In this document: piece by piece, positions 1-64,000 of the stretch
How the letters are laid out: the number at the start of each line of letters is the position of its first letter
Position numbering within the stretch: the stretch's first letter is position 1
Assembly: GCF_988243305.1 (NCBI RefSeq)
Contig: NZ_OZ547136.1
Direction: 5' to 3' (one strand)
Length of the DNA stretch: 64,000 nt
Made by a program: the position numbers and the translations under genes
Notes under the pieces: model-generated
The model's input: the letters and a program-made list of their open reading frames with translations, nothing else
Database searches by the model: none
What the model was told of the DNA's origin: nothing

Positions 1-63
1 AGGTGGTTTATTTACAGTCTTAATGAGTGGAAGAGGCGGAGGTTTTTCCTCCGCCTGTGTGCG

Positions 64-1065
64 TCAGAGTTTAGCGAATTTTTCGAGGGTGCGAATAAGC
101 TGCGTGACGAAGCCATATTCGTTATCATACCAGGCGACCGTTTTCACCAGCTGTAAATCGCCCACGGCGGTAATTTCGGTTTGCGTGGCATCAAACACCG
201 ACCCGAAATGGCTGCCAATGATATCGGAAGAGACTATTTCTTCATCGGTATAACCAAATGACTCGTTATTGGTGGTTGCTTGTTTAAGTGCGTTATTCAC
301 CTCTTCGGCAGTCACTTTTTTTGCGAGAATGGACACCAGCTCAGTGACCGAACCTGTTTTGACCGGCACGCGTTGCGCATGACCTTTCAGTTTGCCGCTC
401 AGTTCCGGGATCACCAGACCAATGGCTTTTGCCGCACCTGTAGTGTGGGGAATGATATTTTCTGCCGCTGCACGTGAAGCGCGTAGATCTTTACCACGCG
501 GGCCATCCACCAGTGACTGAGTGCCGGTATAGGCATGAATGGTCGTCATCGTGCCGACTTCTATTCCGAAACTGTCGTGCAAGGCTTTGGCCATCGGTGC
601 AAGACAATTAGTGGTGCATGACGCCACGGAAACAATGGTGTCGTTGCCATCCAGTGTGTCGTCATTGACGTTATAAACGATGGTTTTCATTTCACCGGCA
701 GGGGCGGAAATCAACACCTTCTTCGCACCAGCATCAAAGTGCGCCTGCGATTTCTCGGCGGAGGTATAAAAGCCAGTACATTCGACAATGATTTCTGCGC
801 CTTTCGCTTTCCATGGAATATTTTTAGCCTCTTTTTCGGCGTAAACCGCGATACTTTTTCCATCAACGATAAGTGAATCTTCCGTGAAATCAACGCTCCA
901 GGGGAACGGTCCGTAGTTTGAATCATGTTTCAGCAGGTAGGCGAGAATTTTTGGGGAAGTGAGATCATTAATAGCGACAATGTCTATGTTGCTTTTGACT
1001 TCAAGTAATCGACGCAACACCAGTCGACCGATACGACCAAAACCGTTAATACCAACTTTACTCAT
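64..1065 (-). CDS. gapC: glyceraldehyde-3-phosphate dehydrogenase, GapC-type, intact 333 aa
   Basis: Full-length ORF with N-terminal NAD-binding motif INGFGRIGR and active-site region SCTTNCLAP; position upstream of cybB matches E. coli gapC. Confidence 0.9.
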
Positions 1066-1253
1066 GGTCTTCTCCTGTCAGGAACGTTCGGATGAAAATT
1101 GATCCTTTCCAGGCTTAGACCAGGATGGCGGGATGGGCAATCTACATTCTTGCCGTGAAACGTAACGTACTGAAAACGGGTGAACAATATTTAATGAAAT
1201 TTTAAGAAAAGCTCGTTATGTTAACAGCAAATTGTTTTAAAGCAGGAAATGTT

Positions 1254-1784
1254 ATGGAAAATAAATACTCTAGGTTACAAATCAGCATTCACTGGCTGGT
1301 CTTTTTGCTGGTTATCGCAGCGTATTGCGCAATGGAGTTTCGTGGTTTCTTCCCACGTAGCGATCGGCCGCTCATCAACATGATTCATGTTTCCTGTGGC
1401 ATCACAATTCTCGTGCTGATGGTGGTTCGTCTTTTGTTAAGGCTGAAATACCCAACCCCGCCGATTATACCTAAGCCAAAACCGATGATGACGGGACTGG
1501 CGCATTTGGGACATTTGGTGATCTATCTCCTGTTTATTGCGCTGCCAGTGATTGGTTTGGTGATGATGTATAACCGGGGCAACCCGTGGTTTGCGTTTGG
1601 TATGACGATGCCTTATGCATCAGAGGCCAATTTCGAACGGGTTGATAGCTTAAAGTCGTGGCATGAAACGCTGGCGAACCTGGGATACTTTGTCATCGGG
1701 TTGCACGCTGCGGCTGCACTGGCACACCACTATTTCTGGAAGGACAACACACTTCTACGCATGATGCCGCGTAAACGTTCCTGA
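1254..1784 (+). CDS. cybB: cytochrome b561
   Basis: ORF call 1218-1784 trimmed to ATG at 1254 (MENKYSRLQISIHW...) giving 176 aa as recalled for CybB; AGGAAA upstream; multi-TM haem-binding protein. Confidence 0.9.
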   Translation: MENKYSRLQISIHWLVFLLVIAAYCAMEFRGFFPRSDRPLINMIHVSCGITILVLMVVRLLLRLKYPTPPIIPKPKPMMTGLAHLGHLVIYLLFIALPVIGLVMMYNRGNPWFAFGMTMPYASEANFERVDSLKSWHETLANLGYFVIGLHAAAALAHHYFWKDNTLLRMMPRKRS

Positions 1785-2028
1785 AGGATATTTAAAGAAA
1801 ACGCCTGTACTAAAACCGACCCGTGGTACAGGCGAAGAATACGGGCCTACATCGGAAGCGCCTATTATATTTATTTGTATGACAAATAAAACCATAATCC
1901 TGGTCCATACGTCCATCTGGCTTATCTTTAATCAATTCACCCGATCTTTGATCTCATCAACGGTATCAAAATAAACCAGCGTATAACGTTCAAATCGAAC
2001 ATAAGATTCGATAAACCATGGAGGTTAT

Positions 2029-2202
2029 ATGAAAAAACTGGCACTTATTTTGTTTATGGGAACGCTTGTTTCCTTTTATGCCGATGCCGGGCGCAAACCC
2101 TGTTCTGGTTCGAAAGGGGGGATCTCACACTGTACGGCAGGCGGCAAATTTGTCTGTAATGATGGTTCTATTAGTGCATCGAAAAAAATATGCACTAACT
2201 GA
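2029..2202 (+). CDS. ydcA: small secreted protein YdcA (57 aa)
   Basis: Hand-translated ORF below the 60-aa table cutoff: MKKLALILFMGTLVSFYADAGRKP...KKICTN; signal-peptide-like N-terminus; position between cybB and hokB. Confidence 0.75.
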   Translation: MKKLALILFMGTLVSFYADAGRKPCSGSKGGISHCTAGGKFVCNDGSISASKKICTN

Positions 2203-2275
2203 AGCGTAAAAAAGGGGGGCCATGAGAAAATGAATCCGCTAGTCAGATGCGCGGGGAAAATCCCCGCGCCTGCCC

Positions 2276-2469
<194 letters not shown>

Positions 2470-2483
<14 letters not shown>

Positions 2484-2530
2484 TCGTTGGCCTCGGTTGA
2501 TAGAAATATCGGTCGGGGCCTTCGTCTTTC
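2470..2530 (+). ncRNA. sokB: SokB antisense RNA (approximate position)
   Basis: Inferred from hok/sok family architecture: antisense RNA complementary to the mok translation-initiation region; boundaries not determined from sequence. Confidence 0.35.
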
Positions 2531-2757
2531 TGATTCCCGGTTAGCCTGAAAACAGAAAGTCTCAGGCACCCGTGAGCATCCTATGTGGTTTCCTTAGGGA
2601 CGAAAATAATCACCTGACGAAATTGCGTGCTGTTTTCCAGAATTTTTCGTCATTCGGTTTAGCCCGTTTAATCATTCGTTACTCTCTTCATCCCAATGGC
2701 ATTATTCTTCTCTGCCATAATTGTTGTAAAAATGTGACGCAAAGAGGTTTTTGGTCG

Positions 2758-2784
2758 TAAGAAATTACCGTCAAGTGCCGATGA
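2758..2784 (+). promoter_or_regulatory. candidate sigma-28 (FliA) promoter of trg
   Basis: TAAGAAAT - 11 nt - GCCGATGA, resembling the flagellar class 3 consensus TAAAGTTT-N11-GCCGATAA, about 40 nt upstream of trg ATG. Confidence 0.5.
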
Positions 2785-2823
2785 CTTTCTATCAGGAGTA
2801 AACCTGGAAGAGAGACAACGGTA

Positions 2824-4464
2824 ATGAATACAACTCCCTCACAGCGATTAGGTTTTTTGCATCACATCAGGCTGGTTCCGTTATTTGCCTGCATTCTTGG
2901 CGGTATCTTAGTTCTATTCGCATTAAGTTCAGCTCTGGCTGGCTATTTCCTTTGGCAGGCCGATCGCGATCAGCGGGATGTTACTGCGGAGATTGAGATT
3001 CGGACCGGGTTAGCGAACAGTTCAGATTTTTTGCGTTCAGCCCGGATCAATATGATTCAGGCTGGTGCTGCGAGTCGTATTGCTGAAATGGAAGCAATGA
3101 AGCGAAATATTGCGCAAGCCGAATCGGAGATTAAACAGTCGCAGCAAGGTTATCGTGCTTATCAGAATCGGTCGGTGAAAACACCTGCTGATGAAGCCCT
3201 CGACACTGAATTAAATCAACGCTTCCAGGCTTATATCACGGGTATGCAACCGATGTTGAAATATGCCAAAAATGGCATGTTTGAAGCGATTATCAATCAT
3301 GAAAGTGAGCAGATCCGACCGCTGGATAATGCTTATACCGATATTTTGAGCAAAGCCGTTAAGATACGTAGCGCCAGAGCCAACCAACTGGCGGAACTGG
3401 CCCATCAGCGCACCCGCCTGGGTGGGATGTTCATGATTGGCGCGTTTGTGCTTGCCCTGGTCATGACGCTGATAACATTTATAGTGCTACGTCGGATCGT
3501 CATTCGTCCACTGCAACATGCCGCACAACGGATTGAAAAAATCGCCAGTGGCGATCTGACGATGAATGATGAACCGGCGGGTCGTAATGAAATCGGTCGC
3601 TTAAGTCGTCATTTACAGCAAATGCAGCATTCACTGGGGATGACAGTAGGGACTGTTCGACAGGGTGCGGAAGAGATTTATCGTGGCACCAGCGAAATTT
3701 CAGCTGGCAATGCGGACCTGTCATCTCGCACCGAAGAACAAGCGGCGGCTATCGAACAAACTGCCGCCAGCATGGAGCAACTTACTGCGACGGTGAAACA
3801 GAATGCGGATAACGCGCATCATGCCAGCAAACTGGCGCAAGAGGCTTCTATTAAAGCCAGCGATGGCGGGCAGACGGTTTCCGGTGTAGTAAAAACGATG
3901 GGCGCTATCTCCACGAGTTCGAAGAAAATTTCTGAGATCACCGCCGTCATCAACAGTATTGCTTTCCAGACGAATATTCTGGCACTGAATGCTGCCGTTG
4001 AAGCCGCGCGAGCGGGTGAGCAAGGGCGTGGATTTGCCGTTGTCGCCAGCGAAGTACGGACACTCGCAAGCCGCAGCGCTCAGGCGGCGAAAGAGATTGA
4101 AGGCTTGATCAGTGAATCAGTCAGGTTAATTGACCTGGGGTCGGATGAGGTGGCAATGGCAGGGAAAACCATGAGCACTATTGTTGATGCCGTCGCGAGT
4201 GTCACACATATCATGCAGGAAATCGCCGCTGCCTCGGATGAACAAAGCAGAGGCATAACTCAGGTTAGCCAGGCGATTTCTGAAATGGATAAGGTGACGC
4301 AACAGAATGCTTCTCTGGTAGAAGAGGCCTCAGCGGCGGCGGTGTCCCTTGAAGAACAGGCGGCACGATTAACTGAGGCGGTGGACGTATTCCGTCTGAA
4401 CAAACATTCTGTGTTGGCAGAACCTCGCGGAGCGGGTGAACAAGTTAGTTTCGCTACGGTGTGA
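2824..4464 (+). CDS. trg: methyl-accepting chemotaxis protein III (ribose/galactose sensor)
   Basis: 546-aa ORF with two TM segments, HAMP region and highly conserved MCP signalling domain ([31 protein letters not shown]). Confidence 0.95.
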
Positions 4465-4502
4465 AAATGTTCAAGGAAGGGATCGACAGATCCCTTCACC
4501 TT

Positions 4503-5426
4503 TCAGAACGGCATTGATTTTCGAATAGCGTTAATCATCAACTGGCAACCAGAAGAGAACGTTGCATCTACGCGGGTCAGTATTCCAATCGGTTCGCCTG
4601 CACCATGTCCCGGAACAGGCAGGGCCACCAGTGTGGCATGACGCAGGTCGTCTTTTACAGCGCCAGAAGGGACAAACCACACGTAATCGTATTCAACCGT
4701 AAGTTGACGAGATAGCGAAGCAGACAGCGTTTCGATACAACCCGAAGGAATTTTACATCCCTGGCTCTGCACTAATGCATCTGAATGCTGGCGTGGCGCA
4801 GTGCCTTCTGGTGATACAACGACCGGCCATTCCAGCACCCGGCTTAGCGTTACGTTCTCCTGAAGTAGCGGATGATTAGGGCGGACAACCAGCTTCAGCG
4901 ATTCAAGAAACAGCAGTTCGTAATTAAGTCCGGTCATCAGTTCAGGATCTGACATCCGACCAATGCCGATATCGATTTCCCCGGTTTTTAAACCCGCAAG
5001 AATCATAGGGTTACTCATTGTCGCAACTTGCAAGGTCGTTTCTTTTTGTTGCTGATGAAACTGACCTATAACCGAAGGTAATATCCCCAGTGCCGCAGTA
5101 GGTAGTGCACCAACCCTGACGACATCATTATTAAGACCTTCTTTACGATGAAGCGACTGTCCGGCAGTGTTGATGGCGTCAAGAACTCTGACTGCATGCG
5201 TTAAAAATTGTTCGCCGGGTAAGGTAAGTTGCGCCCCCTGACGACCACGCTCAAACAAGCGAGCGCCCGTCAGTTGCTCCAGTTCATTCAATGTTTTAGA
5301 GAGCGCAGGTTGACTCAAATTAAGGGTTTCAGCCGCGCGCCCCAAAGTTCCTTGTTGTGCGACAGCTACGAATGTATGAAGGTGGCGCAAACGGATGCGC
5401 TGACTAAACAGACTATTTTTTTCCAT
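4503..5426 (-). CDS. ydcI: LysR-family transcriptional regulator
   Basis: ORF call trimmed to internal Met (MEKNSLFSQRIRLRHLHTFVAV...) giving 307 aa; N-terminal HTH plus LysR substrate-binding domain. Confidence 0.85.
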   Translation of the reverse strand: MEKNSLFSQRIRLRHLHTFVAVAQQGTLGRAAETLNLSQPALSKTLNELEQLTGARLFERGRQGAQLTLPGEQFLTHAVRVLDAINTAGQSLHRKEGLNNDVVRVGALPTAALGILPSVIGQFHQQQKETTLQVATMSNPMILAGLKTGEIDIGIGRMSDPELMTGLNYELLFLESLKLVVRPNHPLLQENVTLSRVLEWPVVVSPEGTAPRQHSDALVQSQGCKIPSGCIETLSASLSRQLTVEYDYVWFVPSGAVKDDLRHATLVALPVPGHGAGEPIGILTRVDATFSSGCQLMINAIRKSMPF

Positions 5427-5642
5427 AAGCGATGTTAAAAACGAAGCGGTGTCGCTGACAAGTGAAGTTGTTTGATTATGATAACTTGATTGCAAAATAT
5501 TATTAACAATTAAAGCAATTATGTTACAGCAAAATGGATAATATTGATGTTTTCGCGGCGAGATCACAGTTTGTAAATTCTTCCCGCCGGAGTGAATGCG
5601 GTTACCTACACTCCAGATTACTGACCACTGGAGGCAGACACT

Positions 5643-6986
5643 ATGGCAAACAGCATCACGGCGGATGAGATTCGGGAACAGTTTTCGCAGGCAATGTCAG
5701 CCATGTACCAGCAAGAAGTTCCGCAGTACGGCACGCTGCTGGAACTGGTAGCTGATGTGAATCTGGCTGTGCTGGAAAACAATCCTCAACTGCACGAAAA
5801 AATGGTAAATGCAGACGAGCTGGCGCGACTGAATGTTGAACGTCATGGGGCGATTCGTGTTGGGACTGCACAAGAGCTTGCTACTCTTCGGCGGATGTTT
5901 GCCATTATGGGGATGTACCCGGTGAGCTATTACGATCTCTCGCAGGCGGGGGTGCCGGTACATTCGACAGCATTTCGGCCCATTGATGATGCTTCTCTGG
6001 CGCGTAATCCCTTCCGCGTTTTTACTTCATTACTCCGCCTTGAGCTTATCGAGAACGAAATTTTGCGCCAGAAAGCGGCGGAGATTCTGCGTCAGCGCGA
6101 TATCTTCACCCCACGTTGTCGACAACTGTTAGAGGAATATGAGCAGCGGGGCGGTTTTAACGAAACACAGGCACAGGAGTTTGTGCAGGAAGCCCTGGAA
6201 ACGTTTCGTTGGCACCAGTCAGCAACGGTAGATGAAGAAACCTATCGCGCCTTGCACAACGAACATCGGTTAATTGCTGATGTGGTCTGTTTTCCTGGAT
6301 GCCATATCAACCACCTGACGCCACGTACGCTGGATATTGACCGGGTGCAGTCGATGATGCCTGAATGCGGGATTGAACCCAAAATTCTGATCGAAGGGCC
6401 GCCGCGCCGCGAGGTACCGATTTTACTACGCCAGACCAGCTTTAAAGCACTGGAAGAGACGGTGTTGTTTGCAGGGCAGAAACAGGGTACGCATACCGCG
6501 CGCTTTGGTGAAATAGAGCAGCGTGGTGTGGCATTAACGCCGAAAGGGCGACAACTGTATGATGATCTTCTGCGTAACGCTGGAACCGGGCAGGATAATC
6601 TCACTCACCAAATGCATTTACAGGAAACCTTCCGCACTTTTCCTGACAGTGAGTTTTTAATGCGTCAGCAAGGGTTGGCATGGTTCCGGTACCGTCTGAC
6701 GCCTTCAGGTGAGGCGCATCGTCAGGCGATTCATCCCGGAGACGATCCACAGCCCTTAATTGAACGTGGTTGGGTAGTGGCTCAACCCATTACCTATGAA
6801 GATTTCTTGCCCGTTAGCGCGGCGGGGATCTTCCAGTCAAATCTGGGTAATGAAACGCAGGCACGCAGTCACGGTAATGCCAGTCGCGAAGCATTTGAGC
6901 AGGCGTTGGGCTGCCCGGTTTTGGATGAGTTCCAGCTTTATCAGGAAGCGGAAGAACGCAGTAAACGTCGCTGTGGTTTGCTTTAA
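5643..6986 (+). CDS. ydcJ: DUF1338-family protein YdcJ
   Basis: 447-aa ORF matching recalled YdcJ; divergent from ydcI. Confidence 0.85.
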   Translation: MANSITADEIREQFSQAMSAMYQQEVPQYGTLLELVADVNLAVLENNPQLHEKMVNADELARLNVERHGAIRVGTAQELATLRRMFAIMGMYPVSYYDLSQAGVPVHSTAFRPIDDASLARNPFRVFTSLLRLELIENEILRQKAAEILRQRDIFTPRCRQLLEEYEQRGGFNETQAQEFVQEALETFRWHQSATVDEETYRALHNEHRLIADVVCFPGCHINHLTPRTLDIDRVQSMMPECGIEPKILIEGPPRREVPILLRQTSFKALEETVLFAGQKQGTHTARFGEIEQRGVALTPKGRQLYDDLLRNAGTGQDNLTHQMHLQETFRTFPDSEFLMRQQGLAWFRYRLTPSGEAHRQAIHPGDDPQPLIERGWVVAQPITYEDFLPVSAAGIFQSNLGNETQARSHGNASREAFEQALGCPVLDEFQLYQEAEERSKRRCGLL

Positions 6987-7210
6987 ATTCTGACCATCCG
7001 CCTTTGCAAAAATTTGCCTGATTTTACAAACGAATCAGGCTCATCCCATCGACATAAAAAAATTGCCGATTTATGCATATTCTCTCAGTTCAACAATTGG
7101 ATTATTAATAAATATTGTCTAGAGTGAGCGGTCATAAATAAGCACTTTCTTGCCGCTGAAAACGACCAGCGCGGGACCATTCACAACACCAGAAGGACTC
7201 ACTTTCAGGT

Positions 7211-8866
7211 ATGGATCGTAGACGATTTATTAAAGGTTCAATGGCTATGGCCGCCGTGTGCGGTACCAGCGGCATTGCTTCTCTTTTTTCTCAGGCGGCA
7301 TTCGCGGCAGATTCTGATATTGCCGATGGGCAAACCCAGCGTTTTGACTTCTCCATTCTACAGTCAATGGCGCACGACTTAGCGCAAACCGCGTGGCGTG
7401 GTGCGCCGCGTCCGTTACCTGACACTCTGGCGACAATGACGCCACAGGCTTATAACAGTATTCAATACGACGCCGAAAAATCGCTCTGGCATAACGTTGA
7501 GAACCGTCAACTGGACGCTCAGTTCTTCCATATGGGAATGGGTTTCCGTCGCCGCGTTCGTATGTTTTCTGTTGATCCCGCAACACATCTGGCGCGTGAA
7601 ATTCACTTTCGCCCGGAGTTGTTCAAATACAACGATGCGGGTGTTGATACCAAACAATTAGAAGGGCAAAGCGATCTCGGTTTTGCCGGTTTTCGCGTGT
7701 TTAAAGCCCCCGAACTGGCGCGCCGCGATGTCGTATCATTCCTCGGTGCGAGTTATTTCCGCGCGGTTGATGATACATATCAATACGGTTTGTCGGCTCG
7801 CGGCCTGGCGATCGACACTTACACCGACAGTAAAGAAGAGTTCCCCGACTTTACCGCCTTCTGGTTTGATACGGTAAAACCGGGGGCAACCACCTTTACC
7901 GTTTATGCGTTGCTCGATAGCGCCAGTATTACTGGTGCCTATAAGTTCACTATCCATTGTGAGAAAAGTCAGGTGATTATGGATGTGGAAAATCACCTGT
8001 ATGCGCGCAAAGACATTAAACAGCTGGGCATTGCGCCGATGACCAGCATGTTCAGCTGCGGCACTAATGAACGTCGGATGTGCGACACCATTCATCCGCA
8101 AATCCATGACTCTGATCGTCTGTCCATGTGGCGGGGCAACGGCGAGTGGATTTGCCGTCCGCTGAATAATCCGCAAAAATTGCAGTTCAATGCTTACACC
8201 GACAACAACCCGAAAGGGTTTGGTTTATTGCAACTGGATCGTGATTTCTCTCATTATCAGGACATTATGGGCTGGTATAACAAACGCCCAAGTCTGTGGG
8301 TGGAACCGCGTAACAAGTGGGGTAAGGGCACCATCGGCCTGATGGAAATCCCAACAACGGGCGAAACGCTGGATAACATTGTCTGCTTCTGGCAGCCAGA
8401 AAAAGCTGTAAAAGCGGGTGATGAGTTTGCATTCCAGTATCGTCTGTACTGGAGTGCGCAACCGCCTGTTCATTGCCCATTAGCGCGCGTTATGGCGACG
8501 CGTACCGGCATGGGCGGTTTCCCGGAAGGTTGGGCGCCAGGTGAACACTATCCCGAAAAATGGGCGCGTCGTTTTGCCGTCGATTTCGTTGGTGGTGATC
8601 TGAAAGCTGCCGCACCAAAAGGCATTGAGCCGGTGATTACGCTTTCCAGTGGGGAAGCGAAGCAAATCGAAATTCTCTATATTGAACCCATTGATGGTTA
8701 TCGTATTCAGTTTGACTGGTATCCGACTTCGGACTCCACTGATCCGGTCGATATGCGGATGTATCTGCGTTGTCAGGGCGACGCTATCAGTGAAACATGG
8801 CTGTATCAGTATTTCCCGCCAGCGCCGGATAAACGTCAGTATGTTGACGACCGCGTGATGAGTTAA
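7211..8866 (+). CDS. opgD: glucans biosynthesis protein D (periplasmic, Tat signal)
   Basis: 551-aa ORF; N-terminal twin-arginine motif [14 protein letters not shown]...AFA; MdoG/OpgD family. Confidence 0.92.
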
Positions 8867-9005
8867 TCGTTTTTTCTTCGGCACCTTCTTCGGGAGGTGC
8901 CGTCTGGTTAAACACGATCCCGCTCGCATTTTTCCCTAAGTTAAATGAGTAATCTGATAGTGTGTATTTCAGATACACCTTGTCAGCCACTAACAGGGAG
9001 TGCGT

Positions 9006-9230
9006 ATGTTTCCAGAATACCGAGATTTAATATCCCGTCTGAAAAACGAAAATCCTCGCTTTATGTCCTTGTTCGATAAACACAATAAACTTGATCATGA
9101 AATTGCCAGAAAGGAAGGTTCCGACGGTCGAGGGTACAATGCGGAAGTGGTCCGCATGAAAAAACAAAAGCTACAGTTAAAAGATGAGATGCTCAAAATC
9201 CTGCAGCAGGAGAGTGTCAAAGAGGTGTAA
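9006..9230 (+). CDS. ydcH: DUF465-family small protein YdcH
   Basis: 74-aa ORF from ATG 9006 (MFPEYRDLISRLK...) with GGGAG upstream; table call starts 2 codons earlier. Confidence 0.8.
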   Translation: MFPEYRDLISRLKNENPRFMSLFDKHNKLDHEIARKEGSDGRGYNAEVVRMKKQKLQLKDEMLKILQQESVKEV

Positions 9231-9292
9231 ACTTTCCTAAGCCGCCAGCCAGGCGGCTTTTTTAACAACTGCATGGAGCGACTGGAGATAAG

Positions 9293-9832
9293 ATGACTGA
9301 AACGATAAAAGTAAGCGAATCACTTGAATTACATGCTGTTGCAGAAAATCACGTCACACCTCTTTATCAGTTAATCTGTAAAAATAAAACCTGGTTACAG
9401 CAGTCGCTAAACTGGCCGCAGTTTGTTCAAAGTGAGGAGGACACGCGAAAAACGGTGCAGGGTAATGTGATGTTGCATCAACGCGGCTATGCCAAAATGT
9501 TCATGATTTTCAAAGAAGATGATCTTATCGGCGTTATCTCGTTTAATCGTATTGAACCACTGAATAAAACCGCTGAAATCGGCTACTGGCTGGACGAATC
9601 TCATCAGGGGCAGGGGATCATTTCTCAGGCGCTGCAGGCATTGATTCATCATTACGCCCAGTCTGGTGAACTTAGACGCTTCGTGATCAAATGTCGGGTG
9701 GACAATGTGCAAAGCAACCAGGTCGCCTTGCGCAATGGTTTTATCCTTGAAGGTTGTCTGAAACAGGCTGAGTTCCTGAATGATGCCTATGATGATGTGA
9801 ACTTATACGCGCGTATTATCGATTCACAATAA
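9293..9832 (+). CDS. rimL: ribosomal-protein-serine N-acetyltransferase (L7/L12)
   Basis: 179-aa GNAT-fold ORF matching recalled RimL. Confidence 0.88.
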
Positions 9833-10804
9833 CCCTGCCAGCGGCGTTCGCGTAATGCGCTCCTCGCCGTTAATGACTTTTGGACCACGGACATGAACCG
9901 TGTCGCCATCAAAGGCTTCAACGACGGCGTGGTCGGTTAACTCCACATGTTTTTCAATTATCACCGCACCTGTAATACGGCTCTCACCTTGTATTACAAC
10001 GTGCTCGTCGAGCAGAATCGGTCCGCCACGTACCACGGCATTTCCGCCAATCAAGACATGATGTTTTAACACACAATTACCTTCCACAATGGCATATTCC
10101 GCCACCTGCGAACTGTAATGAATCGTCGGAATGGCATCTTCTTCTATGCCAGCTTTCACCTGCGCGTGACCGTAGACTTTAGCGCAATCGCATAGCCAGA
10201 CGTTGTTCTCTTCATTACCTTCAACGCTGGCAAAATCAAAAACTTCGGCGCGATGTTCAATAAAAGCATACCGGACGACGGCATCGCCATAAATTTGTGC
10301 CTGGTGAACAATACGCGAGGCGCTAACCCTTGCGCGATCATAAATTTGTAGCAGGAGTTGATGGTCGGGCGTTAAGCCTTGTGCGGGGACGATCATAGAA
10401 TGTTGATCAATTAAGGCGTGACCAAGTATTCTACATTGACCACAAACTAATGAGTCACGAATGGTGACGCTGTCACTTATATATGCACCCTGGCTGATTT
10501 CACTATTATCGATCCAGACATTATCCGTTGCGTAAACCTCTCCCCACAGTACGCTGGTGCCGGTGATACGCGTATTACCGGAAATCACCGTTCCGCCGAA
10601 CGCAATAGCATTCTGATCGTAAATCCAGCAATTTCCTTCCTGCGCTAACACCGTTTCGCGATCGATCCAGCCGCCAGCGGTTCCTGCTATCACATCGTTA
10701 AAATCGCTCATGGCGATAATTTGCCGTAATAACACACTTTTTTTAGTGCCATCATCCTGATAACTAAAGGCTCGCTGTTCTTCACTTAGACGATATTTGC
10801 GCAT
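9824..10804 (-). CDS. ydcK: hexapeptide-repeat protein YdcK
   Basis: 326-aa ORF with left-handed beta-helix hexapeptide repeats; convergent with rimL, 9-nt overlap. Confidence 0.85.
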
Positions 10805-10927
10805 AGCGTTTTCCCACAGGTGACTTACTATAACCGTAGCAAATTCTGCGGCTCTGGCTATGCTCGAGAAAATTCCATAAAATGCATTTCAAATATACTT
10901 TATAAATTAAACAAAATGAGTAAGAAG

Positions 10928-11920
10928 ATGCAGAGCGATAAAGTGCTCAATTTGCCGGCAGGCTACTTTGGTATTGTGTTGGGGACGATAGGGATGGGAT
11001 TTGCCTGGCGCTATGCCAGCCAGGTTTGGCAGGTCAGCCACTGGTTAGGGGATGGGCTAGTGATTCTGGCGATGATCATCTGGGGATTATTGACTAGCGC
11101 ATTTATTACCCGACTCATACGCTTTCCGCATAGCGTGCTGGCGGAAGTTCGCCATCCAGTGATGAGCAGTTTTGTGAGTTTGTTTCCGGCAACGACGATG
11201 CTGGTGGCGATTGGTTTTGTTCCGTGGTTTCGCCCACTGGCGGTGTGCCTGTTCAGTTTTGGCGTCGTGGTGCAACTGGCTTATGCCGCCTGGCAAACTG
11301 CGGGATTATGGCGCGGATCTCATCCTGAAGAAGCTACCACGCCTGGACTGTATCTGCCGACAGTTGCCAACAACTTTATCAGCGCAATGGCCTGTGGTGC
11401 ATTGGGCTACACCGACGCCGGTCTGGTGTTTTTAGGCGCAGGCGTTTTCTCATGGTTAAGCCTGGAACCGGTGATCTTGCAGCGTCTGCGCAGTTCGGGA
11501 GAATTACCCACGGCACTGCGGACCTCACTCGGCATTCAGCTCGCTCCTGCACTGGTGGCCTGTAGTGCCTGGCTGAGCGTCAACGGCGGCGAGGGTGACA
11601 CGCTGGCGAAAATGCTTTTCGGTTATGGACTGCTGCAACTGCTGTTTATGCTACGTCTGATGCCATGGTATCTCTCCCAGCCATTTAATGCTTCATTCTG
11701 GAGTTTCTCGTTCGGCGTATCTGCACTGGCAACCACCGGTTTGCATATGGGGAGTGGCAGCGATAATGGATTTTTCCATACGCTGGCGGTGCCGCTGTTT
11801 ATCTTTACCAATTTTATTATTGCAATACTGCTCATCCGTACTTTTGCGCTTCTGATGCAGGGAAAATTGTTAGTCAGAACCGAGCGCGCCGTTTTAATGA
11901 AAGCAGAGGACAAAGAATGA
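10928..11920 (+). CDS. tehA: tellurite resistance protein TehA (TDT-family transporter)
   Basis: ORF call 10820 trimmed to ATG 10928 ([19 protein letters not shown]...) giving 330 aa; multi-TM. Confidence 0.9.
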
Positions 11921-12510
11921 TCATTCGTGATGAAAACTATTTTACTGATAAATATGAATTAACCCGCACACACTCTGAAGTGCTGGAAGCGGTGAAAGTG
12001 GTTAAACCCGGTAAAACGCTGGATCTGGGCTGTGGCAATGGTCGTAACAGTCTTTACCTGGCAGCCAATGGTTATGAAGTTGACGCATGGGATAAAAATG
12101 CCATGAGTATCGCCAACGTCGAGCGCATTAAATCCATTGAAAATCTGGATAATTTACACACCCGGGTCGTTGACCTGAATAACCTCACGTTTGATGGGCA
12201 ATACGATTTTATTCTTTCGACTGTGGTGCTGATGTTCCTTGAGGCTAAAACCATCCCAGGGCTGATTGCCAATATGCAACGTTGCACTAAACCTGGCGGT
12301 TACAACCTGATTGTGGCGGCGATGGATACCGCTGATTATCCATGTACCGTCGGCTTCCCGTTTGCCTTCAAAGAGGGAGAATTACGTCGATATTACGAAG
12401 GCTGGGAGATGGTGAAATACAATGAAGACGTCGGCGAGCTGCACCGCACCGACGCCAACGGTAATCGTATTAAACTGCGTTTCGCCACGATGCTGGCACG
12501 TAAAAAATGA
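11917..12510 (+). CDS. tehB: tellurite methyltransferase TehB (SAM-dependent)
   Basis: 197-aa ORF with SAM-binding motif [15 protein letters not shown] overlap with tehA stop. Confidence 0.92.
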
Positions 12511-12812
12511 TCCGGTAAGAACAAAGCGCGTGAAAATTCCCCACGCTGAGATGGTTTACTGTTCTTCTTTTCGGTAAGCATATTTTTTATCGAAGGGATG
12601 TGAAATTAATCACAGTAGTCGAAGTTTTTTAGCAGCTTAACTTACTGAAATTTAACTACTGGTGATTGACTTAGCCCCTTTTTCGGCATTGACTATGTCG
12701 TCTGAAAAGGGGCTGAAAAATTTATTTTCACCAACACTTTTTTTGCCACAACACGAAGCGGCGCTTTTTGCTATAACTTAGAAAGTAATATAATCATCTC
12801 AGGAAACTATTC

Positions 12813-13481
12813 ATGCTTACCACATCATTTGCGAAAGTTGCAGCTTTATGCGGCTTGTTGGCTCTGTCTGGTTGTGCCTCTAAAATCACCCAGCCAGATA
12901 AATATTCTGGTTTTTTAAACAATTACTCTGATTTAAAAGAAACAACCTCAGCAACAGGTAAACCTGTTTTACGTTGGGTAGACCCGAGTTTTGATCAAAG
13001 CAAATATGACAGCATCGTCTGGAACCCAATCACTTATTATCCGGTGCCAAAACCTTCTACCCAGGTAGGGCAGAAAGTTCTGGATAAAATTTTGAACTAT
13101 ACCAACACCGAAATGAAAGAAGCGATAGCGCAGCGTAAACCACTGGTTACCACCGCTGGGCCGCGTAGTCTGATTTTCCGTGGGGCCATTACCGGTGTTG
13201 ATACCAGCAAAGAAGGGCTTCAATTCTATGAAGTGGTTCCTGTCGCATTAGTGGTCGCGGGGACGCAAATGGCGACGGGCCACCGTACCATGGATACTCG
13301 CCTGTATTTTGAAGGTGAGCTGATTGATGCAGCGACTAATAAACCGGTTATCAAAGTCGTTCGTCAGGGCGAAGGTAAAGACCTGAATAACGAAAGTACG
13401 CCAATGGCTTTCGAAAATATTAAACAAGTTATTGATGACATGGCGACCGATGCCACCATGTTTGACGTTAACAAAAAGTAG
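12813..13481 (+). CDS. ydcL: lipoprotein YdcL
   Basis: 222-aa ORF; signal peptide with lipobox LSGCAS. Confidence 0.85.
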   Translation: MLTTSFAKVAALCGLLALSGCASKITQPDKYSGFLNNYSDLKETTSATGKPVLRWVDPSFDQSKYDSIVWNPITYYPVPKPSTQVGQKVLDKILNYTNTEMKEAIAQRKPLVTTAGPRSLIFRGAITGVDTSKEGLQFYEVVPVALVVAGTQMATGHRTMDTRLYFEGELIDAATNKPVIKVVRQGEGKDLNNESTPMAFENIKQVIDDMATDATMFDVNKK

Positions 13482-13489
13482 TTCCAGAC

Positions 13490-13516
13490 GCGCCATCGTT
13501 AGATGGCGCTTTTTAT
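13490..13516 (+). terminator. rho-independent terminator after ydcL
   Basis: GCGCCATC-GTTA-GATGGCGC hairpin followed by TTTTT, 9 nt after ydcL stop. Confidence 0.7.
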
Positions 13517-14688
13517 TATCGGTTTCTGTCAGCGATTAAATTCAACACCACGTAACAAACGCCTCCGGCAATTAATCCCCAAAACGCAGAACCAATCCCG
13601 AACAGCGTCAATCCACTTGCCGTTACCAGAAATGCCACCACCGCCGCGTCGCGCTCACGCTCATTATGCAGCGCCTGATACAAACTGCCGCCAATGGTAC
13701 TCAACAGCGCCAGACCTGCCAGCATCTGGATCCAACTTACGGGCAGGGCAGCCATCATCCCGGTAATGGCACTACCAAACAGACCTGCGAGCAAATAGAA
13801 AATGCCTGCAACGGCAGCGGCCAGCCAACGTTGATCTTTATCCGGATGCGCTTCCGGGCTTTGGCAAATAGCCGCGGTGATTGCCGCAATACCGACGGAA
13901 TAAACGCCGAAAGGGGAAAAAACCAGTGCCAGCAATCCAGTAAATACAATTAATGGCGAAACAGGAGCTGAATATCCGGCTGCTTTCATTGCTGCGATAC
14001 CCGGTGCGTTTTGCGATGCCATCGTCACCAGAAAAAGGGGGAGTGCAACGCTCAGGCTGTGAGCAAACGAAAAATCAGGGGTAATATAAGTGGGGAGAAC
14101 GGGTTTAAAGACAACATCAGTTGTGACAACGTCACCTTGCGCGATAACGATCACGATCCCAATAATCATCGCGGCAATTACCGCATAGCGCGGCGCAACG
14201 GCCCTGGTTGCCAGCCATACCAGCAACATACTGCCACACAACGTAAATTGACCCTCCAGACTGGCAAACGCCTGTAAACCAAAGCGTAATAAAATCCCGG
14301 CAAGCATTGCCGCCGCAAGCGAGTGCGGAATAATGCGCATCAGACGAGCAAAGAGTCCCGTTATGCCGCAGAGGACTATTAACGCGTTGGTGACAATAAA
14401 AACGCCGATGGCTTCGTTAAGTGTTAGTCCCTGTAATCCGGTGACCAACAAAGCCGCGCCAGGCGTTGACCATGCGGTGAGAACAGGTACGCGATACCAT
14501 AATGTCAGAGCCAGCGTACTGACGCCCATTGCCAGCCCCAGCGCCGTCATCCAGCCAGAGATTTGTGCAGTGGTGGCTCCGGCGACAATCGCTGCTTGCC
14601 AGATTATTGCCGCTGAACTGGCATAGCCAATTAATACCGCCAGAAACCCCGCCAGTAGCGTGGGTGGAGGAATAGAAAACAGACGCAT
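13516..14688 (-). CDS. ydcO: BenE-family inner-membrane transporter YdcO
   Basis: ORF call trimmed to Met at 14688 (MRLFSIPPPTLLAGF...) preceded by GAGGTGA; about 390 aa, multi-TM. Confidence 0.85.
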   Translation of the reverse strand: MRLFSIPPPTLLAGFLAVLIGYASSAAIIWQAAIVAGATTAQISGWMTALGLAMGVSTLALTLWYRVPVLTAWSTPGAALLVTGLQGLTLNEAIGVFIVTNALIVLCGITGLFARLMRIIPHSLAAAMLAGILLRFGLQAFASLEGQFTLCGSMLLVWLATRAVAPRYAVIAAMIIGIVIVIAQGDVVTTDVVFKPVLPTYITPDFSFAHSLSVALPLFLVTMASQNAPGIAAMKAAGYSAPVSPLIVFTGLLALVFSPFGVYSVGIAAITAAICQSPEAHPDKDQRWLAAAVAGIFYLLAGLFGSAITGMMAALPVSWIQMLAGLALLSTIGGSLYQALHNERERDAAVVAFLVTASGLTLFGIGSAFWGLIAGGVCYVVLNLIADRNR

Positions 14689-14779
14689 GGTCACCTCGTG
14701 CGTTATAGCGTACAGGTACCGTAGCATTTGTCCGTTATAACGCACAAGTGATAAACTTCCGCTTTGCCGGAGGAGTCAC

Positions 14780-15316
14780 ATGGAAAATCTCACTCGCTTT
14801 TTATCCACCACACTTAAACAACTACGTCAGCAGCGCGGCTGGAGTCTTTCGCGACTGGCAGAAGCGACGGGCGTTTCTAAAGCGATGTTAGGGCAGATTG
14901 AGCGTAATGAATCCAGCCCGACGGTCGCGACATTATGGAAAATTGCCACCGGGTTGAACGTGCCATTTTCGACATTTATTTCTCCGCCACAGTCCGCTAC
15001 GCCTTCAGTTTATGATCCACAACAGCAGGCGATGGTGATCACTTCACTGTTTCCTTATGATCCACAACTCTGCTTTGAACACTTCTCGATTCAGATGGCA
15101 CTTGGTGCAATAAGTGAATCGACGCCCCATGAAAAGGGGGTAATCGAACATGTCGTCGTCATTGATGGACAACTTGATCTGTGCGTTGATGGTGAATGGC
15201 AGAGCCTTAATTGTGGGGAAGGCGCTCGATTTGCTGCAGACGTCACGCATGTCTATCGTAATGGAGGGGAGCAAACCGTACATTTTCATTCCCTCATCCA
15301 TTACCCGCGCAGTTAA
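14780..15316 (+). CDS. ydcN: XRE-family HTH regulator with C-terminal cupin domain
   Basis: 178-aa ORF; HTH region LSRLAEATGVSKAMLGQIERNESSP; divergent from ydcO. Confidence 0.85.
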   Translation: MENLTRFLSTTLKQLRQQRGWSLSRLAEATGVSKAMLGQIERNESSPTVATLWKIATGLNVPFSTFISPPQSATPSVYDPQQQAMVITSLFPYDPQLCFEHFSIQMALGAISESTPHEKGVIEHVVVIDGQLDLCVDGEWQSLNCGEGARFAADVTHVYRNGGEQTVHFHSLIHYPRS

Positions 15317-15388
15317 GCGGGAAAACTATTTCGCAACGTCGCGCTTGTGGCTAAAATAGCCGCCATTTTTCAGCTACTGGATAAGAAA

Positions 15389-17350
15389 GTGACCGTATCT
15401 TCTCATCGTCTTGAACTGTTAAGTCCGGCACGCGATGCCGCCATTGCCCGCGAAGCTATTTTGCACGGTGCCGATGCTGTTTATATCGGCGGCCCTGGTT
15501 TTGGTGCCCGTCATAATGCCAGTAATAGCCTGAAAGATATTGCCGAGCTGGTGCCGTTTGCCCATCGTTATGGTGCAAAAATTTTCGTCACGCTTAACAC
15601 AATTTTGCATGATGATGAGCTGGAACCCGCGCAACGGCTGATTACTGACCTCTACCAGACCGGCGTCGATGCGCTGATTGTTCAGGATATGGGGATTCTG
15701 GAACTTGATATTCCGCCGATTGAACTGCACGCCAGTACGCAGTGCGACATTCGTACAGTAGAAAAAGCGAAGTTCCTCTCTGATGTTGGCTTCACGCAGA
15801 TTGTGCTGGCGCGAGAGCTGAATCTTGAGCAGATCCGCGCGATTCACCAGGCCACGGACGCGACCATTGAATTCTTTATTCATGGCGCACTGTGCGTGGC
15901 CTATTCGGGTCAGTGCTACATTTCTCATGCGCAAACAGGGCGTAGCGCCAACCGTGGCGATTGCTCGCAGGCGTGCCGTTTGCCATACACATTGAAAGAC
16001 GATCAGGGGCGGGTGGTTTCCTATGAAAAACATCTGCTGTCGATGAAAGATAACGATCAGACTGCCAACCTCGGCGCGCTGATTGATGCTGGCGTACGCT
16101 CCTTCAAGATTGAAGGGCGTTACAAAGATATGAGCTACGTGAAGAATATCACCGCCCATTATCGCCAGATGCTGGATGCCATTATTGAAGAACGTGGCGG
16201 TCTGACGCGTGCTTCATCAGGTCGTACTGAACATTTCTTTGTTCCATCGACGGAAAAGACTTTCCACCGTGGTAGCACAGATTATTTTGTGAATGCCCGT
16301 AAAGGCGATATTGGCGCGTTCGATTCGCCGAAATTTATCGGCCTGCCGGTGGGTGAAGTATTGAAAGTGGCGAAAGATCATCTCGATGTTGCCGTTTCCG
16401 AACCACTGGCAAATGGCGATGGCCTGAACGTGATGATTAAACGTGAAGTCGTCGGCTTTCGTGCCAATACGGTCGAGAAAACCGGAGAAAATCAGTACCG
16501 CGTCTGGCCCAATGAAATGCCAGCAGAGTTGCACAAAATTCGCCCGCATCACCCACTAAACCGTAATCTTGATCATAACTGGCAGCAGGCACTGACCAAA
16601 ACCTCCAGCGAACGTCGGGTGGCGGTAGACATTGAACTGGGCGGCTGGCAGGAACAACTGATTCTGACCCTCACCAGTGAAGAGGGTGTCAGCATCACGC
16701 ATACGCTGGACGGGCAGTTCGACGAAGCCAATAACGCCGAAAAAGCAATGAACAATCTAAAGGATGGTCTGGCAAAACTGGGGCAAACCATCTATTACGC
16801 CCGCGATGTGCAAATTAATTTGCCGGGTGCGCTGTTTGTACCAAACAGTCTGTTAAACCAGTTCCGCCGTGAAGCCGCCGACATGCTGGATGCTGCACGT
16901 CTTGCCGGTTACCAGCGGGGCAGCCGTAAACCGGTTGCTGATCCTGCGCCGGTTTATCCGCAAACGCATCTGAGTTTCCTCGCGAACGTATACAACCAGA
17001 AAGCGCGTGAATTTTATCATCGCTATGGTGTGCAGCTGATTGACGCGGCGTATGAGGCACATGAAGAGAAGGGCGAAGTCCCGGTGATGATCACTAAGCA
17101 TTGTCTGCGCTTTGCCTTCAATCTGTGCCCGAAACAGGCGAAAGGCAATATCAAAAGCTGGAAGGCGACGCCAATGCAGCTGGTTAACGGCGATGAAGTA
17201 TTAACGCTGAAATTTGATTGCCGTCCGTGTGAGATGCACGTCATCGGCAAAATTAAAAATCACATTCTGAAAATGCCGTTACCGGGAAGCGTAGTGGCAT
17301 CCGTTAGTCCGGATGAGCTGCTGAAAACATTGCCGAAGCGAAAAGGGTAA
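15389..17350 (+). CDS. ydcP: peptidase U32-family protein YdcP (RlhA, linked to 23S rRNA hydroxycytidine formation)
   Basis: Large ORF with U32 family sequence; start ambiguous between GTG 15347 and GTG 15389, the latter giving the recalled 653 aa. Confidence 0.8.
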   Translation: MTVSSHRLELLSPARDAAIAREAILHGADAVYIGGPGFGARHNASNSLKDIAELVPFAHRYGAKIFVTLNTILHDDELEPAQRLITDLYQTGVDALIVQDMGILELDIPPIELHASTQCDIRTVEKAKFLSDVGFTQIVLARELNLEQIRAIHQATDATIEFFIHGALCVAYSGQCYISHAQTGRSANRGDCSQACRLPYTLKDDQGRVVSYEKHLLSMKDNDQTANLGALIDAGVRSFKIEGRYKDMSYVKNITAHYRQMLDAIIEERGGLTRASSGRTEHFFVPSTEKTFHRGSTDYFVNARKGDIGAFDSPKFIGLPVGEVLKVAKDHLDVAVSEPLANGDGLNVMIKREVVGFRANTVEKTGENQYRVWPNEMPAELHKIRPHHPLNRNLDHNWQQALTKTSSERRVAVDIELGGWQEQLILTLTSEEGVSITHTLDGQFDEANNAEKAMNNLKDGLAKLGQTIYYARDVQINLPGALFVPNSLLNQFRREAADMLDAARLAGYQRGSRKPVADPAPVYPQTHLSFLANVYNQKAREFYHRYGVQLIDAAYEAHEEKGEVPVMITKHCLRFAFNLCPKQAKGNIKSWKATPMQLVNGDEVLTLKFDCRPCEMHVIGKIKNHILKMPLPGSVVASVSPDELLKTLPKRKG

Positions 17351-17441
17351 AACGCCAGTTTTCTGGTTACTCACAACTCATCAAATCTGCATGATATTGC
17401 CTGCCGGGTAAGGCGTCATGCCGCATCCGGCAACAAATGAC

Positions 17442-17672
17442 TCAACGCTGTCCTGCTTCTGGTTTGCGCGATTTTTGCCAGTAAAAATGCTCGCGCAAAC
17501 CTTCCGCCGACTCTTCCGCCACAGCACGCAATTCATCGCTGTCCGCTTCATGACGCAGTTGATGATCCACATTCTTTACCCACACAAATTCATGTCCTTT
17601 GTGCCCTGCCATGAGTTGTCCTGAGAACAGCGCACACGTTAATAAGACAACCGATAACACCTTCGAAAACAT
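17442..17672 (-). CDS. yncJ: small secreted protein YncJ
   Basis: 76-aa ORF with N-terminal signal peptide MFSKVLSVVLLTCALFSGQLMA. Confidence 0.8.
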   Translation of the reverse strand: MFSKVLSVVLLTCALFSGQLMAGHKGHEFVWVKNVDHQLRHEADSDELRAVAEESAEGLREHFYWQKSRKPEAGQR

Positions 17673-17893
17673 CCCACCACCTTTTTCTGACCTTTTGCCG
17701 CTATGATGCCGATCGTTTCTTGAGGTTATTATTCAGTTTTGCAAATTAGCGCAAAGAAATTCTGGAATCTTCCTTCCTGATTTTGCATTGCATTCTGCCG
17801 TTGCGGCGATTTAGTGCTATTTTCGAGCACATTACACACGGAGGTAAACACTAATGTTTACTTTGTTGATATACTCAGCGGCAGGGAGGCGAT

Positions 17894-18070
17894 GTGAAAC
17901 AAAGCGAGTTCAGACGTTGGCTCGAATCTCAGGGCGTCGATGTAGCGAATGGCAGCAACCATTTAAAACTCAGGTTTCACGGGAGGCGCAGTGTCATGCC
18001 GCGTCACCCCTGCGATGAGATTAAAGAACCATTGCGTAAAGCAATCCTGAAACAACTCGGTTTGAGTTAA
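17894..18070 (+). CDS. hicA: HicA mRNA interferase toxin (58 aa, GTG start)
   Basis: Hand-translated ORF below table cutoff: (V/M)KQSEFRRWLESQGVDVANGSNHLKLRFHGRRSVMPRHPCDEIKEPLRKAILKQLGLS; GGAGG upstream; immediately precedes hicB. Confidence 0.88.
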   Translation: MKQSEFRRWLESQGVDVANGSNHLKLRFHGRRSVMPRHPCDEIKEPLRKAILKQLGLS

Positions 18071-18094
18071 TCGCCAATTAAAAAGGTTAATGAC

Positions 18095-18532
<438 letters not shown>

Positions 18533-18610
18533 TTACAGTTAACGAAAAGTTGTCATTTTTAACAACTGATATAGACTGCCGAATCATCTGCACATAATTA
18601 CGATTCGATA

Positions 18611-20017
18611 ATGAAAAAATACCAGCAGCTTGCAGAACAATTACGCGAGCAGATTGCGTCGGGTATCTGGCAACCCGGAGATCGTTTGCCTTCGTTGCGT
18701 GACCAGGTGGCGCTTTCTGGCATGAGCTTTATGACCGTGAGCCATGCCTATCAGTTGCTCGAAAGTCAGGGACATATTATCGCGCGACCGCAGTCGGGTT
18801 ATTACGTTGCGACACAGGCAATAAAAATGCCGAAAGCGCCAGTCATTCCTGTCACTCGAGATGAAGCAGTCGATATCAACACCTATATTTTTGATATGTT
18901 GCAGGCCAGTCGCGATCCGTCGGTAGTTCCGTTTGCCTCGGCCTTTCCCGACCCGCGACTTTTCCCCCTCCAACAACTAAACCGCTCGCTGGCGCAGGTA
19001 AGCAAAACCGCCACGGCGATGAGCGTGATTGAAAACTTACCGCCAGGAAACGCAGAACTGCGTCAGGCTATTGCTCGTCGCTATGCCTTACAGGGCATCA
19101 CTATTTCTCCTGATGAAATTGTCATTACCGCCGGGGCGTTAGAGGCATTAAACCTCAGTTTACAAGCGGTCACTGAACCGGGCGATTGGGTGATAGTAGA
19201 GAATCCTTGTTTCTACGGCGCGTTGCAGGCGCTGGAGCGGTTACGGCTGAAGGCGTTATCGGTGGCGACGGACGTTAAAGAAGGGATTGATCTCAAGGCG
19301 CTGGAACTGGCGTTGCAGGAGTATCCGGTGAAAGCGTGCTGGCTGATGACTAATAGCCAGAATCCACTCGGATTTACCTTAACGCCGCAGAAAAAAGCGC
19401 GGCTGGTAGCGTTGCTCAATCAGTACAACGTAACGCTGATTGAAGATGACGTTTACAGCGAACTTTATTTTGGACGGGAAAAACCGCTGCCTGCGAAAGC
19501 GTGGGATCACCACGATGGTGTTTTGCATTGCTCTTCGTTTTCGAAATATCTGGTGCCTGGTTTTCGTATTGGTTGGGTCGCCGCCGGAAAACATGCACGT
19601 AAAATTCAACGCTTGCAGTTGATGAGTACGCTTTCCACCAGCTCACCGATGCAGCTTGCACTGGTGGATTACCTTTCCACGCGCCGATACGACGCCCATC
19701 TTCGTCGCTTGCGTCGCCAGCTTGCGGAGCGTAAACAACGTGCCTGGCAGGCACTGCTGCGTTATCTGCCTGCGGAAGTGAAAATTCATCATAATGACAG
19801 CGGTTATTTTCTCTGGCTGGAACTCCCCGCGCCGTTAGATGCGGGCGAATTAAGCCTGGCGGCACTGACGCATCATATCAGTATTGCGCCGGGTAAAATG
19901 TTTTCTACCGGTGAAAACTGGTCACGTTTTTTCCGTTTTAATACCGCGTGGCAGTGGGGAGAACGTGAAGAACAGGCGGTTAAACAATTAGGCAAACTTA
20001 TTCAAGAACGGCTGTAA
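18611..20017 (+). CDS. ydcR: MocR/GntR-family regulator with aminotransferase-like domain
   Basis: 468-aa ORF; N-terminal winged HTH and PLP-fold C-terminal domain. Confidence 0.85.
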   Translation: MKKYQQLAEQLREQIASGIWQPGDRLPSLRDQVALSGMSFMTVSHAYQLLESQGHIIARPQSGYYVATQAIKMPKAPVIPVTRDEAVDINTYIFDMLQASRDPSVVPFASAFPDPRLFPLQQLNRSLAQVSKTATAMSVIENLPPGNAELRQAIARRYALQGITISPDEIVITAGALEALNLSLQAVTEPGDWVIVENPCFYGALQALERLRLKALSVATDVKEGIDLKALELALQEYPVKACWLMTNSQNPLGFTLTPQKKARLVALLNQYNVTLIEDDVYSELYFGREKPLPAKAWDHHDGVLHCSSFSKYLVPGFRIGWVAAGKHARKIQRLQLMSTLSTSSPMQLALVDYLSTRRYDAHLRRLRRQLAERKQRAWQALLRYLPAEVKIHHNDSGYFLWLELPAPLDAGELSLAALTHHISIAPGKMFSTGENWSRFFRFNTAWQWGEREEQAVKQLGKLIQERL

Positions 20018-20261
20018 TAGCGTTTAATTAAATTCCTCTCAGGTTGGGTAATATGAATTTCGAATAGCAGTCATATTTCCTAACTCCTTGTCTATACTCC
20101 AGAAGATAACCTTACAGACGGCATAATGCGCGGTAGCTCACAACCTGATTAAATTTTCTCAGGGGCGAAGGTGTGCCTGCTAGCCGCCGTCTATGGTTAA
20201 ACAAGGAGATATTTTTACGGCACGGCGGCTGAACAATTAATTACGACAGGAGTAAGACTTT

Positions 20262-21407
20262 ATGAGCAAGACATTTGCCCGCAGCAGCCTGTGTGCGCTC
20301 ACCATGACAATAATGACCGCTCACGCCGCCGAACCACCTACCAATTTAGATAAACCGGAAGGGCGACTGGATATTATCGCCTGGCCGGGATACATCGAAC
20401 GCGGACAAACTGATAAACAATACGACTGGGTAACGCAATTCGAAAAAGAGACAGGCTGCGCGGTGAATGTTAAAACCGCCGCGACTTCCGATGAAATGGT
20501 CAGTCTGATGGCCAAAGGGGGTTACGATCTGGTTACGGCATCCGGCGATGCCTCGCTGCGCCTGATTATGGGCAAACGCGTGCAGCCGATTAATACCGCC
20601 TTGATTCCCAACTGGAAAGCGCTCGATCCGCGCGTGGTTAAAGGCGACTGGTTTAACGTTGGCGGCAAAGTTTACGGCACACCTTACCAATGGGGGCCGA
20701 ACCTGCTGATGTACAACACTAAAACCTTCCCGACGCCACCGGATAGCTGGCAAGTGGTTTTTGTTGAGCAGAATCTGCCGGACGGCAAGAGCAATAAAGG
20801 CCGCGTACAGGCCTATGATGGCCCTATCTACATTGCGGACGCTGCGTTGTTCGTTAAAGCCACTCAGCCGCAGTTGGGCATCAGCGATCCGTATCAACTC
20901 ACCGAAGAACAGTACCAGGCGGTGCTGAAAGTGCTGCGCGATCAACATAGTTTGATCCATCGCTACTGGCATGACACTACCGTACAAATGAGCGATTTCA
21001 AAAACGAGGGTGTGGTTGCATCCAGTGCCTGGCCCTATCAGGCCAACGCCCTGAAAGCCGAAGGCCAGCCTGTCGCTACCGTTTTCCCGAAAGAGGGCGT
21101 TACCGGTTGGGCTGACACCACCATGCTACATAGCGAAGCGAAACATCCGGTTTGCGCCTACAAATGGATGAACTGGTCATTAACGCCAAAAGTGCAGGGC
21201 GATGTGGCGGCCTGGTTTGGCTCGTTACCGGTAGTGCCGGAAGGGTGTAAAGCCAGTCCGTTATTAGGCGAAAAAGGTTGTGAAACCAACGGTTTTAACT
21301 ATTTCGATAAAATCGCCTTCTGGAAAACGCCTATAGCAGAAGGGGGCAAGTTTGTTCCCTACAGTCGCTGGACGCAGGATTACATTGCCATTATGGGCGG
21401 TCGCTAA
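20262..21407 (+). CDS. ydcS: ABC transporter periplasmic substrate-binding protein (polyamine-type)
   Basis: 381-aa ORF with signal peptide; first gene of ydcSTUV-patD cluster. Confidence 0.85.
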   Translation: MSKTFARSSLCALTMTIMTAHAAEPPTNLDKPEGRLDIIAWPGYIERGQTDKQYDWVTQFEKETGCAVNVKTAATSDEMVSLMAKGGYDLVTASGDASLRLIMGKRVQPINTALIPNWKALDPRVVKGDWFNVGGKVYGTPYQWGPNLLMYNTKTFPTPPDSWQVVFVEQNLPDGKSNKGRVQAYDGPIYIADAALFVKATQPQLGISDPYQLTEEQYQAVLKVLRDQHSLIHRYWHDTTVQMSDFKNEGVVASSAWPYQANALKAEGQPVATVFPKEGVTGWADTTMLHSEAKHPVCAYKWMNWSLTPKVQGDVAAWFGSLPVVPEGCKASPLLGEKGCETNGFNYFDKIAFWKTPIAEGGKFVPYSRWTQDYIAIMGGR

Positions 21408-21424
21408 CTTCGCTGGAGTGTTTT

Positions 21425-22438
21425 ATGACGTACGCAGTGGAGTTTGACAACGTCTCGCGGTTGTACGGTGACGTGCGCGCAGTAGATGGCGTCAGTATTG
21501 CGATAAAAGATGGTGAGTTCTTCTCTATGCTGGGGCCATCCGGCTCCGGCAAAACTACCTGCCTGCGCCTGATTGCTGGCTTCGAACAGCTTTCCGGCGG
21601 GGCTATCTCTATCTTTGGTAAACCCGCCAGCAATCTGCCACCGTGGGAGCGGGACGTGAATACTGTCTTCCAGGACTACGCGCTATTTCCGCATATGTCG
21701 ATTCTTGACAACGTGGCCTACGGGCTGATGGTCAAAGGCGTGAATAAAAAACAGCGGCATGCTATGGCGCAAGAAGCGCTGGAGAAAGTGGCGCTGGGTT
21801 TTGTTCAGCAACGTAAGCCGTCACAGCTTTCTGGTGGTCAACGTCAGCGAGTCGCCATTGCCAGAGCATTGGTGAATGAACCGCGTGTGTTGTTGCTGGA
21901 TGAACCGCTCGGCGCGTTGGATCTCAAATTGCGTGAGCAGATGCAACTGGAACTGAAAAAGCTGCAACAGTCTCTCGGTATCACTTTTATCTTCGTTACC
22001 CACGATCAGGGCGAAGCGTTATCGATGTCTGATCGTGTTGCGGTTTTCAATAATGGACGCATTGAGCAGGTCGATTCCCCGCGCGATCTCTATATGCGCC
22101 CGCGCACGCCGTTTGTTGCCGGGTTCGTTGGTACATCGAATGTTTTTGATGGACTGATGGCAGAGAAACTTTGTGGCATGACGGGAAGCTTCGCCCTGCG
22201 ACCGGAACATATCCGCTTCAACACCCCCGGCGAAGTGCAGGCTAATGGCACGATCCAGGCAGTGCAATATCAGGGAGCGGCAACTCGTTTTGAACTGAGA
22301 CTGAACGGCGGTGAAAAACTGCTGGTGAGTCAGGCCAATATGACAGGCGAAGAACTGCCTGCCACGCTCACGCCCGGACAACAGGTGATGGTTTCCTGGT
22401 CGCGTGATGTGATGGTGCCGCTGGTTGAGGAGAGGTGA
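21425..22438 (+). CDS. ydcT: ABC transporter ATP-binding protein
   Basis: Walker A GPSGSGKTT, signature LSGGQRQRVA, Walker B LLLDEP. Confidence 0.9.
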   Translation: MTYAVEFDNVSRLYGDVRAVDGVSIAIKDGEFFSMLGPSGSGKTTCLRLIAGFEQLSGGAISIFGKPASNLPPWERDVNTVFQDYALFPHMSILDNVAYGLMVKGVNKKQRHAMAQEALEKVALGFVQQRKPSQLSGGQRQRVAIARALVNEPRVLLLDEPLGALDLKLREQMQLELKKLQQSLGITFIFVTHDQGEALSMSDRVAVFNNGRIEQVDSPRDLYMRPRTPFVAGFVGTSNVFDGLMAEKLCGMTGSFALRPEHIRFNTPGEVQANGTIQAVQYQGAATRFELRLNGGEKLLVSQANMTGEELPATLTPGQQVMVSWSRDVMVPLVEER

Positions 22439-23380
22439 ATGGCGATGAATGTATTGCAATCACCTTCACGTCCAGGTCTGGGTAAGGTGTCCGGTTTCTT
22501 CTGGCGTAATCCGGGGCTGGGGCTGTTTTTACTGCTGCTTGGCCCGCTAATGTGGTTTGGCATTGTCTATTTCGGCTCGCTGTTAACGCTGTTATGGCAG
22601 GGATTTTATACCTTTGACGATTTCACCATGTCGGTAACGCCGGAACTGACGCTGGCGAATATCCGTGCGCTGTTTAATCCGGCGAATTACGACATCATTC
22701 TCCGCACGCTGACTATGGCTGTGGCAGTCACTATCGCCAGCGCCATTCTGGCTTTTCCAATGGCGTGGTATATGGCGCGCTATACCAGCGGGAAAATGAA
22801 AGCGTTTTTTTATATTGCGGTAATGTTGCCGATGTGGGCGAGCTACATTGTTAAAGCCTATGCCTGGACGTTATTGCTGGCAAAAGATGGCGTGGCTCAG
22901 TGGTTTTTACAACATCTTGGGCTGGAACCACTGCTGACTGCGTTCCTTACATTACCTGCGGTGGGCGGCAATACGCTGTCAACTTCCGGGCTGGGGCGCT
23001 TTCTGGTGTTTCTCTATATCTGGCTGCCGTTCATGATCCTGCCCGTGCAGGCGGCGCTTGAGCGTTTGCCGCCGTCATTGTTGCAGGCGTCGGCTGATCT
23101 TGGCGCGCGTCCACGGCAAACCTTTCGCTATGTGGTGCTGCCGCTGGCAATCCCTGGTATTGCCGCTGGCTCTATCTTTACCTTTTCACTCACACTGGGC
23201 GATTTTATTGTTCCGCAGCTGGTTGGCCCTCCAGGATATTTTATCGGCAATATGGTTTATTCCCAGCAGGGAGCGATTGGCAATATGCCGATGGCGGCGG
23301 CATTCACCCTGGTGCCGATTGTTCTCATCGCACTGTACCTGGCGTTCGTGAAACGTCTGGGAGCGTTCGATGCACTCTGA
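22439..23380 (+). CDS. ydcU: ABC transporter permease
   Basis: 313-aa multi-TM ORF abutting ydcT stop. Confidence 0.85.
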
Positions 23381-24164
23381 ACGCGCACCGTTTTTCCTCA
23401 AACTGGCGGCCTGGGGCGGCGTTGTTTTCCTACATTTTCCCATCCTGATAATCGCCGCCTATGCGTTCAACACTGAAGGTGCGGCGTTTAGTTTTCCACC
23501 GCAGGGCCTGACGCTGCGCTGGTTTAGCGTGGCAGCACAGCGTAGTGATATTCTTGATGCCGTGACACTGTCACTTAAAGTGGCGGCGCTGGCGACATTA
23601 ATGGCGCTGGTGTTAGGGACGCTGGCCGCTGCCGCGCTGTGGCGACGAGACTTTTTCGGCAAAAACGCCATTTCGCTGTTACTGCTGCTGCCCATTGCGC
23701 TGCCGGGCATTGTCACTGGTCTGGCGTTGTTAACCGCCTTTAAAACCATCAATCTGGAGCCGGGATTTTTCACCATCGTGGTCGGTCATGCGACTTTTTG
23801 TGTAGTTGTGGTGTTTAACAATGTCATCGCCCGTTTTCGCCGCACCTCGTGGAGTCTGGTTGAGGCGTCAATGGATCTTGGGGCCAATGGCTGGCAAACC
23901 TTCCGCTACGTAGTGTTGCCGAATCTCAGTTCGGCGTTACTGGCAGGAGGAATGCTGGCGTTTGCCTTGTCGTTCGATGAAATCATCGTGACGACCTTTA
24001 CGGCAGGTCATGAACGAACGTTACCGTTGTGGTTGCTCAATCAGCTTGGGCGACCGCGTGATGTACCGGTAACTAACGTGGTGGCACTGCTGGTTATGTT
24101 GGTAACAACCTTGCCGATCCTGGGGGCCTGGTGGCTAACCCGCGAAGGCGACAATGGTCAATAA
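23370..24164 (+). CDS. ydcV: ABC transporter permease
   Basis: 264-aa multi-TM ORF overlapping ydcU end. Confidence 0.85.
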
Positions 24165-24185
24165 CCACTGATACAGGAATATGCT

Positions 24186-25610
24186 ATGCAACATAAGTTA
24201 CTGATTAACGGAGAACTGGTTAGCGGCGAAGGGGAAAAACAGCCTGTCTATAATCCGGCAACGGGGGACGTTTTACTAGAGATTGCCGAGGCATCCGCAG
24301 AACAGGTGGATGCTGCTGTTCGCGCGGCAGATGCAGCATTTGCCGAATGGGGGCAAACCACGCCGAAAGCGCGTGCGGAATGCCTGCTGAAACTGGCTGA
24401 TGTTATCGAAGAAAATGGTCAGGTTTTAGCCGAACTGGAGTCCCGTAACTGTGGCAAACCGCTGCATAGTGCGTTCAATGATGAAATCCCGGCGATTGTC
24501 GATGTCTTTCGCTTTTTCGCCGGAGCAGCTCGCTGCCTGAATGGTCTGGCGGCAGGTGAATATCTTGAAGGTCATACTTCGATGATCCGTCGCGATCCGT
24601 TGGGGGTCGTGGCTTCTATCGCACCGTGGAATTATCCGCTGATGATGGCTGCGTGGAAACTGGCTCCGGCGCTGGCGGCAGGGAACTGCGTAGTGCTTAA
24701 ACCATCAGAAATTACCCCGCTGACAGCGTTGAAGTTGGCAGAGCTGGCGAAAGATATCTTCCCGGCTGGCGTGATTAATGTACTGTTTGGCAGAGGCAAA
24801 ACGGTGGGCGATCCGCTGACCGGTCATCCCAAAGTGCGGATGGTGTCGCTGACGGGCTCTATCGCCACTGGGGAACACATCATCAGCCATACCGCGCCGT
24901 CCATAAAGCGTACTCATATGGAACTTGGTGGCAAAGCGCCAGTGATAGTTTTTGATGATGCGGATATTGAAGCGGTGGTCGAAGGTGTACGTACTTTTGG
25001 CTATTACAATGCCGGACAGGATTGTACAGCGGCTTGTCGGATCTATGCGCAAAAAGGCATTTACGATACGCTGGTGGAAAAAATGGGTGCTGCAGTGGCA
25101 ACGTTAAAATCGGGTGCGCCGGATGACGACTCTACGGAGCTTGGACCTTTAAGTTCGCTGGCGCATCTCGAACGCGTCAGCAAGGCGGTAGAAGAGGCGA
25201 AAGCGACAGGGCACATCAAAGTGATCACTGGCGGTGAAAAGCGCAAGGGTAATGGCTATTACTATGCGCCAACGCTACTGGCTGGCGCATTACAGGACGA
25301 TGCCATCGTGCAAAAAGAGGTATTTGGTCCGGTAGTGAGTGTTACGCTCTTCGACAATGAAGAACAGGTGGTAAACTGGGCAAATGACAGCCAGTACGGA
25401 CTTGCATCCTCGGTATGGACGAAAGATGTGGGCAGGGCGCATCGCGTCAGCGCACGGCTGCAATATGGTTGTACCTGGGTCAATACCCATTTCATGCTGG
25501 TAAGTGAAATGCCGCACGGTGGGCAGAAACTTTCTGGTTACGGCAAGGATATGTCACTTTATGGGCTGGAGGATTACACCGTCGTCCGCCACGTCATGGT
25601 TAAACATTAA
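24186..25610 (+). CDS. patD: gamma-aminobutyraldehyde dehydrogenase
   Basis: 474-aa aldehyde dehydrogenase-family ORF (ELGGKAP; catalytic Cys in GQDCTA context). Confidence 0.9.
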
Positions 25611-25832
25611 GTTAAATGTTAGTGGCTGTTATAGGGCGGCCACTATCGTTTTAGGTTCTGAGTGTAATGGTGATTAAGTATCAGAATGATTACATTAATA
25701 ACTAGCGGAAAAATTAGGCAGTTATTATGATCTAAATGTATGTTGGTGATTTTTCATCCTGTCATAGTTGATTCGCATAAGGCTTTAGAGTATCGTTATT
25801 AACCTAATAATTTATAAGTAGAAGTATTAACA

Positions 25833-26642
25833 ATGAAAGTTCAATTGTATAAATTCACGGAAGATAAAAATAAAACCCTTACCTTCAGGTGGACGAAAAA
25901 ACACTTTGAGTTTTGTATGGATAATAAAATCTTTTTAAATCATAAGGGGAAGAAGTCGTATAAAGAAAGAAATTTATTTCTTTTCTCAAAAGGTGACAAG
26001 ATAACAATTGAAGATAATGTTATTGCTGAAGAATATTCAACAATGCCTGTAAAAAATTTCTCCAGTGTCGGCGCTTTTTCATTCCCGACCTGTCATTTTA
26101 CAGGGAATATACATATAGGTCGATTTTGTAGTATTGCATCAAATGTAAAAATAATGGGTGGAAATCATCCTTTGAATCGTTTTACTACTCACATGATGAC
26201 TTATAACGGTGAATTTGATAAGTTTGCTAAGAGTGAGTTTGAACGTAGCTGGACATTGAAACCATTCATTACCAAACCTGAAAATCCGATTATAGGAAAT
26301 GATGTCTGGATAGGAAATGATGTTGTACTGAAAGGTGGCATCGCAATAGGTGATGGTGCTGTTATTGCTGCCAATTCCGTTGTTACCAAAGATGTGCCCC
26401 CATATGCCATAGTTGCAGGAGTTCCTGCAAAAATAATCAGATTTAGATTTGATTCAAATGTTATTGATGAATTGTTGAGAATAAAGTGGTGGAATTATAA
26501 TTACTCAGATCTTCCGGATAATAACAAATGTGATGATATAAATTATTTTGTTGAAGAGATGAATCGATTGATATCAAATGGAAATATTCAAGAGATGGAC
26601 TATAAAAAATTCAATCTTTCTGAGATATTTAGAGACCTATAA
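25833..26642 (+). CDS. xenobiotic acetyltransferase (XAT class, Vat/CatB-like hexapeptide-repeat)
   Basis: C-terminal 200 aa closely parallels streptogramin and chloramphenicol acetyltransferases (IGNDVWIGNDVVLKGGIAIGDGAVIAANSVVTKDVPPYAIVAGVPAKIIRFRF...IKWWNY); true start may be internal; AT-rich gene. Confidence 0.75.
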   Translation: MKVQLYKFTEDKNKTLTFRWTKKHFEFCMDNKIFLNHKGKKSYKERNLFLFSKGDKITIEDNVIAEEYSTMPVKNFSSVGAFSFPTCHFTGNIHIGRFCSIASNVKIMGGNHPLNRFTTHMMTYNGEFDKFAKSEFERSWTLKPFITKPENPIIGNDVWIGNDVVLKGGIAIGDGAVIAANSVVTKDVPPYAIVAGVPAKIIRFRFDSNVIDELLRIKWWNYNYSDLPDNNKCDDINYFVEEMNRLISNGNIQEMDYKKFNLSEIFRDL

Positions 26643-27043
26643 TTATCTGTTCTGCATTATAAATGGGCAAGATAACCAGTGCGGGGTTTGCAATTTCAAT
26701 GGGACAGCGTCATCAAGGAGGTTGCAATCATCCTGCCATGCATATACTTTACGCCATCTTTTTATATTTACTTTATTCCCTGAAAGTATAAAGCATTTAT
26801 AGACTCCCGCGCGTCTAAAGTATTGATGATAGAAAAATGTGAAAACAAGGTTCCCTTTGAATCAGTAAGCTGTCTGTATAGACGACAGGAGGGGGATGTT
26901 TTCTACTTATTTCAATGTAGATGTCAGGAAAAAGAAGTAAATATTAAGGATAATGTTGTAAACCTGGAGAGTATGAGATGATCTTGCGAACTGTCAGAGC
27001 ACTGATTTCTCTGACAGTACGTGCTGCGTGCAAAATCACTACA

Positions 27044-27139
27044 TCAAATAAACCAGCCAAATCTCATAGAGATAAGAGTAAACAAACCAACAGCAGCAAA
27101 GACATTTATCAGTACTACAGTTCTACTGGAAACATTCAT
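27044..27139 (-). CDS. yncL: small membrane protein YncL (31 aa)
   Basis: Hand-translated minus-strand ORF MNVSSRTVVLINVFAAVGLFTLISMRFGWFI; single TM helix. Confidence 0.75.
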   Translation of the reverse strand: MNVSSRTVVLINVFAAVGLFTLISMRFGWFI

Positions 27140-27333
27140 TTTTGCCACCTTTTATCATTGCCCCTATGTGTATAGTACGGGTTAAGAAAATCCGCAATAA
27201 TACTCATTCTGAAGATGGATAAGGGCAAGTTGCTGTTTGATGATTTTTTCTCAAACTGGTGAAAAAACTTGATGCACGTCAAAAAATGACGCATATTTGC
27301 GCGCGTTTTATTCATCTGGCTGGACGCCCGTAC

Positions 27334-27507
27334 ATGTCTCTCTATCAACACATGCTTGTTTTTTATGCGGTCATGGCAGCAATCGCATTTCTTATCACCT
27401 GGTTTCTTTCTCACGATAAGAAACGCATCCGTTTCTTAAGCGCCTTTCTGGTGGGGGCAACATGGCCGATGAGTTTCCCGGTGGCGCTGTTGTTTTCACT
27501 GTTTTAA
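27334..27507 (+). CDS. ortT: orphan toxin OrtT (57 aa)
   Basis: ORF call 27259 trimmed to internal ATG 27334: MSLYQHMLVFYAVMAAIAFLITWFLSHDKKRIRFLSAFLVGATWPMSFPVALLFSLF. Confidence 0.85.
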   Translation: MSLYQHMLVFYAVMAAIAFLITWFLSHDKKRIRFLSAFLVGATWPMSFPVALLFSLF

Positions 27508-27592
27508 ATCTTACTCACTGGCTTGACGGCACCACGCAGACTTATATCATTTGGATGAATCGATAAATTTCACAAGTGGCTAAGGAGAAAGT

Positions 27593-27826
27593 ATGTCGCA
27601 TCTGGATGAAGTCATCGCGCGCGTGGATGCCGCGATTGAAGAGAGCGTCATTGCCCATATGAACGAATTATTAATCGCCCTGAGCGATGATGCGGAGTTA
27701 AGTCGGGAAGATCGCTATACCCAGCAGCAGCGTCTGCGCACAGCGATCGCCCATCACGGTCGCAAGCATAAAGAAGATATGGAAGCGCGCCACGAACAGT
27801 TAACCAAAGGCGGCACCATCCTCTGA
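27593..27826 (+). CDS. ydcY: small protein YdcY
   Basis: 77-aa ORF with AAGGAG upstream. Confidence 0.85.
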   Translation: MSHLDEVIARVDAAIEESVIAHMNELLIALSDDAELSREDRYTQQQRLRTAIAHHGRKHKEDMEARHEQLTKGGTIL

Positions 27827-28276
27827 TTAAAATGAGCGTCTGGCTACCAACCAGGCGCCAACCACAAGTAAAATTGCGCCACAAATTGGGCCGAACAACG
27901 CCCGTAGTGGTACGCCATGACTGCGGAAGATATCCAGCATCAGACCGCCAATTAGCTGGCTGGCGACCAGTACTGCAATAGTTGTCGCCGCTCCCACATT
28001 CTGATATCCGCTGATACTGGCGAAGACAAAAAACGATCCCAGCAAGCCAGGAATCAGTGTCCACCAACGCACGCTGGACACCAGTTCGCCAAACCCCGCC
28101 ATGCCTTGTTTAAACCATAAAATAGAAACAAAGAGCACAATCCCCACCAGTGAGTTCAGCAACATGGCGATGAGAATGGTAGAGGAGGTCTGGGTGATGC
28201 GCACCATCAGCGTGTTCTGGACTACCAGACCAATTCCGGCGGCAATCAAAAAAGCAAGGGTGAGCGACTGATTCAT
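27827..28276 (-). CDS. ydcZ: DMT-superfamily inner-membrane protein YdcZ
   Basis: 149-aa multi-TM ORF. Confidence 0.85.
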   Translation of the reverse strand: MNQSLTLAFLIAAGIGLVVQNTLMVRITQTSSTILIAMLLNSLVGIVLFVSILWFKQGMAGFGELVSSVRWWTLIPGLLGSFFVFASISGYQNVGAATTIAVLVASQLIGGLMLDIFRSHGVPLRALFGPICGAILLVVGAWLVARRSF

Positions 28277-28791
28277 CCAATCGCGTCCGGTTCAGTGCGT
28301 TCGTCGAGTTGCAACTGCATAAATGTCAGATCCAGCCAGCGCCCAAATTTAGTGCCCACCTGCGGCATTTGTGCGGTGGCGACAAATCCCAGCGAATGGT
28401 GCAGATGCAGCGAGGCCTGATTTTGCGATTCGATCCCGGCGACCATGACATGCTTCCCGCTATCCCGCGCTTCATCAATCAATCGGCTTAACAATTTACG
28501 CCCCAGACCTTTGCCCTGATGATCGGGATGGACATAAACCGAATGTTCCACGGTATGGCGAAAACCATCGAAACTACGCCAGTCGCCAAACGAGGCATAT
28601 CCTGTAACGACGCCATCTTCTTCACTCACCAGCACCGGATAACCTGCTATGGTCCGCGCTTCAAACCAGGCAATGCGGTTATATGCATCCACCGTTTGGT
28701 CATTCCAGATAGCCGCCGTATACAACACGGCGTGGTTATAAATTTCCGCAATGGCAGCACAGTCGGCTTTGCGGGCAAAACGGATGGACAT
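28273..28791 (-). CDS. mnaT: L-amino acid N-acyltransferase (GNAT)
   Basis: 172-aa GNAT-fold ORF; ATGA overlap with ydcZ. Confidence 0.85.
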   Translation of the reverse strand: MSIRFARKADCAAIAEIYNHAVLYTAAIWNDQTVDAYNRIAWFEARTIAGYPVLVSEEDGVVTGYASFGDWRSFDGFRHTVEHSVYVHPDHQGKGLGRKLLSRLIDEARDSGKHVMVAGIESQNQASLHLHHSLGFVATAQMPQVGTKFGRWLDLTFMQLQLDERTEPDAIG

Positions 28792-28971
28792 GTCTGGCCT
28801 CGATTAAATAATGATGATGACGTTATCAATACTATCGAAAACAGCCCGAAGCAACGGATTCCTCGATGAAATTATTGCGTGTTGCAGAGGGGATGTGACG
28901 GCTGCAAACAAAACCAATCCCGTGAGCCTGCTACTATTGATCGATTCATGCCAAAAGCACAGGAGAGCATT

Positions 28972-30009
28972 ATGGGGCAACAAAAACAGCGTAATCGACG
29001 TTGGGTTCTGGCCTCGCGTCCGCATGGCGCGCCGGTTCCGGAGAATTTCCGTCTTGAAGAAGATGATATCGCCACACCGGGTGAAGGACAGGTGTTACTG
29101 CGCACAGTTTATTTGTCACTGGACCCGTATATGCGTGGACGTATGAGCGATGAGCCATCTTATTCACCGCCGGTTGATATTGGCGGCGTGATGGTCGGCG
29201 GCACGGTGAGCCGTGTCGTGGAGTCGAATCATCCTGATTATCAGCCTGGCGACTGGGTGCTGGGCTACAGTGGATGGCAGGACTATGACATATCCAGTGG
29301 TGATGATCTGGTGAAACTTGGCGATCATCCGCAAAATCCATCGTGGTCGCTGGGTGTGCTGGGGATGCCAGGCTTTACCGCTTATATGGGGCTGCTGGAT
29401 ATCGGTCAGCCCAAAGAGGGCGAAACGCTGGTGGTAGCTGCGGCGACAGGACCAGTGGGGGCGACGGTGGGTCAAATCGGCAAACTTAAAGGTTGCAGGG
29501 TGGTGGGGATAGCCGGTGGCGCGGAAAAATGCCGCCATGCTACCGAGGTGTTAGGCTTTGATGTTTGTCTTGACCATCACGCGGATGATTTTGCCGAACA
29601 ACTGGCGAAAGCGTGCCCAAAAGGCGTTGATATCTATTATGAAAACGTGGGCGGTAAAGTATTTGATGCGGTGCTACCGTTACTTAATACATCTGCGCGC
29701 ATTCCCGTCTGCGGCTTAGTGAGCAGCTATAACGCTACAGAGCTACCACCCGGCCCGGATCGTTTACCTCTGCTGATGGCTACGGTGCTGAAAAAACGTA
29801 TTCGCTTGCAAGGATTTATTATCGCTCAGGATTATGGTCACCGCATCCATGAGTTTCAGAAGGAGATGGGGCAATGGGTGAAAGAGGATAAAATCCACTA
29901 CCGCGAAGAAATTACTGACGGTTTAGAGAATGCGCCACAGACATTTATCGGCCTGCTGAAGGGTAAAAACTTCGGCAAAGTGGTGATCCGCGTGGCGGGT
30001 GATGATTAA
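28972..30009 (+). CDS. curA: NADPH-dependent curcumin/dihydrocurcumin reductase
   Basis: ORF call 28879 trimmed to ATG 28972 (MGQQKQRNRRWVLASRPHG...) with AGGAGA upstream, giving 345 aa; medium-chain dehydrogenase fold. Confidence 0.88.
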   Translation: MGQQKQRNRRWVLASRPHGAPVPENFRLEEDDIATPGEGQVLLRTVYLSLDPYMRGRMSDEPSYSPPVDIGGVMVGGTVSRVVESNHPDYQPGDWVLGYSGWQDYDISSGDDLVKLGDHPQNPSWSLGVLGMPGFTAYMGLLDIGQPKEGETLVVAAATGPVGATVGQIGKLKGCRVVGIAGGAEKCRHATEVLGFDVCLDHHADDFAEQLAKACPKGVDIYYENVGGKVFDAVLPLLNTSARIPVCGLVSSYNATELPPGPDRLPLLMATVLKKRIRLQGFIIAQDYGHRIHEFQKEMGQWVKEDKIHYREEITDGLENAPQTFIGLLKGKNFGKVVIRVAGDD

Positions 30010-30206
30010 AGATACGACGGCGGCGTAAGCCGCCATAAAAATCCAGGCAAAAAGCTTATTTTCAGCTTTAATTAACTAACCACGTCATTGTTCTGCTGCT
30101 AATAACAATAAAGGTGAGTGGTTTATGATTATTCACTTTAATACCCCAGGTGAACTCCTTCTGCCATGCAGGCAGGGTTGGACAGAAAACACGCGAAGGA
30201 ATTAAA

Positions 30207-30872
30207 ATGCCTGGAACGGAAAAAATGAAACATGTCAGTTTGACTCTGCAGGTTGAGAATGACCTGAAACATCAGCTTAGTATTGGCGCACTAAAACCTG
30301 GCGCACGCCTGATTACTAAAAATCTGGCGGAGCAATTAGGTATGAGTATTACACCTGTGCGTGAAGCATTATTACGTCTGGTTTCGGTGAATGCGCTTTC
30401 TATCGCACCAGCGCAAGCATTTACAGTTCCGGAAGTGGGGAAACGTCAATTAGACGAAATCAATCGGATCCGCTACGAGCTGGAATTAATGGCAGTTACT
30501 CTGGCTGTTGAAAATCTCACCCCGCAAGACCTGGCGGAACTCGAGGAATTGCTCGAGAAATTACAGCAGGCGCAAGAAAAGGGCGACATGGAACAAATCA
30601 TTAATGCGAACAGGCTATTTCGCTTAGCGATTTATCATCGTTCAAATATGCCCATCCTGTGTGAGATGATTGAGCAACTGTGGGTCAGGATGGGACCTGG
30701 TTTACATTATCTCTATGAAGCGATTAATCCAGCGGAATTACGGGAGCGTATAGAAAACTATCGTCTATTACTCGCCGCGTTAAAAGCAAAAGACAAAGAG
30801 GGATGCAGACATTGTCTTGCTGAAATTATGCAACAAAATATTGCTATTTTATACCAGCAATACAATCGTTAA
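30207..30872 (+). CDS. mcbR: GntR/FadR-family transcriptional regulator
   Basis: ORF call 30150 trimmed to Met-20 (MPGTEKMKHVSL...) giving 221 aa. Confidence 0.8.
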   Translation: MPGTEKMKHVSLTLQVENDLKHQLSIGALKPGARLITKNLAEQLGMSITPVREALLRLVSVNALSIAPAQAFTVPEVGKRQLDEINRIRYELELMAVTLAVENLTPQDLAELEELLEKLQQAQEKGDMEQIINANRLFRLAIYHRSNMPILCEMIEQLWVRMGPGLHYLYEAINPAELRERIENYRLLLAALKAKDKEGCRHCLAEIMQQNIAILYQQYNR

Positions 30873-30907
30873 AGTAAATGCCCGGCAAATACCGGGCATC
30901 AAGGTAA

Positions 30908-33010
30908 TTACTCAAATCGCCATGCAATATTCATGCCGACACCATAATTTCGCCCGGGCGCAGGCTCGTAATATCGCCCGTTTGACTCATTGACAATGAC
31001 AGAACCAACGTATTCTTTATCGAATAAATTATCGACACGACCAAATAAATCCACAGTTAAATTGTGGTAATTGTATTTATACCCGGTGAATAAGCCGACG
31101 AGAGTATAAGACGGCGCTTTGGCCGTATTTTCATCATCTGCCATAATATCGCCCATATAACGCGCTTCCGTACCTGCATACCAGCCATCTTCCGGTACAT
31201 AACCTATCGACGCAAAGCCCATATTACGGGCGATCCCTGGCATCCGATTACCGTTACAATCCTGTTCATTGCAAACATTGCTGCGATAGGTCGCATCGAG
31301 CCAGGTCCAGGACGCTTTTACACGAAAATCTCCCGCGAAACGTTGATCCCATGCCAGCTCAGCGCCTTGACGACGGGTCTTTCCGGCATTTTTGTAAGTC
31401 GTACGCCCACCGCTACTGCTATCGACTACAATTTCATCATCGGTGTCGGTCTGGAACAATGCGAGACTAAGCAGCCCATCACCAATACGCGTTTTACTGC
31501 CGATCTCAATTGTATCGTTGGTGGATGGTTTTAAACCAAAGTTCATACCGCTTTGACCGTCAGCACGATAAGACAGCTCATTAATCGTCGGCGTTTCAAA
31601 ACCTCGCCCGGCTGCCAGATAGATATTCCAGGCATCGGTCATTGCATATTTTAACGAACCGGCAGGTAGCCATTTGTGATAACTGGCATCACCGCTGTCA
31701 TCGCCGTTACCCGAAGTAACGTAATGGTCGTTGGAATCAAACCATACGGAGCTGTAGCGCACGCCAGCATCCAGCGACAGTTTTTCGCTCAGCTGCCACT
31801 GTGTCTGCAAATAGGGATCGACGTTCCACATCAGATTGCGTTCGTCACGGCGCAACTCACCTTTTTGCCCGTATTCCGGCACGCCGCTATTCAGGCGGAA
31901 GTTATTGTAGCCTTTGCGATTTTCACTCATGTTTTCGTAGTTCAGGCCGGTAGTGAACGTGAGCGGAACGCCCAGCTCGCCACGGTGTGTCCAGCGGCTG
32001 TCTATCCCCTGATAATGGCGTTGCAGAGTAATCACGCCGCCCGCATGCGACGGGTTAAGTTGTGGTGCCATCGGGATTGACTGGTACTGGGTCGTTTCTC
32101 GCTCCCCGGCATACATCATCACACTCATATCATCTTGTGCGCTCAGGCTACGTTCATAGCGCAACCCAGCCTGAGTTTGCTTGATGGTTTTTCGCGTGTC
32201 GTACTGTTCAGCGCGTGGCGCTTGTTGCGGATTCGCCTTCCATTCTGCTTCGGTTAGCCCACCTGGGTCATCTGCTTTGATATCCACACTATTGAAAATC
32301 AGGCTTAATTTGCTGGCGTCATCAATGCGTACGCCCAGTTTGGCATTGGCTAAATTTTTCTGTGCGCCACTATGATCACGATAGCCGTGGGTCGTAAAGC
32401 GCGTGGTTGAGACGGTGTAATCGACATCGCCAGGCTGAGTGCCGTCGCCCATTGCGCCTGTTGCTTTCAGCCCATAGCGCCAGCTGCCAAAACTGCCGTA
32501 GTAACTACTGGCTTCAATGGTTGGTGGCTGTTGTCCGGTCTGGGTGATGACATTCATTACACCGCCAGACGCGTTGCCATACAGAGCAGAGAAGGGGCCG
32601 CGCAGCACTTCCACATTTTGTACACTGCTTAAATCGATGTTGGATGTTTGCCCTTGTCCGTCGGGCATGGTGGCGGGAATACCGTCCACATACAGGCGAA
32701 TACCGCGAATTCCGTAAGTGGAGCGGGAGCCAAATCCGCGAATCGACAGCTGTAAATCTTGCGCATAGTTCTGCCGGTTTTGTACCTGCAAACCAGGCAC
32801 GCTGGTCAGTGATTCGGACAAGTTAATGCGCGGTGTTGCCAGGCGCATCTCCTCGCCATCCACCACGCTCACGGCTGCTGGGGTATCCAGTTCTGAAACC
32901 ACCTGCGGTGCGGCACTGACAATCATGGCCTGTTCATCAGCGGCAAAAACAACGGGGGAAAGGACAAGCAGTGCGGGCAAAACGGTCTGTCGGACGGAAA
33001 AAATCTTCAT
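30908..33010 (-). CDS. yncD: TonB-dependent outer-membrane receptor
   Basis: ORF call trimmed to Met at 33010 (MKIFSVRQTVLPALLVLSPVVFA signal peptide) giving 700 aa; C-terminal ...NIAWRFE beta-barrel terminus. Confidence 0.88.
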   Translation of the reverse strand: MKIFSVRQTVLPALLVLSPVVFAADEQAMIVSAAPQVVSELDTPAAVSVVDGEEMRLATPRINLSESLTSVPGLQVQNRQNYAQDLQLSIRGFGSRSTYGIRGIRLYVDGIPATMPDGQGQTSNIDLSSVQNVEVLRGPFSALYGNASGGVMNVITQTGQQPPTIEASSYYGSFGSWRYGLKATGAMGDGTQPGDVDYTVSTTRFTTHGYRDHSGAQKNLANAKLGVRIDDASKLSLIFNSVDIKADDPGGLTEAEWKANPQQAPRAEQYDTRKTIKQTQAGLRYERSLSAQDDMSVMMYAGERETTQYQSIPMAPQLNPSHAGGVITLQRHYQGIDSRWTHRGELGVPLTFTTGLNYENMSENRKGYNNFRLNSGVPEYGQKGELRRDERNLMWNVDPYLQTQWQLSEKLSLDAGVRYSSVWFDSNDHYVTSGNGDDSGDASYHKWLPAGSLKYAMTDAWNIYLAAGRGFETPTINELSYRADGQSGMNFGLKPSTNDTIEIGSKTRIGDGLLSLALFQTDTDDEIVVDSSSGGRTTYKNAGKTRRQGAELAWDQRFAGDFRVKASWTWLDATYRSNVCNEQDCNGNRMPGIARNMGFASIGYVPEDGWYAGTEARYMGDIMADDENTAKAPSYTLVGLFTGYKYNYHNLTVDLFGRVDNLFDKEYVGSVIVNESNGRYYEPAPGRNYGVGMNIAWRFE

Positions 33011-33251
33011 GAAAAAAGCCAGGTTAAGAATGGGAAAACGCCGCCATGGTAATAAAATTGTAAATATATGGAAAACGAAACGGCACGATACGTTAAGTAA
33101 TTGAGAAAATTGTAGTCGTAACGGCAAGAAATGCTCCACATTTGAGAAAATAATGATTACCATTCCCATTTATAACAAGAGCGTAACGATGATTACGCTT
33201 AGCGAAGCATTGTGAAGCAGCAAAAATATCGGTTCATCAAAGGGAGTCGTC

Positions 33252-34313
33252 ATGCATTTACGTCATCTGTTTTCATCGCGCCTGCGTGGTTCATTACTGT
33301 TAGGTTCATTGCTTGTTGCTTCATCATTCAGTACGCAGGCTGCAGAAGAAATGCTGCGTAAAGCGGTAGGTAAAGGTGCCTACGAAATGGCTTATAGCCA
33401 GCAGGAGAACGCGCTGTGGCTCGCCACTTCGCAAAGCCGCAAACTGGATAAAGGCGGCGTGGTTTATCGTCTTGATCCGGTTACTCTGGAAGTGACGCAG
33501 GCGATCCATAACGATCTCAAGCCGTTTGGTGCCACCATCAATAACACGACTCAGACGTTGTGGTTTGGTAACACTGTAAACAGCGCGGTCACGGCGATAG
33601 ATGCCAAAACGGGCGAAGTGAAAGGCCGTCTGGTGCTGGATGATCGTAAGCGCACGGAAGAGGTGCGCCCGCTGCAACCGCGTGAGCTGGTAGCTGATGA
33701 TGCCACGAACACCGTTTACATCAGTGGTATTGGTAAAGAGAGCGTGATTTGGGTCGTTGATGGCGAGAATATCAAACTGAAAACCGCCATCCAGAACACC
33801 GGTAAAATGAGTACCGGTCTGGCGCTGGATAGCAAAGGCAAACGTCTTTACACCACTAACGCTGACGGCGAATTGATTACCATCGACACCGCCGACAATA
33901 AAATCCTCAGCCGTAAAAAGCTGCTGGATGACGGCAAAGAGCACTTCTTTATCAACATTAGCCTTGATACCGCCAGGCAGCGTGCATTTATCACCGATTC
34001 TAAAGCCGCAGAAGTGTTAGTGGTCGATACCCGTAATGGCAATATTCTGTCGAAGGTTGCGGCACCGGAATCACTGGCTGTGCTGTTTAACCCGGCGCGT
34101 AATGAAGCCTACGTAACGCATCGTCAGGCAGGTAAAGTCAGTGTGATTGACGCGAAAAGCTATAAAGTGGTGAAAACGTTCGATACGCCGACTCATCCGA
34201 ACAGCCTGGCGCTGTCTGCCGATGGCAAAACGCTGTATGTCAGTGTGAAACAAAAATCCACTAAACAGCAGGAAGCTACCCAGCCGGACGATGTGATTCG
34301 TATTGCGCTGTAA
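33252..34313 (+). CDS. yncE: beta-propeller protein YncE (signal peptide)
   Basis: 353-aa ORF with signal peptide and repeated propeller blades. Confidence 0.88.
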   Translation: MHLRHLFSSRLRGSLLLGSLLVASSFSTQAAEEMLRKAVGKGAYEMAYSQQENALWLATSQSRKLDKGGVVYRLDPVTLEVTQAIHNDLKPFGATINNTTQTLWFGNTVNSAVTAIDAKTGEVKGRLVLDDRKRTEEVRPLQPRELVADDATNTVYISGIGKESVIWVVDGENIKLKTAIQNTGKMSTGLALDSKGKRLYTTNADGELITIDTADNKILSRKKLLDDGKEHFFINISLDTARQRAFITDSKAAEVLVVDTRNGNILSKVAAPESLAVLFNPARNEAYVTHRQAGKVSVIDAKSYKVVKTFDTPTHPNSLALSADGKTLYVSVKQKSTKQQEATQPDDVIRIAL

Positions 34314-34394
34314 TAGATATGGCGAGGGTGAAAACGGAGAGACTTGCCTGACTTTTATCACGCCGTATCCGGCACCTTCGTCAGTAATTTGAAT

Positions 34395-34422
34395 TTGCCC
34401 GGCACGTAGCCGGGCAATTTTG
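34395..34422 (+). terminator. rho-independent terminator after yncE
   Basis: TTGCCCGGC-ACGTA-GCCGGGCAA hairpin followed by TTTT; lies between convergent yncE and ansP. Confidence 0.7.
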
Positions 34423-34425
34423 CAA

Positions 34426-35925
34426 TTAACTCGCCGTTTCAGGCTTAAACACAATTTCCTGTTGTTCTTCATCTTCCTCGACGACTGGCGCAGTGCTGTG
34501 AATTTCAGCAACGCGTTTGCGCACACCAAACCAGCCTATAACCAGCAGAATACCGATAATCGGCAGCGCCGCGATGGTATAAGTCCCGTTCGGGTAATCG
34601 AACGCCATCAGCACCAGGACGCTCAGCAAAAACAGTAATGTCAGCCAGGAAGTGAAGGGCGCGCCAGGCAGTTTAAAACTGACATCCGCGGCTTTGCCTT
34701 CTTTAATCGCTTTACGCAGGCGCATCTGGCACACGATGATAAACGCCCATGAAGCGATGATTCCCAGCGACGCGAAGTTCAACACAATCTCAAATACGCG
34801 CGACGGCACCAGATAGTTGAGGAATACGCCGACGACATACACAACCAGTGTCGCCAGAATCCCGGCATACGGCACATGCTGACGACTCATTTTCGCCATA
34901 AAACTCGGTGCGGAACCGCCCATCGCCATTGAGCGCAGAATACGTCCGGTGCAGTACAGACCTGAATTCAGGCTGGAGAGGGCAGCGGTCAGCACCACAA
35001 TGTTCATAATGCTGCCGATATATGGCACACCCAGTTTAGAGAAAAACGTCACGAACGGACTTTGCCCCGCCTGATACGCGCTCCACGGCAATAACATAAC
35101 CAGCAACACCACGGAGCCGACGTAAAACAGGCCAATACGCCAAATCACACTGTTAATCGCTTTAGGCACCATGGTCTGCGGATCTTTACATTCTCCGGCA
35201 GCTGTACCCACCATTTCAATGGAGGCAAAAGCAAACACTACGCCCTGAATCAACACCAGCGCAGGCAGCAAACCGTGGGGGAAGAAGCCGCCATTATCGG
35301 TGATTAAATGAAAGCCAGTGGTGTTGCCATCCAGCGGCTGACCACTACCGAGGAACACTGTACCCACGACCAAAAAGGTCACAATGGCGAGCACTTTAAT
35401 AAGCGCAAACCAGAACTCCATCTCCGCAAACCATTTCACACCGATCATATTCATGGTGCCAACGATGGTAAGTGCAGCGAGCGCAAAGACCCACTGCGGT
35501 ACACCACCAAATGCGCCCCAGTAATGCATATACAGTGCAACGGCGGTAATATCGACAATCCCCGTCATCGCCCAGTTGATGAAGTACATCCAGCCTGCAA
35601 CGTAAGCGGCTTTCTCTCCTAAAAACTCACGGGCATAAGAGACAAAACTGCCACTGGAAGGGCGGTGTAACACCAGCTCACCCAATGCACGCAGAATAAA
35701 AAACGAAAACAAGCCACAAATTAAATAGACCAGTGCCAGTGCTGGACCCGCCATTTGCAGTCGGGCTCCCGCGCCTAAAAACAAACCCGTACCAATCGCG
35801 CCGCCAATGGCGATCATCTGTACCTGGCGATTGCCCATCGCTTTGTGATACCCCTCTTCGTGGGCATTAAGCCAGCGGCGTTTCGCGGCGTGTTGATCTG
35901 AAGTGTCGGTGTCGTGTTTACTCAT
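34426..35925 (-). CDS. ansP: L-asparagine permease (APC family)
   Basis: ORF call trimmed to Met at 35925 (MSKHDTDTSDQHAAKRRWLNAHEEGYHK...) giving 499 aa; 12-TM amino-acid permease. Confidence 0.9.
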   Translation of the reverse strand: MSKHDTDTSDQHAAKRRWLNAHEEGYHKAMGNRQVQMIAIGGAIGTGLFLGAGARLQMAGPALALVYLICGLFSFFILRALGELVLHRPSSGSFVSYAREFLGEKAAYVAGWMYFINWAMTGIVDITAVALYMHYWGAFGGVPQWVFALAALTIVGTMNMIGVKWFAEMEFWFALIKVLAIVTFLVVGTVFLGSGQPLDGNTTGFHLITDNGGFFPHGLLPALVLIQGVVFAFASIEMVGTAAGECKDPQTMVPKAINSVIWRIGLFYVGSVVLLVMLLPWSAYQAGQSPFVTFFSKLGVPYIGSIMNIVVLTAALSSLNSGLYCTGRILRSMAMGGSAPSFMAKMSRQHVPYAGILATLVVYVVGVFLNYLVPSRVFEIVLNFASLGIIASWAFIIVCQMRLRKAIKEGKAADVSFKLPGAPFTSWLTLLFLLSVLVLMAFDYPNGTYTIAALPIIGILLVIGWFGVRKRVAEIHSTAPVVEEDEEQQEIVFKPETAS

Positions 35926-36191
35926 TGCTCTCCCTGATTGCTTTAATGAAAAAGTCATATAAGTTGCCATGAACAATGTTTATTCATCCTGGCGATGATA
36001 GTTATCACCATTATTCTTTATGGGTATAAAACTATCGGCGCAGCATCCTACCCGTTATCGATAAACGATGCAAAACATCCCCTTACAATCCTGAAGGGGA
36101 ATAATACAACTGACGAAAAAATGACAAATCCTTTTGCTGGTTAACCTGTGTACTGTCCTACACTTAATCTTTAAAAGATTGTGAGGGGCAT

Positions 36192-36809
36192 ATGATTAAG
36201 GTGTATGGCGTACCCGGATGGGGCTCTACAATCAGTGAGCTGATGCTAACACTGGCTGATATTCCTTATCAGTTCGTTGATGTCAGTGGTTTTGACCACG
36301 AGGGAACCTCACGCGAGTTATTGAAAACCCTGAACCCGTTGTGTCAGATTCCGACACTGGCGCTGGAAAATGACGAGATTATGACGGAGACAGCGGCGAT
36401 TGCATTGATGGTTCTCGATCGTCGCCCGGACCTTGCGCCACCGGTTGGGCGCGCCGAACGTCAGCAGTTTCAACGGCTATTGGTCTGGCTGGTTGCTAAT
36501 GTCTATCCAACATTCACTTTCGCCGATTACCCTGAGCGTTGGGCTCCTGACGCACCCGAACAGTTAAAGAATAATGTTATTGAATATCGTAAATCGCTTT
36601 ATATCTGGCTGAATTCACAATTGACCGCTGAACCTTATGCCTTTGGCGAGCAACTAACGCTGGTGGACTGTTATCTCTGCACCATGCGCACATGGGGGCC
36701 GGGGCATGAATGGTTTCACGATAATGCGCAGAATATCAGTGCGATTGCTGAAGCTGTATGTCAGTTACCGAAATTACAAGAAGTATTAAAAAGGAATGTC
36801 ATTATTTAA
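36192..36809 (+). CDS. yncG: glutathione S-transferase homologue
   Basis: 205-aa GST-fold ORF with AGGGG upstream. Confidence 0.85.
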   Translation: MIKVYGVPGWGSTISELMLTLADIPYQFVDVSGFDHEGTSRELLKTLNPLCQIPTLALENDEIMTETAAIALMVLDRRPDLAPPVGRAERQQFQRLLVWLVANVYPTFTFADYPERWAPDAPEQLKNNVIEYRKSLYIWLNSQLTAEPYAFGEQLTLVDCYLCTMRTWGPGHEWFHDNAQNISAIAEAVCQLPKLQEVLKRNVII

Positions 36810-37054
36810 CAATAATGCCGGAGGTTAATGTTAATGAATCACTGGCGTAATTAACTGGATATCCATTTGTTTGCTATGAATAGTAATTAAAGTTGGTACA
36901 ACTATTTATATGATTGATGTAATTTCGTTTTTTATATGAAATATCAATTTAATATAATCCGAAAATAAAACATCTTTTCGCATGTAGAGAAACATGTCGA
37001 TATGATAGTGCAGTGCAGATCATGTCATCAGGGTAGGGCGGTAGCGTATTTAAT

Positions 37055-37210
37055 CAGGGAAAGATTACGCAACGCTGCTTTTTTGTATTGAACGATTCGC
37101 ATTTTATGTTTAAAAATTGCGATATTCCTTATTTCCTGAAGCTGTTTTTATTGCTTATACATGATCAAATACTCCTTACATAATTAAGGAGAACAAAATG
37201 GAACTTAATA
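37055..37210 (+). repeat. 5'-terminal remnant of an H-repeat (ISAs1-family) element
   Basis: About 155 bp near-identical to the left ends of the elements at 42289 and 46943, including the terminal inverted repeat CAGGGAAAGATTACG and the first 4 codons of the transposase (ATGGAACTTAA), then divergence. Confidence 0.8.
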
Positions 37211-37348
37211 CACGCCAACAATTTGTATTACTTAAATAGACCAGTGAAGGTACGCATCAGAACATCCGGTGAAGTGATTAATATTTCGTTGAATATTTCT
37301 CCCGATTTTTGAAACCTGCTGCTGTAGAAATTCTGAACAGGAGGAATT

Positions 37349-37633
37349 ATGCCTTTAGCAGCCAAACTCACCGACAAAGGCACCCAGCACGACGGTTATT
37401 ACGAGACCGTCATCACCGCCGGGTCATCCACCGTCTTTATCGATGGTCTTCCCGCAGCCCGTCAGGGAGATCCGCTGACGCCGCATGCTAAACCGAAGCA
37501 TCCCCCTCATCCCCGTAAAATCGCCAGAGGTTCTTCAACCGTCTTTATTGACGGCCTGCCCGCCGCCAGAAGCGGTGATGCTGTTGACTGCGGCGGCGTG
37601 GTTATTGGTGGCGGTACGGTAAATATAGGCTGA
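37349..37633 (+). CDS. PAAR-domain protein (T6SS spike tip)
   Basis: 94-aa ORF with repeated GSSTVFIDGLPAARxGD motifs (PAAR motif); strong AGGAGG RBS; 18 nt upstream of vgrG. Confidence 0.85.
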   Translation: MPLAAKLTDKGTQHDGYYETVITAGSSTVFIDGLPAARQGDPLTPHAKPKHPPHPRKIARGSSTVFIDGLPAARSGDAVDCGGVVIGGGTVNIG

Positions 37634-37651
37634 TATGTCTGAGAGGTATTT

Positions 37652-39616
37652 ATGTCCTTAAAAGGTCTTCGCTTTACGCTGGAGGTTGACGGCCAGGAGC
37701 CGGACACCTTTGCAGTGGTGAATTTCAGGTTAATCCAGAACCAGTCATATCCGTTTGTGATGAGTGTGGATGTTGCCAGCGACTCTTTTATGCAGACGGC
37801 GGAGATGCTGCTGGAGAAGAAGGCGACACTGACCATCTGGCAGGGCGCAGTGGCGCAGCGTTATGTCACCGGCGTGGTGGCGGGTTTTGGCATGCAGGAG
37901 AATAACGGCTGGCAGATGCGTTATCACCTGCGTATTGAGCCGCCGTTATGGCGGTGCGGGCTGCGGCAGAACTTTCGTATCTTCCAGCAGCAGGATATCC
38001 GGACGATATCGGCCACGTTACTGAACGAGAACGGCGTCACGGAGTGGACGCCGCTGTTTTATGAGGACCATCCGGCGCGGGAGTTCTGTGTCCAGTACGG
38101 AGAGAGCGACCTGGCGTTTCTGTCCCGGCTGTGGGCGGAGGAGGGAATTTTCTTCTTTGAGCGGTTTGCGGCGGACAGTCCGGAGCAGAAGCTGACGCTG
38201 TGCGACGATGTGGCGGGGCTGTCACAGGCGGGGGAGTTTCCGTTTAACCCGGACACATCGGCAGGAGCGGAGACGGAGTGTGTCAGTATGTTCCGTTATG
38301 AGGCGCATGTCCGCCCGTCATCGGTGCAGAGCCAGGATTACACGTTTAAGGTGCCGGACTGGCCGGGGATGTATGAGCAGCAGGGTGAGAACCTGAACGG
38401 ACAGCTGGCGCAGTATGAGATATTTGATTATCCGGGAAGGTACAAGGATGAACAGCACGGCAAGGATTTCACGCTGTACCGGATGGAGAGCCTGCGCAGT
38501 GATGCGGAAAAGGCCACAGGGCAGAGTAATTCACCGAAGCTGTGGCCGGGAACGCGGTTTACGCTGACGGGGCATCCGCAGAAGATGCTGAACCGTGAAT
38601 GGCAGGTGGTACAGAGCATACTGTCAGGAAGCCAGCCGCAGGCGCTGCACGGCAGCCAGGGGAGAGGAACCACGCTGGGCAATCAGTTAGAGGTGATACC
38701 GGCGGACCGGACGTGGCGTCCACGGCTGCAAAGCAAACCGAAGGTGGACGGGCCACAGAGCGCCATTGTCACCGGTCCTGCGGGAGAGGAAATCTTCTGC
38801 GACGAACACGGACGTGTGCGAGTGCAGTTTCACTGGGACAGGTATAACCCGGCAACGGAGGCGAGTTCGTGCTGGGTGAGGGTGTCACAGGCGTGGGCGG
38901 GGCCGGGGTTCGGTAACCTGGCGATACCGCGGGTGGGCCAGGAGGTGATTGTTGATTTCCTGAACGGCGACCCGGACCAGCCGATAATCATGGGACGGAC
39001 ATACCATGAGGACAACCGTTCACCGGGGAGTCTGCCGGGGACGAAGACGCAGATGACGATACGGTCGAAGACCTATAAAGGTAGCGGATTTAACGAGCTG
39101 CGGTTTGAAGACGCCACCAGTAATGAGCAGGTGTATATCCATGCGCAGAAGAACATGGATACGGAGGTGCTCAACGACCGGACAACGGATGTGAAACATG
39201 ACCATACGGAAACCATCGGTAACAACCAGAAGATAACGGTGGTGAAGGGCCAGACGGTGAATGTGGGGAGCAAAAAGGAAGGTGGTCATGACCAGAAAGT
39301 GACAGTGGCGAATGACCAGACCATTACGGTACAAAACGATCAGCGGCTGGATGTTACCCACGATCGTCACAAGGATGTAGGGAACGATCAAATCAGTAAG
39401 ATAATAGGAAAAGATACCGAAGAAGTCGTGAAATCCCAGGATATTAAAGTTGGAGAAGATTACAGCCTGACAGTTACCAACAGCCTCACCATTAAAGTCG
39501 GTGAATGCTTACTGAAAATGAATAAGGACGGTACTATCATTCTCAATGGTAAAAGTATCCAGATTGAAGGAAAAGATAAAATCAATATTTTCGGCGCAGA
39601 TATTGATCTGGATTAA
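37652..39616 (+). CDS. vgrG: VgrG spike protein (T6SS)
   Basis: 654-aa ORF; characteristic VgrG N-terminus (MSLKGLRFTLEVDG...FAVVNFRL...) and C-terminal Val/Gly-rich beta-helical repeats (VKGQTVNVG..., TVQNDQRLDV...). Confidence 0.9.
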   Translation: MSLKGLRFTLEVDGQEPDTFAVVNFRLIQNQSYPFVMSVDVASDSFMQTAEMLLEKKATLTIWQGAVAQRYVTGVVAGFGMQENNGWQMRYHLRIEPPLWRCGLRQNFRIFQQQDIRTISATLLNENGVTEWTPLFYEDHPAREFCVQYGESDLAFLSRLWAEEGIFFFERFAADSPEQKLTLCDDVAGLSQAGEFPFNPDTSAGAETECVSMFRYEAHVRPSSVQSQDYTFKVPDWPGMYEQQGENLNGQLAQYEIFDYPGRYKDEQHGKDFTLYRMESLRSDAEKATGQSNSPKLWPGTRFTLTGHPQKMLNREWQVVQSILSGSQPQALHGSQGRGTTLGNQLEVIPADRTWRPRLQSKPKVDGPQSAIVTGPAGEEIFCDEHGRVRVQFHWDRYNPATEASSCWVRVSQAWAGPGFGNLAIPRVGQEVIVDFLNGDPDQPIIMGRTYHEDNRSPGSLPGTKTQMTIRSKTYKGSGFNELRFEDATSNEQVYIHAQKNMDTEVLNDRTTDVKHDHTETIGNNQKITVVKGQTVNVGSKKEGGHDQKVTVANDQTITVQNDQRLDVTHDRHKDVGNDQISKIIGKDTEEVVKSQDIKVGEDYSLTVTNSLTIKVGECLLKMNKDGTIILNGKSIQIEGKDKINIFGADIDLD

Positions 39617-39631
39617 TCTGGAGAAATTAAC

Positions 39632-40573
39632 ATGAATATTGAAAATGAAACTGGTTTTCCTCACTTTCAGTTCGAAAAAGTGGGATATTATGGTGAGTTA
39701 TTCACAGTAGTGGTAGTTAATCAGACATTTGATTTTTCATATAGCGGCGGTCTCTGTCTGATTGCGGATGAGCAGCGACTGCCACTGATGACCGACTCCT
39801 GGTACGGCGAACCGGAAAGCAGCAGTCTTAAAACAGCAACCGATTTGGTTTGCAGAAAAGTCAGGGCAGATGTTTTATTAAATGGACACGCATGGCATGC
39901 CACCGGGGAAACCACTCGATGGCAGGCCAGTTTACAGGTGGGTAATCTTCAGCGCCAATTTGATATATGTGGCCCTTGCCAATGGCAATATATATCTAAC
40001 CGCTGGCAACTTAGCGAACCTGAATTAACTGATCGGGTACTGTTACGCCATGAACTGGCGTCAGCCAGTGAATTTAATCCTGTAGGCATTGTTATTCCCT
40101 CCCTGATAACGCTTGGCGATAAATCGCCCTGTCCAGCTCCACAGTTATCTGCCTCACCAGGAGCTATTTGCCGTAGCTGGCCTTCACGATTGCGCTATGC
40201 CAGAGGTTTTACAGAACAGTGGCAAAAGACTGTTCAACCTTTTTATCCAGATGAATTCGATTTTGCATTCATGAATTATTCTCCACCAGAACAACAATAC
40301 GATGGTTATTTAATTGGCAATGAAAAAATTATATTGAACGGCCTGTTACCTTCTAAAATGGAACAAACTTGTTTCCTTCCAGATATTAGACTATTGGCGT
40401 ATTTGTTTTACCGCTCTGATAAAAACGTAGAACTGCGCCCATTGTTGGCTGACACACTGACCATCCACACAGACGATGAGCAACTAACACTACTCTGGCG
40501 CTTAACGCTCCCCGTGGATTCTCTTCCACAACGTATTGTTTTGACGACGGAGCAGAGGGGACCTCATGGCTGA
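39632..40573 (+). CDS. candidate T6SS adaptor/chaperone (DUF2169-like by position and size)
   Basis: 313-aa ORF between vgrG and a PAAR-like effector, overlapping the effector start by 8 nt; family assignment rests on synteny, not on a recognised motif. Confidence 0.5.
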   Translation: MNIENETGFPHFQFEKVGYYGELFTVVVVNQTFDFSYSGGLCLIADEQRLPLMTDSWYGEPESSSLKTATDLVCRKVRADVLLNGHAWHATGETTRWQASLQVGNLQRQFDICGPCQWQYISNRWQLSEPELTDRVLLRHELASASEFNPVGIVIPSLITLGDKSPCPAPQLSASPGAICRSWPSRLRYARGFTEQWQKTVQPFYPDEFDFAFMNYSPPEQQYDGYLIGNEKIILNGLLPSKMEQTCFLPDIRLLAYLFYRSDKNVELRPLLADTLTIHTDDEQLTLLWRLTLPVDSLPQRIVLTTEQRGPHG

Positions 40574-41699
40574 AAATCATATTGGTTGTCGTGAATCGAA
40601 GTACGTTGCGATATGTATTGCGCCTGATGTCTGCAAGGTTGGTGATGCGATAGTGCCGTTTGACAGCTTTCAGAACCTGACACATGAGAAAATTTATATC
40701 AGCAATGTCAGGGCACGGGGCAATCCAATACTGACCGTGGACTGTATTATTGCAGGTACACGAAGTAATGCCGGGAAAGGTGTCAGTTCTGGCACCAGTC
40801 TGGGCAGCGGTGACTGCCGGATACTGACAGGCGTGGATCATATAAAGTGCAAGGGAAAGCCGGTAGCCAGGAATCTTTCGCTGGTTGCCATGAATAATGA
40901 TAATACTGTTGGAAAACTGTATACCCAGACAAACCCGCCAAATCAGATAATACCTGTTAAAGAATCATCGCTTTGGGCCAAGTATCTGGAACTGCAAATA
41001 CAACAGCAAGAGTTTGAGCTTGAGTCCAAAAAGCAAGAAGCAGATGCAATGATAGGATTAGGCAAGGCATTTATTAATGGCTGGTATATGTTGGGTGCAT
41101 TGATTGCCAAAGGTCAGATGCAAAATGACATTGCCCAAATGGAAAGTAATATTGCTCTGGCGAGAGGGTTGGGGATGGATACCCAAATTATGGAGCGGGC
41201 GAATGAGACCAACAGGGAGGTAATGGAAACTATTGATCCTAGAGAGCCATTGTTGAAACCTGCCAATGAAACCCAAGCAATGGCGATGGAGGTTGAGCCA
41301 TGGCTGGAACTTATGACCGGGGTTGGAGCACTGGTGAAAGGTTTGGTCAAGTTTTCAGCGAAGTTTGCAATAAAATCGGTTGGCAGAATGGGGAGGAGCG
41401 GTGCTAAAATTGTGCTGGATGCAAATGGATTGCCTATTCCTGTTCCTCCAAGCGTTGGCGCTGCGGGAAGAGTTCCGAGAGTATTACAAACTGGAGGTAA
41501 TACTCTTGAGGCAAGAACTGCCAGGGAGTTAAATGAATTTTTTGGTAAAAATATTAACAGGAGAGAATGGGGGAAAGCTTTAGAAAAGTTGAAAAAAGAT
41601 TTACGCTTACGAGGTGATCACCATGGTCGAATACTTGATAATGGTGATTATATTGATGACTCAGGAAATATTTTAGGAAACATAGAAGATTATTTATGA
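40566..41699 (+). CDS. candidate T6SS effector with N-terminal PAAR-like (DUF4150-type) domain and unassigned C-terminal domain
   Basis: 377-aa ORF; N-terminal Cys-containing module (VAICIAPDVCKVGDAIVPF...GKPVARNLSLVAMNNDNTVG); helical linker; divergent C-terminal ~110 aa; AT-rich. Confidence 0.6.
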   Translation: MAENHIGCRESKYVAICIAPDVCKVGDAIVPFDSFQNLTHEKIYISNVRARGNPILTVDCIIAGTRSNAGKGVSSGTSLGSGDCRILTGVDHIKCKGKPVARNLSLVAMNNDNTVGKLYTQTNPPNQIIPVKESSLWAKYLELQIQQQEFELESKKQEADAMIGLGKAFINGWYMLGALIAKGQMQNDIAQMESNIALARGLGMDTQIMERANETNREVMETIDPREPLLKPANETQAMAMEVEPWLELMTGVGALVKGLVKFSAKFAIKSVGRMGRSGAKIVLDANGLPIPVPPSVGAAGRVPRVLQTGGNTLEARTARELNEFFGKNINRREWGKALEKLKKDLRLRGDHHGRILDNGDYIDDSGNILGNIEDYL

Positions 41700-42175
41700 T
41701 TAAGAATATACAATCAAGGCTTACCCCGATATCTCATGAATATCCAAGTTGTGATGAGTGCTATGCTAGCCTCTTGATTTACACAGGTAATACTCACCCT
41801 AATGAAATAAGTATTCACTTAGAACTTGAGCCAACATCAATTAATATAAAAGGAGATGAAATTATTACTCTATCGGGAAAGAAAAGATATGCAAAAAATT
41901 CATATTGGATGCTCTCGTCAGAAAATCTAGTGAACTCGAAAGATATTCGAGAACATCTGGATTGGCTACTTCACAAACTTGGACCTAAATCATCAAATAT
42001 TGCAAAATTGCAAGCATTAGAAAATATTTCAATGGGTATTGACTGTACCTGGAGATCATTGAATTGGCACGGTGGGCCAACTTTATGGCCTGAGCAGATG
42101 AAAATAATGGCTAATCTTGGATTGGAGTGTTCATTTGATATTTATTTCGTCGGCAATGAAGATGGCAATCTTTAA
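41696..42175 (+). CDS. candidate cognate immunity protein (cytoplasmic)
   Basis: 159-aa ORF, ATGA overlap with effector stop, no signal peptide, AT-rich; role inferred from position only. Confidence 0.45.
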   Translation: MIKNIQSRLTPISHEYPSCDECYASLLIYTGNTHPNEISIHLELEPTSINIKGDEIITLSGKKRYAKNSYWMLSSENLVNSKDIREHLDWLLHKLGPKSSNIAKLQALENISMGIDCTWRSLNWHGGPTLWPEQMKIMANLGLECSFDIYFVGNEDGNL

Positions 42176-42288
42176 TTATTGCTCGCAAATTTTTAATAAA
42201 CAAATAGCACAATAAAATACTCGGTATCTATGGTATATACCTAATAAACAAGGGCAGGGAAAGATCATCAGAAGTACACTTTTTGTAC

Positions 42289-43580
42289 CAGGGAAAGATC
42301 ACGTAACGCTGCTTTTTTGTACTAAATAATTCGCATTTTATGTTTAAAAATTGAGATATTCCTCATTACCTGAAGCTGTTTTTTATTGAGTATACATGAT
42401 CAAATACTCCTTACATAATTAAGGAGAACACAATGGAACTTAAAAAATTGATGGAACATATTTCTATTATCCCCGATTACAGACAAGCCTGGAAAGTGGA
42501 GCATAAATTGTCGGATATTCTACTGTTGACTATTTGTGCCGTTATTTCTGGTGCAGAAGGCTGGGAAGATATAGAGGATTTTGGGGAAACACATCTCGAT
42601 TTTTTAAAACAATACGGTTATTTTGAAAATGGTATTCCTGTTCACGATACCATCGCCAGAGTTGTATCCTGTATCAGTCCTGCAAAATTTCACGAGTGCT
42701 TTATTAACTGGATGCGAGATTGCCATACTTCAGATGATAAAGACGTCATCACAATTGATGGAAAAACGCTCCGGCACTCTTATGACAAGAGTCGCCGCAG
42801 GGGAGCGATTCATGTCATTAGTGCGTTCTCAACAATGCACAGCCTGGTCATCGGACAGATCAAGACGGATGAGAAATCCAATGAGATTACAGCTATCCCA
42901 GAACTTCTTAACATGCTGGATATTAAAGGAAAAATCATCACAACTGATGCGATGGGTTGCCAGAAAGATATTGCAGAGAAGATACAAAAACAGGGAGGTG
43001 ATTATTTATTCGCTGTAAAAGGAAACCAGGGGCGGCTAAATAAAGCCTTCGAGGAAAAATTTCCGCTGAAAGAATTAAATAATCCAGAGCATGACAGTTA
43101 CGCAATTAGTGAAAAGAGTCACGGCAGAGAAGAAATCCGTCTTCACATTGTTTGCGATGTCCCTGATGAACTTATTGATTTCACGTTTGAATGGAAAGGT
43201 CTGAAGAAATTATGCGTGACAGTCTCCTTTCGGTCAATAATAGCAGAACAAAAGAAAGAGCCAGAAATGACGGTCAGATATTATATCAGTTCTGCTGATT
43301 TAACCGCAGAGAAGTTCGCCACAGCAATCCGAAACCACTGGCACGTGGAGAATAAGCTGCACTGGCGTCTGGACGTGGTAATGAATGAAGACGACTGCAA
43401 AATAAGAAGAGGAAATGCCGCAGAATTATTTTCAGGGATACGGCACATCGCTATTAATATTTTAACGAATGATAAGGTATTCAAGGCAGGGTTAAGATGT
43501 AAGATGCGAAAAGCAGCCATGGACAGAAACTACCTGGCGTCAGTCCTTGCTGGGAGCGGGCTTTCGTAATCTTGCCCTGG
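42289..43580 (+). mobile_element. H-repeat element (ISAs1-family), intact copy
   Basis: About 1.3 kb bounded by imperfect terminal inverted repeats (left CCAGGGAAAGATCACG, right CGTAATCTTGCCCTGG) enclosing one 378-aa transposase ORF. Confidence 0.8.
42433..43569 (+). CDS. H-repeat-associated protein / ISAs1-family transposase (YdcC/YhhI-like)
   Basis: 378-aa [35 protein letters not shown]... matching recalled E. coli H-repeat proteins. Confidence 0.88.
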
Positions 43581-43916
43581 CAGGAGCATAAGACGACGGG
43601 GAACCATGTCAGCCTGGTGGAGGGAAAGCACAGTCTGGAGGTGAAAGGCGATCTGGCGAGGAAGGTGAGTGGCACGCTGGGGATAAAGGTGGACGGGGAT
43701 ATCGTGCTGGAGAGCTGCAGCCGGATAAGCCTGAAGGTGGGCGGTTCGTTTATCGTTATTCAGTCGGGCGGTGTGGATATAGTGGGGCCGAAGATAAATC
43801 TTAATGGTGGGGGGAGTCCGGGGACACCGGTACCGACACTGCAACCCACTGTCCTGAACACTTTAGTCACTAATGATACGGATAGTAATACTGATGATGA
43901 TATCGGTAATGATTAG
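43581..43916 (+). pseudogene. vgrG 3'-terminal remnant
   Basis: GC-rich frame encoding a VgrG C-terminal beta-helix tail (VSLVEGKHSLEVKGDLARKVSGTLGIKVDGDIVLES...GGVDIVGPKINLNGGGSPG) begins directly at the H-repeat right end with no ATG; table call uses a TTG inside the IR. Confidence 0.8.
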
Positions 43917-44087
43917 ACCAGAGTGAAGTTCATGTTCTCGTAGCGGGATAATCATTCAGATAAAGATAACGGATGACGGTAGTAATAATAATACAATAAT
44001 ACTGTGATTTTCTGCTTTCTAAGCAGAGATGCTCTGTGAATGAATAATTCATACTCGTTACATGTTTTATAATCTTAATAAGGACTA

Positions 44088-46166
44088 TTGATAATGATAA
44101 TCAGCCCTCCAATATTGCATGCGCATATAGACACTGAAAAAGACTCTGACTGGGTAAACAGAATGATGTCTGTTGATCCAGAGAGAAATTTCCCAATGAA
44201 TAGCGGTCGTTCTTGGCATGGTGGAGTTCATTTGAACGGCAATCTGTCAGAGACTGTTAGGTGTATTGCCGATGGGAAGGTTATTTCAATACGCCAGCCA
44301 GAACCAGCGAAAAATACAGTTCCCCCGTTAAATTATAACGGAGTTACGGATAAAGGCTATGTTCTGATAAAACATGAAACAGAAATCGGTAGTGGAGAAG
44401 AGGGTAAAATCGTCTATTACTCATTATATATGCACCTGAGAAGCATTGACAGTAATGTGCAGCCGGGAAACACGCTATACCGGAAAGAACCGGTTGGTGC
44501 AGCAGGGATGGTGGACGGACAGAACGCCTTTCATTTTCAGATTTTTTGTGATGATGAAAACATTCAGAAAATCACAGGAAGAATATCACCGGAAACAGAC
44601 CTGAATAAAGATGGACGAACTAATGTGGTTTACGGTGATAGTCATTTTTATCTCCCTACCGGAACACCGATTTATGGGGACATGCCGGAAGAAAACTCGC
44701 TTGCGAACAACAGTCCGGTACAAAGAACCAGCGTGCCATTGTATGTCACAATGAGTTTTGATAAAGGCAATTGTACGATGGTGACGCGTCAGCAGCATGA
44801 AGTGCTGAGTGATTCCTATACTGAAGTAGGTTCTCCCTTGATTAATGCTGATGGTAAGGATTATGAATACAATCTCTATTCCTACGCGCTGCAACTCTAT
44901 CCGAAAAGCCCAAGTGCCGGTTATGAGATGCTGCGTTTTGGTCGGGTTGTTAATACAGAATATGAAGAATTAGTCCCGGCGGATGCGCCGCTGTGGAGAA
45001 CAATCAATACGCCACAGGGTAAAGGCGTTGTTAACTTAGGGGCGAGAGATATCAGGGTTTACAGCGACGGTGATTTTCCACACTGGACAGGGTGGAAACT
45101 GGTGAACGATGATGCGGACACCAACAGCCAGTGCAATTCACCAACAATCCTGTGTACAACCCGCAATGACCTAAGTCGGATGATTTGTCATTTTCCGCTA
45201 GAATGGGACAGCGCCACCGTGGAATCACGGTTTGAGTGGCTGAAATCACCCAATGACGTATTGAGTAAGCCGATGACAGAGCCTGACCTGGATTTGCTGA
45301 TAGAACACTGTAAGGCGCTTTGTTTGGTAGAGAATCCGTTACCTGCCAGGCGTGTATGGCATTTTGATCCCAGGCAGTTTATTGCACATTTCAGGAAATG
45401 TGGATGGTTAGGAGAAAATGATATTATAAGTGTGGTAAGACGTTATCAAAATGCTTATCCCATGACATCAGAACTTACAAGACCATTAAGTAAAGACACT
45501 CTAATTGAGCGGATTACTAGCCAAGGACAAAATAGCAGTGGTGAGATGATAAGACCTGCAGGGTTGAAAAATGAACTGTCAAAGTCACTAAGGAAGTACT
45601 TAATTACAACCCCATTGCGGATTGCGCATTATTTCGGTCAGATGGCGAGAGAAACAGGCAGATTTTCGTCTTTTATAGAGAATGGTGATTTGAGTTATTT
45701 TGATATGTATGAGCCAGGAACAGAACAGGGACTTAAGCTTGGAAATAATGTTGTTGGTGATGGTGCAAGATTTAAAGGCAGAGGTACCATACATCTAACT
45801 GGTCGTGAGAATTATAGAAATTATGGAAAGTATAGAAATCCGTCAGATGATGATTTTTTTACTACAGGACCCAATAACCAACTCCCAGTTGAAAATGCCT
45901 ATTTTTCTTGCGATGCCGGGGGATACTTTTGGGCAAGTAAGCAAAAATACATAATGGTAAGCCATCGATTGACACCTAGTGGTAGTTTAGGCGTTAATTA
46001 TTGGGCGGATAAAGGATGTAGTTTGTCACATGCCAGAGAAGTTACACGGCGAATAAACCCAGCAGCAGATGGCTTCGATTTAGTACGTTGGCCAGCATTT
46101 GAGCATTCTTGGTATGTATTGAATGATGAAATAACACCTCCACTTAATTACATAAGGATTGTTTAA
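44088..46166 (+). CDS. predicted two-domain peptidoglycan hydrolase: M23/LytM-like N-terminal domain plus GH19-like (lysozyme/chitinase-family) C-terminal domain; candidate T6SS cargo effector
   Basis: 692-aa AT-rich ORF. N-terminal region follows the M23 motif order (WHGGVHL, ADGKVISI, GYVLIKHE, YYSLYMHL, NAFHFQIF). C-terminal region carries GH19 hallmarks (YFGQMARETGRF and KGRGTIHLTGRENYRNYG). Start codon uncertain. Confidence 0.6.
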   Translation: MIMIISPPILHAHIDTEKDSDWVNRMMSVDPERNFPMNSGRSWHGGVHLNGNLSETVRCIADGKVISIRQPEPAKNTVPPLNYNGVTDKGYVLIKHETEIGSGEEGKIVYYSLYMHLRSIDSNVQPGNTLYRKEPVGAAGMVDGQNAFHFQIFCDDENIQKITGRISPETDLNKDGRTNVVYGDSHFYLPTGTPIYGDMPEENSLANNSPVQRTSVPLYVTMSFDKGNCTMVTRQQHEVLSDSYTEVGSPLINADGKDYEYNLYSYALQLYPKSPSAGYEMLRFGRVVNTEYEELVPADAPLWRTINTPQGKGVVNLGARDIRVYSDGDFPHWTGWKLVNDDADTNSQCNSPTILCTTRNDLSRMICHFPLEWDSATVESRFEWLKSPNDVLSKPMTEPDLDLLIEHCKALCLVENPLPARRVWHFDPRQFIAHFRKCGWLGENDIISVVRRYQNAYPMTSELTRPLSKDTLIERITSQGQNSSGEMIRPAGLKNELSKSLRKYLITTPLRIAHYFGQMARETGRFSSFIENGDLSYFDMYEPGTEQGLKLGNNVVGDGARFKGRGTIHLTGRENYRNYGKYRNPSDDDFFTTGPNNQLPVENAYFSCDAGGYFWASKQKYIMVSHRLTPSGSLGVNYWADKGCSLSHAREVTRRINPAADGFDLVRWPAFEHSWYVLNDEITPPLNYIRIV

Positions 46167-46170
46167 AACA

Positions 46171-46674
46171 ATGAATTTTAAAAAAACAATAATCACTTCG
46201 GTAGGTTTGATATTTATTTCATTCTCTTTTGTGGCAGAGTGCTCTCAACTCAAAAATTTGAATAATTACTCAGTGATGCTTTGTGGAAAAGTGTCAAGTA
46301 ATATCCTTGATGATATTGGTGGTTATAAAGAAAGAGATAAAAAATCCGAAATGGTAGATTTACTTATATTAATTAGTAATGACGAGCCTATCGGTGTTTC
46401 TGAGACCAAAGTGATTTCTAATGGTAAAATATATTTTAAGGGGGAAAGTACTATGAACTTGGATGCCTCATTCATTATGACAATAAATGGTGGAGTTCAT
46501 ACTGACACTGTCACTTATATATCAAAGAAGAATAAAATTATCGGGGGCTACTTTTATAATAATGAGAGTAAAACTGATAAGCTTAAGGAAGTATATATCT
46601 CAAACACAGGAACTGTATATCATATAAATATTGAAAGTGTCAGCGATGATAAATGTCTTGATAAATTTAAGTAA
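46171..46674 (+). CDS. candidate periplasmic immunity protein (signal peptide)
   Basis: 167-aa ORF from ATG 46171 (MNFKKTIITSVGLIFISFSFVAECSQ...), 4 nt after the hydrolase stop; cleavable Sec-type signal; very AT-rich. Confidence 0.45.
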   Translation: MNFKKTIITSVGLIFISFSFVAECSQLKNLNNYSVMLCGKVSSNILDDIGGYKERDKKSEMVDLLILISNDEPIGVSETKVISNGKIYFKGESTMNLDASFIMTINGGVHTDTVTYISKKNKIIGGYFYNNESKTDKLKEVYISNTGTVYHINIESVSDDKCLDKFK

Positions 46675-46942
46675 CGATAAGGCAAGGATGATTGATTGGG
46701 TTTAGTTAAGTTTCGAGAACAAATTTCCGCGGCAGAGAGTATAAATGTAGGGGCAAGAATGCTAAAATCGTGAAGTGCACCACAACTATAATTCCAGTTT
46801 ACTTTGTTTATTTGATTGTAATTTAACCATTAAATGATTAGGTTTTTTAGAAAAGGACGTCTGATGAATGTTTAAATTAATTTTGAATACATTTCAATTA
46901 TTTTGTTGTATGTTGGCAAGGTCAAATAAGACATAATTTAAT

Positions 46943-47645
46943 GGCAGGGAAAGATCATCGTAAGTACACTTTTTGTACTAAATAATTTGCATTTTATGTT
47001 TAAAAATTGAGATATTCCTCATCACCTGAAGCTGTTTTTTATTACTTATATATGATCAAATACTCCTTACATAAATAAGGAGAACAAAATGGAACTTAAA
47101 AAATTGATGGAACATATTTCTATTATCCCCGATTACAGACAAGCCTGGAAAGTGGAACATAAATTATCGGATATTCTACTGTTGACTATTTGTGCTGTTA
47201 TTTCTGGTGCAGAAGGATGGGAAGATATAGAGGATTTTGGGGAAACACATCTCGATTTTTTGAAGCAATATTGTGATTTTGATAATGGTATTCCTGTTCA
47301 CGATACCATTGCCAGAGTTGTATCCTGTATCAGTCCTGAAAAATTTCATGAGTGCTTTATTAACTGGATGCTTGACTGCCATTCTTCAGATGATAAAGAC
47401 GTCATTGCAATTGATGGAAAAACGCTCCGGTACTCTTATGACAAGAGTCGTCGCAAGGGAGCGATTCACGTTATTAGTGTGTTCTCAATAATGCACAGTC
47501 AGATTCCTTGGAAGATCAAGACGAATGAAAAAAACAATGAGATTACAGCTGTTTCTGAATTTCTTAACATAATGGGTATTAAAGGAAAAATAATTGCACC
47601 GATCCAATGTGATACCAGAAAGACATCGCTAAGAAGATAGCTATA
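46943..47645 (+). mobile_element. H-repeat element, 3'-truncated and degenerate copy
   Basis: Left end and first ~550 bp of transposase gene near-identical to the intact copy, then frameshifted (..[20 protein letters not shown]) and lost about 50 nt upstream of the cyclase gene 3' end. Confidence 0.8.
47089..47640 (+). pseudogene. truncated H-repeat transposase
   Basis: 183-aa ORF identical in N-terminus to the 378-aa transposase but terminating early after indels. Confidence 0.8.
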
Positions 47646-47713
47646 GACAATTATTACCCTCCGTCAGCCCTTGTTAAGCGAGGAGAGACGTAATCTGTCC
47701 AGTCCCCTAATGC

Positions 47714-48811
47714 TTATAAAGCCCATCGATTTCGCCCACTTTCTTTCGCCCGGTATAACGCAGCGTCGGCATCTGAAATAATTTGTTCAGCCGTTTTTGC
47801 GGGAGCAGAACAGGTAATCCCCTGACTAACCGTAACGAATGCATTAACAGCAGATGCCTGATGTGGGATAGCTGCCAGTTTAAGTTCTTGCTTCACTCTG
47901 GCTGCTACCGTCTTTGCTTCCGGCAATGTTGCATTAAAAAGTATGATGGCAAACTCTTCGCCACCATAACGGACAACAACATCCTCCGACTGGCGAGTTG
48001 AACGCTGTAGAGCGTCGGCAACTTGTATTAGACAACGATCCCCAGCAGGATGCCCGTAAGTGTCGTTGTAACGTTTAAAAAAATCGACATCCAGCATAAT
48101 AAGAGCAAATGACCCGCCGTTATCCATCGCGTCGTGTAAGATACTGTTCATTGCACGTCGGTTTGCTATCCCAGTTAAAGGATCACGATGTGCTAATGCA
48201 TCAAGGCGATTAATTAACTGGTTGTTATAACTGTTTTGTACCCATGCTTCTTCAAACCAACGTAACAAAATGAGTCGCCCACCATATAGCGCCAGTGAAA
48301 AAATACACCATACAACAGCAAAATGAATATTGATCTGTTGATTAAGCATAAGACTCGCTATTGGAGTGGTGAACCATAAGGGAATGACAAATGCGAGCAA
48401 TGATGGGGTATGGAAATAAAGTGCGACAACGCCACTAAGCATTAATAATACACATAGTGGATAAGCAAACTGCAGCGTCCAGTACGCAATAAAGTGATAA
48501 CTACACCATGACCATAGCAGGCTCAGGGCAACTAATAGCACCTGGATAGGTAATGTTTTTTGCCGAGGGATGAGTAGTAAACCACTGCAAATCAGCAGAA
48601 TACCCGTTGCAGATATATCAATAGAATGTATAAGGCTTTTTTCATTTAACCAGGGTGGAGTAAGGTCATTAAACAGAACACGGCGCAGCAAAATTATCAA
48701 TGCAAAACTGACATTGATAAAAGCAAACCATGGCAAACTAATTGTCATGCCGCGGATAACCATATCGCGGCGTGTTTGCCACGAGTGATGCGTTTTTCTT
48801 CTTTCAGCCAT
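47714..48811 (-). CDS. membrane-anchored diguanylate cyclase (GGDEF domain)
   Basis: 365-aa ORF: N-terminal multi-TM region and C-terminal GGDEF domain with intact RYGGEEF active-site motif; start codon not resolved. Confidence 0.8.
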   Translation of the reverse strand: MAERRKTHHSWQTRRDMVIRGMTISLPWFAFINVSFALIILLRRVLFNDLTPPWLNEKSLIHSIDISATGILLICSGLLLIPRQKTLPIQVLLVALSLLWSWCSYHFIAYWTLQFAYPLCVLLMLSGVVALYFHTPSLLAFVIPLWFTTPIASLMLNQQINIHFAVVWCIFSLALYGGRLILLRWFEEAWVQNSYNNQLINRLDALAHRDPLTGIANRRAMNSILHDAMDNGGSFALIMLDVDFFKRYNDTYGHPAGDRCLIQVADALQRSTRQSEDVVVRYGGEEFAIILFNATLPEAKTVAARVKQELKLAAIPHQASAVNAFVTVSQGITCSAPAKTAEQIISDADAALYRAKESGRNRWAL

Positions 48812-48857
48812 TTTTTAGCCAAATAAGGGCAGGAGACCTGCCCGATACAGAGTAAAA

Positions 48858-50834
48858 TTATGGTGTCACTATATTGAACCAAAATTCAAAATTATCCATA
48901 TAACCTAACAGCTCGTTGAGCTTTTCCGCATTGCCGGTAATTTTGACATCACCTTTGTCCGTGGCTTCTTTCAGCGTCTCTTCTTTCAGTACAATTTTGT
49001 TCAATACATCACGAGATAGAGAGATAGTGGCATCAGCCTCCGAAGCCTCTACACCAGCGGTATGATTGAGAACACCATTTTCAAGCTCTACCTTATAGGT
49101 GCCGCCATCTTCACCAAAATCGAAATTCAACACGGCTTTGGCATCTGCCGCTTTCTCACCATTAATATGGACGGCAAGATAATCAAAGAACATTTCTGGC
49201 GTCATTGCACGCACAGTGTCAGGGCTGGCAGTATTTGGTGTTGGTAATTTTTGTACGCCGTTACGCAATTCCTGTGCACCAGTGAGATAGAAATTACGCC
49301 ACGGCCCAGATTCAGCCTGATAGCCTAACTGCTCAAGCGCATCAGCTTCCAGATTTCTCGCTGCCTGGTTGTTTGGATCCGCAAACACCACCTTACTAAC
49401 AACTTGGGCAACCCAGCGGAAATTACCCTGGTCATAATCCTGTTTGGCTTTCTGTAAAATGGCATCAGCACCGCCCATATACTCGACGAATTTTTTTGCG
49501 CCTTCTTCTGGCGGTAGTTCATCAAGCGTCGCGGGGTTACCATCAAACCAGCCGAGATAAAGCACGTAAGTTGCTTTCACGTCATGACTTACCGAACCGT
49601 AATAGCCGCGATTCGCCCAGGTGTTAGCCAGTGAAGAGGGCAGTTTAAAGTTTGCGGCAATTTCATCACGGGTCATCCCTTGATTAGCCATGCGCAGAGT
49701 TTGATCATTGATGTAACGATACAAATCACGCTGGCTTTTAAGCAGTTTGACCACGTTATCGTTGCCCCAGGTTGGCCAGTGATGTTGAGCGAGAATAATC
49801 TCGGCTTTATCACCCCACAAATTGAGAGCTTCATTAATATATTTTGACCACGGCAGCGGTTGGCGAATTTTAGCCCCACGCAGCGAATAGGTGTTATGAA
49901 GGGTGTGCGTGACATCTTCAGCGGTTTCGATCAGTTTCTTTTCTTCAATAAACCACAGCATTTCAGAAGGCGCTTCAGAACCTGGCGCCATCAGGAAATC
50001 ATAAGTCAACCCGTCAATAGTTTCTTTTTGTCCGGTTTTGGTGATGTAGTTAGTAGGAGCAATCAACGTGACTGTTCCTGCTGAAGTAGTCGTTCCCAGT
50101 CCAGCCCCCACCTGGCCTTTAACATCAGGTTTCAATAAGTTGCCATACATATAACTGGCTCGTCGGCTCATCACATTGCCAGCCATAATATTTTCGGAAA
50201 CGGCTTCCTCCAAAAATCCGGCTGGCGCATAGATTTTAACTTTGCCTGATTTAACGTCAGCTTCATCAATTACGCCACGAACACCACCGTAGTGATCGAC
50301 ATGACTGTGTGTATAGATAACCGCCACTACCGGTTTTTTGCCGCGATTTTTGTAATAGAGATCCATACCCACTTTGGCTGTTTCTGCTGAAACAAGGGGA
50401 TCAACGACGGTAATACCCTCTTTGCCTTCAATGATGGTCATATTTGATAGATCGAGATTGCGAATCTGATAGACACCTTCAGTTACTTCGAATAACCCGC
50501 TGATATTTATCAGTTGCGCCTGACGCCATAAACTCGGATTCACCGTATCAGGGGCTTTATCGCCTTCTTTGATAAAAGCGTAATGTTGTGGATCCCAGAT
50601 AACATTCCCTTGTTCGCCCTTAATCACGTCTTGAGGGATAGGGGCAATAAAACCTTTATGGGCATCAGTAAAGTCAGTGTTATCGGCAAACGGCAACTGG
50701 TTGGAGAGTAAATTGTTTGCTTGTTGCGTGGCTGCGGTGGCGTCTTTAGGAGCTTCCGCCGCGAGGAGAGGTAAAGAACTGGTGGTGAATAATCCCGTTA
50801 TTAGCAGACTTTTAACGATATGATTAAGCTGCAT
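48858..50834 (-). CDS. alkyl/aryl-sulfatase, metallo-beta-lactamase fold (YjcS/SdsA1-like)
   Basis: 658-aa ORF with signal peptide (MQLNHIVKSLLITGLFTTSSLPLLAA) and MBL metal-binding motif THSHVDHYGG. Confidence 0.8.
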   Translation of the reverse strand: MQLNHIVKSLLITGLFTTSSLPLLAAEAPKDATAATQQANNLLSNQLPFADNTDFTDAHKGFIAPIPQDVIKGEQGNVIWDPQHYAFIKEGDKAPDTVNPSLWRQAQLINISGLFEVTEGVYQIRNLDLSNMTIIEGKEGITVVDPLVSAETAKVGMDLYYKNRGKKPVVAVIYTHSHVDHYGGVRGVIDEADVKSGKVKIYAPAGFLEEAVSENIMAGNVMSRRASYMYGNLLKPDVKGQVGAGLGTTTSAGTVTLIAPTNYITKTGQKETIDGLTYDFLMAPGSEAPSEMLWFIEEKKLIETAEDVTHTLHNTYSLRGAKIRQPLPWSKYINEALNLWGDKAEIILAQHHWPTWGNDNVVKLLKSQRDLYRYINDQTLRMANQGMTRDEIAANFKLPSSLANTWANRGYYGSVSHDVKATYVLYLGWFDGNPATLDELPPEEGAKKFVEYMGGADAILQKAKQDYDQGNFRWVAQVVSKVVFADPNNQAARNLEADALEQLGYQAESGPWRNFYLTGAQELRNGVQKLPTPNTASPDTVRAMTPEMFFDYLAVHINGEKAADAKAVLNFDFGEDGGTYKVELENGVLNHTAGVEASEADATISLSRDVLNKIVLKEETLKEATDKGDVKITGNAEKLNELLGYMDNFEFWFNIVTP

Positions 50835-51139
50835 CTTAAGCGTCTCCAGAATGGATTTTTATTGGGGGTAATTACGGATGAAAATTTTTAGTGAGGGCAA
50901 GAATAACTATAATGGGCGTTAACAAATTGGCAAGCCGGGAAATTGATGTTTTCTTAATGGCATGTTGGCGAAGAATATATTCTGCAAGTTAACGTTTTCA
51001 TTGGCGCTTTATTTAAAAGTGTGTAGTACAAATATGTACAATTTCAAGTAGGCATTATTGCCGTAAAAACGCATTACCGGACACACGACATTCACAACGT
51101 GTGTTAATTTTACTGACATCTTTCAAAAGGAGCACAATC

Positions 51140-51367
51140 ATGCCGCACATAGACATTAAATGTTTTCCGCGTGAACTGGACGAACAACAAAAAGCAGCAC
51201 TTGCTGCAGATATTACCGACGTTATTATTCGCCATCTGAACAGTAAAGATAGCTCGATAAGCATTTCTCTACAGCAGATTCAACCAGAATCTTGGCAAGC
51301 TATCTGGGATGCCGAAATCGCGCCCCAAATGGAGGCTTTGATAAAGAAACCCGGTTACAGCATGTAA
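51140..51367 (+). CDS. pptA: tautomerase PptA (4-oxalocrotonate tautomerase family)
   Basis: ORF from ATG 51140 ([13 protein letters not shown]...) with AAGGAG upstream; N-terminal Pro typical of tautomerases. Confidence 0.85.
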
Positions 51368-51370
51368 TGC

Positions 51371-51940
51371 TTAACCTGCCGTAACACGCTTGCCGCTGGT
51401 AACAAACGTGCCAGCACCTAAATGATGCAACGTATTGAGTTTGTCATCATCAAACTGCCAGCGGCCTTCGACAAATACTCGTGCGTCTGCCGCTGCAGAT
51501 ACCACTTCGCCAAATAGCGTATCGTATTTTTCTTGCGCGGAAGTTGCAGGTAGCAGGCGACACTCCATCCACGCCAGACATTTTTCCTCGACCAGCGGCA
51601 AACCAAGCACCGGGCCTCTCACTACCGGAATGCCGTAGCAATTAAATTTATCTTCTTCACGACCCGACACACTTCCCACCGCCCACGTCCAGTTAGTTGC
51701 TGCAACGCCCGGGATAACGATGCCAAACTTACCATTACGTTCAATCAACTCCCTGGTCCATGTCGATTTATCTACCACAATCGCCACGCGTGGCGGTTCA
51801 AACTCCACCGGCATTGACCAGGCTGCTGCCATAATGTTACGCCGCTGGGATTGCTCATCGAAACTGGTGATCATGACAGTTGGGCCATGATTTAACAGAC
51901 GGCTGGCATGGTGTAATTCGACGGGAATGAATTGGCTCAC
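51371..51940 (-). CDS. yddH: flavin reductase-like protein YddH
   Basis: 189-aa ORF matching recalled YddH. Confidence 0.85.
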   Translation of the reverse strand: MSQFIPVELHHASRLLNHGPTVMITSFDEQSQRRNIMAAAWSMPVEFEPPRVAIVVDKSTWTRELIERNGKFGIVIPGVAATNWTWAVGSVSGREEDKFNCYGIPVVRGPVLGLPLVEEKCLAWMECRLLPATSAQEKYDTLFGEVVSAAADARVFVEGRWQFDDDKLNTLHHLGAGTFVTSGKRVTAG

Positions 51941-52114
51941 GATATCGCCTCGCTATGAAGGGTGTTTTAAAAGCGTAGCTCGTAACGCAATAAGTAACGA
52001 AATTAACGGGATTGGCGATTTGCGAACGTGATGCATGTCCGCGATCGCACAAAATAGCCAGTGCGGCGTCTATTCCAGGTTATAAGTTGAGAAAACCACT
52101 AAGGGAAACGCCTG

Positions 52115-52960
52115 ATGACGCCCATTCTGAATCACTATTTTGCCCGTATTAACTGGTTGGGAGCTGCTGCGGCCAATATTGATACGCTGCGTGCATTGCA
52201 CCTGAAACACAATTGCACCATTCCGTTTGAAAACCTCGACGTTTTGCTGCCCAGGGAAATACAGCTTGATGATCAATCGCTGGAAGAGAAACTGGTGACA
52301 GCCCGTCGTGGCGGTTACTGTTTTGAGCAGAATGGCGTGTTTGAGCGGGTGTTACGCGAGCTGGGGTTTAACGTTCGCAGCTTGTTAGGGCGCGTAGTGT
52401 TATCAAATCCGCCAGCATTACCGCCGCGCACCCATCGTTTGTTGTTGGTGGAAGTGGAAGGGGAAAAATGGATTGCTGATGTCGGTTTCGGTGGACAGAC
52501 GCTAACCGCGCCGATTCGATTAGTTCCCGAGCTCGTGCAGACCACGCCACACGGAGAGTATCGGTTGTTGCAGGAGGGTGATGATTGGGTGTTGCAGTTT
52601 AATCATCATCAGCACTGGCAGTCGATGTACCGTTTTGATCTCTGCGAGCAGCAACAAAGCGATTATGTAATGGGCAATTTCTGGTCTGCGCACTGGCCGC
52701 AGTCGCATTTTCGCCATCATTTGCTGATGTGCCGCCATTTGCCGGACGGCGGCAAGCTGACACTGACCAATTTTCATTTTACCCATTATGAAGATGGGCA
52801 CGCGGTGGAACAGCGAAATCTACCAGATGTGGCGTCGATATATGCCGTGATGCAGGAACAGTTTGGTCTGGGGGTGGATGATGCGAAACATGGCTTTACT
52901 GTGGATGAGTTAGCGCTGGTGATGGCGGCGTTTGATACGCACCCGGAGGCGGGAAAATAA
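52115..52960 (+). CDS. nhoA: arylamine N-acetyltransferase / N-hydroxyarylamine O-acetyltransferase
   Basis: 281-aa ORF with NAT-family catalytic Cys context (RGGYCFEQN). Confidence 0.9.
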   Translation: MTPILNHYFARINWLGAAAANIDTLRALHLKHNCTIPFENLDVLLPREIQLDDQSLEEKLVTARRGGYCFEQNGVFERVLRELGFNVRSLLGRVVLSNPPALPPRTHRLLLVEVEGEKWIADVGFGGQTLTAPIRLVPELVQTTPHGEYRLLQEGDDWVLQFNHHQHWQSMYRFDLCEQQQSDYVMGNFWSAHWPQSHFRHHLLMCRHLPDGGKLTLTNFHFTHYEDGHAVEQRNLPDVASIYAVMQEQFGLGVDDAKHGFTVDELALVMAAFDTHPEAGK

Positions 52961-52973
52961 TTTATGTCAGGTT

Positions 52974-53035
52974 GCCGGATGCGGCGTAAACGCCTTATCC
53001 GGCATACATAGACCTGATAAGCGAAGCGCATCAGG
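52974..53035. repeat. REP (repetitive extragenic palindrome) pair
   Basis: GCCGGATGCGGCGTAAACGCCTTATCCGGC followed by CCTGATAAGCGAAGCGCATCAGG between convergent nhoA and yddE. Confidence 0.8.
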
Positions 53036-53043
53036 CAACGGTT

Positions 53044-53937
53044 TCAGAATTCAATTGCCCATTCGGCATGAAACAAAATCACCGCCGTGCCAGAAATGGT
53101 GACTTTCTCCGGTTGGTTATCACGAATTGTCACCGTCACTTCAATCACGCCGTCACGCCGCAATGCGCGCCCCTGATGGCCTTTAACATGCAACACGTTG
53201 CCATCGTGGGGCAATACATTGTGATGTACCAACCATGCACCCATCGGGCCATTGGCATTGCCGGTCACCGGATCTTCCACAATACCAATGGCAGGCGAGA
53301 ACATACGACCATCGGTTTCGTTTTTGCCTGGGCGGATCTGGAACGGGAAGAAACCATTGCAGCCAATCTGTTTGCTGATAGCGGTCAGCGCAGCAAGATC
53401 AGGCGAAAGGGCGTCGATATCCACTTCTGGTTTCAGTGGGATCATCACTTTTGAGTGTCCTGTGGTTGCCACCTGAATTGGCAAGCCTGGCAGAATATCG
53501 TCTTCAGTGAGATGAAGCGCGTTGATAATTGCCGTGCGAGCTTCACCTTCCAGCGGTGGCTCAAAGCCCGGCGGACCTTGTTCCAGTGAAATACGATAAT
53601 CATCATTGTGATTTTCGATAGTCACGCGATGTTTTCCTGCCAGTGACGTTTGCCAGACCGTGCAATTTCCTAAACCTACCACCTTCGCACGTACATAGTG
53701 CGCAGCTACTGTCGCGTGACCGCAAATAGGCACTTCAACCGTTGGCGTAAAGTAGCGGATGCGCACATCGCTGTCGTCGCTGTGCAGCAGAAAAGCAGTT
53801 TCGGAATGACCTAATTCGCGGGCGATAAGCTGCATTTGCGCTTCACTGAGATTATCGGCGGGGAAAACAACACCGGCAGAATTGCCGCGAAACGGTTGTG
53901 AGGTAAAAGCATCGACGTGGTACACCTGCGGTTTCAT
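53044..53937 (-). CDS. yddE: PhzF-family isomerase YddE
   Basis: 297-aa ORF matching recalled YddE. Confidence 0.88.
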   Translation of the reverse strand: MKPQVYHVDAFTSQPFRGNSAGVVFPADNLSEAQMQLIARELGHSETAFLLHSDDSDVRIRYFTPTVEVPICGHATVAAHYVRAKVVGLGNCTVWQTSLAGKHRVTIENHNDDYRISLEQGPPGFEPPLEGEARTAIINALHLTEDDILPGLPIQVATTGHSKVMIPLKPEVDIDALSPDLAALTAISKQIGCNGFFPFQIRPGKNETDGRMFSPAIGIVEDPVTGNANGPMGAWLVHHNVLPHDGNVLHVKGHQGRALRRDGVIEVTVTIRDNQPEKVTISGTAVILFHAEWAIEF

Positions 53938-54015
53938 TAACGTTCTCCTGTGGCTGGAGAACTATCATAGCCTGCAAGTGGCCGGAGAGCGAAGGGCTAT
54001 CCGGCCAGGGTGAAA

Positions 54016-64000: not shown

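Follow-up and report, generated by a model that had tools for sequence, protein, structure and literature searches.

An intact gapC gene, very probably encoding a second working GAPDH, in a non-K-12 strain of Escherichia coli

In the window (here, the whole 64,000-nt stretch of contig NZ_OZ547136.1, RefSeq assembly GCF_988243305.1), gapC is an intact gene, orthologous and syntenic to the K-12 pseudogene of the same name. Its product retains the catalytic residues of a glyceraldehyde-3-phosphate dehydrogenase (GAPDH) and is nearly identical to a proven enzyme, and its coding sequence has been kept under purifying selection. We regard the following explanation, taken as a whole, as very probable. 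gapC would be an intact chromosomal gene of a non-K-12 Escherichia coli, encoding a 333-residue GAPDH of homotetrameric fold in which Cys150 is the nucleophile and His177 the base; the protein would oxidise glyceraldehyde 3-phosphate (G3P) to 1,3-bisphosphoglycerate (BPG); and it would serve as a catalytically competent isoenzyme, controlled by RpoS and used in stationary phase, during slow growth or under environmental conditions, and not as the main glycolytic enzyme. The essentials of this picture have been known since Hidalgo et al. 1996, Espinosa-Urgel and Kolter 1998, the UniProt entry P58072 and the structures of 2021.

The gapC gene, its product and its locus

A single open reading frame, running from an ATG start to a TAA stop, makes up the gene. 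The first-pass annotation had described an intact 333-aa gapC frame at 64-1065, which is correct in coordinates and length; the strand, absent from that description, is minus. It had also recognised complete NAD-binding and catalytic regions, and in a Pfam search of the protein both domains are indeed matched essentially at full length: the NAD-binding Rossmann domain Gp_dh_N (PF00044) over profile positions 2-100 of 101 (E 8e-36) and the catalytic domain Gp_dh_C (PF02800) over positions 1-158 of 158 (E 3e-58). The protein scores 446.8 bits with the NCBIfam equivalog for type I GAPDH (TIGR01534), above the cut-off of 367.2. These domain matches, together with the open frame seen against the K-12 alignment described below, are far beyond chance.

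Cys150 lies within VASCTTNCL and His177 within TTIHAYT, so that the [AS]SCTTN motif is present with a histidine about 27 residues downstream. A residue check further finds Arg11, Ile12, Asp34, Ser120 and Asn315 retained, as well as all three phosphate-site residues (Thr180, Arg195 and Arg232). The protein has a dinucleotide-binding loop of the GxGxxG type and carries Asp34 within AINDL, an acidic residue that would favour NAD over NADP. By sequence criteria, the product is classified as a type I NAD-dependent phosphorylating GAPDH (EC 1.2.1.12).

The housekeeping enzyme of K-12, GapA (b1779), has its fold, domains, catalytic Cys and His and the SCTTNC motif in common with GapC, but is encoded at a different locus, is regulated differently according to the literature, and is only 47% identical in amino acid sequence. 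GapC is therefore an old, separately maintained paralogue, and the window protein stays well below the GapA equivalog (NF011954; 301 bits against a cut-off of 662). E. coli also has epd (gapB), which makes gapC its second true GAPDH and the third member of the family. The product of epd, erythrose-4-phosphate dehydrogenase, shares superfamily and domain architecture with GapC. The window protein scores under the cut-offs of both Epd models (279.5 against 539 for NF010058 and 275.9 against 530.55 for TIGR01532), and GapC is therefore not an Epd; it is likewise below the cut-off of the model for ArsJ-associated GAPDH (309.6 against 450). The records that match it most closely, namely UniProt P58072 (GapC of O157:H7), WP_000048667.1 with its relatives, and EcGAPDH1, agree with it in locus, in length (333 aa) and in catalytic residues, at 98-99% amino acid identity.

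The gene order, with aldA convergent and cybB divergent on either side of gapC, is that of the K-12 pseudogene locus and of all sampled genomes (Table 1). The GC-rich hairpin between the two convergent genes (fold energy of -19.9 kcal/mol for window positions 21-63) is probably a bidirectional terminator common to aldA and gapC; a terminator scan did not report it because its T-tract is weak. On the other side of the gene, the 188-nt region separating gapC from cybB presumably holds the gapC promoter, and shows 2-13 mismatches and 0 indels against K-12 and nine other strains. We note that the cybB reading frame, taken from its first ATG (1218), is 188 aa long, and that the start annotated in K-12 (MENKYS) lies 12 codons further in, at 1254. 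No arsJ gene neighbours gapC, either among the ORFs of the window or at the K-12 locus.

Table 1. Features of gapC and its surroundings, in window coordinates
Feature	Position	Strand	Basis
aldA 3' end (...VVYLQS; TAA at 21-23), convergent	1..23	+	Translation; aldA annotated there in K-12 and other genomes
GC-rich hairpin GGCGGAGG-TTTTT-CCTCCGCC between the aldA and gapC stops	35..55		Sequence
gapC CDS, 333 codons and TAA	64..1065	-	ORF; Pfam and NCBIfam matches; intact 'gap' CDS annotated in 11 sampled E. coli genomes
A7 run, gene nt 744-750, codons 248-250, intact in the window; A6 in K-12 (second lesion, frameshift)	316..322	-	Alignment with K-12
Catalytic His177 codon (CAT)	535..537	-	Sequence; H177A in EcGAPDH1 causes a ~8,000-fold activity loss
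Catalytic Cys150 codon (TGC), in the SCTTNC motif	616..618	-	Sequence; C150 essential in the 99%-identical EcGAPDH1
Codon 39, AAA (Lys) in the window; TAA in K-12 (first lesion)	949..951	-	Alignment with K-12
gapC-cybB divergent intergenic region, 188 nt	1066..1253		Colinearity with K-12 and nine other strains
Shine-Dalgarno AGGAG, 6 nt before the gapC ATG	1072..1076	-	Sequence; kept in 9/9 compared strains
cybB (cytochrome b561 / superoxide oxidase), divergent neighbour	1254..1784	+	ORF; K-12 annotation

Intact and broken copies across E. coli

Global alignment of the window gene with the pseudogene of K-12 MG1655 (b4493, 1001 nt; formerly gapC_1/gapC_2, b1417/b1416) gives 96.6% identity, with 33 substitutions and a single nucleotide missing from K-12. 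Both loci are orthologous, with a colinear upstream region and the same Shine-Dalgarno sequence. The alignment places all damage on the K-12 side, where the pseudogene status given by the first-pass annotation resolves into two lesions, a TAA at codon 39 and a frameshift at codons 248-250 caused by contraction of A7 to A6, whereas the window has neither frameshift nor internal stop. K-12 additionally carries R18G, which is also missing from the window allele.

The same annotation had concluded that the strain is not K-12. We reach the same view from the divergence of gapC from its K-12 counterpart and from the 100% identity of window positions 1-4065 (4,065 nt) to E. coli CP091391.1 in GenBank, an identity that extends to an SRA-derived assembly. 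NCBI lists the exact window protein under E. coli as a type I GAPDH (EEY7859539.1 and others, 121 contigs). These matches in public assemblies place the window in an ordinary E. coli lineage that has already been sequenced. Among RefSeq complete E. coli genomes, identity does not exceed 98.5% over the first 25 kb and 99.1% over gapC; the combination of I29, F110 and A248 marks a lineage that is absent from this set and present in CP091391.1. We considered a missed frameshift or an assembly artefact, and rejected both, because the sequence is colinear with 11 intact alleles without gaps and is matched at 100% identity by two independent assemblies in public databases.

Of 5,426 complete E. coli genomes, 5,417 contain gapC DNA; at the nucleotide level, the window gene is 95-99% identical to that of 5,327 genomes and at least 99% identical to that of one more. 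Sixty of these matches, spaced evenly along the ranking, were sampled: 47 are 1002 nt long, 12 are 1001 nt long and one is truncated. Eleven of the 1002-nt copies were retrieved; every one is annotated as an intact CDS and has no stop in its translation, and the window allele is colinear with each of them, with no stop and no indel. An intact gapC is thus not unusual, since the 1002-nt copy is present in ~78% of the complete genomes in a spread sample, and it is a weak strain marker because it is the majority state in E. coli. For annotation, gapC should be called a normal CDS (type I GAPDH) and not be flagged as unusual, and metabolic reconstructions copied from K-12 would wrongly leave out a second GAPDH for the source strain.

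The K-12 lesions are themselves widespread. Two 57-nt exact-match probes were run against the 5,426 genomes, one for the K-12 stop-codon allele and one for the K-12 A6 haplotype; the first is found exactly in 1,152 genomes and the second in 1,046. About 20% of the complete genomes have the K-12 lesions, which are also seen in wild isolates from humans and pigs and are therefore not specific to K-12. In the pig isolate ETEC4085 (Belgium), the codon-39 stop and R18G are present, yet the A7 run is intact, while the human stool isolate 720632 (Pakistan) has a gapC identical to the K-12 pseudogene. We therefore find that the stop preceded the frameshift, and that both arose in nature. Strain CX15 has an intact allele whose product is identical to the protein of PDB entry 7C5F, and this allele lies only two substitutions and one deleted base from the K-12 pseudogene; decay, where present, is therefore recent. 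The contrast between an intact gapC in natural isolates and a mutated one in laboratory strains is already known, having been reported in 1998; what the present comparison corrects is the common assumption of laboratory accumulation, as the K-12 lesions are natural, stepwise polymorphisms.

Other copies have been broken independently. MS6198 has a separate frameshift at nt 418, LF82 has a 19-aa in-frame deletion, and GapC proteins in the databases show frameshifts near codons 217, 309 and 330. gapC is clearly dispensable in some lineages. A further independent lesion, and changes at the neighbouring genes, were also observed. In NZ_CP144926.1 (2501-4678), IS1A lies between a 198-nt remnant of gapC and a truncated aldA, a single IS1-associated deletion having removed both 3' parts; in the CSF isolate N24 (NZ_CM165898.1, 1344-1602), gapC is intact and the adjoining aldA is annotated as frameshifted; and in GenBank CP170316.1 (135-2381), a gapC identical to that of the window adjoins two IS1 copies that replace the cybB-to-trg segment.

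Enzyme activity, selection and expression

The closest solved structures are those of EcGAPDH1 (PDB 7C5F-7C5R), in which 330/333 residues are identical to the window protein. The only differences from 7C5F are I29 (V in the structure), F110 (L) and A248 (G), substitutions that are conservative. F110 and A248 are each seen in other intact E. coli alleles. A point against activity is that F110 sits in an AH(L/I)xAGAKKV helix at a position otherwise occupied by Leu or Ile. EcGAPDH1 performs the NAD-dependent oxidative phosphorylation of G3P to 1,3-BPG with a KM of 0.73 mM for G3P and a kcat of ~2.2e5 per min; mutation of C150 or H177 abolishes activity or lowers it 8,000- to 38,000-fold, and complexes with NAD, G3P, phosphate and BPG have been reported (PMC8615399). 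The same paper names Arg78 as an NAD contact; 7C5F and the window protein both have Lys at position 78, and we did not use this contact.

Comparison with the 11 intact E. coli alleles yields dN/dS values of 0.013-0.067 (mean 0.041). A similar range, 0.015-0.060, is obtained with 14 intact 333-codon orthologues from E. albertii, E. whittamii, Citrobacter and related enterobacterial genomes, and Trabulsiella, all 14 of which conserve Cys150 and His177. These ratios point to strong purifying selection on gapC. A working GAPDH enzyme from the window allele, the second functional paralogue proposed in the first-pass annotation, is very likely because it differs at 3/333 positions from the active EcGAPDH1, has the catalytic residues in place and shows low dN/dS. 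Its activity as this exact allele, its regulation in the source strain and its physiological role are what we infer.

The evidence for expression is indirect, and includes the colinearity of the gapC-cybB intergenic region. A sigma-S ChIP-seq peak falls in the K-12 region equivalent to this intergenic region, transcripts of the gapC fragments are rpoS-dependent in K-12 derivatives, and these transcripts are among those changed in rpoS/cAMP-CRP mutants. In EPEC, a gapC transcript has been detected and is CsrA-dependent. According to a later summary by the same group, Espinosa-Urgel and Kolter 1998 found the gapC promoter preferentially active in fresh water, and gapC intact in environmental isolates and mutated in laboratory strains. 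We note that PMC3080795 uses a K-12 gapC deletion as though gapC encoded an enzyme. A search for gapC in the secreted-GAPDH literature on EHEC and EPEC returned nothing usable.

Could the gene be open but silent or decaying, that is, cryptic and making no present contribution to fitness, with no lesion as yet in this lineage? The repeated independent inactivation of gapC in E. coli lineages shows that loss is not lethal, and it is established that GapA supplies glycolytic GAPDH. A sigma-70 promoter consensus scan of positions 1-1300 also returned no site (2.1 expected by chance), a negative that is uninformative because the literature indicates a sigma-S promoter. However, the low dN/dS, ~0.04 within E. 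coli and similarly low across genera, is incompatible with long-term neutrality, all sampled 1002-nt copies are intact, sigma-S polymerase binds the promoter region, which is transcribed even in K-12, and the decay in K-12 is recent. We therefore hold a silent gene to be unlikely.

Very improbable, in our judgement, is an active GapC with another primary role, be it as an NADP-using or gluconeogenic isoenzyme, an Epd-like erythrose-4-phosphate dehydrogenase or an arsenate-linked GAPDH: gapC fragment transcripts of K-12 derivatives do rise with gluconeogenic genes in slow-growing strains, and bacterial GAPDH paralogues elsewhere divide glycolytic and gluconeogenic duties (PMC12663938), but the protein scores below the erythrose-4-phosphate dehydrogenase and ArsJ-associated cut-offs and above that for generic type I GAPDH, has Asp34, the usual determinant of NAD preference, lacks arsJ among its neighbours, and has in EcGAPDH1 a 99%-identical counterpart that uses NAD in turning over G3P and has been crystallised in complexes with NAD, G3P and BPG.

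At the level of the population, gapC may be under lineage- or niche-dependent selection, with tight constraint in most lineages, yet repeated independent inactivation, and with K-12-type decay as a natural, two-step process; we offer this reading tentatively and consider it doubtful. If the losses were adaptive or followed lifestyle (host-restricted versus water-exposed), gapC would become a marker of ecological specialisation, of which the window would be an example of the retained state only.

Other features of the window and of related genomes

Several further differences from known genomes were observed. In the hokB-trg region (2200-2824), the window is free of the IS2 and IS150 copies found there in the closest complete genomes. 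A 269-aa hexapeptide-repeat acyltransferase ORF (25833-26642) lies in ~1.3 kb of DNA between patD and mnaT that is extra relative to strain Ch1.

Where K-12 has its rhsE remnant, the window holds a type VI secretion cargo module (37652-42175), consisting of a VgrG (654 aa), a DUF2169 protein (313 aa), a PAAR-like toxin-domain protein (377 aa) and a DUF4279 protein (159 aa), the last of which is possibly an immunity protein. Strain Ch1 has a VgrG and an Rhs core protein at the equivalent position instead. Further along, an ISAs1/H-repeat DDE transposase gene (378 aa, 42433-43569) and a truncated second copy (47089-47640) flank, as cargo, an ORF of 692 aa (44088-46166) and another of 171 aa (46159-46674); a Pfam search at E 1e-5 gave no match for either.

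Finally, CP089930.1, deposited as 'E. coli' strain E69, is ~89-91% identical to the window (~89% over 13 kb), far below the identity seen within E. coli, and probably represents a separate Escherichia lineage deposited under that species name.

Follow-up and report, generated by a model that had tools for sequence, protein, structure and literature searches.

Among the systems closest to the locus described here are IS608 of Helicobacter pylori and ISDra2, "peel and paste" elements that carry a Y1 transposase and subterminal hairpins at both ends, and whose insertion, on the 3' side of a short AT-rich motif, leaves the target unduplicated; the motif is TTAC for IS608 and TTGAT for ISDra2. IS609, a member of the IS200/IS605 family, resembles both elements in its transposase, its manner of insertion, and, apparently, its hairpins, whereas its target is TTTAT and its tnpA and tnpB genes are divergent. 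The element is transposed as a single strand by a TnpA of the Y1/HUH type, inserting after TTTAT with the target left unduplicated. The second protein of such elements, TnpB, is guided by an omega-RNA, and the complex reportedly targets the donor joint or vacant site, as described by Karvelis et al. (PMC8612924). The guide RNA spans the 3' portion of tnpB and the right end of the element and continues into the flanking DNA, and TnpB cleaves "donor joints", in which the target motif (TAM) abuts the right-end flank (10.1101/2023.03.14.532601). In transposon-free strains, the homologous sites carry the donor-joint sequence, and the TAM of Geobacillus TnpB2 is also TTTAT (Meers et al., 10.1101/2023.03.14.532601). 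In E. coli K-12, the yncK gene of IS609 carries a stop codon and the element is inactive (PMC2891674), and the single IS609 of this strain underwent 0 transpositions in mutation-accumulation lines (PMC5009759).

The stretch of E. coli DNA analysed here (64,000 nucleotides, referred to as the window) contains the convergent genes ydcL and ydcO, for which these names are used in thousands of E. coli records with matching genes (Table 1). The ydcL gene ends in a TAG codon at 13479-13481, as read from the sequence and the list of open reading frames, and the outer boundary of ydcO corresponds to the GTG start of the longest open reading frame, the start being placed more internally in annotated relatives. 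The first-pass annotation had described a junction of 34 bp in which the ydcL stop codon is followed by a terminator hairpin and then directly by the ydcO stop codon, and this description is correct in every detail: the ydcL stop codon ends with position 13481, position 13516 is the first plus-strand base of the ydcO stop codon, and the spacer between them measures exactly 34 bp. The same spacing is found in PCN033, EcN, O157:H7 H6437, G6/7, and Z1323HEC0462. In O157:H7 H6437, the annotation gives ydcO as a frameshifted pseudogene, and in strain 95JB1 an IS1203 insertion splits ydcL (3364-5345 of the retrieved locus, L003), so that both genes appear to be dispensable in some lineages.

Table 1. 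Features at the ydcL-ydcO junction, in window coordinates.
Feature	Position	Strand	Basis or remark
ydcL (DUF3313 lipoprotein gene)	12813..13481	+	Open reading frame list; Pfam DUF3313, E = 4e-63; ydcL annotation in matching genomes
Intergenic spacer of 34 bp separating the stop codons of the convergent genes ydcL and ydcO	13482..13515	.	Sequence read directly
Predicted intrinsic (Rho-independent) terminator of ydcL	13490..13514	+	Terminator scan, RNA fold
TTTAT, IS609 target motif (TAM)	13512..13516	+	Element inserts directly 3', between 13516 and 13517
ydcO stop codon TAA (plus strand TTA)	13516..13518	-	IS609 splits it as TA/A (coding strand) in K-12
ydcO (BenE-family transporter gene)	13516..14745	-	Open reading frame list; Pfam BenE, E = 1e-161; annotated relatives
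Predicted guide-matching target of the omega-RNA of the K-12 copy, beside the TAM	13517..13536	+	K-12 right-end flank; predicted from sequence

The annotated stop codons of ydcL and ydcO lie 1,779 bp apart in K-12, so the 34-bp junction is not shared by that strain. The MG1655 record places a mobile genetic element, IS609, at 1503161..1504908 (1,748 bp), between ydcL (b1431) and ydcO (b1433), as the first-pass annotation had stated when it named an IS609-type insertion with insQ at this place; the element does carry insQ (b1432, plus strand), and to this has to be added the tnpA pseudogene yncK on the minus strand. An MG1655 derivative shows the same ydcL-IS609-ydcO arrangement. When the K-12 locus was compared with the window by BLAST, bases 1-4417 matched 9099-13516 and bases 6166-8417 matched 13517-15768, so that both collinear segments break exactly between window positions 13516 and 13517. 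The bases of the K-12 locus without a counterpart in the window (4418-6165) are the annotated IS609, with all 1,748 bases identical, and the flanks rejoin where they are absent, in agreement with the earlier proposal that this strain has an empty site. Deletion of IS609 from K-12 in silico recreates the window junction with no base duplicated or lost, and the deleted K-12 sequence matches the window at every base between -212 and +84, the nearest mismatches lying at -213 and +85. The junction reads ...GGCGCTTTTTAT/TATCGGTTTCTG... in the window; in K-12, the left junction reads ...GGCGCTTTTTAT/CCGGTGCGCC... (around the motif, ...CTTTTTAT/CCGGTG...) and the right junction reads ...GGATGTCAA/TATCGGTTTCTG.... 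Searches with blastn and tblastn found neither IS609 DNA nor an InsQ-like open reading frame elsewhere in the 64-kb window. The 34-bp spacer is the unoccupied counterpart of the K-12 IS609 site and, relative to the IS609 of MG1655, the site in the window is an exact pre-insertion counterpart in which the flanks, the TTTAT, and the right-end flank are all in place.

The element had been placed between the two genes, and the locus is right; more precisely, IS609 is not cleanly intergenic and sits inside the stop codon of ydcO. The annotated ydcO of MG1655 begins at 1504905, within an IS609 that ends at 1504908, and its stop codon is a TGA supplied by the TCAA of the right end of the element. As the insertion point lies inside the stop codon, YdcO of K-12 has gained one tyrosine and terminates at a TGA that belongs to the element: the C-terminus reads ...ADRNRY* in MG1655 and ...ADRNR* in the window, which lacks the element and the extra tyrosine and keeps its own ydcO TAA. 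The terminator of ydcL, including its T run, lies intact upstream of IS609 in K-12. The insertion would date to an ancestor of the K-12-like lineages, where the element landed directly after TTTAT, inside the ydcO stop codon, and this event would have extended ydcO by one codon with an element-derived stop while leaving the ydcL terminator unharmed.

The identity of the target motif is supported by five independent insertion sites of IS609, namely ydcL/ydcO, a DUF3251 gene, gltX/yfeD, tetR near ytfB, and yhgE/hslO. TTTAT stands directly 5' of the left end of the element in each of the five (5/5), and the 3' flanks of these sites are unrelated, which identifies TTTAT as the IS609 target motif. 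A literature search found no TAM given for IS609 and no publication that treats insQ and ydcO jointly. The TTTAT of the window consists of the last three T residues of the terminator U tract followed by AT. The motif occurs 274 times in the window and, being so common, is necessary rather than site-defining. At the opposite end, the element always terminates in ...TCAA at the five independent sites, and this TCAA is located 10 nt past a hairpin. The predicted subterminal hairpins at both ends of IS609 share a common CCTTCAGGGCG core and fold only modestly better than shuffled sequences (z = -1.3 and -2.0). The TnpA protein of an intact IS609 copy belongs to the Pfam Y1_Tnp family (E = 2e-41), and InsQ contains OrfB_IS605, Cas12f1-like TNB, and HTH domains (Pfam), matches ISDra2 TnpB structures with E = 2e-54, and has DAG, IED, and NAD motifs that align with the RuvC positions of a TnpB relative.

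The hairpin in the spacer has the composition GCGCCATC-GTTA-GATGGCGC (13490-13509) and is followed by TTTTT at 13510-13514. It begins 8 nt past the ydcL stop codon, and its 8-bp stem contains 6 GC pairs and encloses a 4-nt loop; as RNA it folds with -16.7 kcal/mol (z = -3.7), and 0/200 shuffled sequences fold equally well. Rho-independent terminators at the ends of convergent genes are likewise built from a GC-rich stem and a T5 run, and the hairpin is best read as the terminator of ydcL, a function predicted from these features. In G6/7, the stem is kept, the loop is different, and the stop codon is TGA. A bidirectional terminator that also serves ydcO was considered and rejected: read on the minus strand, the bases after the hairpin are GTCTGG, without a U tract, and a consensus terminator scan called the site of the ydcL/ydcO spacer on the plus strand only. 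Because the U tract is missing on the ydcO strand, the structure is not a canonical bidirectional terminator, and it differs from the bidirectional terminators of convergent gene ends in this asymmetry, its U tract serving the ydcL strand only. Rfam, at the gathering threshold, matched no RNA family within the spacer or the IS609 of K-12. The only gathering-level matches lie elsewhere in the window, a RydC sRNA at 1795-1858 (minus strand, 90.5 bits) and the sok antitoxin RNA of a hok/sok-type locus at 2420-2571 (minus strand, 114 bits).

The distribution of the two alleles was surveyed among complete E. coli genomes, in which a site was scored as empty when a single unbroken match spanned the junction, and as occupied when matches covered 80% or more of the ydcL-IS609-ydcO query from K-12. 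The junction is uninterrupted in 2,135 of the 5,426 genomes (~39%), whereas IS609 is present at ydcL/ydcO in 3,252/5,426 (about 60%); with 2,135 empty genomes, the state of the window is a common allele. The empty genomes include EcN, O157:H7, PCN033, G6/7, which is the most divergent match at the junction (97.0% identity), and Z1323HEC0462, which is the closest collinear relative of the window; K-12 and O111-type strains are among those that are occupied. We take K-12 to belong to phylogroup A, O111 to B1, EcN to B2, PCN033 to D, and O157:H7 to E, and on these presumed assignments the split between empty and occupied genomes is consistent with the element having inserted once, on the A/B1 branch, and with an ancestral empty form. 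The empty junction was also sought in species-representative genomes: a scan with an exact pattern gave 0 matches, with a degenerate pattern that disallowed the EcN-type GTT variant, and a second scan gave only one match, in a 493-aa open reading frame of Limnobaculum eriocheiris. This match was rejected as an outgroup empty site, being a chance match inside an open reading frame.

The reading that best accounts for the locus, to which we assign a probability of roughly 90%, is that the spacer is the IS609-free form of the site, that the element was inserted after TTTAT in a K-12-like ancestor, and that the site in the window is ancestral and has never been occupied. It is most likely that the strain of the window never had IS609, the polarity of the change being one that we infer. 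Excision of IS200/IS605 elements is scarless, and sequence alone therefore cannot separate a site that was never occupied from one that was precisely vacated. The lineage of the window might once have carried IS609 and lost it through a TnpA-mediated precise excision that restored the donor joint, leaving no scar, as reported for the excision of IS200/IS605 elements (10.1101/2023.03.14.532601). Copies of IS609 with an intact tnpA do exist in E. coli, as in strain 116, and different lineages carry different tnpA lesions at ydcL/ydcO, which indicates that the element did not arrive there already inactivated. Such a loss is nevertheless improbable here, since many divergent lineages are empty, among them G6/7 and the nearest relative of the window, and several independent losses would be needed; moreover, TnpB is reported to counteract losses of this kind (10.1101/2023.03.14.532601), and the 64-kb window holds neither a remnant nor another copy of the element. 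That homologous recombination replaced an occupied ydcL-ydcO segment with one from an empty-site strain is very hard to credit, as nothing positive indicates that the lineage was ever occupied and the nearest collinear relative, Z1323HEC0462, is empty too, even though the window looks mosaic, with an identity that differs by segment (98.5%, 99.2%, and 99.5%).

Where IS609 is present at ydcL/ydcO, its transposase gene has been damaged in more than one way. The tnpA of K-12 has a stop at codon 96 (L96; element at 4418-6165 of the K-12 locus, L001), and the copies in T28R (4418-6160 of L002) and 95JB1 (5381-7123 of L003) share a 5-bp deletion instead. As the lesions of K-12 and T28R/95JB1 differ, the element was potentially mobile for some time after its insertion. 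For the same reason, the proposal that shared tnpA lesions prove the element to have been immobile before the split of A and B1 is unsupported. A K_EC180 copy at another site, gltX/yfeD, has the codon-96 stop as well. The insQ gene is intact in all of the copies examined (8/8), and its pairwise dN/dS is about 0.2 (range ~0.14-0.38), values that derive from small counts of 3-29 differences.

The layout of the empty site is that of the donor joint cleaved by TnpB-omega-RNA in the work of Meers et al., with TTTAT abutting the right-end flank. From 13517 onwards, the window (TATCGGTTTCTGTCAG...) is identical to the right flank of IS609 in K-12 for 85 bp, and TTTAT (13512-13516) together with this sequence is predicted to be the natural target of the guide of the K-12 copy. 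The empty site would accordingly be expected to be cut by the TnpB-omega-RNA of the K-12 element. A further and doubtful proposition is that the empty junction is a standing target of RNA-guided homing, in which InsQ cuts the empty allele and recombination then converts it. A copy of the K-12 type, with a dead tnpA and a conserved insQ, would transcribe a guide for the sequence from 13517 onwards, and cleavage and conversion could follow once horizontal transfer has brought an occupied and an empty allele together. If true, homing could help explain how about 60% of E. coli genomes come to carry a transposase-dead element at this single site. Alternatively, InsQ may have been retained for a host function.

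The empty site is an ordinary presence/absence difference between strains that is in essence already known, since the annotation of the reference genome includes IS609 and genome comparisons routinely turn up strains without it. The finding itself matters little, being visible in any pairwise genome alignment. It has two minor uses: the two alleles form a natural before-and-after pair that defines the ends of IS609, its TTTAT target, and its effect on the ydcO stop codon, and the empty allele provides an authentic TAM and target sequence for work on InsQ as a putative RNA-guided nuclease.

Several other features of the window were observed. For positions 1-25000, the best identity among complete E. 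coli genomes is 98.5%, and an IS150 present in the best matches is absent from the window, another empty site. For positions 25001-50000, Z1323HEC0462 matches with 99.2% identity and is the only one of the 5,426 complete E. coli genomes that is collinear, and an 801-bp segment around the ydcL-ydcO junction is 99.5% identical to PCN033. These segment-wise identities suggest that the strain belongs to a rarely sequenced or mosaic lineage. According to the annotation of Z1323HEC0462, the interval from yncJ to ydcR contains a type II toxin-antitoxin pair, hicA/hicB, at about 17894-18532 of the window (5294-5932 of that retrieved locus, L015), and a gene for a CatB-related O-acetyltransferase lies between patD and yncL at about 25833-26642 (13233-14042 of L015). 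An orphan type VI secretion island occupies about 37350-47640, flanked by yncG and a sensor-domain gene; judged from its collinearity with Z1323HEC0462, it contains genes for PAAR, VgrG, DUF2169, PAAR-like, DUF4279, and M23 peptidase proteins along with ISEc1 (ISAs1-family) copies, and it includes two repeats of ~700 bp with 89% identity, at 42289-42984 and 46945-47639.

Follow-up and report, generated by a model that had tools for sequence, protein, structure and literature searches.

An old, strain-variable AT-rich islet of Escherichia coli encodes a long-form relative of the xenobiotic acetyltransferases

Between patD and yncL of Escherichia coli lies a short AT-rich islet whose one substantial gene encodes a protein resembling the enzymes that acetylate streptogramin A (Vat) and chloramphenicol (CatB), members of the xenobiotic acetyltransferase (XAT) class. 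This raises the question of whether the chromosome carries a horizontally acquired, possibly cryptic resistance gene at this site, as the original prediction proposed, or an acetyltransferase with a different acceptor. The locus was studied within a window of 64,000 nucleotides, i.e. the whole stretch analysed (contig NZ_OZ547136.1 of assembly GCF_988243305.1). The acetyltransferase gene is an already annotated, uncharacterised and ordinary accessory gene with patD, yncL and ortT as neighbours; no literature specific to the E. coli gene was found.

Boundaries, composition and candidate promoter of the islet

In Stbl4, a derivative of K-12, the islet is missing and the gap between patD and yncL measures 96 bp. 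This absence from K-12 accords with the original prediction, and the span it had given for an AT-rich islet of about 1.3 kb (25620 to 26900) deviates by at most 40 bp from the true indel boundaries (Table 1). With 33.6% GC, the islet belongs to the lowest 1.6% among segments of 1326 bp across the 64 kb, compared with 53.5% in the 5 kb of the left flank and 49.8% on the right-hand side. The low GC content (0.28–0.37) extends from about 25600 to 27250, whereas values between 0.51 and 0.58 were measured on the patD side. AT-rich DNA of such kind is often silenced by H-NS.

Table 1. Features of the islet and its flanks (positions within the window).
Feature	Position	Strand	Remarks
patD	24186..25610	+	flanking core gene, outside the islet
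Direct repeat, left copy	25601..25611		TAAACATTAAG; imperfect, 11 bp; overlaps the patD stop codon (25608-25610)
AT-rich islet	25612..26937		1326 bp, 33.6% GC
Terminator-like hairpin, then T-run	25620..25645	+	11-pair stem with 5 G-C pairs; 10 bp past the patD stop codon, within the islet
Candidate sigma-70 promoter	25768..25796	+	TTGATT (25768-25773), 17-nt spacer, TATCGT (25791-25796)
Coding sequence	25833..26642	+	269 aa and stop; long-form XAT-like hexapeptide O-acetyltransferase; WP_000867994.1 (RefSeq), 'CatB-related O-acetyltransferase'
N-terminal module, codons 1-62	25833..26018	+	strand 15-19, helix 22-30, flexible loop 39-46, strand 56-60; lacking in Vat and CatB
His112 codon	26166..26168	+	predicted general base; clade signature H-P-x-x-R-F-T-T-x-x-x-T-Y
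Hexapeptide-repeat core	26283..26390	+	residues 151-186, including the invariant D157-V158-W159
W219-W220 codons	26487..26492	+	C-terminal helical region; invariant, within the WWNY motif common to Vat and CatB
Islet tail	26643..26937		295 bp, apparently non-coding; no conservation in other genera
Direct repeat, right copy	26938..26948		TAAATATTAAG; imperfect; other end of the islet
yncL	27044..27139	-	flanking core gene, outside the islet

Apart from the acetyltransferase frame, no ORF in the islet reaches 100 amino acids, so that a gene for an integrase or transposase would not fit into its 1326 bp. Terminal inverted repeats were not found at the islet, nor was a tRNA within 20–32 kb, and Rfam gave no match in the islet tail and no family as a mobile-element signature. 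The sole feature reminiscent of a mobile element is the imperfect direct repeat at both ends. When the region was aligned by BLAST with an empty site of the K-12 type, both alignment blocks overlapped in exactly the 11 repeat bases of the K-12-type sequence. Given the composition, a match in 10 of 11 positions has a chance probability of about 4e-5. The repeat is compatible with a duplication at the time of insertion and with a repeat-mediated deletion alike.

The terminator-like hairpin downstream of patD is common to both allele classes of E. coli and probably shields the islet gene from read-through. The candidate sigma-70 promoter matches 8 of the 12 consensus positions. When the upstream regions of E. 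coli (two alleles), Citrobacter (three), Cedecea and Enterobacter sp. Ag1 were aligned, the bases GTTGAT and TAT..T were invariant and those around them were not conserved; the candidate is kept in four genera. Nucleotide similarity to Citrobacter starts at 25752, and in neither Citrobacter nor Cedecea does similarity continue past the stop codon. This pattern suggests that the candidate promoter travels with the acetyltransferase gene and may be in use. It is unlisted in the consensus promoter scan because 8/12 lies below the scan threshold; the scan, which returned fewer sites than in shuffled sequence, missed this phylogenetically conserved candidate. Together, promoter and gene would form one self-contained expression unit for a soluble left-handed beta-helix acetyltransferase.

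Architecture of the protein

Hexapeptide repeats (Pfam PF00132, E = 1.8e-9) form the core of the protein, and the AlphaFold2 monomer model reached a pLDDT of 90.6. Such tandem repeats place it in the left-handed beta-helix acyltransferase superfamily, in which the catalytic His sits on a loop that projects from the helix, opposite a conserved Trp of the adjacent subunit at the acetyl-CoA site (PMC3046976). The GGNHPL motif covers residues 109–114, and its His112 aligned with the catalytic His82 of Vat(D), Trp159 with Trp121 of the same enzyme. Among 80 long-form homologues, His112 was conserved in 79 and both Pro113 and Trp159 in all. At the level of the alignment, the protein thereby possesses the His/Trp pair of the superfamily; the conserved His in GGNHPL and the hexapeptide core had been read correctly from the start. 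By homology, the enzyme would be a trimer with acetyl-CoA bound in the clefts where subunits meet. The general base would be His112 of the protruding loop, facing Trp159 from the adjacent subunit, and the pair would transfer the acetyl group to an acceptor hydroxyl.

The catalytic loop is approx. 11 residues longer than in VatD and CatB3. After the WWNY motif, an extension of about 40 amino acids (230–269) follows that is common to the long-form clade only. The YSYY motif of the XATs reads YSTM, with Thr70 in place of Tyr, and the position is occupied by T, M or S in 66 of the 80 clade members. The Tyr of YSYY (Tyr42 of VatA) is the oxyanion-stabilising residue according to the ApmA paper (PMC7885111).

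The N-terminus attracts attention by its lysines, of which 13 are found within the first 70 residues (19%) vs 13 in the other 199. This richness had been noted in the original prediction, together with the suspicion that translation might leave out this stretch of ~70 residues. The latter was not sustained: the segment is conserved as protein in alignments across genera (consensus FRWTKxHxEFCxDNxIFL...RNxxLFxKGDKIxI) with dN/dS values of 0.06–0.11 for codons 1–70 and, judged by this conservation, is translated. Residues 11–30 were modelled with a pLDDT of 84–94, and the module abuts the first turns of the helix in the model. A search of the PDB with the N-terminal 84 residues returned nothing better than E = 0.33. 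A profile of the N-terminus retrieved only 31 representative proteins among 1.84 billion, and all six of those examined in full contained the XAT-like core.

Relatives and probable acceptor

The protein belongs to a long-form XAT-like clade, which was defined in the present analysis and corresponds to no curated family. The clade is distinguished by the N-terminal cap, the longer loop with the signature HPxxR(F/I)(T/S)T..TY and the C-terminal extension of ~40 amino acids, all of which were found in the E. coli protein. Both the N- and the C-terminal extension are common to homologues across phyla. In BLASTP, the protein scored 169 bits with P0108 of C. lari and 140 bits with P0170 of C. jejuni, followed by VatD (110 bits) and CatB3 (99 bits). 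The margin over Vat is moderate and partly owed to the shared C-terminal extension; the alignments with both Campylobacter proteins reach residues 267–269.

The C. lari gene directly follows cst-neuB-neuC-neuA, and that of C. jejuni occupies the orf11 position of a lipooligosaccharide (LOS) locus of the class A/B type. The product of orf11 is described as a sialate O-acetyltransferase responsible for 9-O-acetylation of the terminal sialic acid of lipooligosaccharide (PMC8319020, PMC3513307 and PMC2174954, citing Houliston et al. 2006). Equated by gene position only, P0170 appears to be Orf11 and with it the characterised member of the clade. Both Campylobacter proteins have the long-form architecture of 261–276 aa in common with the E. 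coli protein, with the N-terminal strand-helix module, the XAT-like core and the extension behind the WW motif, and their NCBIfam scores show the same sub-threshold pattern. The signature after the His is H-P-x-D-R-I-S-T..F-T-Y in Campylobacter compared to H-P-L-N-R-F-T-T..T-Y in E. coli. The identity of 38–40% over 210–237 residues is too low for transferring substrate specificity. While the Campylobacter genes are situated within cst-neuB-neuC-neuA operons, the E. coli gene has no adjacent genes for sialic acid or glycans. NeuO and OatWY, the polysialic-acid O-acetyltransferases (PDB 3jqy, 2wlc), matched much more weakly (E = 3e-10 and 4e-7, residues ~149–204 only) and represent another branch of the superfamily.

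Among other members, the Enterococcus homologue is located within a cell-wall polysaccharide/teichoic-type locus. That of Providencia (56% identity) is part of a prophage, where it is flanked by the tail fibre/GT52 glycosyltransferase genes on one side and the integrase on the other; NCBIfam gave nothing for its neighbours. No glycan or sialic-acid genes were found beside the E. coli gene or its orthologues in Citrobacter, Cedecea and Rahnella. These three and the Photobacterium gene, the closest relatives, all stand alone without glycan genes next to them, and no conserved operon partner was found. A solitary, self-promoted gene is also the usual layout of a detoxifying enzyme, which counts against a sugar acceptor.

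A sugar hydroxyl, be it on a glycoconjugate intermediate or on a sugar-like small molecule, is nevertheless probably a likelier acceptor than chloramphenicol or streptogramin A, on account of the membership in the long-form clade with Orf11 as its apparent characterised member. The idea draws on one characterised relative (38–40% identity) and on the neighbourhoods of distant members. Overall, we favour, at a probability of roughly 0.6, an old strain-variable islet that combines its own promoter with a gene for a soluble beta-helix acetyltransferase not of the Vat/CatB kind, whose acceptor would rather be a sugar hydroxyl.

Next in plausibility, and still on the unlikely side, is an antibiotic or xenobiotic acetyltransferase for another, unrecognised small molecule, in which the N-terminal addition reshapes the XAT site as in ApmA. 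The XAT-like core agrees with this, as does the conserved N-terminal module next to the first helix turns, and ApmA demonstrates that an N-terminal addition can retarget an XAT (PMC7885111). The solitary position of the closest relatives in unrelated neighbourhoods of several genera and the promoter that appears to move with the gene fit as well. ApmA itself, an aminocyclitol N-acetyltransferase (PDB 7jm0, 7uuj), is of similar size (274 vs 269 aa) and likewise adds an N-terminal region to an XAT-like core. However, this region (four strands and two helices, residues 1–82) has no detectable counterpart in sequence or structure in the E. coli protein, ApmA was not favoured by the fold searches, and the score of 81 bits with NCBIfam ApmA (NF000084) stayed far below the cut-off of 550.

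A further, unlikely proposal is that the enterobacterial long-form branch (E. coli, Citrobacter, Cedecea, Rahnella, Pectobacterium and Providencia) constitutes a distinct family, in which cap and long loop confer a new acceptor specificity and a promoter-plus-gene unit of ~0.9 kb spreads among Enterobacterales without a recognisable mobility gene. If so, the acceptor could be a host or microbial sugar, for instance sialic acid of the gut in free form or within glycans, or an antibiotic class so far not linked to XATs, and in E. coli the gene would be a trait tied to lineage, belonging to the allele class of O104:H4, O111, O103:H2 and O121 strains.

The preferred reading of a sugar acceptor has further to be weighed against the original prediction of a possibly cryptic resistance enzyme of the Vat or CatB type, with streptogramin A or chloramphenicol as the substrate of O-acetylation. 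Of the solved structures, Vat(D) (E = 2.5e-29, residues 61–230), VatA and type B chloramphenicol acetyltransferases indeed matched best, and VatD, VatA and CatB also ranked at the top in Foldseek. The closest relatives in this respect are XATs, the C-terminal WW(N/D)W region is present, the catalytic His and the Trp are conserved, the gene is solitary with its own candidate promoter, and some sources name the product 'virginiamycin A acetyltransferase' or 'antibiotic acetyltransferase'. Vat(D) and Vat(A) (PDB 1khr, 4hur) share the left-handed beta-helix, the protruding His loop, the conserved Trp and the C-terminal helix (WWNW, here WWNY), with ~35–38% identity over 170–204 residues. Yet the resistance enzymes are compact: the Vat proteins measure ~209–219 aa with a shorter catalytic loop and possess neither the N-terminal module nor the C-terminal extension, and the type B enzymes and PaXAT (PDB 3eev, 8j40, 1xat) measure ~210 aa. 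The E. coli protein departs from the compact XAT form (~210 aa, short N-terminus, YSYY) with 269 aa, ~33 extra N-terminal residues and YSTM; residue 28 of Vat(D) aligns with its residue 61. Thr70 takes the place of the oxyanion Tyr of VatA, and the residues after the His differ as well, with HPLNRFTT instead of HRMDGSTY in VatD and HRYDWASS in CatB3 (NHPLNR vs GHRYDW in the context of type B enzymes).

The curated resistance families led to the same result. The protein scored 125.5 bits with NCBIfam Vat (NF000311) against an equivalog cut-off of 300 and 105.7 bits with CatB (NF000490) against 350; including ApmA, the cut-offs were missed by a factor of at least 2.4. Such sub-threshold scores are no sign of an antibiotic substrate, since the enzyme from the Campylobacter LOS locus scores alike. 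The top NCBIfam match, the phosphonate-associated hexapeptide transferase TIGR03308, was rejected with 131.6 bits (cut-off 201.65) and no phn neighbours. A PLSDB record with the gene at 100% identity has no AMRFinderPlus or RGI prediction under it, and neither true plasmids nor phages yielded a copy. A Vat- or CatB-type resistance enzyme is thus improbable. Of the original prediction, the XAT-like core with its catalytic His stands, while the assignment to an antibiotic-modifying type does not, given the scores and Thr70; to judge from sequence, the protein is related to the chloramphenicol and streptogramin resistance enzymes but not among them.

Distribution, age and selection

Of 5426 complete E. 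coli genomes, 1154 (~21%) contained the islet, and in all but 4 of 1155 carrier genomes (1151) a single segment covered at least 80% of the gene. In the other Escherichia species, searched with exact E. coli peptide patterns in one representative genome per species, the gene was absent. A common locus in other genera was rejected, as the genes of Citrobacter, Cedecea, Rahnella and Providencia reside in unrelated neighbourhoods. An origin from plasmids or phages was likewise rejected after tblastn searches of 72,556 plasmids and 50,697 phage records had revealed no close homologue. The one 'plasmid' match with 100% identity is a record of 4.9 Mb that was taken as a mislabelled chromosome. In PHROGs, only a family of unknown function was matched.

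Between the allele classes of E. coli, the islet gene has a dS of 0.094, equal to that of the flanking core gene patD (0.08–0.14). Recent horizontal transfer was therefore rejected; the islet is old and its acquisition ancient. The horizontal acquisition proposed originally is plausible by composition, but it was not recent and mobility machinery is missing.

The gene is under purifying selection, with dN/dS values of 0.08–0.12 for the whole gene both within E. coli and between genera. The allele classes differ by 14 synonymous and 7 non-synonymous changes, and the coding sequence diverges by 2.6% compared to 5–6% in the non-coding parts of the islet (5.4–6.1% in the tail). A full-length reading frame was found in all four alleles examined. 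Selection and conservation both indicate that the gene is functional. That it is a silent relic of old horizontal acquisition, unused by E. coli and kept by drift, is the least probable of the explanations and very unlikely: its absence from ~79% of genomes without obvious cost, a GC3 of 0.28 that indicates no adaptation to the composition of the host, IS1 insertions within the gene in some strains (H80, H81) and the lack of functional partner genes nearby would suit it, but they are opposed by a dN/dS of ~0.1 in E. coli, allele classes as old as the divergence of the flanking genes, a coding sequence that has diverged about half as much as the non-coding DNA next to it in the islet, and the intact frames.

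The main value of these results is as a guard against over-calling resistance genes. A look-alike of Vat and CatB that is named 'virginiamycin A acetyltransferase' by some sources occurs in about one fifth of E. coli genomes and falls below every curated threshold of the resistance families, and its sequence is no more distant from an apparent surface-glycan O-acetyltransferase than from Vat or CatB. If the acceptor is found, it would provide a function for a widespread accessory gene of major non-O157 pathogenic lineages and for the long-form XAT clade, of which so far one member, Orf11, is linked to published biochemistry as cited above.

The AT-rich islet and its distribution

The GC content falls from 0.51-0.58 in patD to 0.28-0.37 at ~25600-27250. 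The islet between patD and yncL has 33.6% GC, compared with 53.5% and 49.8% in the 5-kb flanks, and is within the lowest 1.6% of same-length windows in the 64 kb. This profile bears out the AT-rich feature at the position given in the original prediction. In three further AT-rich stretches of the window, GC reaches down to 0.31-0.36. According to the annotation of an identical genome, the stretch at ~40850-43500 carries an ISEc1 transposase together with a T6SS VgrG/DUF2169/PAAR-like/DUF4279 cluster; that at ~45050-48300 encodes a peptidase M23, a membrane sensor-domain protein and hypothetical proteins and has an ISAs1 remnant; and that at ~61550-64000 encodes, upstream of narU, a leucine-rich-repeat protein.

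The expectation that the gene is missing from K-12 at this junction was confirmed with the K-12 derivative Stbl4, in which the patD-yncL gap is an empty site of 96 bp and compared with which the window holds 1326 additional bases. On the empty site, the two BLAST alignments share 11 bases, and the islet is therefore flanked by an imperfect direct repeat; its 10/11 match has a chance probability of ~4e-5 at this composition. Directly right of the right repeat, seven of 13 positions differ from K-12 in all four islet alleles examined, so that the junction falls short of a perfectly clean indel. Past this patch, the flanks are 97-99% identical. No tRNA, Rfam family or terminal inverted repeat was found at the islet, which leaves no space for an integrase or transposase gene.

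Features of the islet and its borders
Feature	Position	Remark
patD	24186-25610 (+)	
Left direct repeat TAAACATTAAG	25601-25611	spans the patD stop; BLAST versus empty site
Islet	25612-26937	
Terminator-like hairpin	25620-25645	inside the islet, 10 bp past the patD stop
13-bp indel CAGTTATTATGAT	25719-25731	separates the window allele from three other alleles examined
Nucleotide similarity to Citrobacter	25752-26631	confined to this stretch
Candidate promoter TTGATT-N17-TATCGT	25768-25796	key bases invariant across genera
Acetyltransferase CDS	25833-26642 (+)	269 aa, WP_000867994.1
Islet tail, 295 bp	3' of the CDS	conserved in no other genus
Right direct repeat TAAATATTAAG	26938-26948	BLAST versus empty site
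Divergent patch	~26955-26967	islet alleles GTTGTAAACCTGG (one allele with a single G for A); K-12-type empty site ATTGCAGATCGTA
yncL	27044-27139 (-)	

Among 5426 complete E. coli genomes, megablast detected the flanks in 5415, the entire islet in 1154 and the CDS in 1155, with at least 80% of the CDS in one place in 1151. Two CDS allele classes were observed: 188 genomes were ≥99% identical to the window and 963 were in the 95-99% band, where nearly all sampled rows had 97.3-97.4% and included O104:H4, O111:H8, O103:H2 and O121 strains, serotypes which we take to be phylogroup B1. The site is empty in K-12 derivatives and nearly all sampled O157:H7 records; one O157:H7-labelled record, strain EC10, has the gene. 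IS1 lies within the gene in at least two genomes (matches H80 and H81), and in the laboratory stock LAM_HS (match H30) the empty site has an IS1A at its patD end. The sole "plasmid" with the gene, NZ_CP141089.1 (match H44), is a 4.94-Mb E. coli record listed in PLSDB and was taken as a mislabelled chromosome. No representative genome of other Escherichia species (one per species) contained the gene.

Between the classes, divergence is 2.6% in the CDS, 5.4-6.7% plus the 13-bp indel in the non-coding parts of the islet and 0.5-1.9% in the flanks. Strain GF60 combines an upstream region of the ~97.4% class with a CDS differing from that of the window by only 0.9%, and therefore looks like a recombinant inside the islet. 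Between the window and the O111:H11 strain 8D, dS of the gene is 0.094, close to the 0.118 in the adjacent half of patD (patD of the window versus K-12: 0.129), which speaks against a recent import. Islet and flanks have thus diverged together and the islet is an old resident of the locus, although the GC3 of the gene is 0.28, without amelioration. The proposed horizontal acquisition is plausible from composition but, by these dS values, ancient; mobility genes are absent. The data fit an old islet later lost in some lineages, possibly via deletion between the 11-bp repeats; the alternative is an old insertion that then spread through recombination of the flanks.

Enzyme class and N-terminal module

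The XAT-like hexapeptide fold with a conserved His was corroborated. Pfam identified hexapeptide repeats, and the best solved-structure match was Vat(D) (E = 2.5e-29, residues 61-230), with further matches to VatA, type B and C chloramphenicol acetyltransferases, ApmA and PaXAT. An AlphaFold2 model built from 80 homologues had a pLDDT of 90.6; Foldseek placed Vat(D), CatB8 and CatB on top (E ~1e-11) and ApmA not before rank 36. In alignments, His112 falls on the catalytic residue His82 of Vat(D) and Trp159 on the Trp facing the His in all acetyl-CoA-using members; both are essentially invariant in the 80 homologues. With a probability of about 0.85, the protein is a soluble, probably trimeric, acetyl-CoA-dependent O-acetyltransferase, in which His112 would act as general base and Trp159 would line the acetyl-CoA site within the predicted trimer geometry.

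The suspicion that the first ~70 residues are untranslated was refuted by their cross-genus conservation and low dN/dS. The pattern FRWTKxHxEFCxDNxIFL...RNxxLFxKGDKIxI is kept in orthologues down to 46% identity, dN/dS of codons 1-70 is 0.068 versus Citrobacter, 0.094 versus Cedecea and 0.064 versus Enterobacter sp. Ag1, and within E. coli these codons have three synonymous and no non-synonymous changes. Judged from sequence comparison, the extension is evidently a translated, true conserved part of the protein. Before the helix proper, the model predicts strands at 15-19 and 56-60, with a helix (22-30) and a flexible Lys-rich loop (39-46) between them; length variation between genera is confined to about the first 12 residues. 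A profile search with the module returned just 31 representative proteins in 1.84 billion, and all six examined in full, P0151 and P0161 among them, contain the XAT-like core. The distant long-form members P0151 (1081 aa), P0161 (544 aa) and P0156 (1033 aa) are fused to large extra regions, which by eye look ATP-grasp-like twice in P0151 and once in P0161.

Upstream of the gene in E. coli, in three Citrobacter and in Cedecea and Enterobacter sp. Ag1, the key bases of the candidate promoter are invariant and the sequence around them is variable. The unit shared across genera is the candidate promoter plus the gene, ~0.9 kb, and the gene is probably expressed from this promoter of its own.

Relatives and the possible acceptor

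The nearest proteins outside E. coli (77-80% identity) come from Citrobacter and a Raoultella metagenome-assembled genome, followed by Cedecea and Enterobacter sp. Ag1 (70-71%). The closest orthologues are solitary genes, flanked by a GNAT gene and a nucleoside phosphorylase-MFS-Tsx group in Citrobacter, by chemoreceptor and DUF1889/colicin genes in Cedecea and by chemoreceptor and M20 peptidase genes in Rahnella; the Photobacterium homologue adjoins sbcCD. The Cedecea gene is chromosomal, and ~1.4 kb downstream of it follow a gene with a pore-forming colicin domain and its immunity gene (loci L007/L008, 8234-9906). In Enterococcus thailandicus, the homologue is located amid glycosyltransferase, TagGH-like ABC transporter, glycerol-3-phosphate dehydrogenase, nucleotidyltransferase and LytR-family genes.

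In temperate phages, the region between tail fibre and integrase commonly holds receptor-modifying cargo. A Providencia rettgeri homologue (56% identity) occupies a prophage between a tail-fibre gene plus GT52 glycosyltransferase and the integrase. It adjoins the GT52 gene and an unannotated 250-aa protein (loci L010, 3214-12804, and L011/L012), beside DarT and NADAR genes or a retron-like reverse-transcriptase and AAA_21 pair; the region looks like a joint surface-modification/defence hot spot.

The C. lari homologue P0108 is encoded directly 3' of cst-neuB-neuC-neuA, and P0170, its C. jejuni counterpart (276 aa, 1560 member sequences), at X in the order cgtA, GT2, cst, neuB, neuC, neuA, X, GT2, waaF. 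From gene order, P0170 appears to be Orf11, since class A/B LOS loci have orf11 at this position. PMC8319020, PMC3513307 and PMC2174954 describe orf11 as a sialate O-acetyltransferase that uses acetyl-CoA to acetylate terminal sialic acid at C-9. In BLASTP, the E. coli protein scored 169 bits with P0108 (40% identity, 237 residues), 140 with P0170 (38%, 210 residues), 110 with VatD (38%, 204 residues) and 99 with CatB3, a 5'-truncated cassette fragment (40%, 150 residues). The Campylobacter proteins share its N-terminal module pattern and C-terminal extension, and their catalytic loop HPxDRIST..FTY is the counterpart of its own. Of the studied enzymes, the one nearest to it appears to O-acetylate a glycan (sialate). 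Because of the Orf11 relationship and the members in glycan loci, a sugar hydroxyl, on a glycoconjugate intermediate or a sugar-like small molecule, is tentatively favoured as acceptor.

Another xenobiotic or antibiotic as acceptor, for which the solitary, self-promoted gene and the precedent of ApmA speak, is rather unlikely. Chloramphenicol or streptogramin A is improbable: the predicted Vat/CatB-type antibiotic-modifying enzyme was not supported by NCBIfam, where the protein stayed far below the curated cut-offs of TIGR03308 (phosphonate-associated; 131.6 bits, cut-off 201.65), Vat (125.5, 300), CatB (105.7, 350) and ApmA (81, 550). The Campylobacter proteins are likewise sub-threshold (TIGR03308 110-122, Vat 98-100, CatB 92), and such Vat/CatB similarity is therefore uninformative on an antibiotic substrate. 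Vat and CatB have a YSYY motif, the second Tyr of which is the oxyanion-stabilising residue of VatA (PMC7885111), whereas the islet protein has YSTM. From the catalytic His, it reads HPLNRFTT in contrast to HRMDGSTY in VatD and HRYDWASS in CatB3, and its catalytic loop is ~11 residues longer than in Vat/CatB. A functionless relic is likewise improbable because purifying selection is clear.

Experimental work on the E. coli gene was not found in the literature searched. It is an annotated yet uncharacterised accessory gene for a known kind of enzyme, to whose first reading the analysis adds a real N-terminus, failed Vat, CatB and ApmA membership, an apparent glycan-enzyme relative and an islet that is ancient in E. 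coli and carries no mobility genes.

What the first reader, a model, noticed from the sequence alone, without database searches (positions are those of the whole stretch)
37055..47645. Three H-repeat (ISAs1-family) copies bracket the two cargo modules
Seen in sequence: a ~155-bp left-end remnant at 37055-37210 retaining the IR and 4 codons of the transposase, an intact ~1.3-kb element at 42289-43580, and a 5' half with frameshifts at 46943-47645. The three left ends are about 85-95 percent identical by eye. Module 1 (PAAR to immunity) sits between the remnant and the intact copy; module 2 (vgrG remnant, hydrolase, immunity) sits between the intact copy and the truncated copy. Inference: H-repeats act here as portable homology for cassette gain, loss or shuffling of effector-immunity modules. 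H-repeats are known (established knowledge) to accompany Rhs elements in E. coli.
Basis: partly seen in the sequence, partly recalled or inferred. Interest (0 to 1): 0.55.

Follow-up and report, generated by a model that had tools for sequence, protein, structure and literature searches.

The report
H-repeat insertion sequences punctuating T6SS cassettes
Copies and relics of one insertion sequence (H-repeat/ISEc1) separate two type VI secretion toxin-immunity cassettes at the E. coli yncG-pptA locus, and other genomes show that crossovers in these copies, and equally in the conserved front of the vgrG genes, have joined and removed cassettes; this extends a known kind of IS-driven island turnover and is not a new mechanism.

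Summary
Relic A is 37055-37208, intact copy B is 42289-43579, and the truncated, frameshifted copy C is 46945-47639. All are on the + strand and bracket the two cargo modules.

The locus is the E. coli yncG-pptA island, which is the RhsE/ydcC locus in K-12.

The "portable homology" idea is partly supported.
- Copy C is a chimera with a crossover inside the H-repeat.
- Two genomes (AST215, SC418) lack both modules. Module 1 is missing at a hybrid A/B-type H-repeat, and module 2 is cut off exactly at an H-repeat terminus.
- In PS10-3 the inter-module and terminal copies share the same 312-bp internal deletion.

Three results limit the idea.
- The left edge of cargo variation always lies inside vgrG (about 39343-39366).
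- Single-module genomes are exact vgrG x vgrG collapses of tandem arrays.
- CFT073 has tandem modules with no H-repeat between them.

Copy B's own junctions look transposase-made and destructive. It sits inside an older H-repeat and has removed PAAR2 and about 1.78 kb of vgrG2.

The association of H-repeats with Rhs loci is long known. Interest is modest.

The parts
37055..37208 (+). H-repeat relic A: left IR, 5' UTR and the first 11 nt of the transposase gene, fused to the leader of the PAAR gene.
   Evidence: The same relic in the same context is found in 686 of 5426 complete E. coli genomes. In PS10-3 unit 2 the equivalent position holds a both-ended H-rpt (979 bp, with the 312-bp internal deletion) plus a 212-bp spacer.
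37209..39343 (+). Conserved repeat block: the pre-PAAR leader, PAAR (37349-37633) and the 5' ~1.7 kb of vgrG1 (37652-39616). This is the second and longer set of portable homology.
   Evidence: It is 92-95% identical to the second units of PS10-3, MS1170 and CFT073. Exact unit1/unit2 hybrids occur in single-module genomes. NCBIfam identifies PAAR and VgrG.
39344..42254 (+). Cargo of module 1: the vgrG1-specific 3' end, DUF2169 adaptor (39632-40573), PAAR-like effector (40566-41699), DUF4279 immunity gene (41696-42175) and the downstream spacer.
   Evidence: The immunity region is found in 120 genomes at 99% identity or more.
42255..42288 (+). 34-bp relic: nt 1-34 of the resident inter-module H-rpt, which has the type I left end.
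   Evidence: It is identical to the first 34 nt of the PS10-3 inter-module copy and has the same left flank.
42289..43579 (+). Copy B: a full-length 1291-bp ISEc1-like H-repeat with a type II left end. The transposase ORF is 42433-43569.
   Evidence: The 40-nt type II left end occurs in 1400 genomes. Copy B is 93.6% identical to the PS10-3 inter-module copy over nt 155-532, so it is not derived from that copy.
43580..43916 (+). vgrG2 3' fragment (the last ~120 codons, with a premature stop), joined directly to the right terminus of copy B.
   Evidence: It aligns from nt ~1784 of the full vgrG in PS10-3, 1504D004 and JX21CE8. This junction is found in only 3 of 5426 genomes.
44094..46674 (+). 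Cargo of module 2: M23 peptidase effector (44094-46166) and immunity gene (46171-46674).
   Evidence: The module is present in 19 genomes.
46945..47639 (+). Copy C: a chimeric, truncated, frameshifted H-repeat (nt 1-696). The left end is the type linked to module 2; from nt 242 at the latest it is the type linked to the GGDEF gene.
   Evidence: The truncated junction with the GGDEF gene covers at least 80% of the query in 343 genomes.
47714..50834 (-). GGDEF/sensor gene and alkyl sulfatase gene. This is the native right flank that replaces the 3' half of the H-rpt. It is deleted in K-12-type genomes, where an H-rpt right end is fused at 51050|51051.

Best explanation
This is the hypervariable yncG-pptA effector island of E. 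coli, the RhsE/ydcC locus of K-12. It is an array of units of the form PAAR - VgrG - (adaptor) - effector - immunity. Same-orientation copies and relics of the ISAs1-family insertion sequence H-repeat/ISEc1 punctuate the array.

Two dispersed direct repeats drive turnover by ordinary homologous recombination: the H-repeats (0.15-1.3 kb, 90-97% identical) and the conserved PAAR + vgrG 5' block (2.1 kb, 92-95% identical). H-repeat termini add transposase-type insertions and deletions.

In this window:
1. Relic A is an ancient, fixed relic.
2. Copy B is an incoming full-length element. It sits after nt 34 of the older inter-module H-repeat, and its right terminus abuts vgrG2 nt ~1784. About 3.4 kb is therefore missing (the rest of the old H-repeat, the spacer, PAAR2 and 1.78 kb of vgrG2), and module 2 has lost its own spike genes.
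3. Copy C is the product of a crossover inside the H-repeat. That crossover joined module 2 to a truncated H-repeat already resident next to the GGDEF gene.

What is shown: the anatomy, the chimeric copy, the hybrid junctions in other genomes and the vgrG-vgrG collapses. What is inferred: the direction of events, RecA dependence, transposase involvement, and cassette gain through H-repeats.
For: Copy C: the informative sites at nt 14-25 match the module-2-linked copies at 9 of 10 sites. The sites at nt 242-528 match the GGDEF-linked copies at 11 of 13 sites.

AST215 and SC418 have the structure yncG - hybrid H-rpt (relic-A-specific bases at nt 1-~46, B-like from nt ~64) - the same vgrG2 fragment (2 differences in 554 nt) - the first ~40 nt of M23, fused to nt 1 of an H-rpt - GGDEF. 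Both modules are missing at H-rpt sequences.

The inter-module and terminal copies of PS10-3 share the same deletion of nt 533-844.

Copy B junctions: the 34 nt are identical to the PS10-3 resident copy, and both IS termini are clean.

vgrG-mediated collapse: the 1504D004 unit is 100% identical to PS10-3 unit 1 over the first ~1500 nt and 100% identical to unit 2 over the last ~900 nt. PM06121 shows the same pattern against MS1170.

H-rpt right termini are also fused at different points of the right flank: K-12 at window 51051 and EC958 at 51311.
Against: - No event was observed happening. The direction (loss versus gain) is argued from parsimony only.
- The type I / type II left-end difference in copy C is one short block (nt 13-25). 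It could reflect a short conversion patch and not a crossover that brought in module 2.
- The body of the first AST215 H-rpt differs by ~3% from copy B, so AST215 is not a simple one-step derivative of this exact sequence. Its flanks beyond the island also diverge by 1-13%.
- CFT073 shows that arrays can exist without an inter-module H-rpt.
- No target-site duplication was seen at any copy, so simple transposition is not documented anywhere at the locus.
- The transposition mechanism of the ISAs1 family is unknown to me.
Confidence: 0.7

Rival explanations
1. The H-repeats are incidental IS debris that accumulates in a dispensable, horizontally exchanged island. Cassette turnover is driven only by the conserved PAAR-vgrG 5' block and the core flanks (yncG, pptA).
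For: - All left breakpoints of cargo variation fall in vgrG.
- Single-module genomes are exact vgrG x vgrG hybrids.
- The right breakpoint of the M35 module lies inside M23 at 45933, not at the H-rpt.
- CFT073 has a tandem array without an H-rpt.
- Most copies are defective relics.
Against: - Copy C is chimeric.
- The hybrid A/B H-rpt lies exactly where module 1 is missing in AST215 and SC418.
- The same 312-bp internal deletion is found at two different positions in the array.
- All copies have the same orientation, and all H-rpt sequence of the near-identical genome is concentrated at this one locus.
Confidence: 0.2
2. The cassettes are moved by the H-repeat transposase itself. This could be as compound transposons, or as IS26-like translocatable units that integrate next to an existing H-repeat.
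For: - The flanking copies are in direct orientation.
- No target-site duplications were seen.
- In two cases an H-rpt terminus abuts an internal position of another H-rpt: window 42288|42289, and PM06121 L010 13295|13296.
- Copy B has an intact transposase gene.
- Several deletions end exactly at IS termini.
Against: - Relics A and C have only left ends, so neither module is flanked by a usable pair of ends.
- The cassettes are found essentially only at this chromosomal locus and hardly at all on plasmids.
- According to a genome paper, H-rpt transposition has never been observed (PMC3032704).
- The ISAs1 transposase is unrelated to the IS6/IS26 family (my knowledge).
Confidence: 0.08

Closest known systems
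Rhs elements of E. coli K-12 with their H-repeat (H-rpt, ISEc1) components, in particular RhsE-ydcD-yncI-ydcC.
   Same: The chromosomal locus is the same (yncG ... pptA). The IS is the same: copy B is 95.8% identical to K-12 ydcC. The H-rpt lies downstream of the toxin-immunity genes in the same orientation. Strain C1 carries an Rhs core between two ISAs1-family elements at this locus, a ~67%-identical element on the left and a truncated H-rpt on the right. The association is known (my knowledge of the work of Hill and colleagues from the 1990s; also mentioned in PMC3032704).
   Different: The cargo here is PAAR-VgrG-adaptor-effector-immunity cassettes, not an Rhs core with displaced C-terminal tips. 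The searchable library held no paper describing H-rpts between vgrG cassettes.
Effector-immunity module replacement and orphan immunity arrays in T6SS auxiliary clusters (the Vibrio cholerae model of Kirchberger et al. 2017, as summarised in PMC6730261), and Rhs C-terminal displacement (PMC2935791).
   Same: The conserved 5' carrier gene (vgrG) acts as the left homology arm. Displaced immunity remnants are retained, such as the piece like window 45933-46339 found in M35 modules. Arrays collapse by recombination between the conserved parts.
   Different: Here an IS family supplies an additional, repeated right-hand homology and adds transposase-type deletions.
IS-mediated recombination at polysaccharide gene clusters by ISAs1-family elements (H-rpt in Salmonella rfb, IS1358 in Vibrio cholerae O-antigen loci). 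This is from my knowledge and was not checked here.
   Same: The IS family is the same, and the copies sit at the junctions of exchanged gene blocks.
   Different: The cargo and the locus are different. Those cases were inferred from single junctions, not from an array.
IS26 pseudo-compound transposons / translocatable units.
   Same: Direct-repeat IS copies bracket the cassettes, target duplications are absent, and deletions end exactly at IS termini.
   Different: The transposase family is different, the mechanism is untested, and most copies here are one-ended relics.

Membership tests
ISAs1-family insertion sequence (H-repeat / ISEc1) | Single DDE transposase matching the ISAs1 family profile. 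| tested here: met
   NF033564: E 3.5e-124 over profile positions 1-314 of 314 for copy B, and positions 1-142 for copy C.
ISAs1-family insertion sequence (H-repeat / ISEc1) | Length of about 1.2-1.5 kb with short terminal inverted repeats starting CAGGG (ISfinder description, from memory). | tested here: met
   Copy B is 1291 bp, and its terminal repeats match at 13 of 15 positions.
ISAs1-family insertion sequence (H-repeat / ISEc1) | Close nucleotide identity to the reference H-rpt of K-12 (ydcC). | tested here: met
   95.8% identity over 1292 nt. RefSeq names it an ISEc1 family transposase.
ISAs1-family insertion sequence (H-repeat / ISEc1) | Flanking target-site duplication from simple insertion. 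| tested here: not met
   No duplication was seen at copy B or at any of more than 8 other copies. This fits later rearrangement and does not affect family membership.
ISAs1-family insertion sequence (H-repeat / ISEc1) | Demonstrable transposition. | not testable with these tools
   A genome paper states that no transposition activity has been observed for H-rpt (PMC3032704).
Compound (composite) transposon | Cargo flanked by two IS copies that together supply two usable outer ends, with a target duplication around the whole element. | tested here: not met
   Relic A and copy C keep only left ends, and no duplication is present.
Rhs element (Rhs core plus H-rpt composite) | A large Rhs/YD-repeat core ORF. 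| tested here: not met
   No Rhs core lies in window 36-48 kb. One is present at the same locus in C1 and, as a pseudogene, in K-12.
T6SS auxiliary (orphan vgrG) effector cluster | PAAR and VgrG genes followed by an adaptor, an effector and an immunity gene. | tested here: met
   NCBIfam gives PAAR (E 1.4e-46) and VgrG (E 4e-182). DUF2169, PAAR-like, DUF4279 and M23 are RefSeq annotations. Toxin and immunity functions were not tested.

The most novel reading that the evidence does not exclude
The H-repeat transposase may integrate preferentially at or into existing H-repeat copies, by an IS26-like targeted mechanism without target duplication. H-repeat plus cassette units would then behave as translocatable units, and this IS family would act as a dedicated capture system for polymorphic-toxin cassettes (Rhs and VgrG). 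Three observations fit this reading: the two H-rpt-in-H-rpt junctions, the universal lack of target duplications, and the strict direct orientation.
Probability: 0.1. Interest if true: 0.65.

Novelty: new member of a known kind. Interest (0 to 1): 0.33.

Why it matters
The locus shows, with junction-level evidence, how an E. coli toxin-immunity arsenal is reshuffled. Two kinds of dispersed repeat, an old IS family and the conserved front of vgrG, let cassettes be joined, collapsed and lost. An active-looking IS copy can also disarm a cassette by removing its spike genes.

This gives a concrete set of predicted deletion products that can be looked for in culture. It also extends the 30-year-old link between H-repeats and Rhs elements to VgrG cassettes. 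It does not reveal a new mechanism.

Tried and rejected
- Compound transposon: rejected, because the relics are one-ended and there are no target duplications.
- Relic A as a domesticated promoter for PAAR-vgrG: the consensus promoter scan found no more sites than shuffled sequence (4 found versus 3.3 expected), so this is left open.
- Plasmid carriage of the cassettes: only 27 of 72,556 plasmid records match, several are mislabelled chromosomes, and none covers 80% of the query.
- Search for target-site duplications or a shared target motif at H-rpt ends: nothing found.
- Literature search for a prior description of H-repeats between vgrG cassettes: nothing in the searchable library.
- AST215 as a simple clonal deletion derivative of this window: rejected, because the flanks and the IS body diverge by 1-13% and about 3% respectively while the island segments are nearly identical. 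The relationship holds for the segments, not for the genomes.
Full report
**Observation**

Repeat finding and alignment confirm three same-strand H-repeat (H-rpt) sequences.
- Relic A, 37055-37208, is 154 bp: the left inverted repeat, the 5' UTR and ATGGAACTTAA.
- Copy B, 42289-43579, is 1291 bp. Its inverted repeats match at 13 of 15 positions. Its 378-aa ORF matches the ISAs1 transposase model over its full length.
- Copy C, 46945-47639, covers H-rpt nt 1-696 and has a frameshift.

The window holds no other copy. In the 99.8%-identical genome Z1323HEC0462 these are the only H-rpt 5' ends and the only 3' end in 4.87 Mb, so the clustering is far from chance.

**Where the locus is**

The flanks are yncG on the left and pptA-yddH-nhoA on the right. 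In K-12 this interval holds yncH, rhsE', ydcD, yncI and ydcC, which is the RhsE element with its H-repeats. Only 1 of 5426 complete genomes shares the whole arrangement.

**Structural variants in other genomes**

| Strain | Arrangement between yncG and the right flank |
|---|---|
| PS10-3 | relic A, unit 1 (module 1), an H-rpt with an internal 312-bp deletion, a 212-bp spacer, unit 2 (PAAR, full vgrG, M23, immunity), a second H-rpt with the same 312-bp deletion, pptA |
| 1504D004, ES5 | module 2 only |
| A30 | a variant module 1, a 131-bp H-rpt left relic fused to a longer vgrG fragment, module 2 |
| MS1170 and many B2 strains | module 1, an IS630-family insertion, an H-rpt 3' part, an M35 unit |
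| PM06121 | an M35 unit, an intact H-rpt, then the GGDEF and sulfatase genes |
| C1 | an Rhs core between a ~67%-identical ISAs1-family element and a truncated H-rpt |
| EC958 (ST131) | the locus reduced to a single H-rpt between ansP and yddH |
| CFT073 | two tandem units with no H-rpt between them |

Every H-rpt at the locus has the same orientation in every genome inspected. Counts across the collection:
- Relic A in its context: 686 genomes.
- The truncated copy C / GGDEF junction: up to 343 genomes.
- Module 1: 120 genomes.
- Module 2: 19 genomes.

**Copy B**

Its left terminus follows 34 nt that are identical to the start of the PS10-3 inter-module H-rpt, with the same left flank. Its right terminus (CCCTG) abuts vgrG2 at about nt 1784 of 2148. 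Relative to PS10-3, about 3.4 kb is missing: the rest of the old H-rpt, the spacer, PAAR2 and the 5' part of vgrG2.

Copy B is only 93.6% identical to the PS10-3 inter-module copy over nt 155-532 (93-94% across the comparable segments) and has the type II left end. That end is found in 1400 genomes, usually once per genome. Both junctions lie exactly at IS termini and there is no target duplication.

The best reading is insertion of an incoming element followed by an IS-terminus deletion, or two insertions followed by recombination between them. This is inferred, not shown. The H-rpt/vgrG-fragment junction exists in only 3 genomes. The effect is destructive: module 2 has lost its own spike genes.

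**Copy C**

Its left flank and nt 14-25 match the H-rpt that follows module 2 in A30, 1504D004 and PS10-3 at 9 of 10 informative sites. Sites at nt 242-528 match the truncated H-rpt that lies next to the GGDEF gene in C1 and AST215 at 11 of 13 sites. The tail matches the GGDEF-linked fragment of PM06121 (99.2% over nt 533-700; only about 77% to other H-rpts). A crossover inside the H-rpt therefore joined module 2 to this right flank.

**Cassette loss**

AST215 and SC418 carry this structure: yncG, one H-rpt, the same vgrG2 fragment, the first ~40 nt of M23, a truncated H-rpt, then GGDEF.
- The first H-rpt has relic-A-specific bases up to about nt 46 and B-like bases from about nt 64. It is therefore a hybrid, located exactly where module 1 is missing.
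- M23 is cut off at nt 1 of the second H-rpt.
- The retained island segments are nearly identical to the window (2 differences in 554 nt, and 1 in 2500 nt). The outer flanks and the IS body differ by 1-13% and about 3%.

The comparison is therefore of exchanged segments, not of clonal genomes.

**The other homology**

In every comparison the left limit of cargo variation lies inside vgrG, at window 39117-39475 and mostly 39343-39366. The single unit of 1504D004 is 100% identical to PS10-3 unit 1 for about 1500 nt, and then 100% identical to unit 2. PM06121 shows the same pattern against MS1170. These are exact vgrG x vgrG collapses that remove a module together with its H-rpt. M35 modules retain a piece of M23 and its immunity gene (like window 45933-46339), so some right breakpoints are not at the H-rpt either.

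**Verdict**

H-repeats are real recombination substrates at this island. They are one of two sets of repeats that do this, and they also act as agents of erosion. Modules are not exchanged precisely at H-repeat ends.

The H-rpt/Rhs association is old knowledge, and IS-mediated rearrangement is textbook. I found no paper describing H-rpts between vgrG cassettes. I class the finding as a new member of a known kind, of modest interest.

**Unexplained**
- Two cases of an H-rpt terminus inside another H-rpt.
- The absence of target duplications everywhere.
- Two independent truncations just at the start of the transposase gene (nt 131 and nt 154).
- A 67%-identical ISAs1-family element inserted 5 bp from the relic A site in C1.

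Noticed in passing
window 42255-42288; L010 13295|13296: Twice, an H-rpt terminus abuts an internal position of another H-rpt. In the window this is nt 34 of a resident copy. In PM06121 it is nt 564 of the GGDEF-linked copy. This could mean self-targeting or local hopping.
   Followed up: partly
L003 4207-6400 versus L004 units 1 and 2: The single-module strain 1504D004 is an exact hybrid. It is 100% identical to PS10-3 unit 1 and then 100% identical to unit 2, with the switch inside vgrG. This shows collapse of the array by vgrG x vgrG recombination. PM06121 shows the same pattern against MS1170.
   Followed up: yes
window 47714-50834 (minus strand) and 51050|51051: The GGDEF/sensor and alkyl sulfatase genes are the native right flank in up to 343 genomes. 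In K-12, A30 and 1504D004 an H-rpt right terminus is fused exactly at 51051, which deletes them. In EC958 the fusion is at 51311 and also removes pptA.
   Followed up: partly
window 45933-46339: The 3' end of M23 and the start of its immunity gene recur inside M35-peptidase modules of other strains (MS1170, CFT073, PM06121). This is an orphan-immunity remnant of cargo displacement.
   Followed up: partly
L014 6780-8100: Strain C1 has an ISAs1-family element only ~67% identical to H-rpt. Its left end lies 5 bp from the relic A left end (GCGTAT|CAGGG versus GCGTATTTAAT|CAGGG), and an Rhs core follows it. This may be an insertion hot spot.
   Followed up: partly
window 38000-39000: The window and Z1323HEC0462 differ at 24 positions across 36-48 kb, and 16 of them cluster in this 1 kb of vgrG1. 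This suggests a local conversion patch.
   Followed up: no
window 43893-43916: The vgrG2 fragment has a premature stop (GND* versus GNDETRVKFMFS* in the intact homologue), so it is decaying further.
   Followed up: no
window 37412-37567: A 48-nt internal direct repeat (75% identical) lies within the PAAR gene. It probably reflects the repeated PAAR motifs.
   Followed up: no
L002 9827-9957; window 37055-37208: Two independent H-rpt relics are truncated just before or at the transposase start (nt 131 and nt 154). Each lies upstream of T6SS coding sequence. The promoter scan was uninformative.
   Followed up: partly

Follow-up and report, generated by a model that had tools for sequence, protein, structure and literature searches.

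A probable orphan T6SS cargo operon of the vgrG-DUF2169-DUF4150 type between yncG and pptA in E. coli

Effector-immunity modules can displace one another sequentially, as in the auxiliary clusters of V. cholerae and the orphan tips of Rhs and CdiA proteins. In Agrobacterium tumefaciens, the vgrG2 locus has the gene order vgrG2-DUF2169 (Atu3641)-Tde2-Tdi2; the C-terminus of VgrG sets cargo specificity, and Tde2 carries an Ntox15 DNase. A related Agrobacterium strain, 1D1609, is covered in PMC6971182. The order vgrG-DUF2169-DUF4150 effector, exemplified by V. parahaemolyticus VP1415, has been defined as synteny type B, P. aeruginosa Tse7 was placed in synteny type A, and DUF2169 was found to be rarely near PAAR genes (Sachar et al. 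2025, PMC11883445). Extra vgrG copies have already been noted in the yncG..yddH region of ExPEC strains, called GR11 (PMC12928451).

The window analysed here, a 64,000-nt stretch of contig NZ_OZ547136.1 (GCF_988243305.1), carries five co-directional ORFs (Table 1). According to the ORF coordinates, gaps of 18 nt and 15 nt separate the first three, and the last two junctions are overlaps of 8 nt and 4 nt. They are taken to be real genes, not chance ORFs, because their HMM E-values range from 1e-10 to 1e-182, and by their sequences they form an operon of the PAAR, VgrG, DUF2169 chaperone, DUF4150 effector, and DUF4279 immunity families. GC content is 0.55-0.62 over vgrG versus 0.34-0.47 over the cargo genes. 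Very probably, the operon is an auxiliary ("orphan") T6SS cargo module that belongs to the vgrG-DUF2169-DUF4150 type and begins with a canonical PAAR gene. By sequence it matches synteny type B: the gene order and the three families agree, the DUF2169 protein has a single domain, and the effector is composed of an N-terminal DUF4150/PIPY part and a C-terminal toxin, with an immunity gene downstream. It differs from the published type (PMC11883445) in that a canonical PAAR gene lies directly upstream of vgrG, the PIPY motif is IVPF, and the toxin domain is unrelated. Of these, the PAAR gene and the altered motif count against the cargo-module reading. The order VgrG, DUF2169 adaptor, DUF4150-toxin, immunity is also that of the A. 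tumefaciens vgrG2 locus, but here the toxin is an unclassified domain of ~80 aa rather than Ntox15, and the locus is an orphan not located in the main cluster.

Table 1. Features of the operon and its surroundings in the window
Feature	Position	Strand	Remark
H-repeat 5'-end fragment, ISEc1/ISAs1-family, left module boundary	37055-37208	+	154 bp
PAAR gene	37349-37633	+	94 aa, two GLPAAR motifs
vgrG	37652-39616	+	654 aa
DUF2169 gene	39632-40573	+	313 aa
DUF4150 effector gene (predicted)	40566-41699	+	377 aa
Effector residues 1-125, DUF4150/PAAR-like/PIPY tip domain	40566-40940	+	PF13665
Effector residues 126-295, helical linker then Pro-rich pre-toxin stretch (GLPIPVPPS)	40941-41450	+	
Effector residues 296-377, predicted C-terminal toxin domain	41451-41696	+	core VLQTGGN...DYL, residues 306-377
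DUF4279 immunity gene (predicted)	41696-42175	+	159 aa
Complete H-repeat ISEc1	42289-43579	+	transposase 42433-43569, orthologous to K-12 ydcC
3' remnant of second vgrG, cut off by ISEc1	43580-43916	+	
Displaced cargo, 690-aa effector candidate with M23 peptidase domain	44094-46166	+	
167-aa protein, hydrophobic N-terminus	46171-46674	+	from position and sequence only
Truncated H-repeat copy, right island boundary	46945-47639	+	

A sequence-only reading of the window had described these five ORFs with their spacings, a GC-rich vgrG followed by AT-rich cargo genes, and proteins corresponding to a PAAR, a VgrG, a DUF2169 adaptor, a protein with a PAAR-like N-terminus, and a protein lacking a signal peptide. 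All of these identities stood. The profile-HMM searches that it had proposed were run, and each of the five proteins had a significant family match. Four points were absent from that reading: the toxin is probably confined to the final ~80 aa, another, displaced module appears to lie downstream, the canonical PAAR and the PIPY effector share one VgrG and would be rival tips, and the same architecture is already annotated by RefSeq in 120 complete E. coli genomes. The operon is an already-annotated kind of E. coli T6SS cargo operon, and its sole new part is the small toxin domain.

The 94-aa protein matched NF033420 over its full length with 156.5 bits (cutoff 124). It was identical at 89/93 residues (96%) to a crystallised PAAR protein (PDB 4jiw chain D), which we take to be c1882 of E. 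coli CFT073. The c1882 protein is named in PMC10715212, and GR11 covers the same yncG-proximal island as the window; the c1882 and GR11 reports make no mention of the DUF2169-effector-DUF4279 cargo. The 654-aa protein matched TIGR03361 with 606 bits (cutoff 186) and contains the Pfam domains Phage_GPD (34-328), Phage_base_V (385-451), and Gp5_trimer_C (468-617). Its first ~560-600 residues are near-identical to the VgrG of E. coli T6SS-1, which is encoded at aspV. In NZ_CP148331.1, the PAAR protein inside the aspV cluster was 100% identical to that of the operon, and the VgrG was 87% identical, with mismatches concentrated in the last ~90 residues. The 5' part of vgrG, to about nt 39343-39475, is common to other E. 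coli vgrG genes: homology to M23-type vgrG stops at 39343 (aa 564) and homology to DUF2169-type vgrG genes at 39475 (aa 608). The last 46-90 vgrG codons are specific to the present cargo. Module-specific sequence is confined to the VgrG tail and the genes that follow it.

Where is the T6SS core encoded? The statement that T6SS core genes are absent from the window was upheld: no tss, hcp, or clpV genes were present in the annotation of the NZ_CP148331.1 stretch colinear with window positions 1-55604, and the four large ORFs beyond 55604 are narH, narG, narU, and an ORF at 62467-63720 with no NCBIfam family match. A complete T6SS-1 at aspV was found in 2/2 module-bearing genomes examined, NZ_CP148331.1 and LF82, and in these two the earlier proposal of loading onto a T6SS encoded elsewhere holds. 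The same cargo is present in LF82 at 99.4%. In NZ_CP148331.1, the aspV cluster contains tssA, B, C, E, F, G, H, J, K, L, and M and two hcp genes, and ends in a paralogous PAAR-VgrG-DUF2169-PAAR-like module.

The 313-aa protein is a single-domain DUF2169 protein whose gene lies between vgrG and the DUF4150 gene. It matched PF09937 with E 1.7e-49 over residues 25-290 (model positions 6-294 of 294), and weakly matched the solved DUF2169 protein 8vth. The effector matched Tox-PAAR-like/DUF4150 (PF13665) with E 2.7e-10 over residues 16-116, and no PAAR motif was found in its sequence. Over residues 1-125 the effector shares 54% identity with the PAAR-like protein encoded in the T6SS-1 cluster. The PIPY site reads A-I-V-P-F (IVPF) versus P(I/V)P(Y/F) in the family; the last three positions fit and the first Pro is replaced by Ile. 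The T6SS-1 paralogue has KVPF at this site. Effector residues 1-252, comprising the tip and the helical linker, align with the S. bongori Rhs effector A464_2174 (PDB 8QJC, 8qjc_A; residues 2-271, E 1e-15). The combination of a PAAR-like domain with a small toxin also resembles S. bongori TseV1-4 (PMC9635880). The present effector differs in that it has no Rhs cage and its toxin is neither the TseV VRR-Nuc nor the S. bongori Rhs toxin. No Rhs or YD model matched any of the nine proteins scanned. Identification as an Rhs element or Rhs effector was rejected because the YD-repeat core is missing and similarity to an Rhs effector is limited to its pre-core part, in the N-terminal 252 residues. No effector segment reaches transmembrane-level hydrophobicity.

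The toxin part of the effector appears to be only its last ~72-82 residues. At 50% identity, the family of this domain comprises 350 representatives, with protein lengths of 65-3822 aa, and Q308, K343, and H353 are invariant. The match lies within a few residues of the C-terminus in nearly all of the 150 representatives listed. Carriers include Rhs, SpvB/TcdB-Rhs, DUF637/CdiA-like, Hint, pre-toxin TG, DUF4150, and eCIS_core+ART proteins. The same domain is found at the C-terminus of unrelated carriers, which marks it by sequence as a predicted polymorphic toxin. It had no Pfam match even at E <= 10 and no NCBIfam match, and none of 72 family members matched a toxin family at E <= 0.1. An AF2 model of the domain (pLDDT 93.7) had no fold neighbour in the PDB. 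Ntox33, a toxin reported alongside DUF4279 in Salmonella (PMC13304343), was rejected on the results of these Pfam and toxin-family searches, and a RelE/ParE-like (BECR) RNase fold was rejected because the domain resembled RelE-type toxins in neither profile nor fold. Profile and fold searches matched the domain to no nuclease. Our best guess, a tentative one, is that the toxin may be a small metal-independent nuclease, more likely an RNase, because of its invariant Gln/Lys/His, its near-invariant Arg/Glu/Tyr, and the company kept by DUF4279. The literature searched contained no report of expression, secretion, or toxicity for the 377-aa effector.

The 159-aa protein matched DUF4279 (FdL-Imm5, PF14106) with E 2.1e-18, and has no hydrophobic N-terminus (maximum Kyte-Doolittle 0.33). 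DUF4279 has been described as a polymorphic-toxin immunity family (PMC9424270, PMC13304343). A DUF4279 gene lies directly 3' of the toxin-domain gene in the window and in 7/7 informative unrelated loci. A strictly kept 3' gene on very different carriers is a hallmark of toxin-immunity pairs, which supports the prediction that the 159-aa protein is the cytoplasmic immunity protein of the effector. In an AF2 toxin-linker-immunity fusion, both domains had pLDDT >90, overall pTM was 0.59, and no confident interface was obtained.

The operon lies between yncG and pptA. At the same site, MG1655 has yncG-yncH-rhsE(pseudogene)-ydcD-yncI(pseudogene)-ydcC-pptA, so the earlier placement of the operon where K-12 has its rhsE remnant, with H-repeat (ISEc1) sequence on both flanks, was correct. 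The left fragment is 91.6% identical to 42289-42443 and 85% identical to 46936-47099. In Es_ST80, the homology of a second tandem PAAR-vgrG copy begins at window position 37206, exactly at the end of this fragment. The complete ISEc1 is 95.8% identical to the K-12 ydcC region, and its transposase matched NF033564 (ISAs1) with 414 bits. The truncated right copy is 89.4% identical to 42289-42984 and corresponds to a partial ISAs1 transposase in the annotation of a near-identical genome. The K-12 RhsE element (rhsE'-ydcD-H-rpt) has this site and H-repeat in common with the window module, and each is a toxin-immunity locus of the T6SS/Rhs kind. The window differs in lacking an Rhs core and YD repeats, and apart from the H-repeats no common sequence was found between K-12 and the modules.

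Beyond ISEc1, a second, displaced module is recognised by sequence, consisting of a vgrG 3' remnant, an M23 peptidase, and a putative immunity gene. Strain 1504D004 has a vgrG 3' end, an M23 gene, and an immunity gene that together match window positions 43580-47476 with 97.9% identity; its vgrG has a full-length extent yet is annotated as frameshifted. The 690-aa protein, named 'peptidase M23' by RefSeq, matched PF01551 (E 3e-4, residues 44-157). The 167-aa protein, a putative periplasmic immunity protein to the M23 effector, had no family match in profile scans. The comparison of the locus across E. coli genomes that had been suggested was run: alternative cargos occupy the same site in other strains, and mosaic breakpoints lie inside vgrG; both fit the earlier view of a horizontally exchanged module. 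The locus probably evolves by recombination within the conserved vgrG 5' part and at the H-repeats, which stacks new cargo upstream and leaves displaced remnants downstream. This resembles sequential displacement, in which new cargo enters via a conserved 5' gene part, with the old 3' end and cargo (here vgrG'-M23-immunity) left downstream. It differs from the V. cholerae auxiliary clusters and Rhs/CdiA orphan tips in that an ISEc1 copy marks the junction.

IS/H-repeat debris on both sides, with a truncated vgrG immediately downstream, might suggest that the operon is itself a decaying relic like K-12 rhsE, inactive, no longer fired, and kept at most for its immunity gene. The nearest genome (NZ_CP148331.1), 99.8% identical over window positions 36800-47800, has a nonsense mutation, E334*, in the toxin domain, and the weapon is therefore dispensable in at least one lineage. 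IS insertions interrupt the DUF2169 gene of other strains (rows H28 and H52), and the AT-rich region upstream of the operon gave no promoter signal above background. However, none of the five reading frames is disrupted in the window, translational-coupling overlaps are present, the cargo is >=99% conserved across the 120 genomes, and UniProt S1PJA8 matches the toxin domain with 100% identity. In addition, toxin tip and immunity gene always occur together in E. coli, where no orphan immunity-only copies were found. Decay of this kind is thus unlikely.

Less likely still is an effector that is aimed at eukaryotic cells or is non-toxic, with the 159-aa protein as its chaperone rather than its immunity protein. 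The module occurs in the gut-associated strains LF82 and NC101, and the AF2 fusion yielded no confident complex, but the strict 3' position of DUF4279 on very different carriers and the description of this family as an immunity family argue against this reading. The least credible alternative, with hardly any probability, is that the spike (gp27/gp5/gp5.4-like) belongs to a phage tail or an extracellular contractile injection system and has its own cargo. VgrG and PAAR have homologues in phage T4, gp27-gp5 and gp5.4, and one distant toxin-domain carrier has an eCIS_core domain; yet scores for the T6SS-specific NCBIfam equivalogs greatly exceed the cutoffs, the window has no sheath, tube, baseplate, or phage genes, and a bona fide T6SS-1 cluster contains the identical PAAR and a VgrG with a near-identical N-terminus.

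How would an auxiliary T6SS cargo module, the preferred reading, deliver its toxin? The steps are drawn from published work on these families (PMC11883445) and from the Agrobacterium Tde2 system. Three VgrG chains would form a spike on the T6SS-1 encoded elsewhere. The DUF2169 protein would shield a hydrophobic patch of the N-terminal PIPY cone of the effector, and the shielded cone would then cap the VgrG beta-helix, which would therefore allow one effector molecule per spike. Sheath contraction would push the spike into a neighbouring Gram-negative cell, where the C-terminal ~72-82-residue domain would act in the cytoplasm. Protection of the producer and its sisters would fall to the cytoplasmic DUF4279 protein, which is encoded by the gene overlapping that of the effector. 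The canonical PAAR of the same operon could take the same VgrG tip as the effector cone.

Five co-directional ORFs make up the module, and they lie where the sequence-only reading had placed them. As it had counted, the first three are separated by 18 and 15 nt, and the last two each overlap the gene before them, by 8 and 4 nt. Profile matches bore out all of the gene identities it had proposed (PAAR, VgrG, DUF2169, and DUF4150). The last protein lacks a signal peptide, as it had claimed, and its contrast between a GC-rich vgrG and AT-rich cargo genes holds as well, because GC content is 0.55-0.62 across vgrG and drops to 0.34-0.47 across the cargo genes. The vgrG product has the Pfam architecture Phage_GPD + Phage_base_V + gp5 beta-helix. 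The PAAR protein is identical at 89 of 93 residues to chain D of PDB 4jiw, which we take to be CFT073 c1882. The latter is recorded by name as the PAAR of CFT073 (PMC10715212). Promoter and terminator scans gave nothing above shuffled controls by a meaningful margin.

Features of the module, its flanks, and the remainder of the window
Feature	Position	Strand	Description
ISEc1 5'-end fragment	37055-37208		154 bp; left of module
PAAR gene	37349-37633	co-directional	94 aa; T6SS PAAR equivalog, 156.5 bits vs cutoff 124
vgrG	37652-39616	co-directional	654 aa; TssI/VgrG model, 606 bits vs cutoff 186
DUF2169 gene	39632-40573	co-directional	313 aa; E 1.7e-49
Effector gene	40566-41699	co-directional	377 aa; residues 16-116 = Tox-PAAR-like/DUF4150, E 2.7e-10
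Immunity gene	41696-42175	co-directional	159 aa; DUF4279, E 2.1e-18
Complete ISEc1	42289-43579		transposase 42433-43569, ISAs1 family
Displaced second module	43580-46674		directly after ISEc1; vgrG 3' remnant 43580-43916, M23 gene, putative immunity gene
Truncated H-repeat copy	46945-47639
GGDEF diguanylate cyclase gene	47714-48811	minus	membrane sensor domain
Annotated alkyl sulfatase gene	48858-50834	minus	658 aa
ORF past narU	62467-63720	minus	417 aa; no NCBIfam match at E <= 1e-10

The architecture of the module is already known and is correctly annotated in public genomes; the same names are already on these genes in the RefSeq annotation of other strains. It is the architecture of DUF2169 synteny type B, and S. 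bongori TseV is likewise counted among its precedents. The Agrobacterium Tde2 locus shares it too. In the literature searched, no characterisation of the effector-immunity pair was found and the protein accession appeared in no paper; this literature gives context at the level of families and loci.

H-repeat sequence borders the module on both sides, as had been claimed, with one fragment on the left and two copies on the right. The claim that the module occupies the site of the K-12 rhsE remnant also stands, because in MG1655 the yncG-to-pptA interval contains yncH, the rhsE pseudogene, ydcD, yncI', and the H-repeat gene ydcC. Apart from the H-repeats, the K-12 interval and the module have no sequence in common. 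Comparison with other strains locates the joints within the module. In a strain that carries only a PAAR-VgrG-M23 peptidase set at the site, homology with the window runs over 36800-39343 and resumes at 43580-47476, and with vgrG genes upstream of other DUF2169 cargos it reaches 39475. By these two breakpoints, what stays constant is the H-repeat fragment together with the PAAR gene and some 560-600 vgrG codons; what varies is the vgrG tail along with the chaperone, effector, and immunity genes. Other strains have alternative first modules at the site as well as alternative second modules, for example PAAR-VgrG-M35 peptidase. The operon gives a clear picture of E. coli re-arming one T6SS: PAAR and the 5' part of vgrG serve as a constant "handle", the vgrG tail, chaperone, toxin, and antidote attached to it can be swapped, and H-repeats form the module borders. 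The scheme is not new in principle, and reference pipelines annotate it already.

The displaced second module encodes a 690-aa protein, which has an M23 peptidase domain, and ends with a 167-aa putative periplasmic immunity protein, which has a hydrophobic N-terminus. In other strains this module is the sole one at the site, and the vgrG before it has its full length, although in 1504D004 it is annotated as frameshifted. The diguanylate cyclase and alkyl sulfatase genes separate pptA from the last H-repeat remnant; both are absent at the K-12 site, where ydcC and pptA are direct neighbours. Upstream of the island, hicAB, ortT, and hokB, which are ordinary small toxin-antitoxin genes of the E. 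coli K-12 type, are annotated in the colinear relative (window ~17500-18700, ~27200-27400, and ~2100-2500).

Which apparatus fires the spike? As had been said, the window contains no T6SS core genes. Window positions 1-55604 are colinear with the nearest genome, NZ_CP148331.1, and no tss, hcp, or clpV gene is annotated in that stretch; the four remaining large ORFs are narH, narG, narU, and one without an NCBIfam match. T6SS-2 at metV/amiC was rejected as the launcher in NZ_CP148331.1, which has no T6SS at that site. At aspV, this genome carries a complete T6SS-1 (tssB, C, E, F, G, tagH, tssJ, K, icmH/tssL, tssH, vasI, tssA, tssM, and two hcp genes), and the last part of the cluster is a PAAR-VgrG-DUF2169-PAAR-like module, paralogous to that of the window and flanked by ISAs1 remnants. 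The PAAR of this paralogue is 100% identical to that of the window and its VgrG 87%, with the differences mostly in the last ~90 residues, and identity is 32% for the DUF2169 protein and 54% for the PIPY domain. LF82 has the cargo of the window at 99.4%, the same T6SS-1, and the same kind of terminal module. T6SS-1 is therefore the likely launcher, and we infer the same for the genome of the window.

Following PMC11883445, family membership and synteny point to a most likely course of events. The DUF2169 protein would shield a hydrophobic patch of the effector's PIPY cone, and the cone would then cap the beta-helix of the module's VgrG. The spike would be fired by T6SS-1, the C-terminal domain of the effector would poison the cytoplasm of the target, and kin would be protected by the DUF4279 protein. 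In this module, a canonical PAAR and a PIPY domain (40566-40940) are encoded around one VgrG at an orphan site. A PAAR gene also precedes vgrG-DUF2169-PAAR-like where the T6SS-1 cluster ends (stretches L008, 11675-16146, and L018, 43476-48334). DUF2169 is reported to occur only rarely close to PAAR genes (PMC11883445). The arrangement is odd, in that the PAAR would be expected to bind the tip that the PIPY domain caps, and it implies two candidate tips for one VgrG, which would be alternatives on one spike. On the simplest reading, PAAR is part of the constant "handle" for all cargo types at the locus and serves spikes without a PIPY effector. The module lends itself to the question of possible competition between PAAR and PIPY over one VgrG.

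Over residues 1-252, which take in its tip domain and helical linker, the effector aligns to the N-terminal part of 8qjc, an Rhs effector of S. bongori (E 1e-15). The effector contains no Rhs core, and its linker has no transmembrane segment at the usual hydrophobicity threshold. Its last 126 residues, used as the query of an exhaustive search, returned 350 representatives (clusters at 50% identity). Nearly all of the 150 matches listed cover only the last ~75-80 residues and end a few residues from the C-terminus. Among the matches listed, the proteins range from 65 to 3822 aa, and the carriers include Rhs, SpvB/TcdB-Rhs (Tc-like), DUF637 (CdiA-like), Hint/intein, pre-toxin TG, and DUF4150 proteins, as well as an eCIS_core+ART giant. 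The extreme C-terminal position on such diverse carriers is the signature of a polymorphic-toxin domain. In several homologues it begins directly after a Hint-type "VHN" motif, which places its start at VLQTGG (residue 306). In the effector, the domain takes up the last ~72-82 residues and has the pattern VLQTGGN...REWGxALExLK...HHGxI..NGDY...GN..DYL. Q308, K343, and H353 are invariant, and the near-invariant residues include R333, W335, E340, and Y362.

Pfam, searched with the full effector and all 72 aligned family members, gave no identity for the toxin domain, nor did NCBIfam or PADLOC, and no solved structural neighbour was found. A likeness to Arc repressor in a profile search of PDB sequences involved only the beta-alpha-alpha part at chance level (E 0.06), and a RelE-like fold hinted at by the order of secondary structure was ruled out by hhalign. 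The best guess, and a tentative one, is that the toxin is a small nuclease, with an RNase as the likelier kind; it rests on the conserved His, Lys, Arg, Glu, and Gln residues and the associations of the DUF4279 immunity family. A new toxin fold, possibly with a new activity, in a widespread interbacterial toxin family tied to DUF4279 is less likely than not; it is suggested by the lack of a family model and of a solved neighbour and by DUF4279 pairing at every locus examined. No description of the toxin family was found in the literature and family databases searched.

At all seven informative loci, where distant homologues of the domain sit on other carriers, the gene that follows the toxin-domain gene is a DUF4279 gene, in most cases overlapping or adjoining it; one further contig stops just past the toxin gene. 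In published work, DUF4279 is described as a ferredoxin-like, CdiI-like immunity family (FdL-Imm5; PMC9424270) and as the partner of a Salmonella Rhs toxin (PMC13304343). Since the immunity protein has no signal peptide, the target of the toxin is probably cytoplasmic. When toxin and immunity protein were joined by a linker and modelled with AF2 (block alignment), both domains were well folded, but pTM was 0.59, which speaks neither for nor against direct binding. The practical value of the module is narrower than the re-arming scheme: it is a compact, intact, and easily testable case in which a small, uncharacterised toxin domain is paired with conserved DUF4279 immunity.

Of 5426 complete E. 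coli genomes, 686 have the yncG-PAAR junction. The module's own cargo is found in 120 complete genomes at an identity of at least 99%, all with toxin tip and immunity gene together, and the well-studied strains LF82 and NC101 have the pair. Extra vgrG copies in the yncG..yddH region of ExPEC are on record (PMC12928451). NZ_CP148331.1 differs from window 36800-47800 at 21 positions (99.8% identity). One of these, G>T at 41565, turns effector Glu334 into a stop inside the toxin domain (NRR*WG); the immunity gene is intact despite this stop, and the effector of the window is intact. A 580-bp vgrG patch (37975-38556) holds 17 of the 21 differences, which suggests gene conversion, with a paralogous vgrG as the donor, for example one of the T6SS-1 cluster copies. 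The effector tip and immunity gene also occur at 13465-13941 of NZ_CP110997.1 (hit H83), a 33.7-kb record from a human urine isolate typed as a non-mobilizable plasmid; this copy may truly have been transferred, or the record may be a chromosomal contig that was assigned wrongly.

Follow-up and report, generated by a model that had tools for sequence, protein, structure and literature searches.

The window analysed here is a 64,000-nucleotide stretch of contig NZ_OZ547136.1 (assembly GCF_988243305.1) in which two adjacent plus-strand genes follow the remnant of a vgrG. The first gene (44094..46166) encodes a putative effector of 690 residues plus stop, in which a WHIX-type loading module is fused to a GH19-type glycoside hydrolase. 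The second (46171..46674, 167 residues, 30% GC) is a candidate periplasmic immunity gene, identified by its ORF, signal peptide and co-occurrence with the effector. Read from TTG codons, the two ORFs would span 44088..46166 (692 residues) and 46159..46674 (171 residues). The ATG codons at 44094 and 46171 are the better starts because they are preceded by AAGGA at spacings of 9 and 12 nt, respectively, because MIISPPF forms the first residues of all effector homologues, and because RefSeq, which names the effector 'M23 family metallopeptidase', uses the same two codons. The gap between the genes is then 4 nt. An earlier sequence-only reading of this DNA had described two ORFs with this spacing and a signal peptide on the 167-residue product, and all three points are confirmed. 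The AT-richness that it reported is also real but graded, with GC falling from 42.8% over the effector gene to 39.5% in its GH19 part and 30.0% in the downstream ORF, against 48–49% in the flanks. The AT-rich setting of the pair is an E. coli vgrG island. In public data, 44 E. coli contigs carry the identical effector sequence. Counts from a promoter and terminator scan of positions 43500–47200 were not above shuffled controls, and when the effector, the immunity candidate and their neighbours were scanned against NCBIfam, the only family match was a weak VgrG hit on the vgrG remnant.

The C-terminal GH19-type (chitinase-like, endolysin-like) glycoside hydrolase domain covers approximately residues 491–690 (45564..46163, plus strand). 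Membership was judged by fold, a general-acid Glu, a general-base Glu and the signature [K/R]GRGxxQxT…NY, and the domain displays each of these with the single variation that Gln 567 is His here. The catalytic Glu pair, E520 and E529 (ARETGRFSSFIE; 45651..45680, plus strand), was assigned by conservation and by alignment to 8XCL and 4ok7. E520 lies within YFGQMARETGRF, and both residues are conserved in 110 of 111 family members. In the profile alignment the pair coincides with HES...SE of 8XCL, corresponding to E655 and E663 of TseP, as well as with HESGGFTRLQE in 4ok7, the endolysin of SPN1S; the E663A and E663D variants of TseP are inactive (PMC11893102). The signature itself, KGRGTIHLTGRENYRNYG, spans residues 561–578, and its G562-R563-G564, T569, N573 and Y574 are each kept in at least 103 of the 111 members. 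Residue 567, which gives HLT for QLT in the effector, is Gln in 92 members and His in 16. A search of the PDB with the family profile matched 40 GH19 entries, with endolysins and chitinases at 1.7e-28 to 4e-10; TseP-C (8xcl) was matched at 2.2e-18. At E<=1e-3 the Pfam family PF00182 (Glyco_hydro_19) matches 8 of the 111 members, and the effector sequence itself is not matched at this threshold. The domain thus has the fold and residues of a GH19 enzyme, and its substrate would be the glycan of peptidoglycan.

The WHIX-like module (44094..45413, plus strand; approximately residues 1–440) consists of an M23/LytM beta core (residues 36–165; 44199..44588, plus strand) and an alpha/beta region for which no PDB match was found, and it ends at a conserved VWHFDP...FRKCGW motif. 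WHGGVH at residues 41–46 (44214..44231, plus strand) conforms to WHxxxH, the name-giving motif of WHIX as defined in PMC12135965. It is followed by ADGKVISI (59–66), GYVLIKHE (88–95), YYSLYMHL (108–115) and NAFHFQIF (144–151); every M23-like and GH19 motif quoted in the sequence-only reading is present, in the order given there. W41, H42, H46, H94, H114 and H147 are near-invariant across 111 diverse members; W41, H42, G44 and H46 are present in 109, and H42, H46, H114 and H147 in 108–111. Pfam Peptidase_M23 matches 45 of the 111 members at E<=1e-3, and in the effector it covers residues 42–155 (44–157 in the 692-residue numbering) with an i-E of 3.2e-4. A phmmer search of residues 1–200 against the PDB returned only chance matches to nitrite reductases (E 0.3–1), so that the link to M23 required Pfam, profile or fold searches.

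Active M23 enzymes combine HxxxD with HxH, such that zinc is held by the His, the Asp and the second His of HxH, and the catalytic histidines are that of YxH and the first of HxH. In the register of a bona fide M23 domain, H46 occupies the Asp position of the canonical metal site, H147 is the second His of HLHFE, the first His is replaced by A145, and Q149 falls at the following E/Q. This register was taken from an M23 sequence printed in a supplement, and comparison with lysostaphin gives the same result. The core therefore probably retains a metal triad of H42, H46 and H147 together with H114, whereas the first HxH His is lost to A145, a position that varies across the family (A/R/Q/K/E/G). 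Two substitutions had been proposed at this site on first reading: His for Asp stands (H46), whereas Gln for the second His arose from a register error. With A145 in place of the first HxH His and H46 in place of Asp, a canonical active M23 enzyme was rejected on residue conservation and register. In the comparison with M23 and GH19 profiles and structures, which that reading had proposed, the GH19 Glu pair is kept and the M23 fold is matched with loss of a catalytic His.

The immunity candidate begins with a Sec-type signal peptide (MNFKK and a 17-residue hydrophobic core) with a likely cleavage site at FVA|E. Export as a lipoprotein was considered and rejected, as Lys or Glu precedes the Cys, which is itself missing at that position from P0272, the homologue in Salmonella. 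Relatives are confined to nine clusters among 5.8 billion proteins (E. coli, Pseudocitrobacter and Salmonella), and in every case the homologue is encoded immediately after the effector. The protein matches no Pfam or NCBIfam family and has no detectable similarity to the ORF downstream of a 53%-identical Enterobacter effector; an AF2 model from seven sequences was unusable (pLDDT 33). Its position, signal peptide and co-occurrence with the effector suggest a role in periplasmic immunity.

The vgrG remnant noted on first reading is real and lies at 43580–43943. Blastn against the comparison locus L001 identifies it as the last 364 bp only of the cognate vgrG, in the plus orientation. That reading overlooked that this carrier gene is without its body and its effector-binding tail. 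At 43914–43916 a TAG stands in place of GAG, so that the tail ETRVKFMFS, still readable in frame at 43917–43943, is lost from the product. PAAR and the 5' ~1.8 kb of vgrG, present in other strains, are missing, and positions 9560–12000 of L001 have no counterpart in the window. Comparison with L001 also places a copy of ISEc1 (ISAs1 family; 42289..43582, plus strand) against the vgrG break point and a degraded ISAs1-family copy (46940..47640, plus strand) at the 3' side, where it closes the module. The homologous Salmonella module is also followed by an ISAs1 transposase. The cognate carrier has been destroyed in the window strain by an IS-linked deletion and a nonsense codon. By megablast, the tail DNA occurs in 21 of 5,426 E. 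coli genomes, co-occurring one-to-one with the effector and mismatched only in the window-like strain; in the near-identical genome NZ_CP148331.1 it is found once. The vgrG of strain PS10-3 is frameshifted as well. Cognate VgrGs have a common C-terminal tail, …ΦxFS, and all nine Enterobacterales VgrGs that precede such effectors end in …FS. An E. coli VgrG at locus L012 ends in KFFFS, and carriers of this type would escape the megablast tail search. Both effector and immunity ORFs are intact and 98–99.9% identical to the copies in other strains. With PAAR, most of vgrG and the …KFMFS tail lost, they are probably an undeliverable orphan pair, unless another VgrG carries the effector.

The genomic context elsewhere is that of T6SS. 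In 12 of 12 further loci, spanning at least nine genera, a vgrG lies upstream (directly in 11, with two genes intervening in Photorhabdus L013) and a signal-peptide ORF downstream, and the C-domain is GH19-like or a variant in all. T6SS sheath genes adjoin two of these loci (L003 and L010), and a gene for a ClpV-type ATPase adjoins two (L009 and L012). The proteins form a compact clade of ~275 clusters at 50% identity (E<1e-30) from Enterobacterales and Betaproteobacteria, annotated as 'M23 family metallopeptidase' or, wrongly, as 'hydroxyethylthiazole kinase'. Eight of eight compact-clade RefSeq accessions, namely WP_000587243, WP_311207266 and six more, with the E. coli protein among them, are absent from the complete file of the published WHIX tree, in which six of six control accessions were found; assignment to WHIX is therefore by homology and not by listing. 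The WHIX dataset was filtered by RPS-BLAST at E<=1e-6 with at least 70% coverage of a 477-residue PSSM (PMC12135965), and this coverage filter seems to be why the clade was missed. A search of 50,697 phage records returned none with the full-length protein, and 0 of 336 matching records cover at least 80% of it. Among the phage matches listed, the C-terminal third is covered, one match reaching back to residue 358 (range 358–682), which leaves the WHIX module at the N-terminus without a counterpart in them.

These results identify the effector, with high confidence, as a T6SS cargo of the WHIX/TseP class that pairs a GH19 toxin with a candidate periplasmic immunity protein and whose carrier is destroyed in this strain. 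Vicinal vgrG genes beside its homologues, the co-occurring 167-residue ORF and the absence of the full-length protein from the phage records searched support the original proposal of a T6SS-delivered peptidoglycan effector with a periplasmic immunity protein. The accompanying remark that the M23 part might bind and not catalyse fits the loading role published for WHIX (PMC12135965). The idea that the domain combination was undescribed is wrong, as the most frequent of the published WHIX architectures is the one with a chitinase-like/GH19 domain (2,242 proteins; Table 1, PMC12135965), and TseP is a characterised effector with two activities and a homologous C-domain (PMC11893102). Secretion, binding to VgrG, the choice between muramidase and chitinase specificity, and immunity are inferred as follows. 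Residues 1 to ~440, an M23/LytM fold with WHxxxH plus a region without a solved relative, would act as the loading module and, by analogy with published homologues, bind the extreme C-terminal tail of the VgrG encoded upstream. Residues ~491–690 would then cut peptidoglycan glycan strands inside the periplasm of a rival, while the 167-residue protein would be exported to the periplasm of the producer and neutralise the hydrolase there. Because the His-His-His triad and one catalytic His are kept and the other is lost, a second, TseP-N-like zinc-dependent activity of the M23-like site is possible, as judged from these residues, and not established.

A stronger form of this last idea, in which the effector is truly bifunctional, as the sequence-only reading had proposed as a possibility, and the M23-like module is an active zinc amidase (as in TseP-N) or an endopeptidase alongside GH19 glycan cleavage, is conceivable but rather doubtful. 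A LytM domain with a purely structural role would not usually conserve H42, H46, H114 and H147 to this degree; on the other side, the first HxH His, which has a catalytic role in characterised M23 enzymes, is a variable position occupied by A145. TseP-N, AHA_1849-N and PSPTO_5204-N freed tri- and tetrapeptides from sacculi in a Zn- and His-dependent manner (PMC11893102), but T6SS assembly is also lost in most TseP His mutants (PMC11893102), so the histidines may serve loading or folding and not catalysis, and Awe1's WHIX domain on its own is non-toxic in the E. coli periplasm (PMC12135965). A different question is whether the pair is a dead relic in this strain, no longer used for attack and at most retained for immunity against toxin-firing kin, a reading given slightly better than even chances. 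The deletion of PAAR and the 5' 1.8 kb of vgrG beside ISEc1, the TAG that removes a tail needed for loading in homologous systems, the single occurrence of the tail DNA in NZ_CP148331.1, the IS remnants on both flanks of the module and the frameshifted vgrG of PS10-3 all point this way. The intact, near-identical ORFs argue against it, and another VgrG with an …FS tail, such as that of L012 (KFFFS), could substitute. This reading is about what has become of the locus in a single strain and not about the identity of the protein, and it is compatible with the WHIX/TseP assignment.

The two readings that would change the identity of the protein fare worse. Among solved structures, phage GH19 endolysins come nearest to the C-domain, and one family member bears the UniRef name 'Pyocin R, lytic enzyme', which might suggest a prophage or tailocin lysis enzyme in place of a T6SS effector. 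This is very improbable: no matching phage record reaches 80% coverage, the neighbourhood contains no genes for holins, spanins or phage structural proteins, and a vgrG is found upstream at every locus examined. The sequence-only reading had itself named occurrence in phage lysis cassettes as a sign of an endolysin, and the phage search led to the rejection of that reading. It is also unlikely, if a little less so, that chitin and not peptidoglycan is the substrate, be it of a true chitinase or of an effector directed against fungi or other eukaryotes. Glyco_hydro_19 is described in Pfam as 'Chitinase class I', and the profile finds chitinases of plants and Streptomyces at 4e-10 to 1e-3, but by a wide margin the best matches are peptidoglycan-cleaving endolysins and the sacculi-digesting TseP-C. 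The partners of WHIX are almost all peptidoglycan enzymes, and the signal-peptide protein encoded downstream implies that the target lies in the bacterial periplasm, which argues against chitin.

For the WHIX/TseP class, described already in 2025, the domain architecture seen here is not new; the new details are a compact clade beyond the WHIX catalogue, the …ΦxFS tails and the decay of the carrier in this strain. A near-intact metal site in an M23/LytM loading core bears on the dispute over whether such modules are loading handles only or enzymes too, …FS tails could help to predict carrier-cargo pairs, and the locus exemplifies how IS activity and point mutation orphan an intact toxin-antidote pair. 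A tentative proposal is that the 'secretion domain' of WHIX and the 'zinc amidase' of TseP-N are one repurposed M23/LytM module whose peptide-binding groove and retained His3 metal site may clamp the extreme C-terminal …Φ-x-F-S tail of the cognate VgrG. If so, the tail would be held as a substrate or product mimic, and a large effector class would owe its adaptor-free loading socket to a degenerate cell-wall peptidase. The short tail motif would serve as a predictable address tag, such that a single nonsense codon strands the effector, and the compact clade, with its continuous M23 fold, would offer the simplest version for testing the one-module idea.

The closest published frame of reference is the WHIX prototype Va01435 (WP_005373349.1), a T6SS1 effector of Vibrio alginolyticus (Fridman et al., PLoS Biol 2025, PMC12135965). 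Its WHIX module comprises region 1 (31–126) and region 2 (271–476). In characterised relatives such a module is enough for export by the T6SS and binds VgrG, encoded just upstream, at its extreme C-terminal tail, and WHIX partner domains are peptidoglycan enzymes almost throughout (PMC12135965). BLASTP aligns the effector to Va01435 residues 33–120 (E 4e-8), hhalign relates the family to it at 97.4% probability, and hmmsearch with the family profile recovers, in the same order, region 1 (2.3e-16) and part of region 2 plus GH19 (5.3e-31). Region 1 is fully matched and region 2 at prototype positions 345–476 only, residues 271–344, which include the second half of a split M23 fold, lying outside the HMMER alignment. 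At ~25% identity, the two proteins share WHxxxH at identical residue numbers (W41–H46), the succession of region 1, the matched part of region 2 (…PxxW… to WHxxP) and a GH19-like C-domain, E-x8-E and GRGxxQ/H-xT…NY within that domain, and a downstream immunity gene. They differ in that a ~145-residue insert (127–270) splits the M23-like fold of Va01435, whereas that of the effector is continuous, and in the MIISPPF N-terminus, which is confined to the effector clade.

TseP of Aeromonas dhakensis, an amidase-lysozyme effector of 845 residues with relatives AHA_1849 and PSPTO_5204 (Wang et al., eLife 2025, PMC11893102), is likewise carried by an upstream VgrG and encoded alongside an immunity protein, and is 155 residues longer than the effector. 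TseP-C digests E. coli sacculi (PMC11893102). The effector C-domain is homologous to it and retains the Glu matching E663, although TseP-C carries long insertions (220 versus ~185 aligned residues). The PDB entry for TseP-C, 8XCL, is titled 'EF-hand domain-containing protein'. Amidase activity has been demonstrated for TseP-N, where it needs H19, H23, H109, H339, H359 and E539 (PMC11893102); such activity is hypothetical for the effector N-domain. The two N-domains would belong to one class on the basis of the literature and of one shared AlphaFold database entry, A0A843SHU8, which is a full-length structural match of the effector model (TM 0.78; full AF2 model pLDDT 95.9) and a listed Foldseek match of TseP-N. 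A search with the 8XCL sequence for full-length TseP gave short GH19 proteins, the best 55% identical, and no TseP; family representatives of 844–846 residues were considered as TseP and rejected. In the Aeromonas jandaei protein Awe1, which belongs to the subclass II 'double-blade' WHIX effectors (PMC12135965), the WHIX module binds the C-terminal 11–14 residues of its VgrG, whose tail, …KVSFSGR, has the F-S core in common with the tails found here, and the immunity proteins carry signal peptides, as does the effector's immunity candidate. Ahead of WHIX, Awe1 carries an additional toxic domain of canonical M23 type, and a second immunity gene lies upstream; the effector, in contrast, starts directly with WHIX (the subclass I layout), and its single immunity candidate is encoded downstream.

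The GH19 phage endolysins PWe2 (9MS7), SPN1S (4OK7) and Pseudomonas 9EOI/8P8E are single-domain proteins of ~180–220 residues from lysis cassettes, whereas in the effector the domain makes up the C-terminal third of a protein carried by the T6SS; in printed alignments 9MS7 and 4OK7 have the same Glu-x8-Glu pair and GRGxxQxT/NY motifs. Like EnvC and SpoIIQ, the N-terminal module is probably used for protein binding. EnvC and NlpD are not known to keep the metal ligands. The module differs from such degenerate LytM domains in keeping three ligands (H42, H46 for Asp, and H147) plus H114, and from active M23 enzymes such as LytM, lysostaphin and ShyA in the loss of the first HxH His and in the presence of H46 in place of Asp.

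The module occupies two intact plus-strand ORFs in the window, an effector ORF at 44088..46166 and a downstream ORF at 46159..46674. The likely start codons are ATG 44094, predicting a 690-aa effector, and ATG 46171, predicting a 167-aa protein. The spacing from an upstream AAGGA box is 9 and 12 nt for these respective codons and only 3 and 1 nt for the TTG codons of the two ORFs, all effector homologues share an MIISPPF N-terminus, and the RefSeq starts agree at both positions. The 4-nt gap between the two genes described in the sequence-only reading holds with the ATG starts. GC content declines across the module, from 42.8% in the effector gene (39.5% in its last third) to 30.0% in the downstream gene and 29.7% in the spacer beyond; flanking housekeeping DNA has 48-49%. 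The locus is an E. coli vgrG island in the yncG-pptA interval. The effector gene is rare, occurring in 19 of 5,426 complete E. coli genomes, and its protein is identical to a sequence on 44 public contigs, labelled 'M23 family metallopeptidase'.

The M23 and GH19 folds first proposed from motifs are both real, as indicated by Pfam, profile-versus-PDB matches, and an AlphaFold2 model. The sole Pfam match of the effector is Peptidase_M23 (i-E 3.2e-4, aa 44-157 in the numbering of the 692-aa translation); across 111 diverse homologues, Pfam at E<=1e-3 identifies M23 in 45 and Glyco_hydro_19 in 8. The homologue profile matches PDB entries of GH19 endolysins and chitinases (E 1.7e-28 to 4e-10), and the model, built from the family alignment, is very confident (pLDDT 95.9, pTM 0.94). 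Of the GH19 residues, E520 and E529 each occur in 110 of the 111 members, among which the GRG…T…NY signature is almost invariant, and profile alignment matches this Glu pair to that of SPN1S endolysin and to the HES…SE of PDB 8XCL. In the M23 part, W41, H42, G44, H46, H94, H114, and H147 are each retained in 108-111 of 111. The register of this part was set by alignment to the N-terminal extension of WP_081934688.1, a genuine M23 domain in which HKGVD, YAHM, and HLHFE align with HGGVH, YMHL, and AFHFQ of the effector, respectively; lysostaphin gives an identical register. The first pairing puts H46 in place of the Asp ligand, in agreement with the earlier 'H for D' assignment, and the last identifies H147 as the second His of HxH, the zinc ligand. 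The accompanying claim of a Gln at that second His was a register error: Q149 is the E/Q that usually comes after HxH, and the residue lost is the first His (A145, at a position variable across the family).

The suggestion of a T6SS effector-immunity pair is backed by the order vgrG, effector, small signal-peptide ORF, which is conserved across genera. The context survey covered twelve further loci with an effector homologue, with sampling from E. coli, Pseudocitrobacter, and Salmonella (two each), Enterobacter, Chromobacterium, Yersinia, Serratia, Photorhabdus, Achromobacter, and Chitiniphilus. The homologue follows vgrG after a gap of 11-150 nt at 11 of the 12; in the Photorhabdus exception, a second member of the family stands between them with a small ORF of its own. 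Sheath or ClpV genes adjoin several of these loci, and at each the homologue is followed by a small ORF whose N-terminus resembles a signal peptide. The 167-aa protein belongs to no family in Pfam or NCBIfam and has 9 homologous clusters in 5.8 billion proteins, from E. coli, Pseudocitrobacter, and Salmonella, its homologue being the gene directly after the effector at every locus inspected. A phage enzyme is excluded by this vgrG context together with the phage records: none of the 336 with any match to the effector covers at least 80% of the protein, and the phage matches listed fall in its C-terminal part (aa 358-682).

The effector family is a polymorphic toxin family. Its first 480 residues are conserved, and in 78 of 268 collected relatives the C-domain is no longer matched to that of the effector by phmmer; many of these divergent domains retain GH19 character by consensus, and DUF3289 is present in two. 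At the Photorhabdus locus (L013 790-6220), two family members (728 and 702 aa) stand in tandem behind one vgrG; each has a small ORF behind it, and the ORF after the first member encodes a DUF1240 protein. Two Salmonella enterica strains have damaged orthologues (L006 5826-8507 and L007 6071-8507): one is broken into ORFs of 214 and 487 aa, and the other is cut short behind an IS. The immunity homologue is undamaged and is followed by an ISAs1 transposase, as in E. coli, a pattern suggesting joint movement and decay of the module with ISAs1 elements.

VgrGs encoded upstream of the effector family have a short C-terminal tail in common. The tail ends in …FS at 9 of 9 Enterobacterales loci (KFMFS three times, KFLFS, YFLFS, RWLFS, RSSFS, KFFFS, and RWQFS); betaproteobacterial tails read PFSE, PLSE, and SLSR, and the published tail of Aeromonas VgrG4 is …KVSFSGR (PMC12135965). 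The corresponding DNA lies at 12335-12364 in L001 (the locus of E. coli strain PS10-3), in the comparison loci L003 (7957-7986), L004 (5744-5773), and L006 (5735-5764), at the vgrG 3′ ends of L008-L015, and at window 43917-43943. A 150-bp tail region is found in 21 of 5,426 E. coli genomes, as a single copy in each and always adjoining the effector. The tail could be a recognisable address tag for WHIX-type cargo.

The cognate vgrG has decayed in the window strain. Relative to the PS10-3 locus, the window lacks PAAR (the second PAAR gene of L001) and ~1.8 kb of vgrG, counterpart to L001 9560-12000, so that only the last 364 bp of vgrG remain. Other E. coli strains, A16 and ETEC6335 among them, retain an unbroken PAAR-vgrG-effector-immunity locus. 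A complete ISEc1 (42289-43582) abuts the break point, and the loss resembles an IS-mediated deletion. In the remnant, a TAG codon at 43914-43916 occupies a position at which 18 of 18 other E. coli copies covering it have GAG. This stop removes the last nine residues, ETRVKFMFS, of a tail that is readable in frame past it, and among the 21 tail-bearing E. coli genomes it occurs solely in the one matching the window. The deletion and the TAG codon most likely leave the effector without a dedicated carrier. Both the effector gene and the immunity gene are intact, and the balance tips slightly toward a pair that cannot be delivered in this strain. The 150 nt from the original vgrG stop to the effector include a perfect hairpin, CTGCTT-TCT-AAGCAG (44012-44026), which is conserved in PS10-3. 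Just upstream (37652-42175) is another, separate T6SS cargo module that appears intact. Its vgrG (654 aa) is accompanied by a DUF2169 accessory gene, by a PAAR-like protein of 377 aa with no family match in the C-terminal half, and by a DUF4279 protein (159 aa, 35% GC), the likely product of an immunity gene.

WHIX is a bipartite domain named for a conserved WHxxxH motif; it suffices for T6SS secretion and has been proposed to cap the VgrG C-terminal tail (Fridman et al., PLoS Biol, 2025, PMC12135965). Binding and delivery of Awe1 are abolished when VgrG4 loses its last 14 residues, WHIX is most often joined to a C-terminal 'chitinase-like' domain (2,242 unique proteins), and most of the genes beside it code for proteins with signal peptides (PMC12135965). 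Against the prototype Va01435, whose sequence was reconstructed from the authors' model file, the effector gives a BLASTP match at E 4e-8 (Va01435 residues 33-120) and 97.4% probability in hhalign. Two blocks of Va01435 match the family HMM in conserved order, residues 26-122 (E 2.3e-16) and 345-684 (E 5.3e-31), the latter spanning the WHIX region 2 motifs ICxFPxEWD and WHFxP and the entire GH19-like domain. The effector clade is large (~275 clusters at 50% identity with E<1e-30). Eight of its RefSeq accessions, including WP_000587243 (E. coli) and WP_011133579 (C. violaceum), are missing from the full WHIX tree file, in which six control accessions were found. Entry to the catalogue depended on 70% coverage of a PSSM of 477 residues (PMC12135965), and the clade was probably missed under this criterion because it lacks a ~145-residue insert of Va01435. 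Public databases wrongly name many family members 'hydroxyethylthiazole kinase', 'kinase', or 'putative membrane protein', errors that conceal a large T6SS effector clade.

By analogy with these systems, the effector would load onto the VgrG tail, exit via the T6SS, and cut glycan in the prey periplasm, and the 167-aa protein would neutralise it. A precedent for a second enzymatic activity in the M23-like module is the bipartite TseP of Aeromonas dhakensis, which has an N-domain, modelled on 3SLU by the authors, that is a Zn-dependent amidase requiring residues including the HxxxH pair H19 and H23, and a C-domain that is a lysozyme (E663, PDB 8XCL); VgrG2 is bound by both domains, and TsiP inhibits both (Wang et al., eLife, 2025, PMC11893102). 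This precedent suggests an enzymatic module, but the missing catalytic His and the non-toxic WHIX domain of Awe1 suggest no activity; a real second enzymatic activity in the effector is rather unlikely. The main text describing WHIX makes no mention of zinc, histidine, or metallopeptidase, and LytM appears solely in its reference list (PMC12135965). Homology of the effector to the WHIX prototype and to the TseP C-domain is evident, and its assignment to the WHIX/TseP class, with GH19 as the toxin domain and immunity encoded downstream, is made with high confidence. Well worth correct annotation, though no discovery, it belongs to a class already known from the two 2025 papers (PMC12135965, PMC11893102), to which it adds a compact, uncatalogued clade of a known effector kind.
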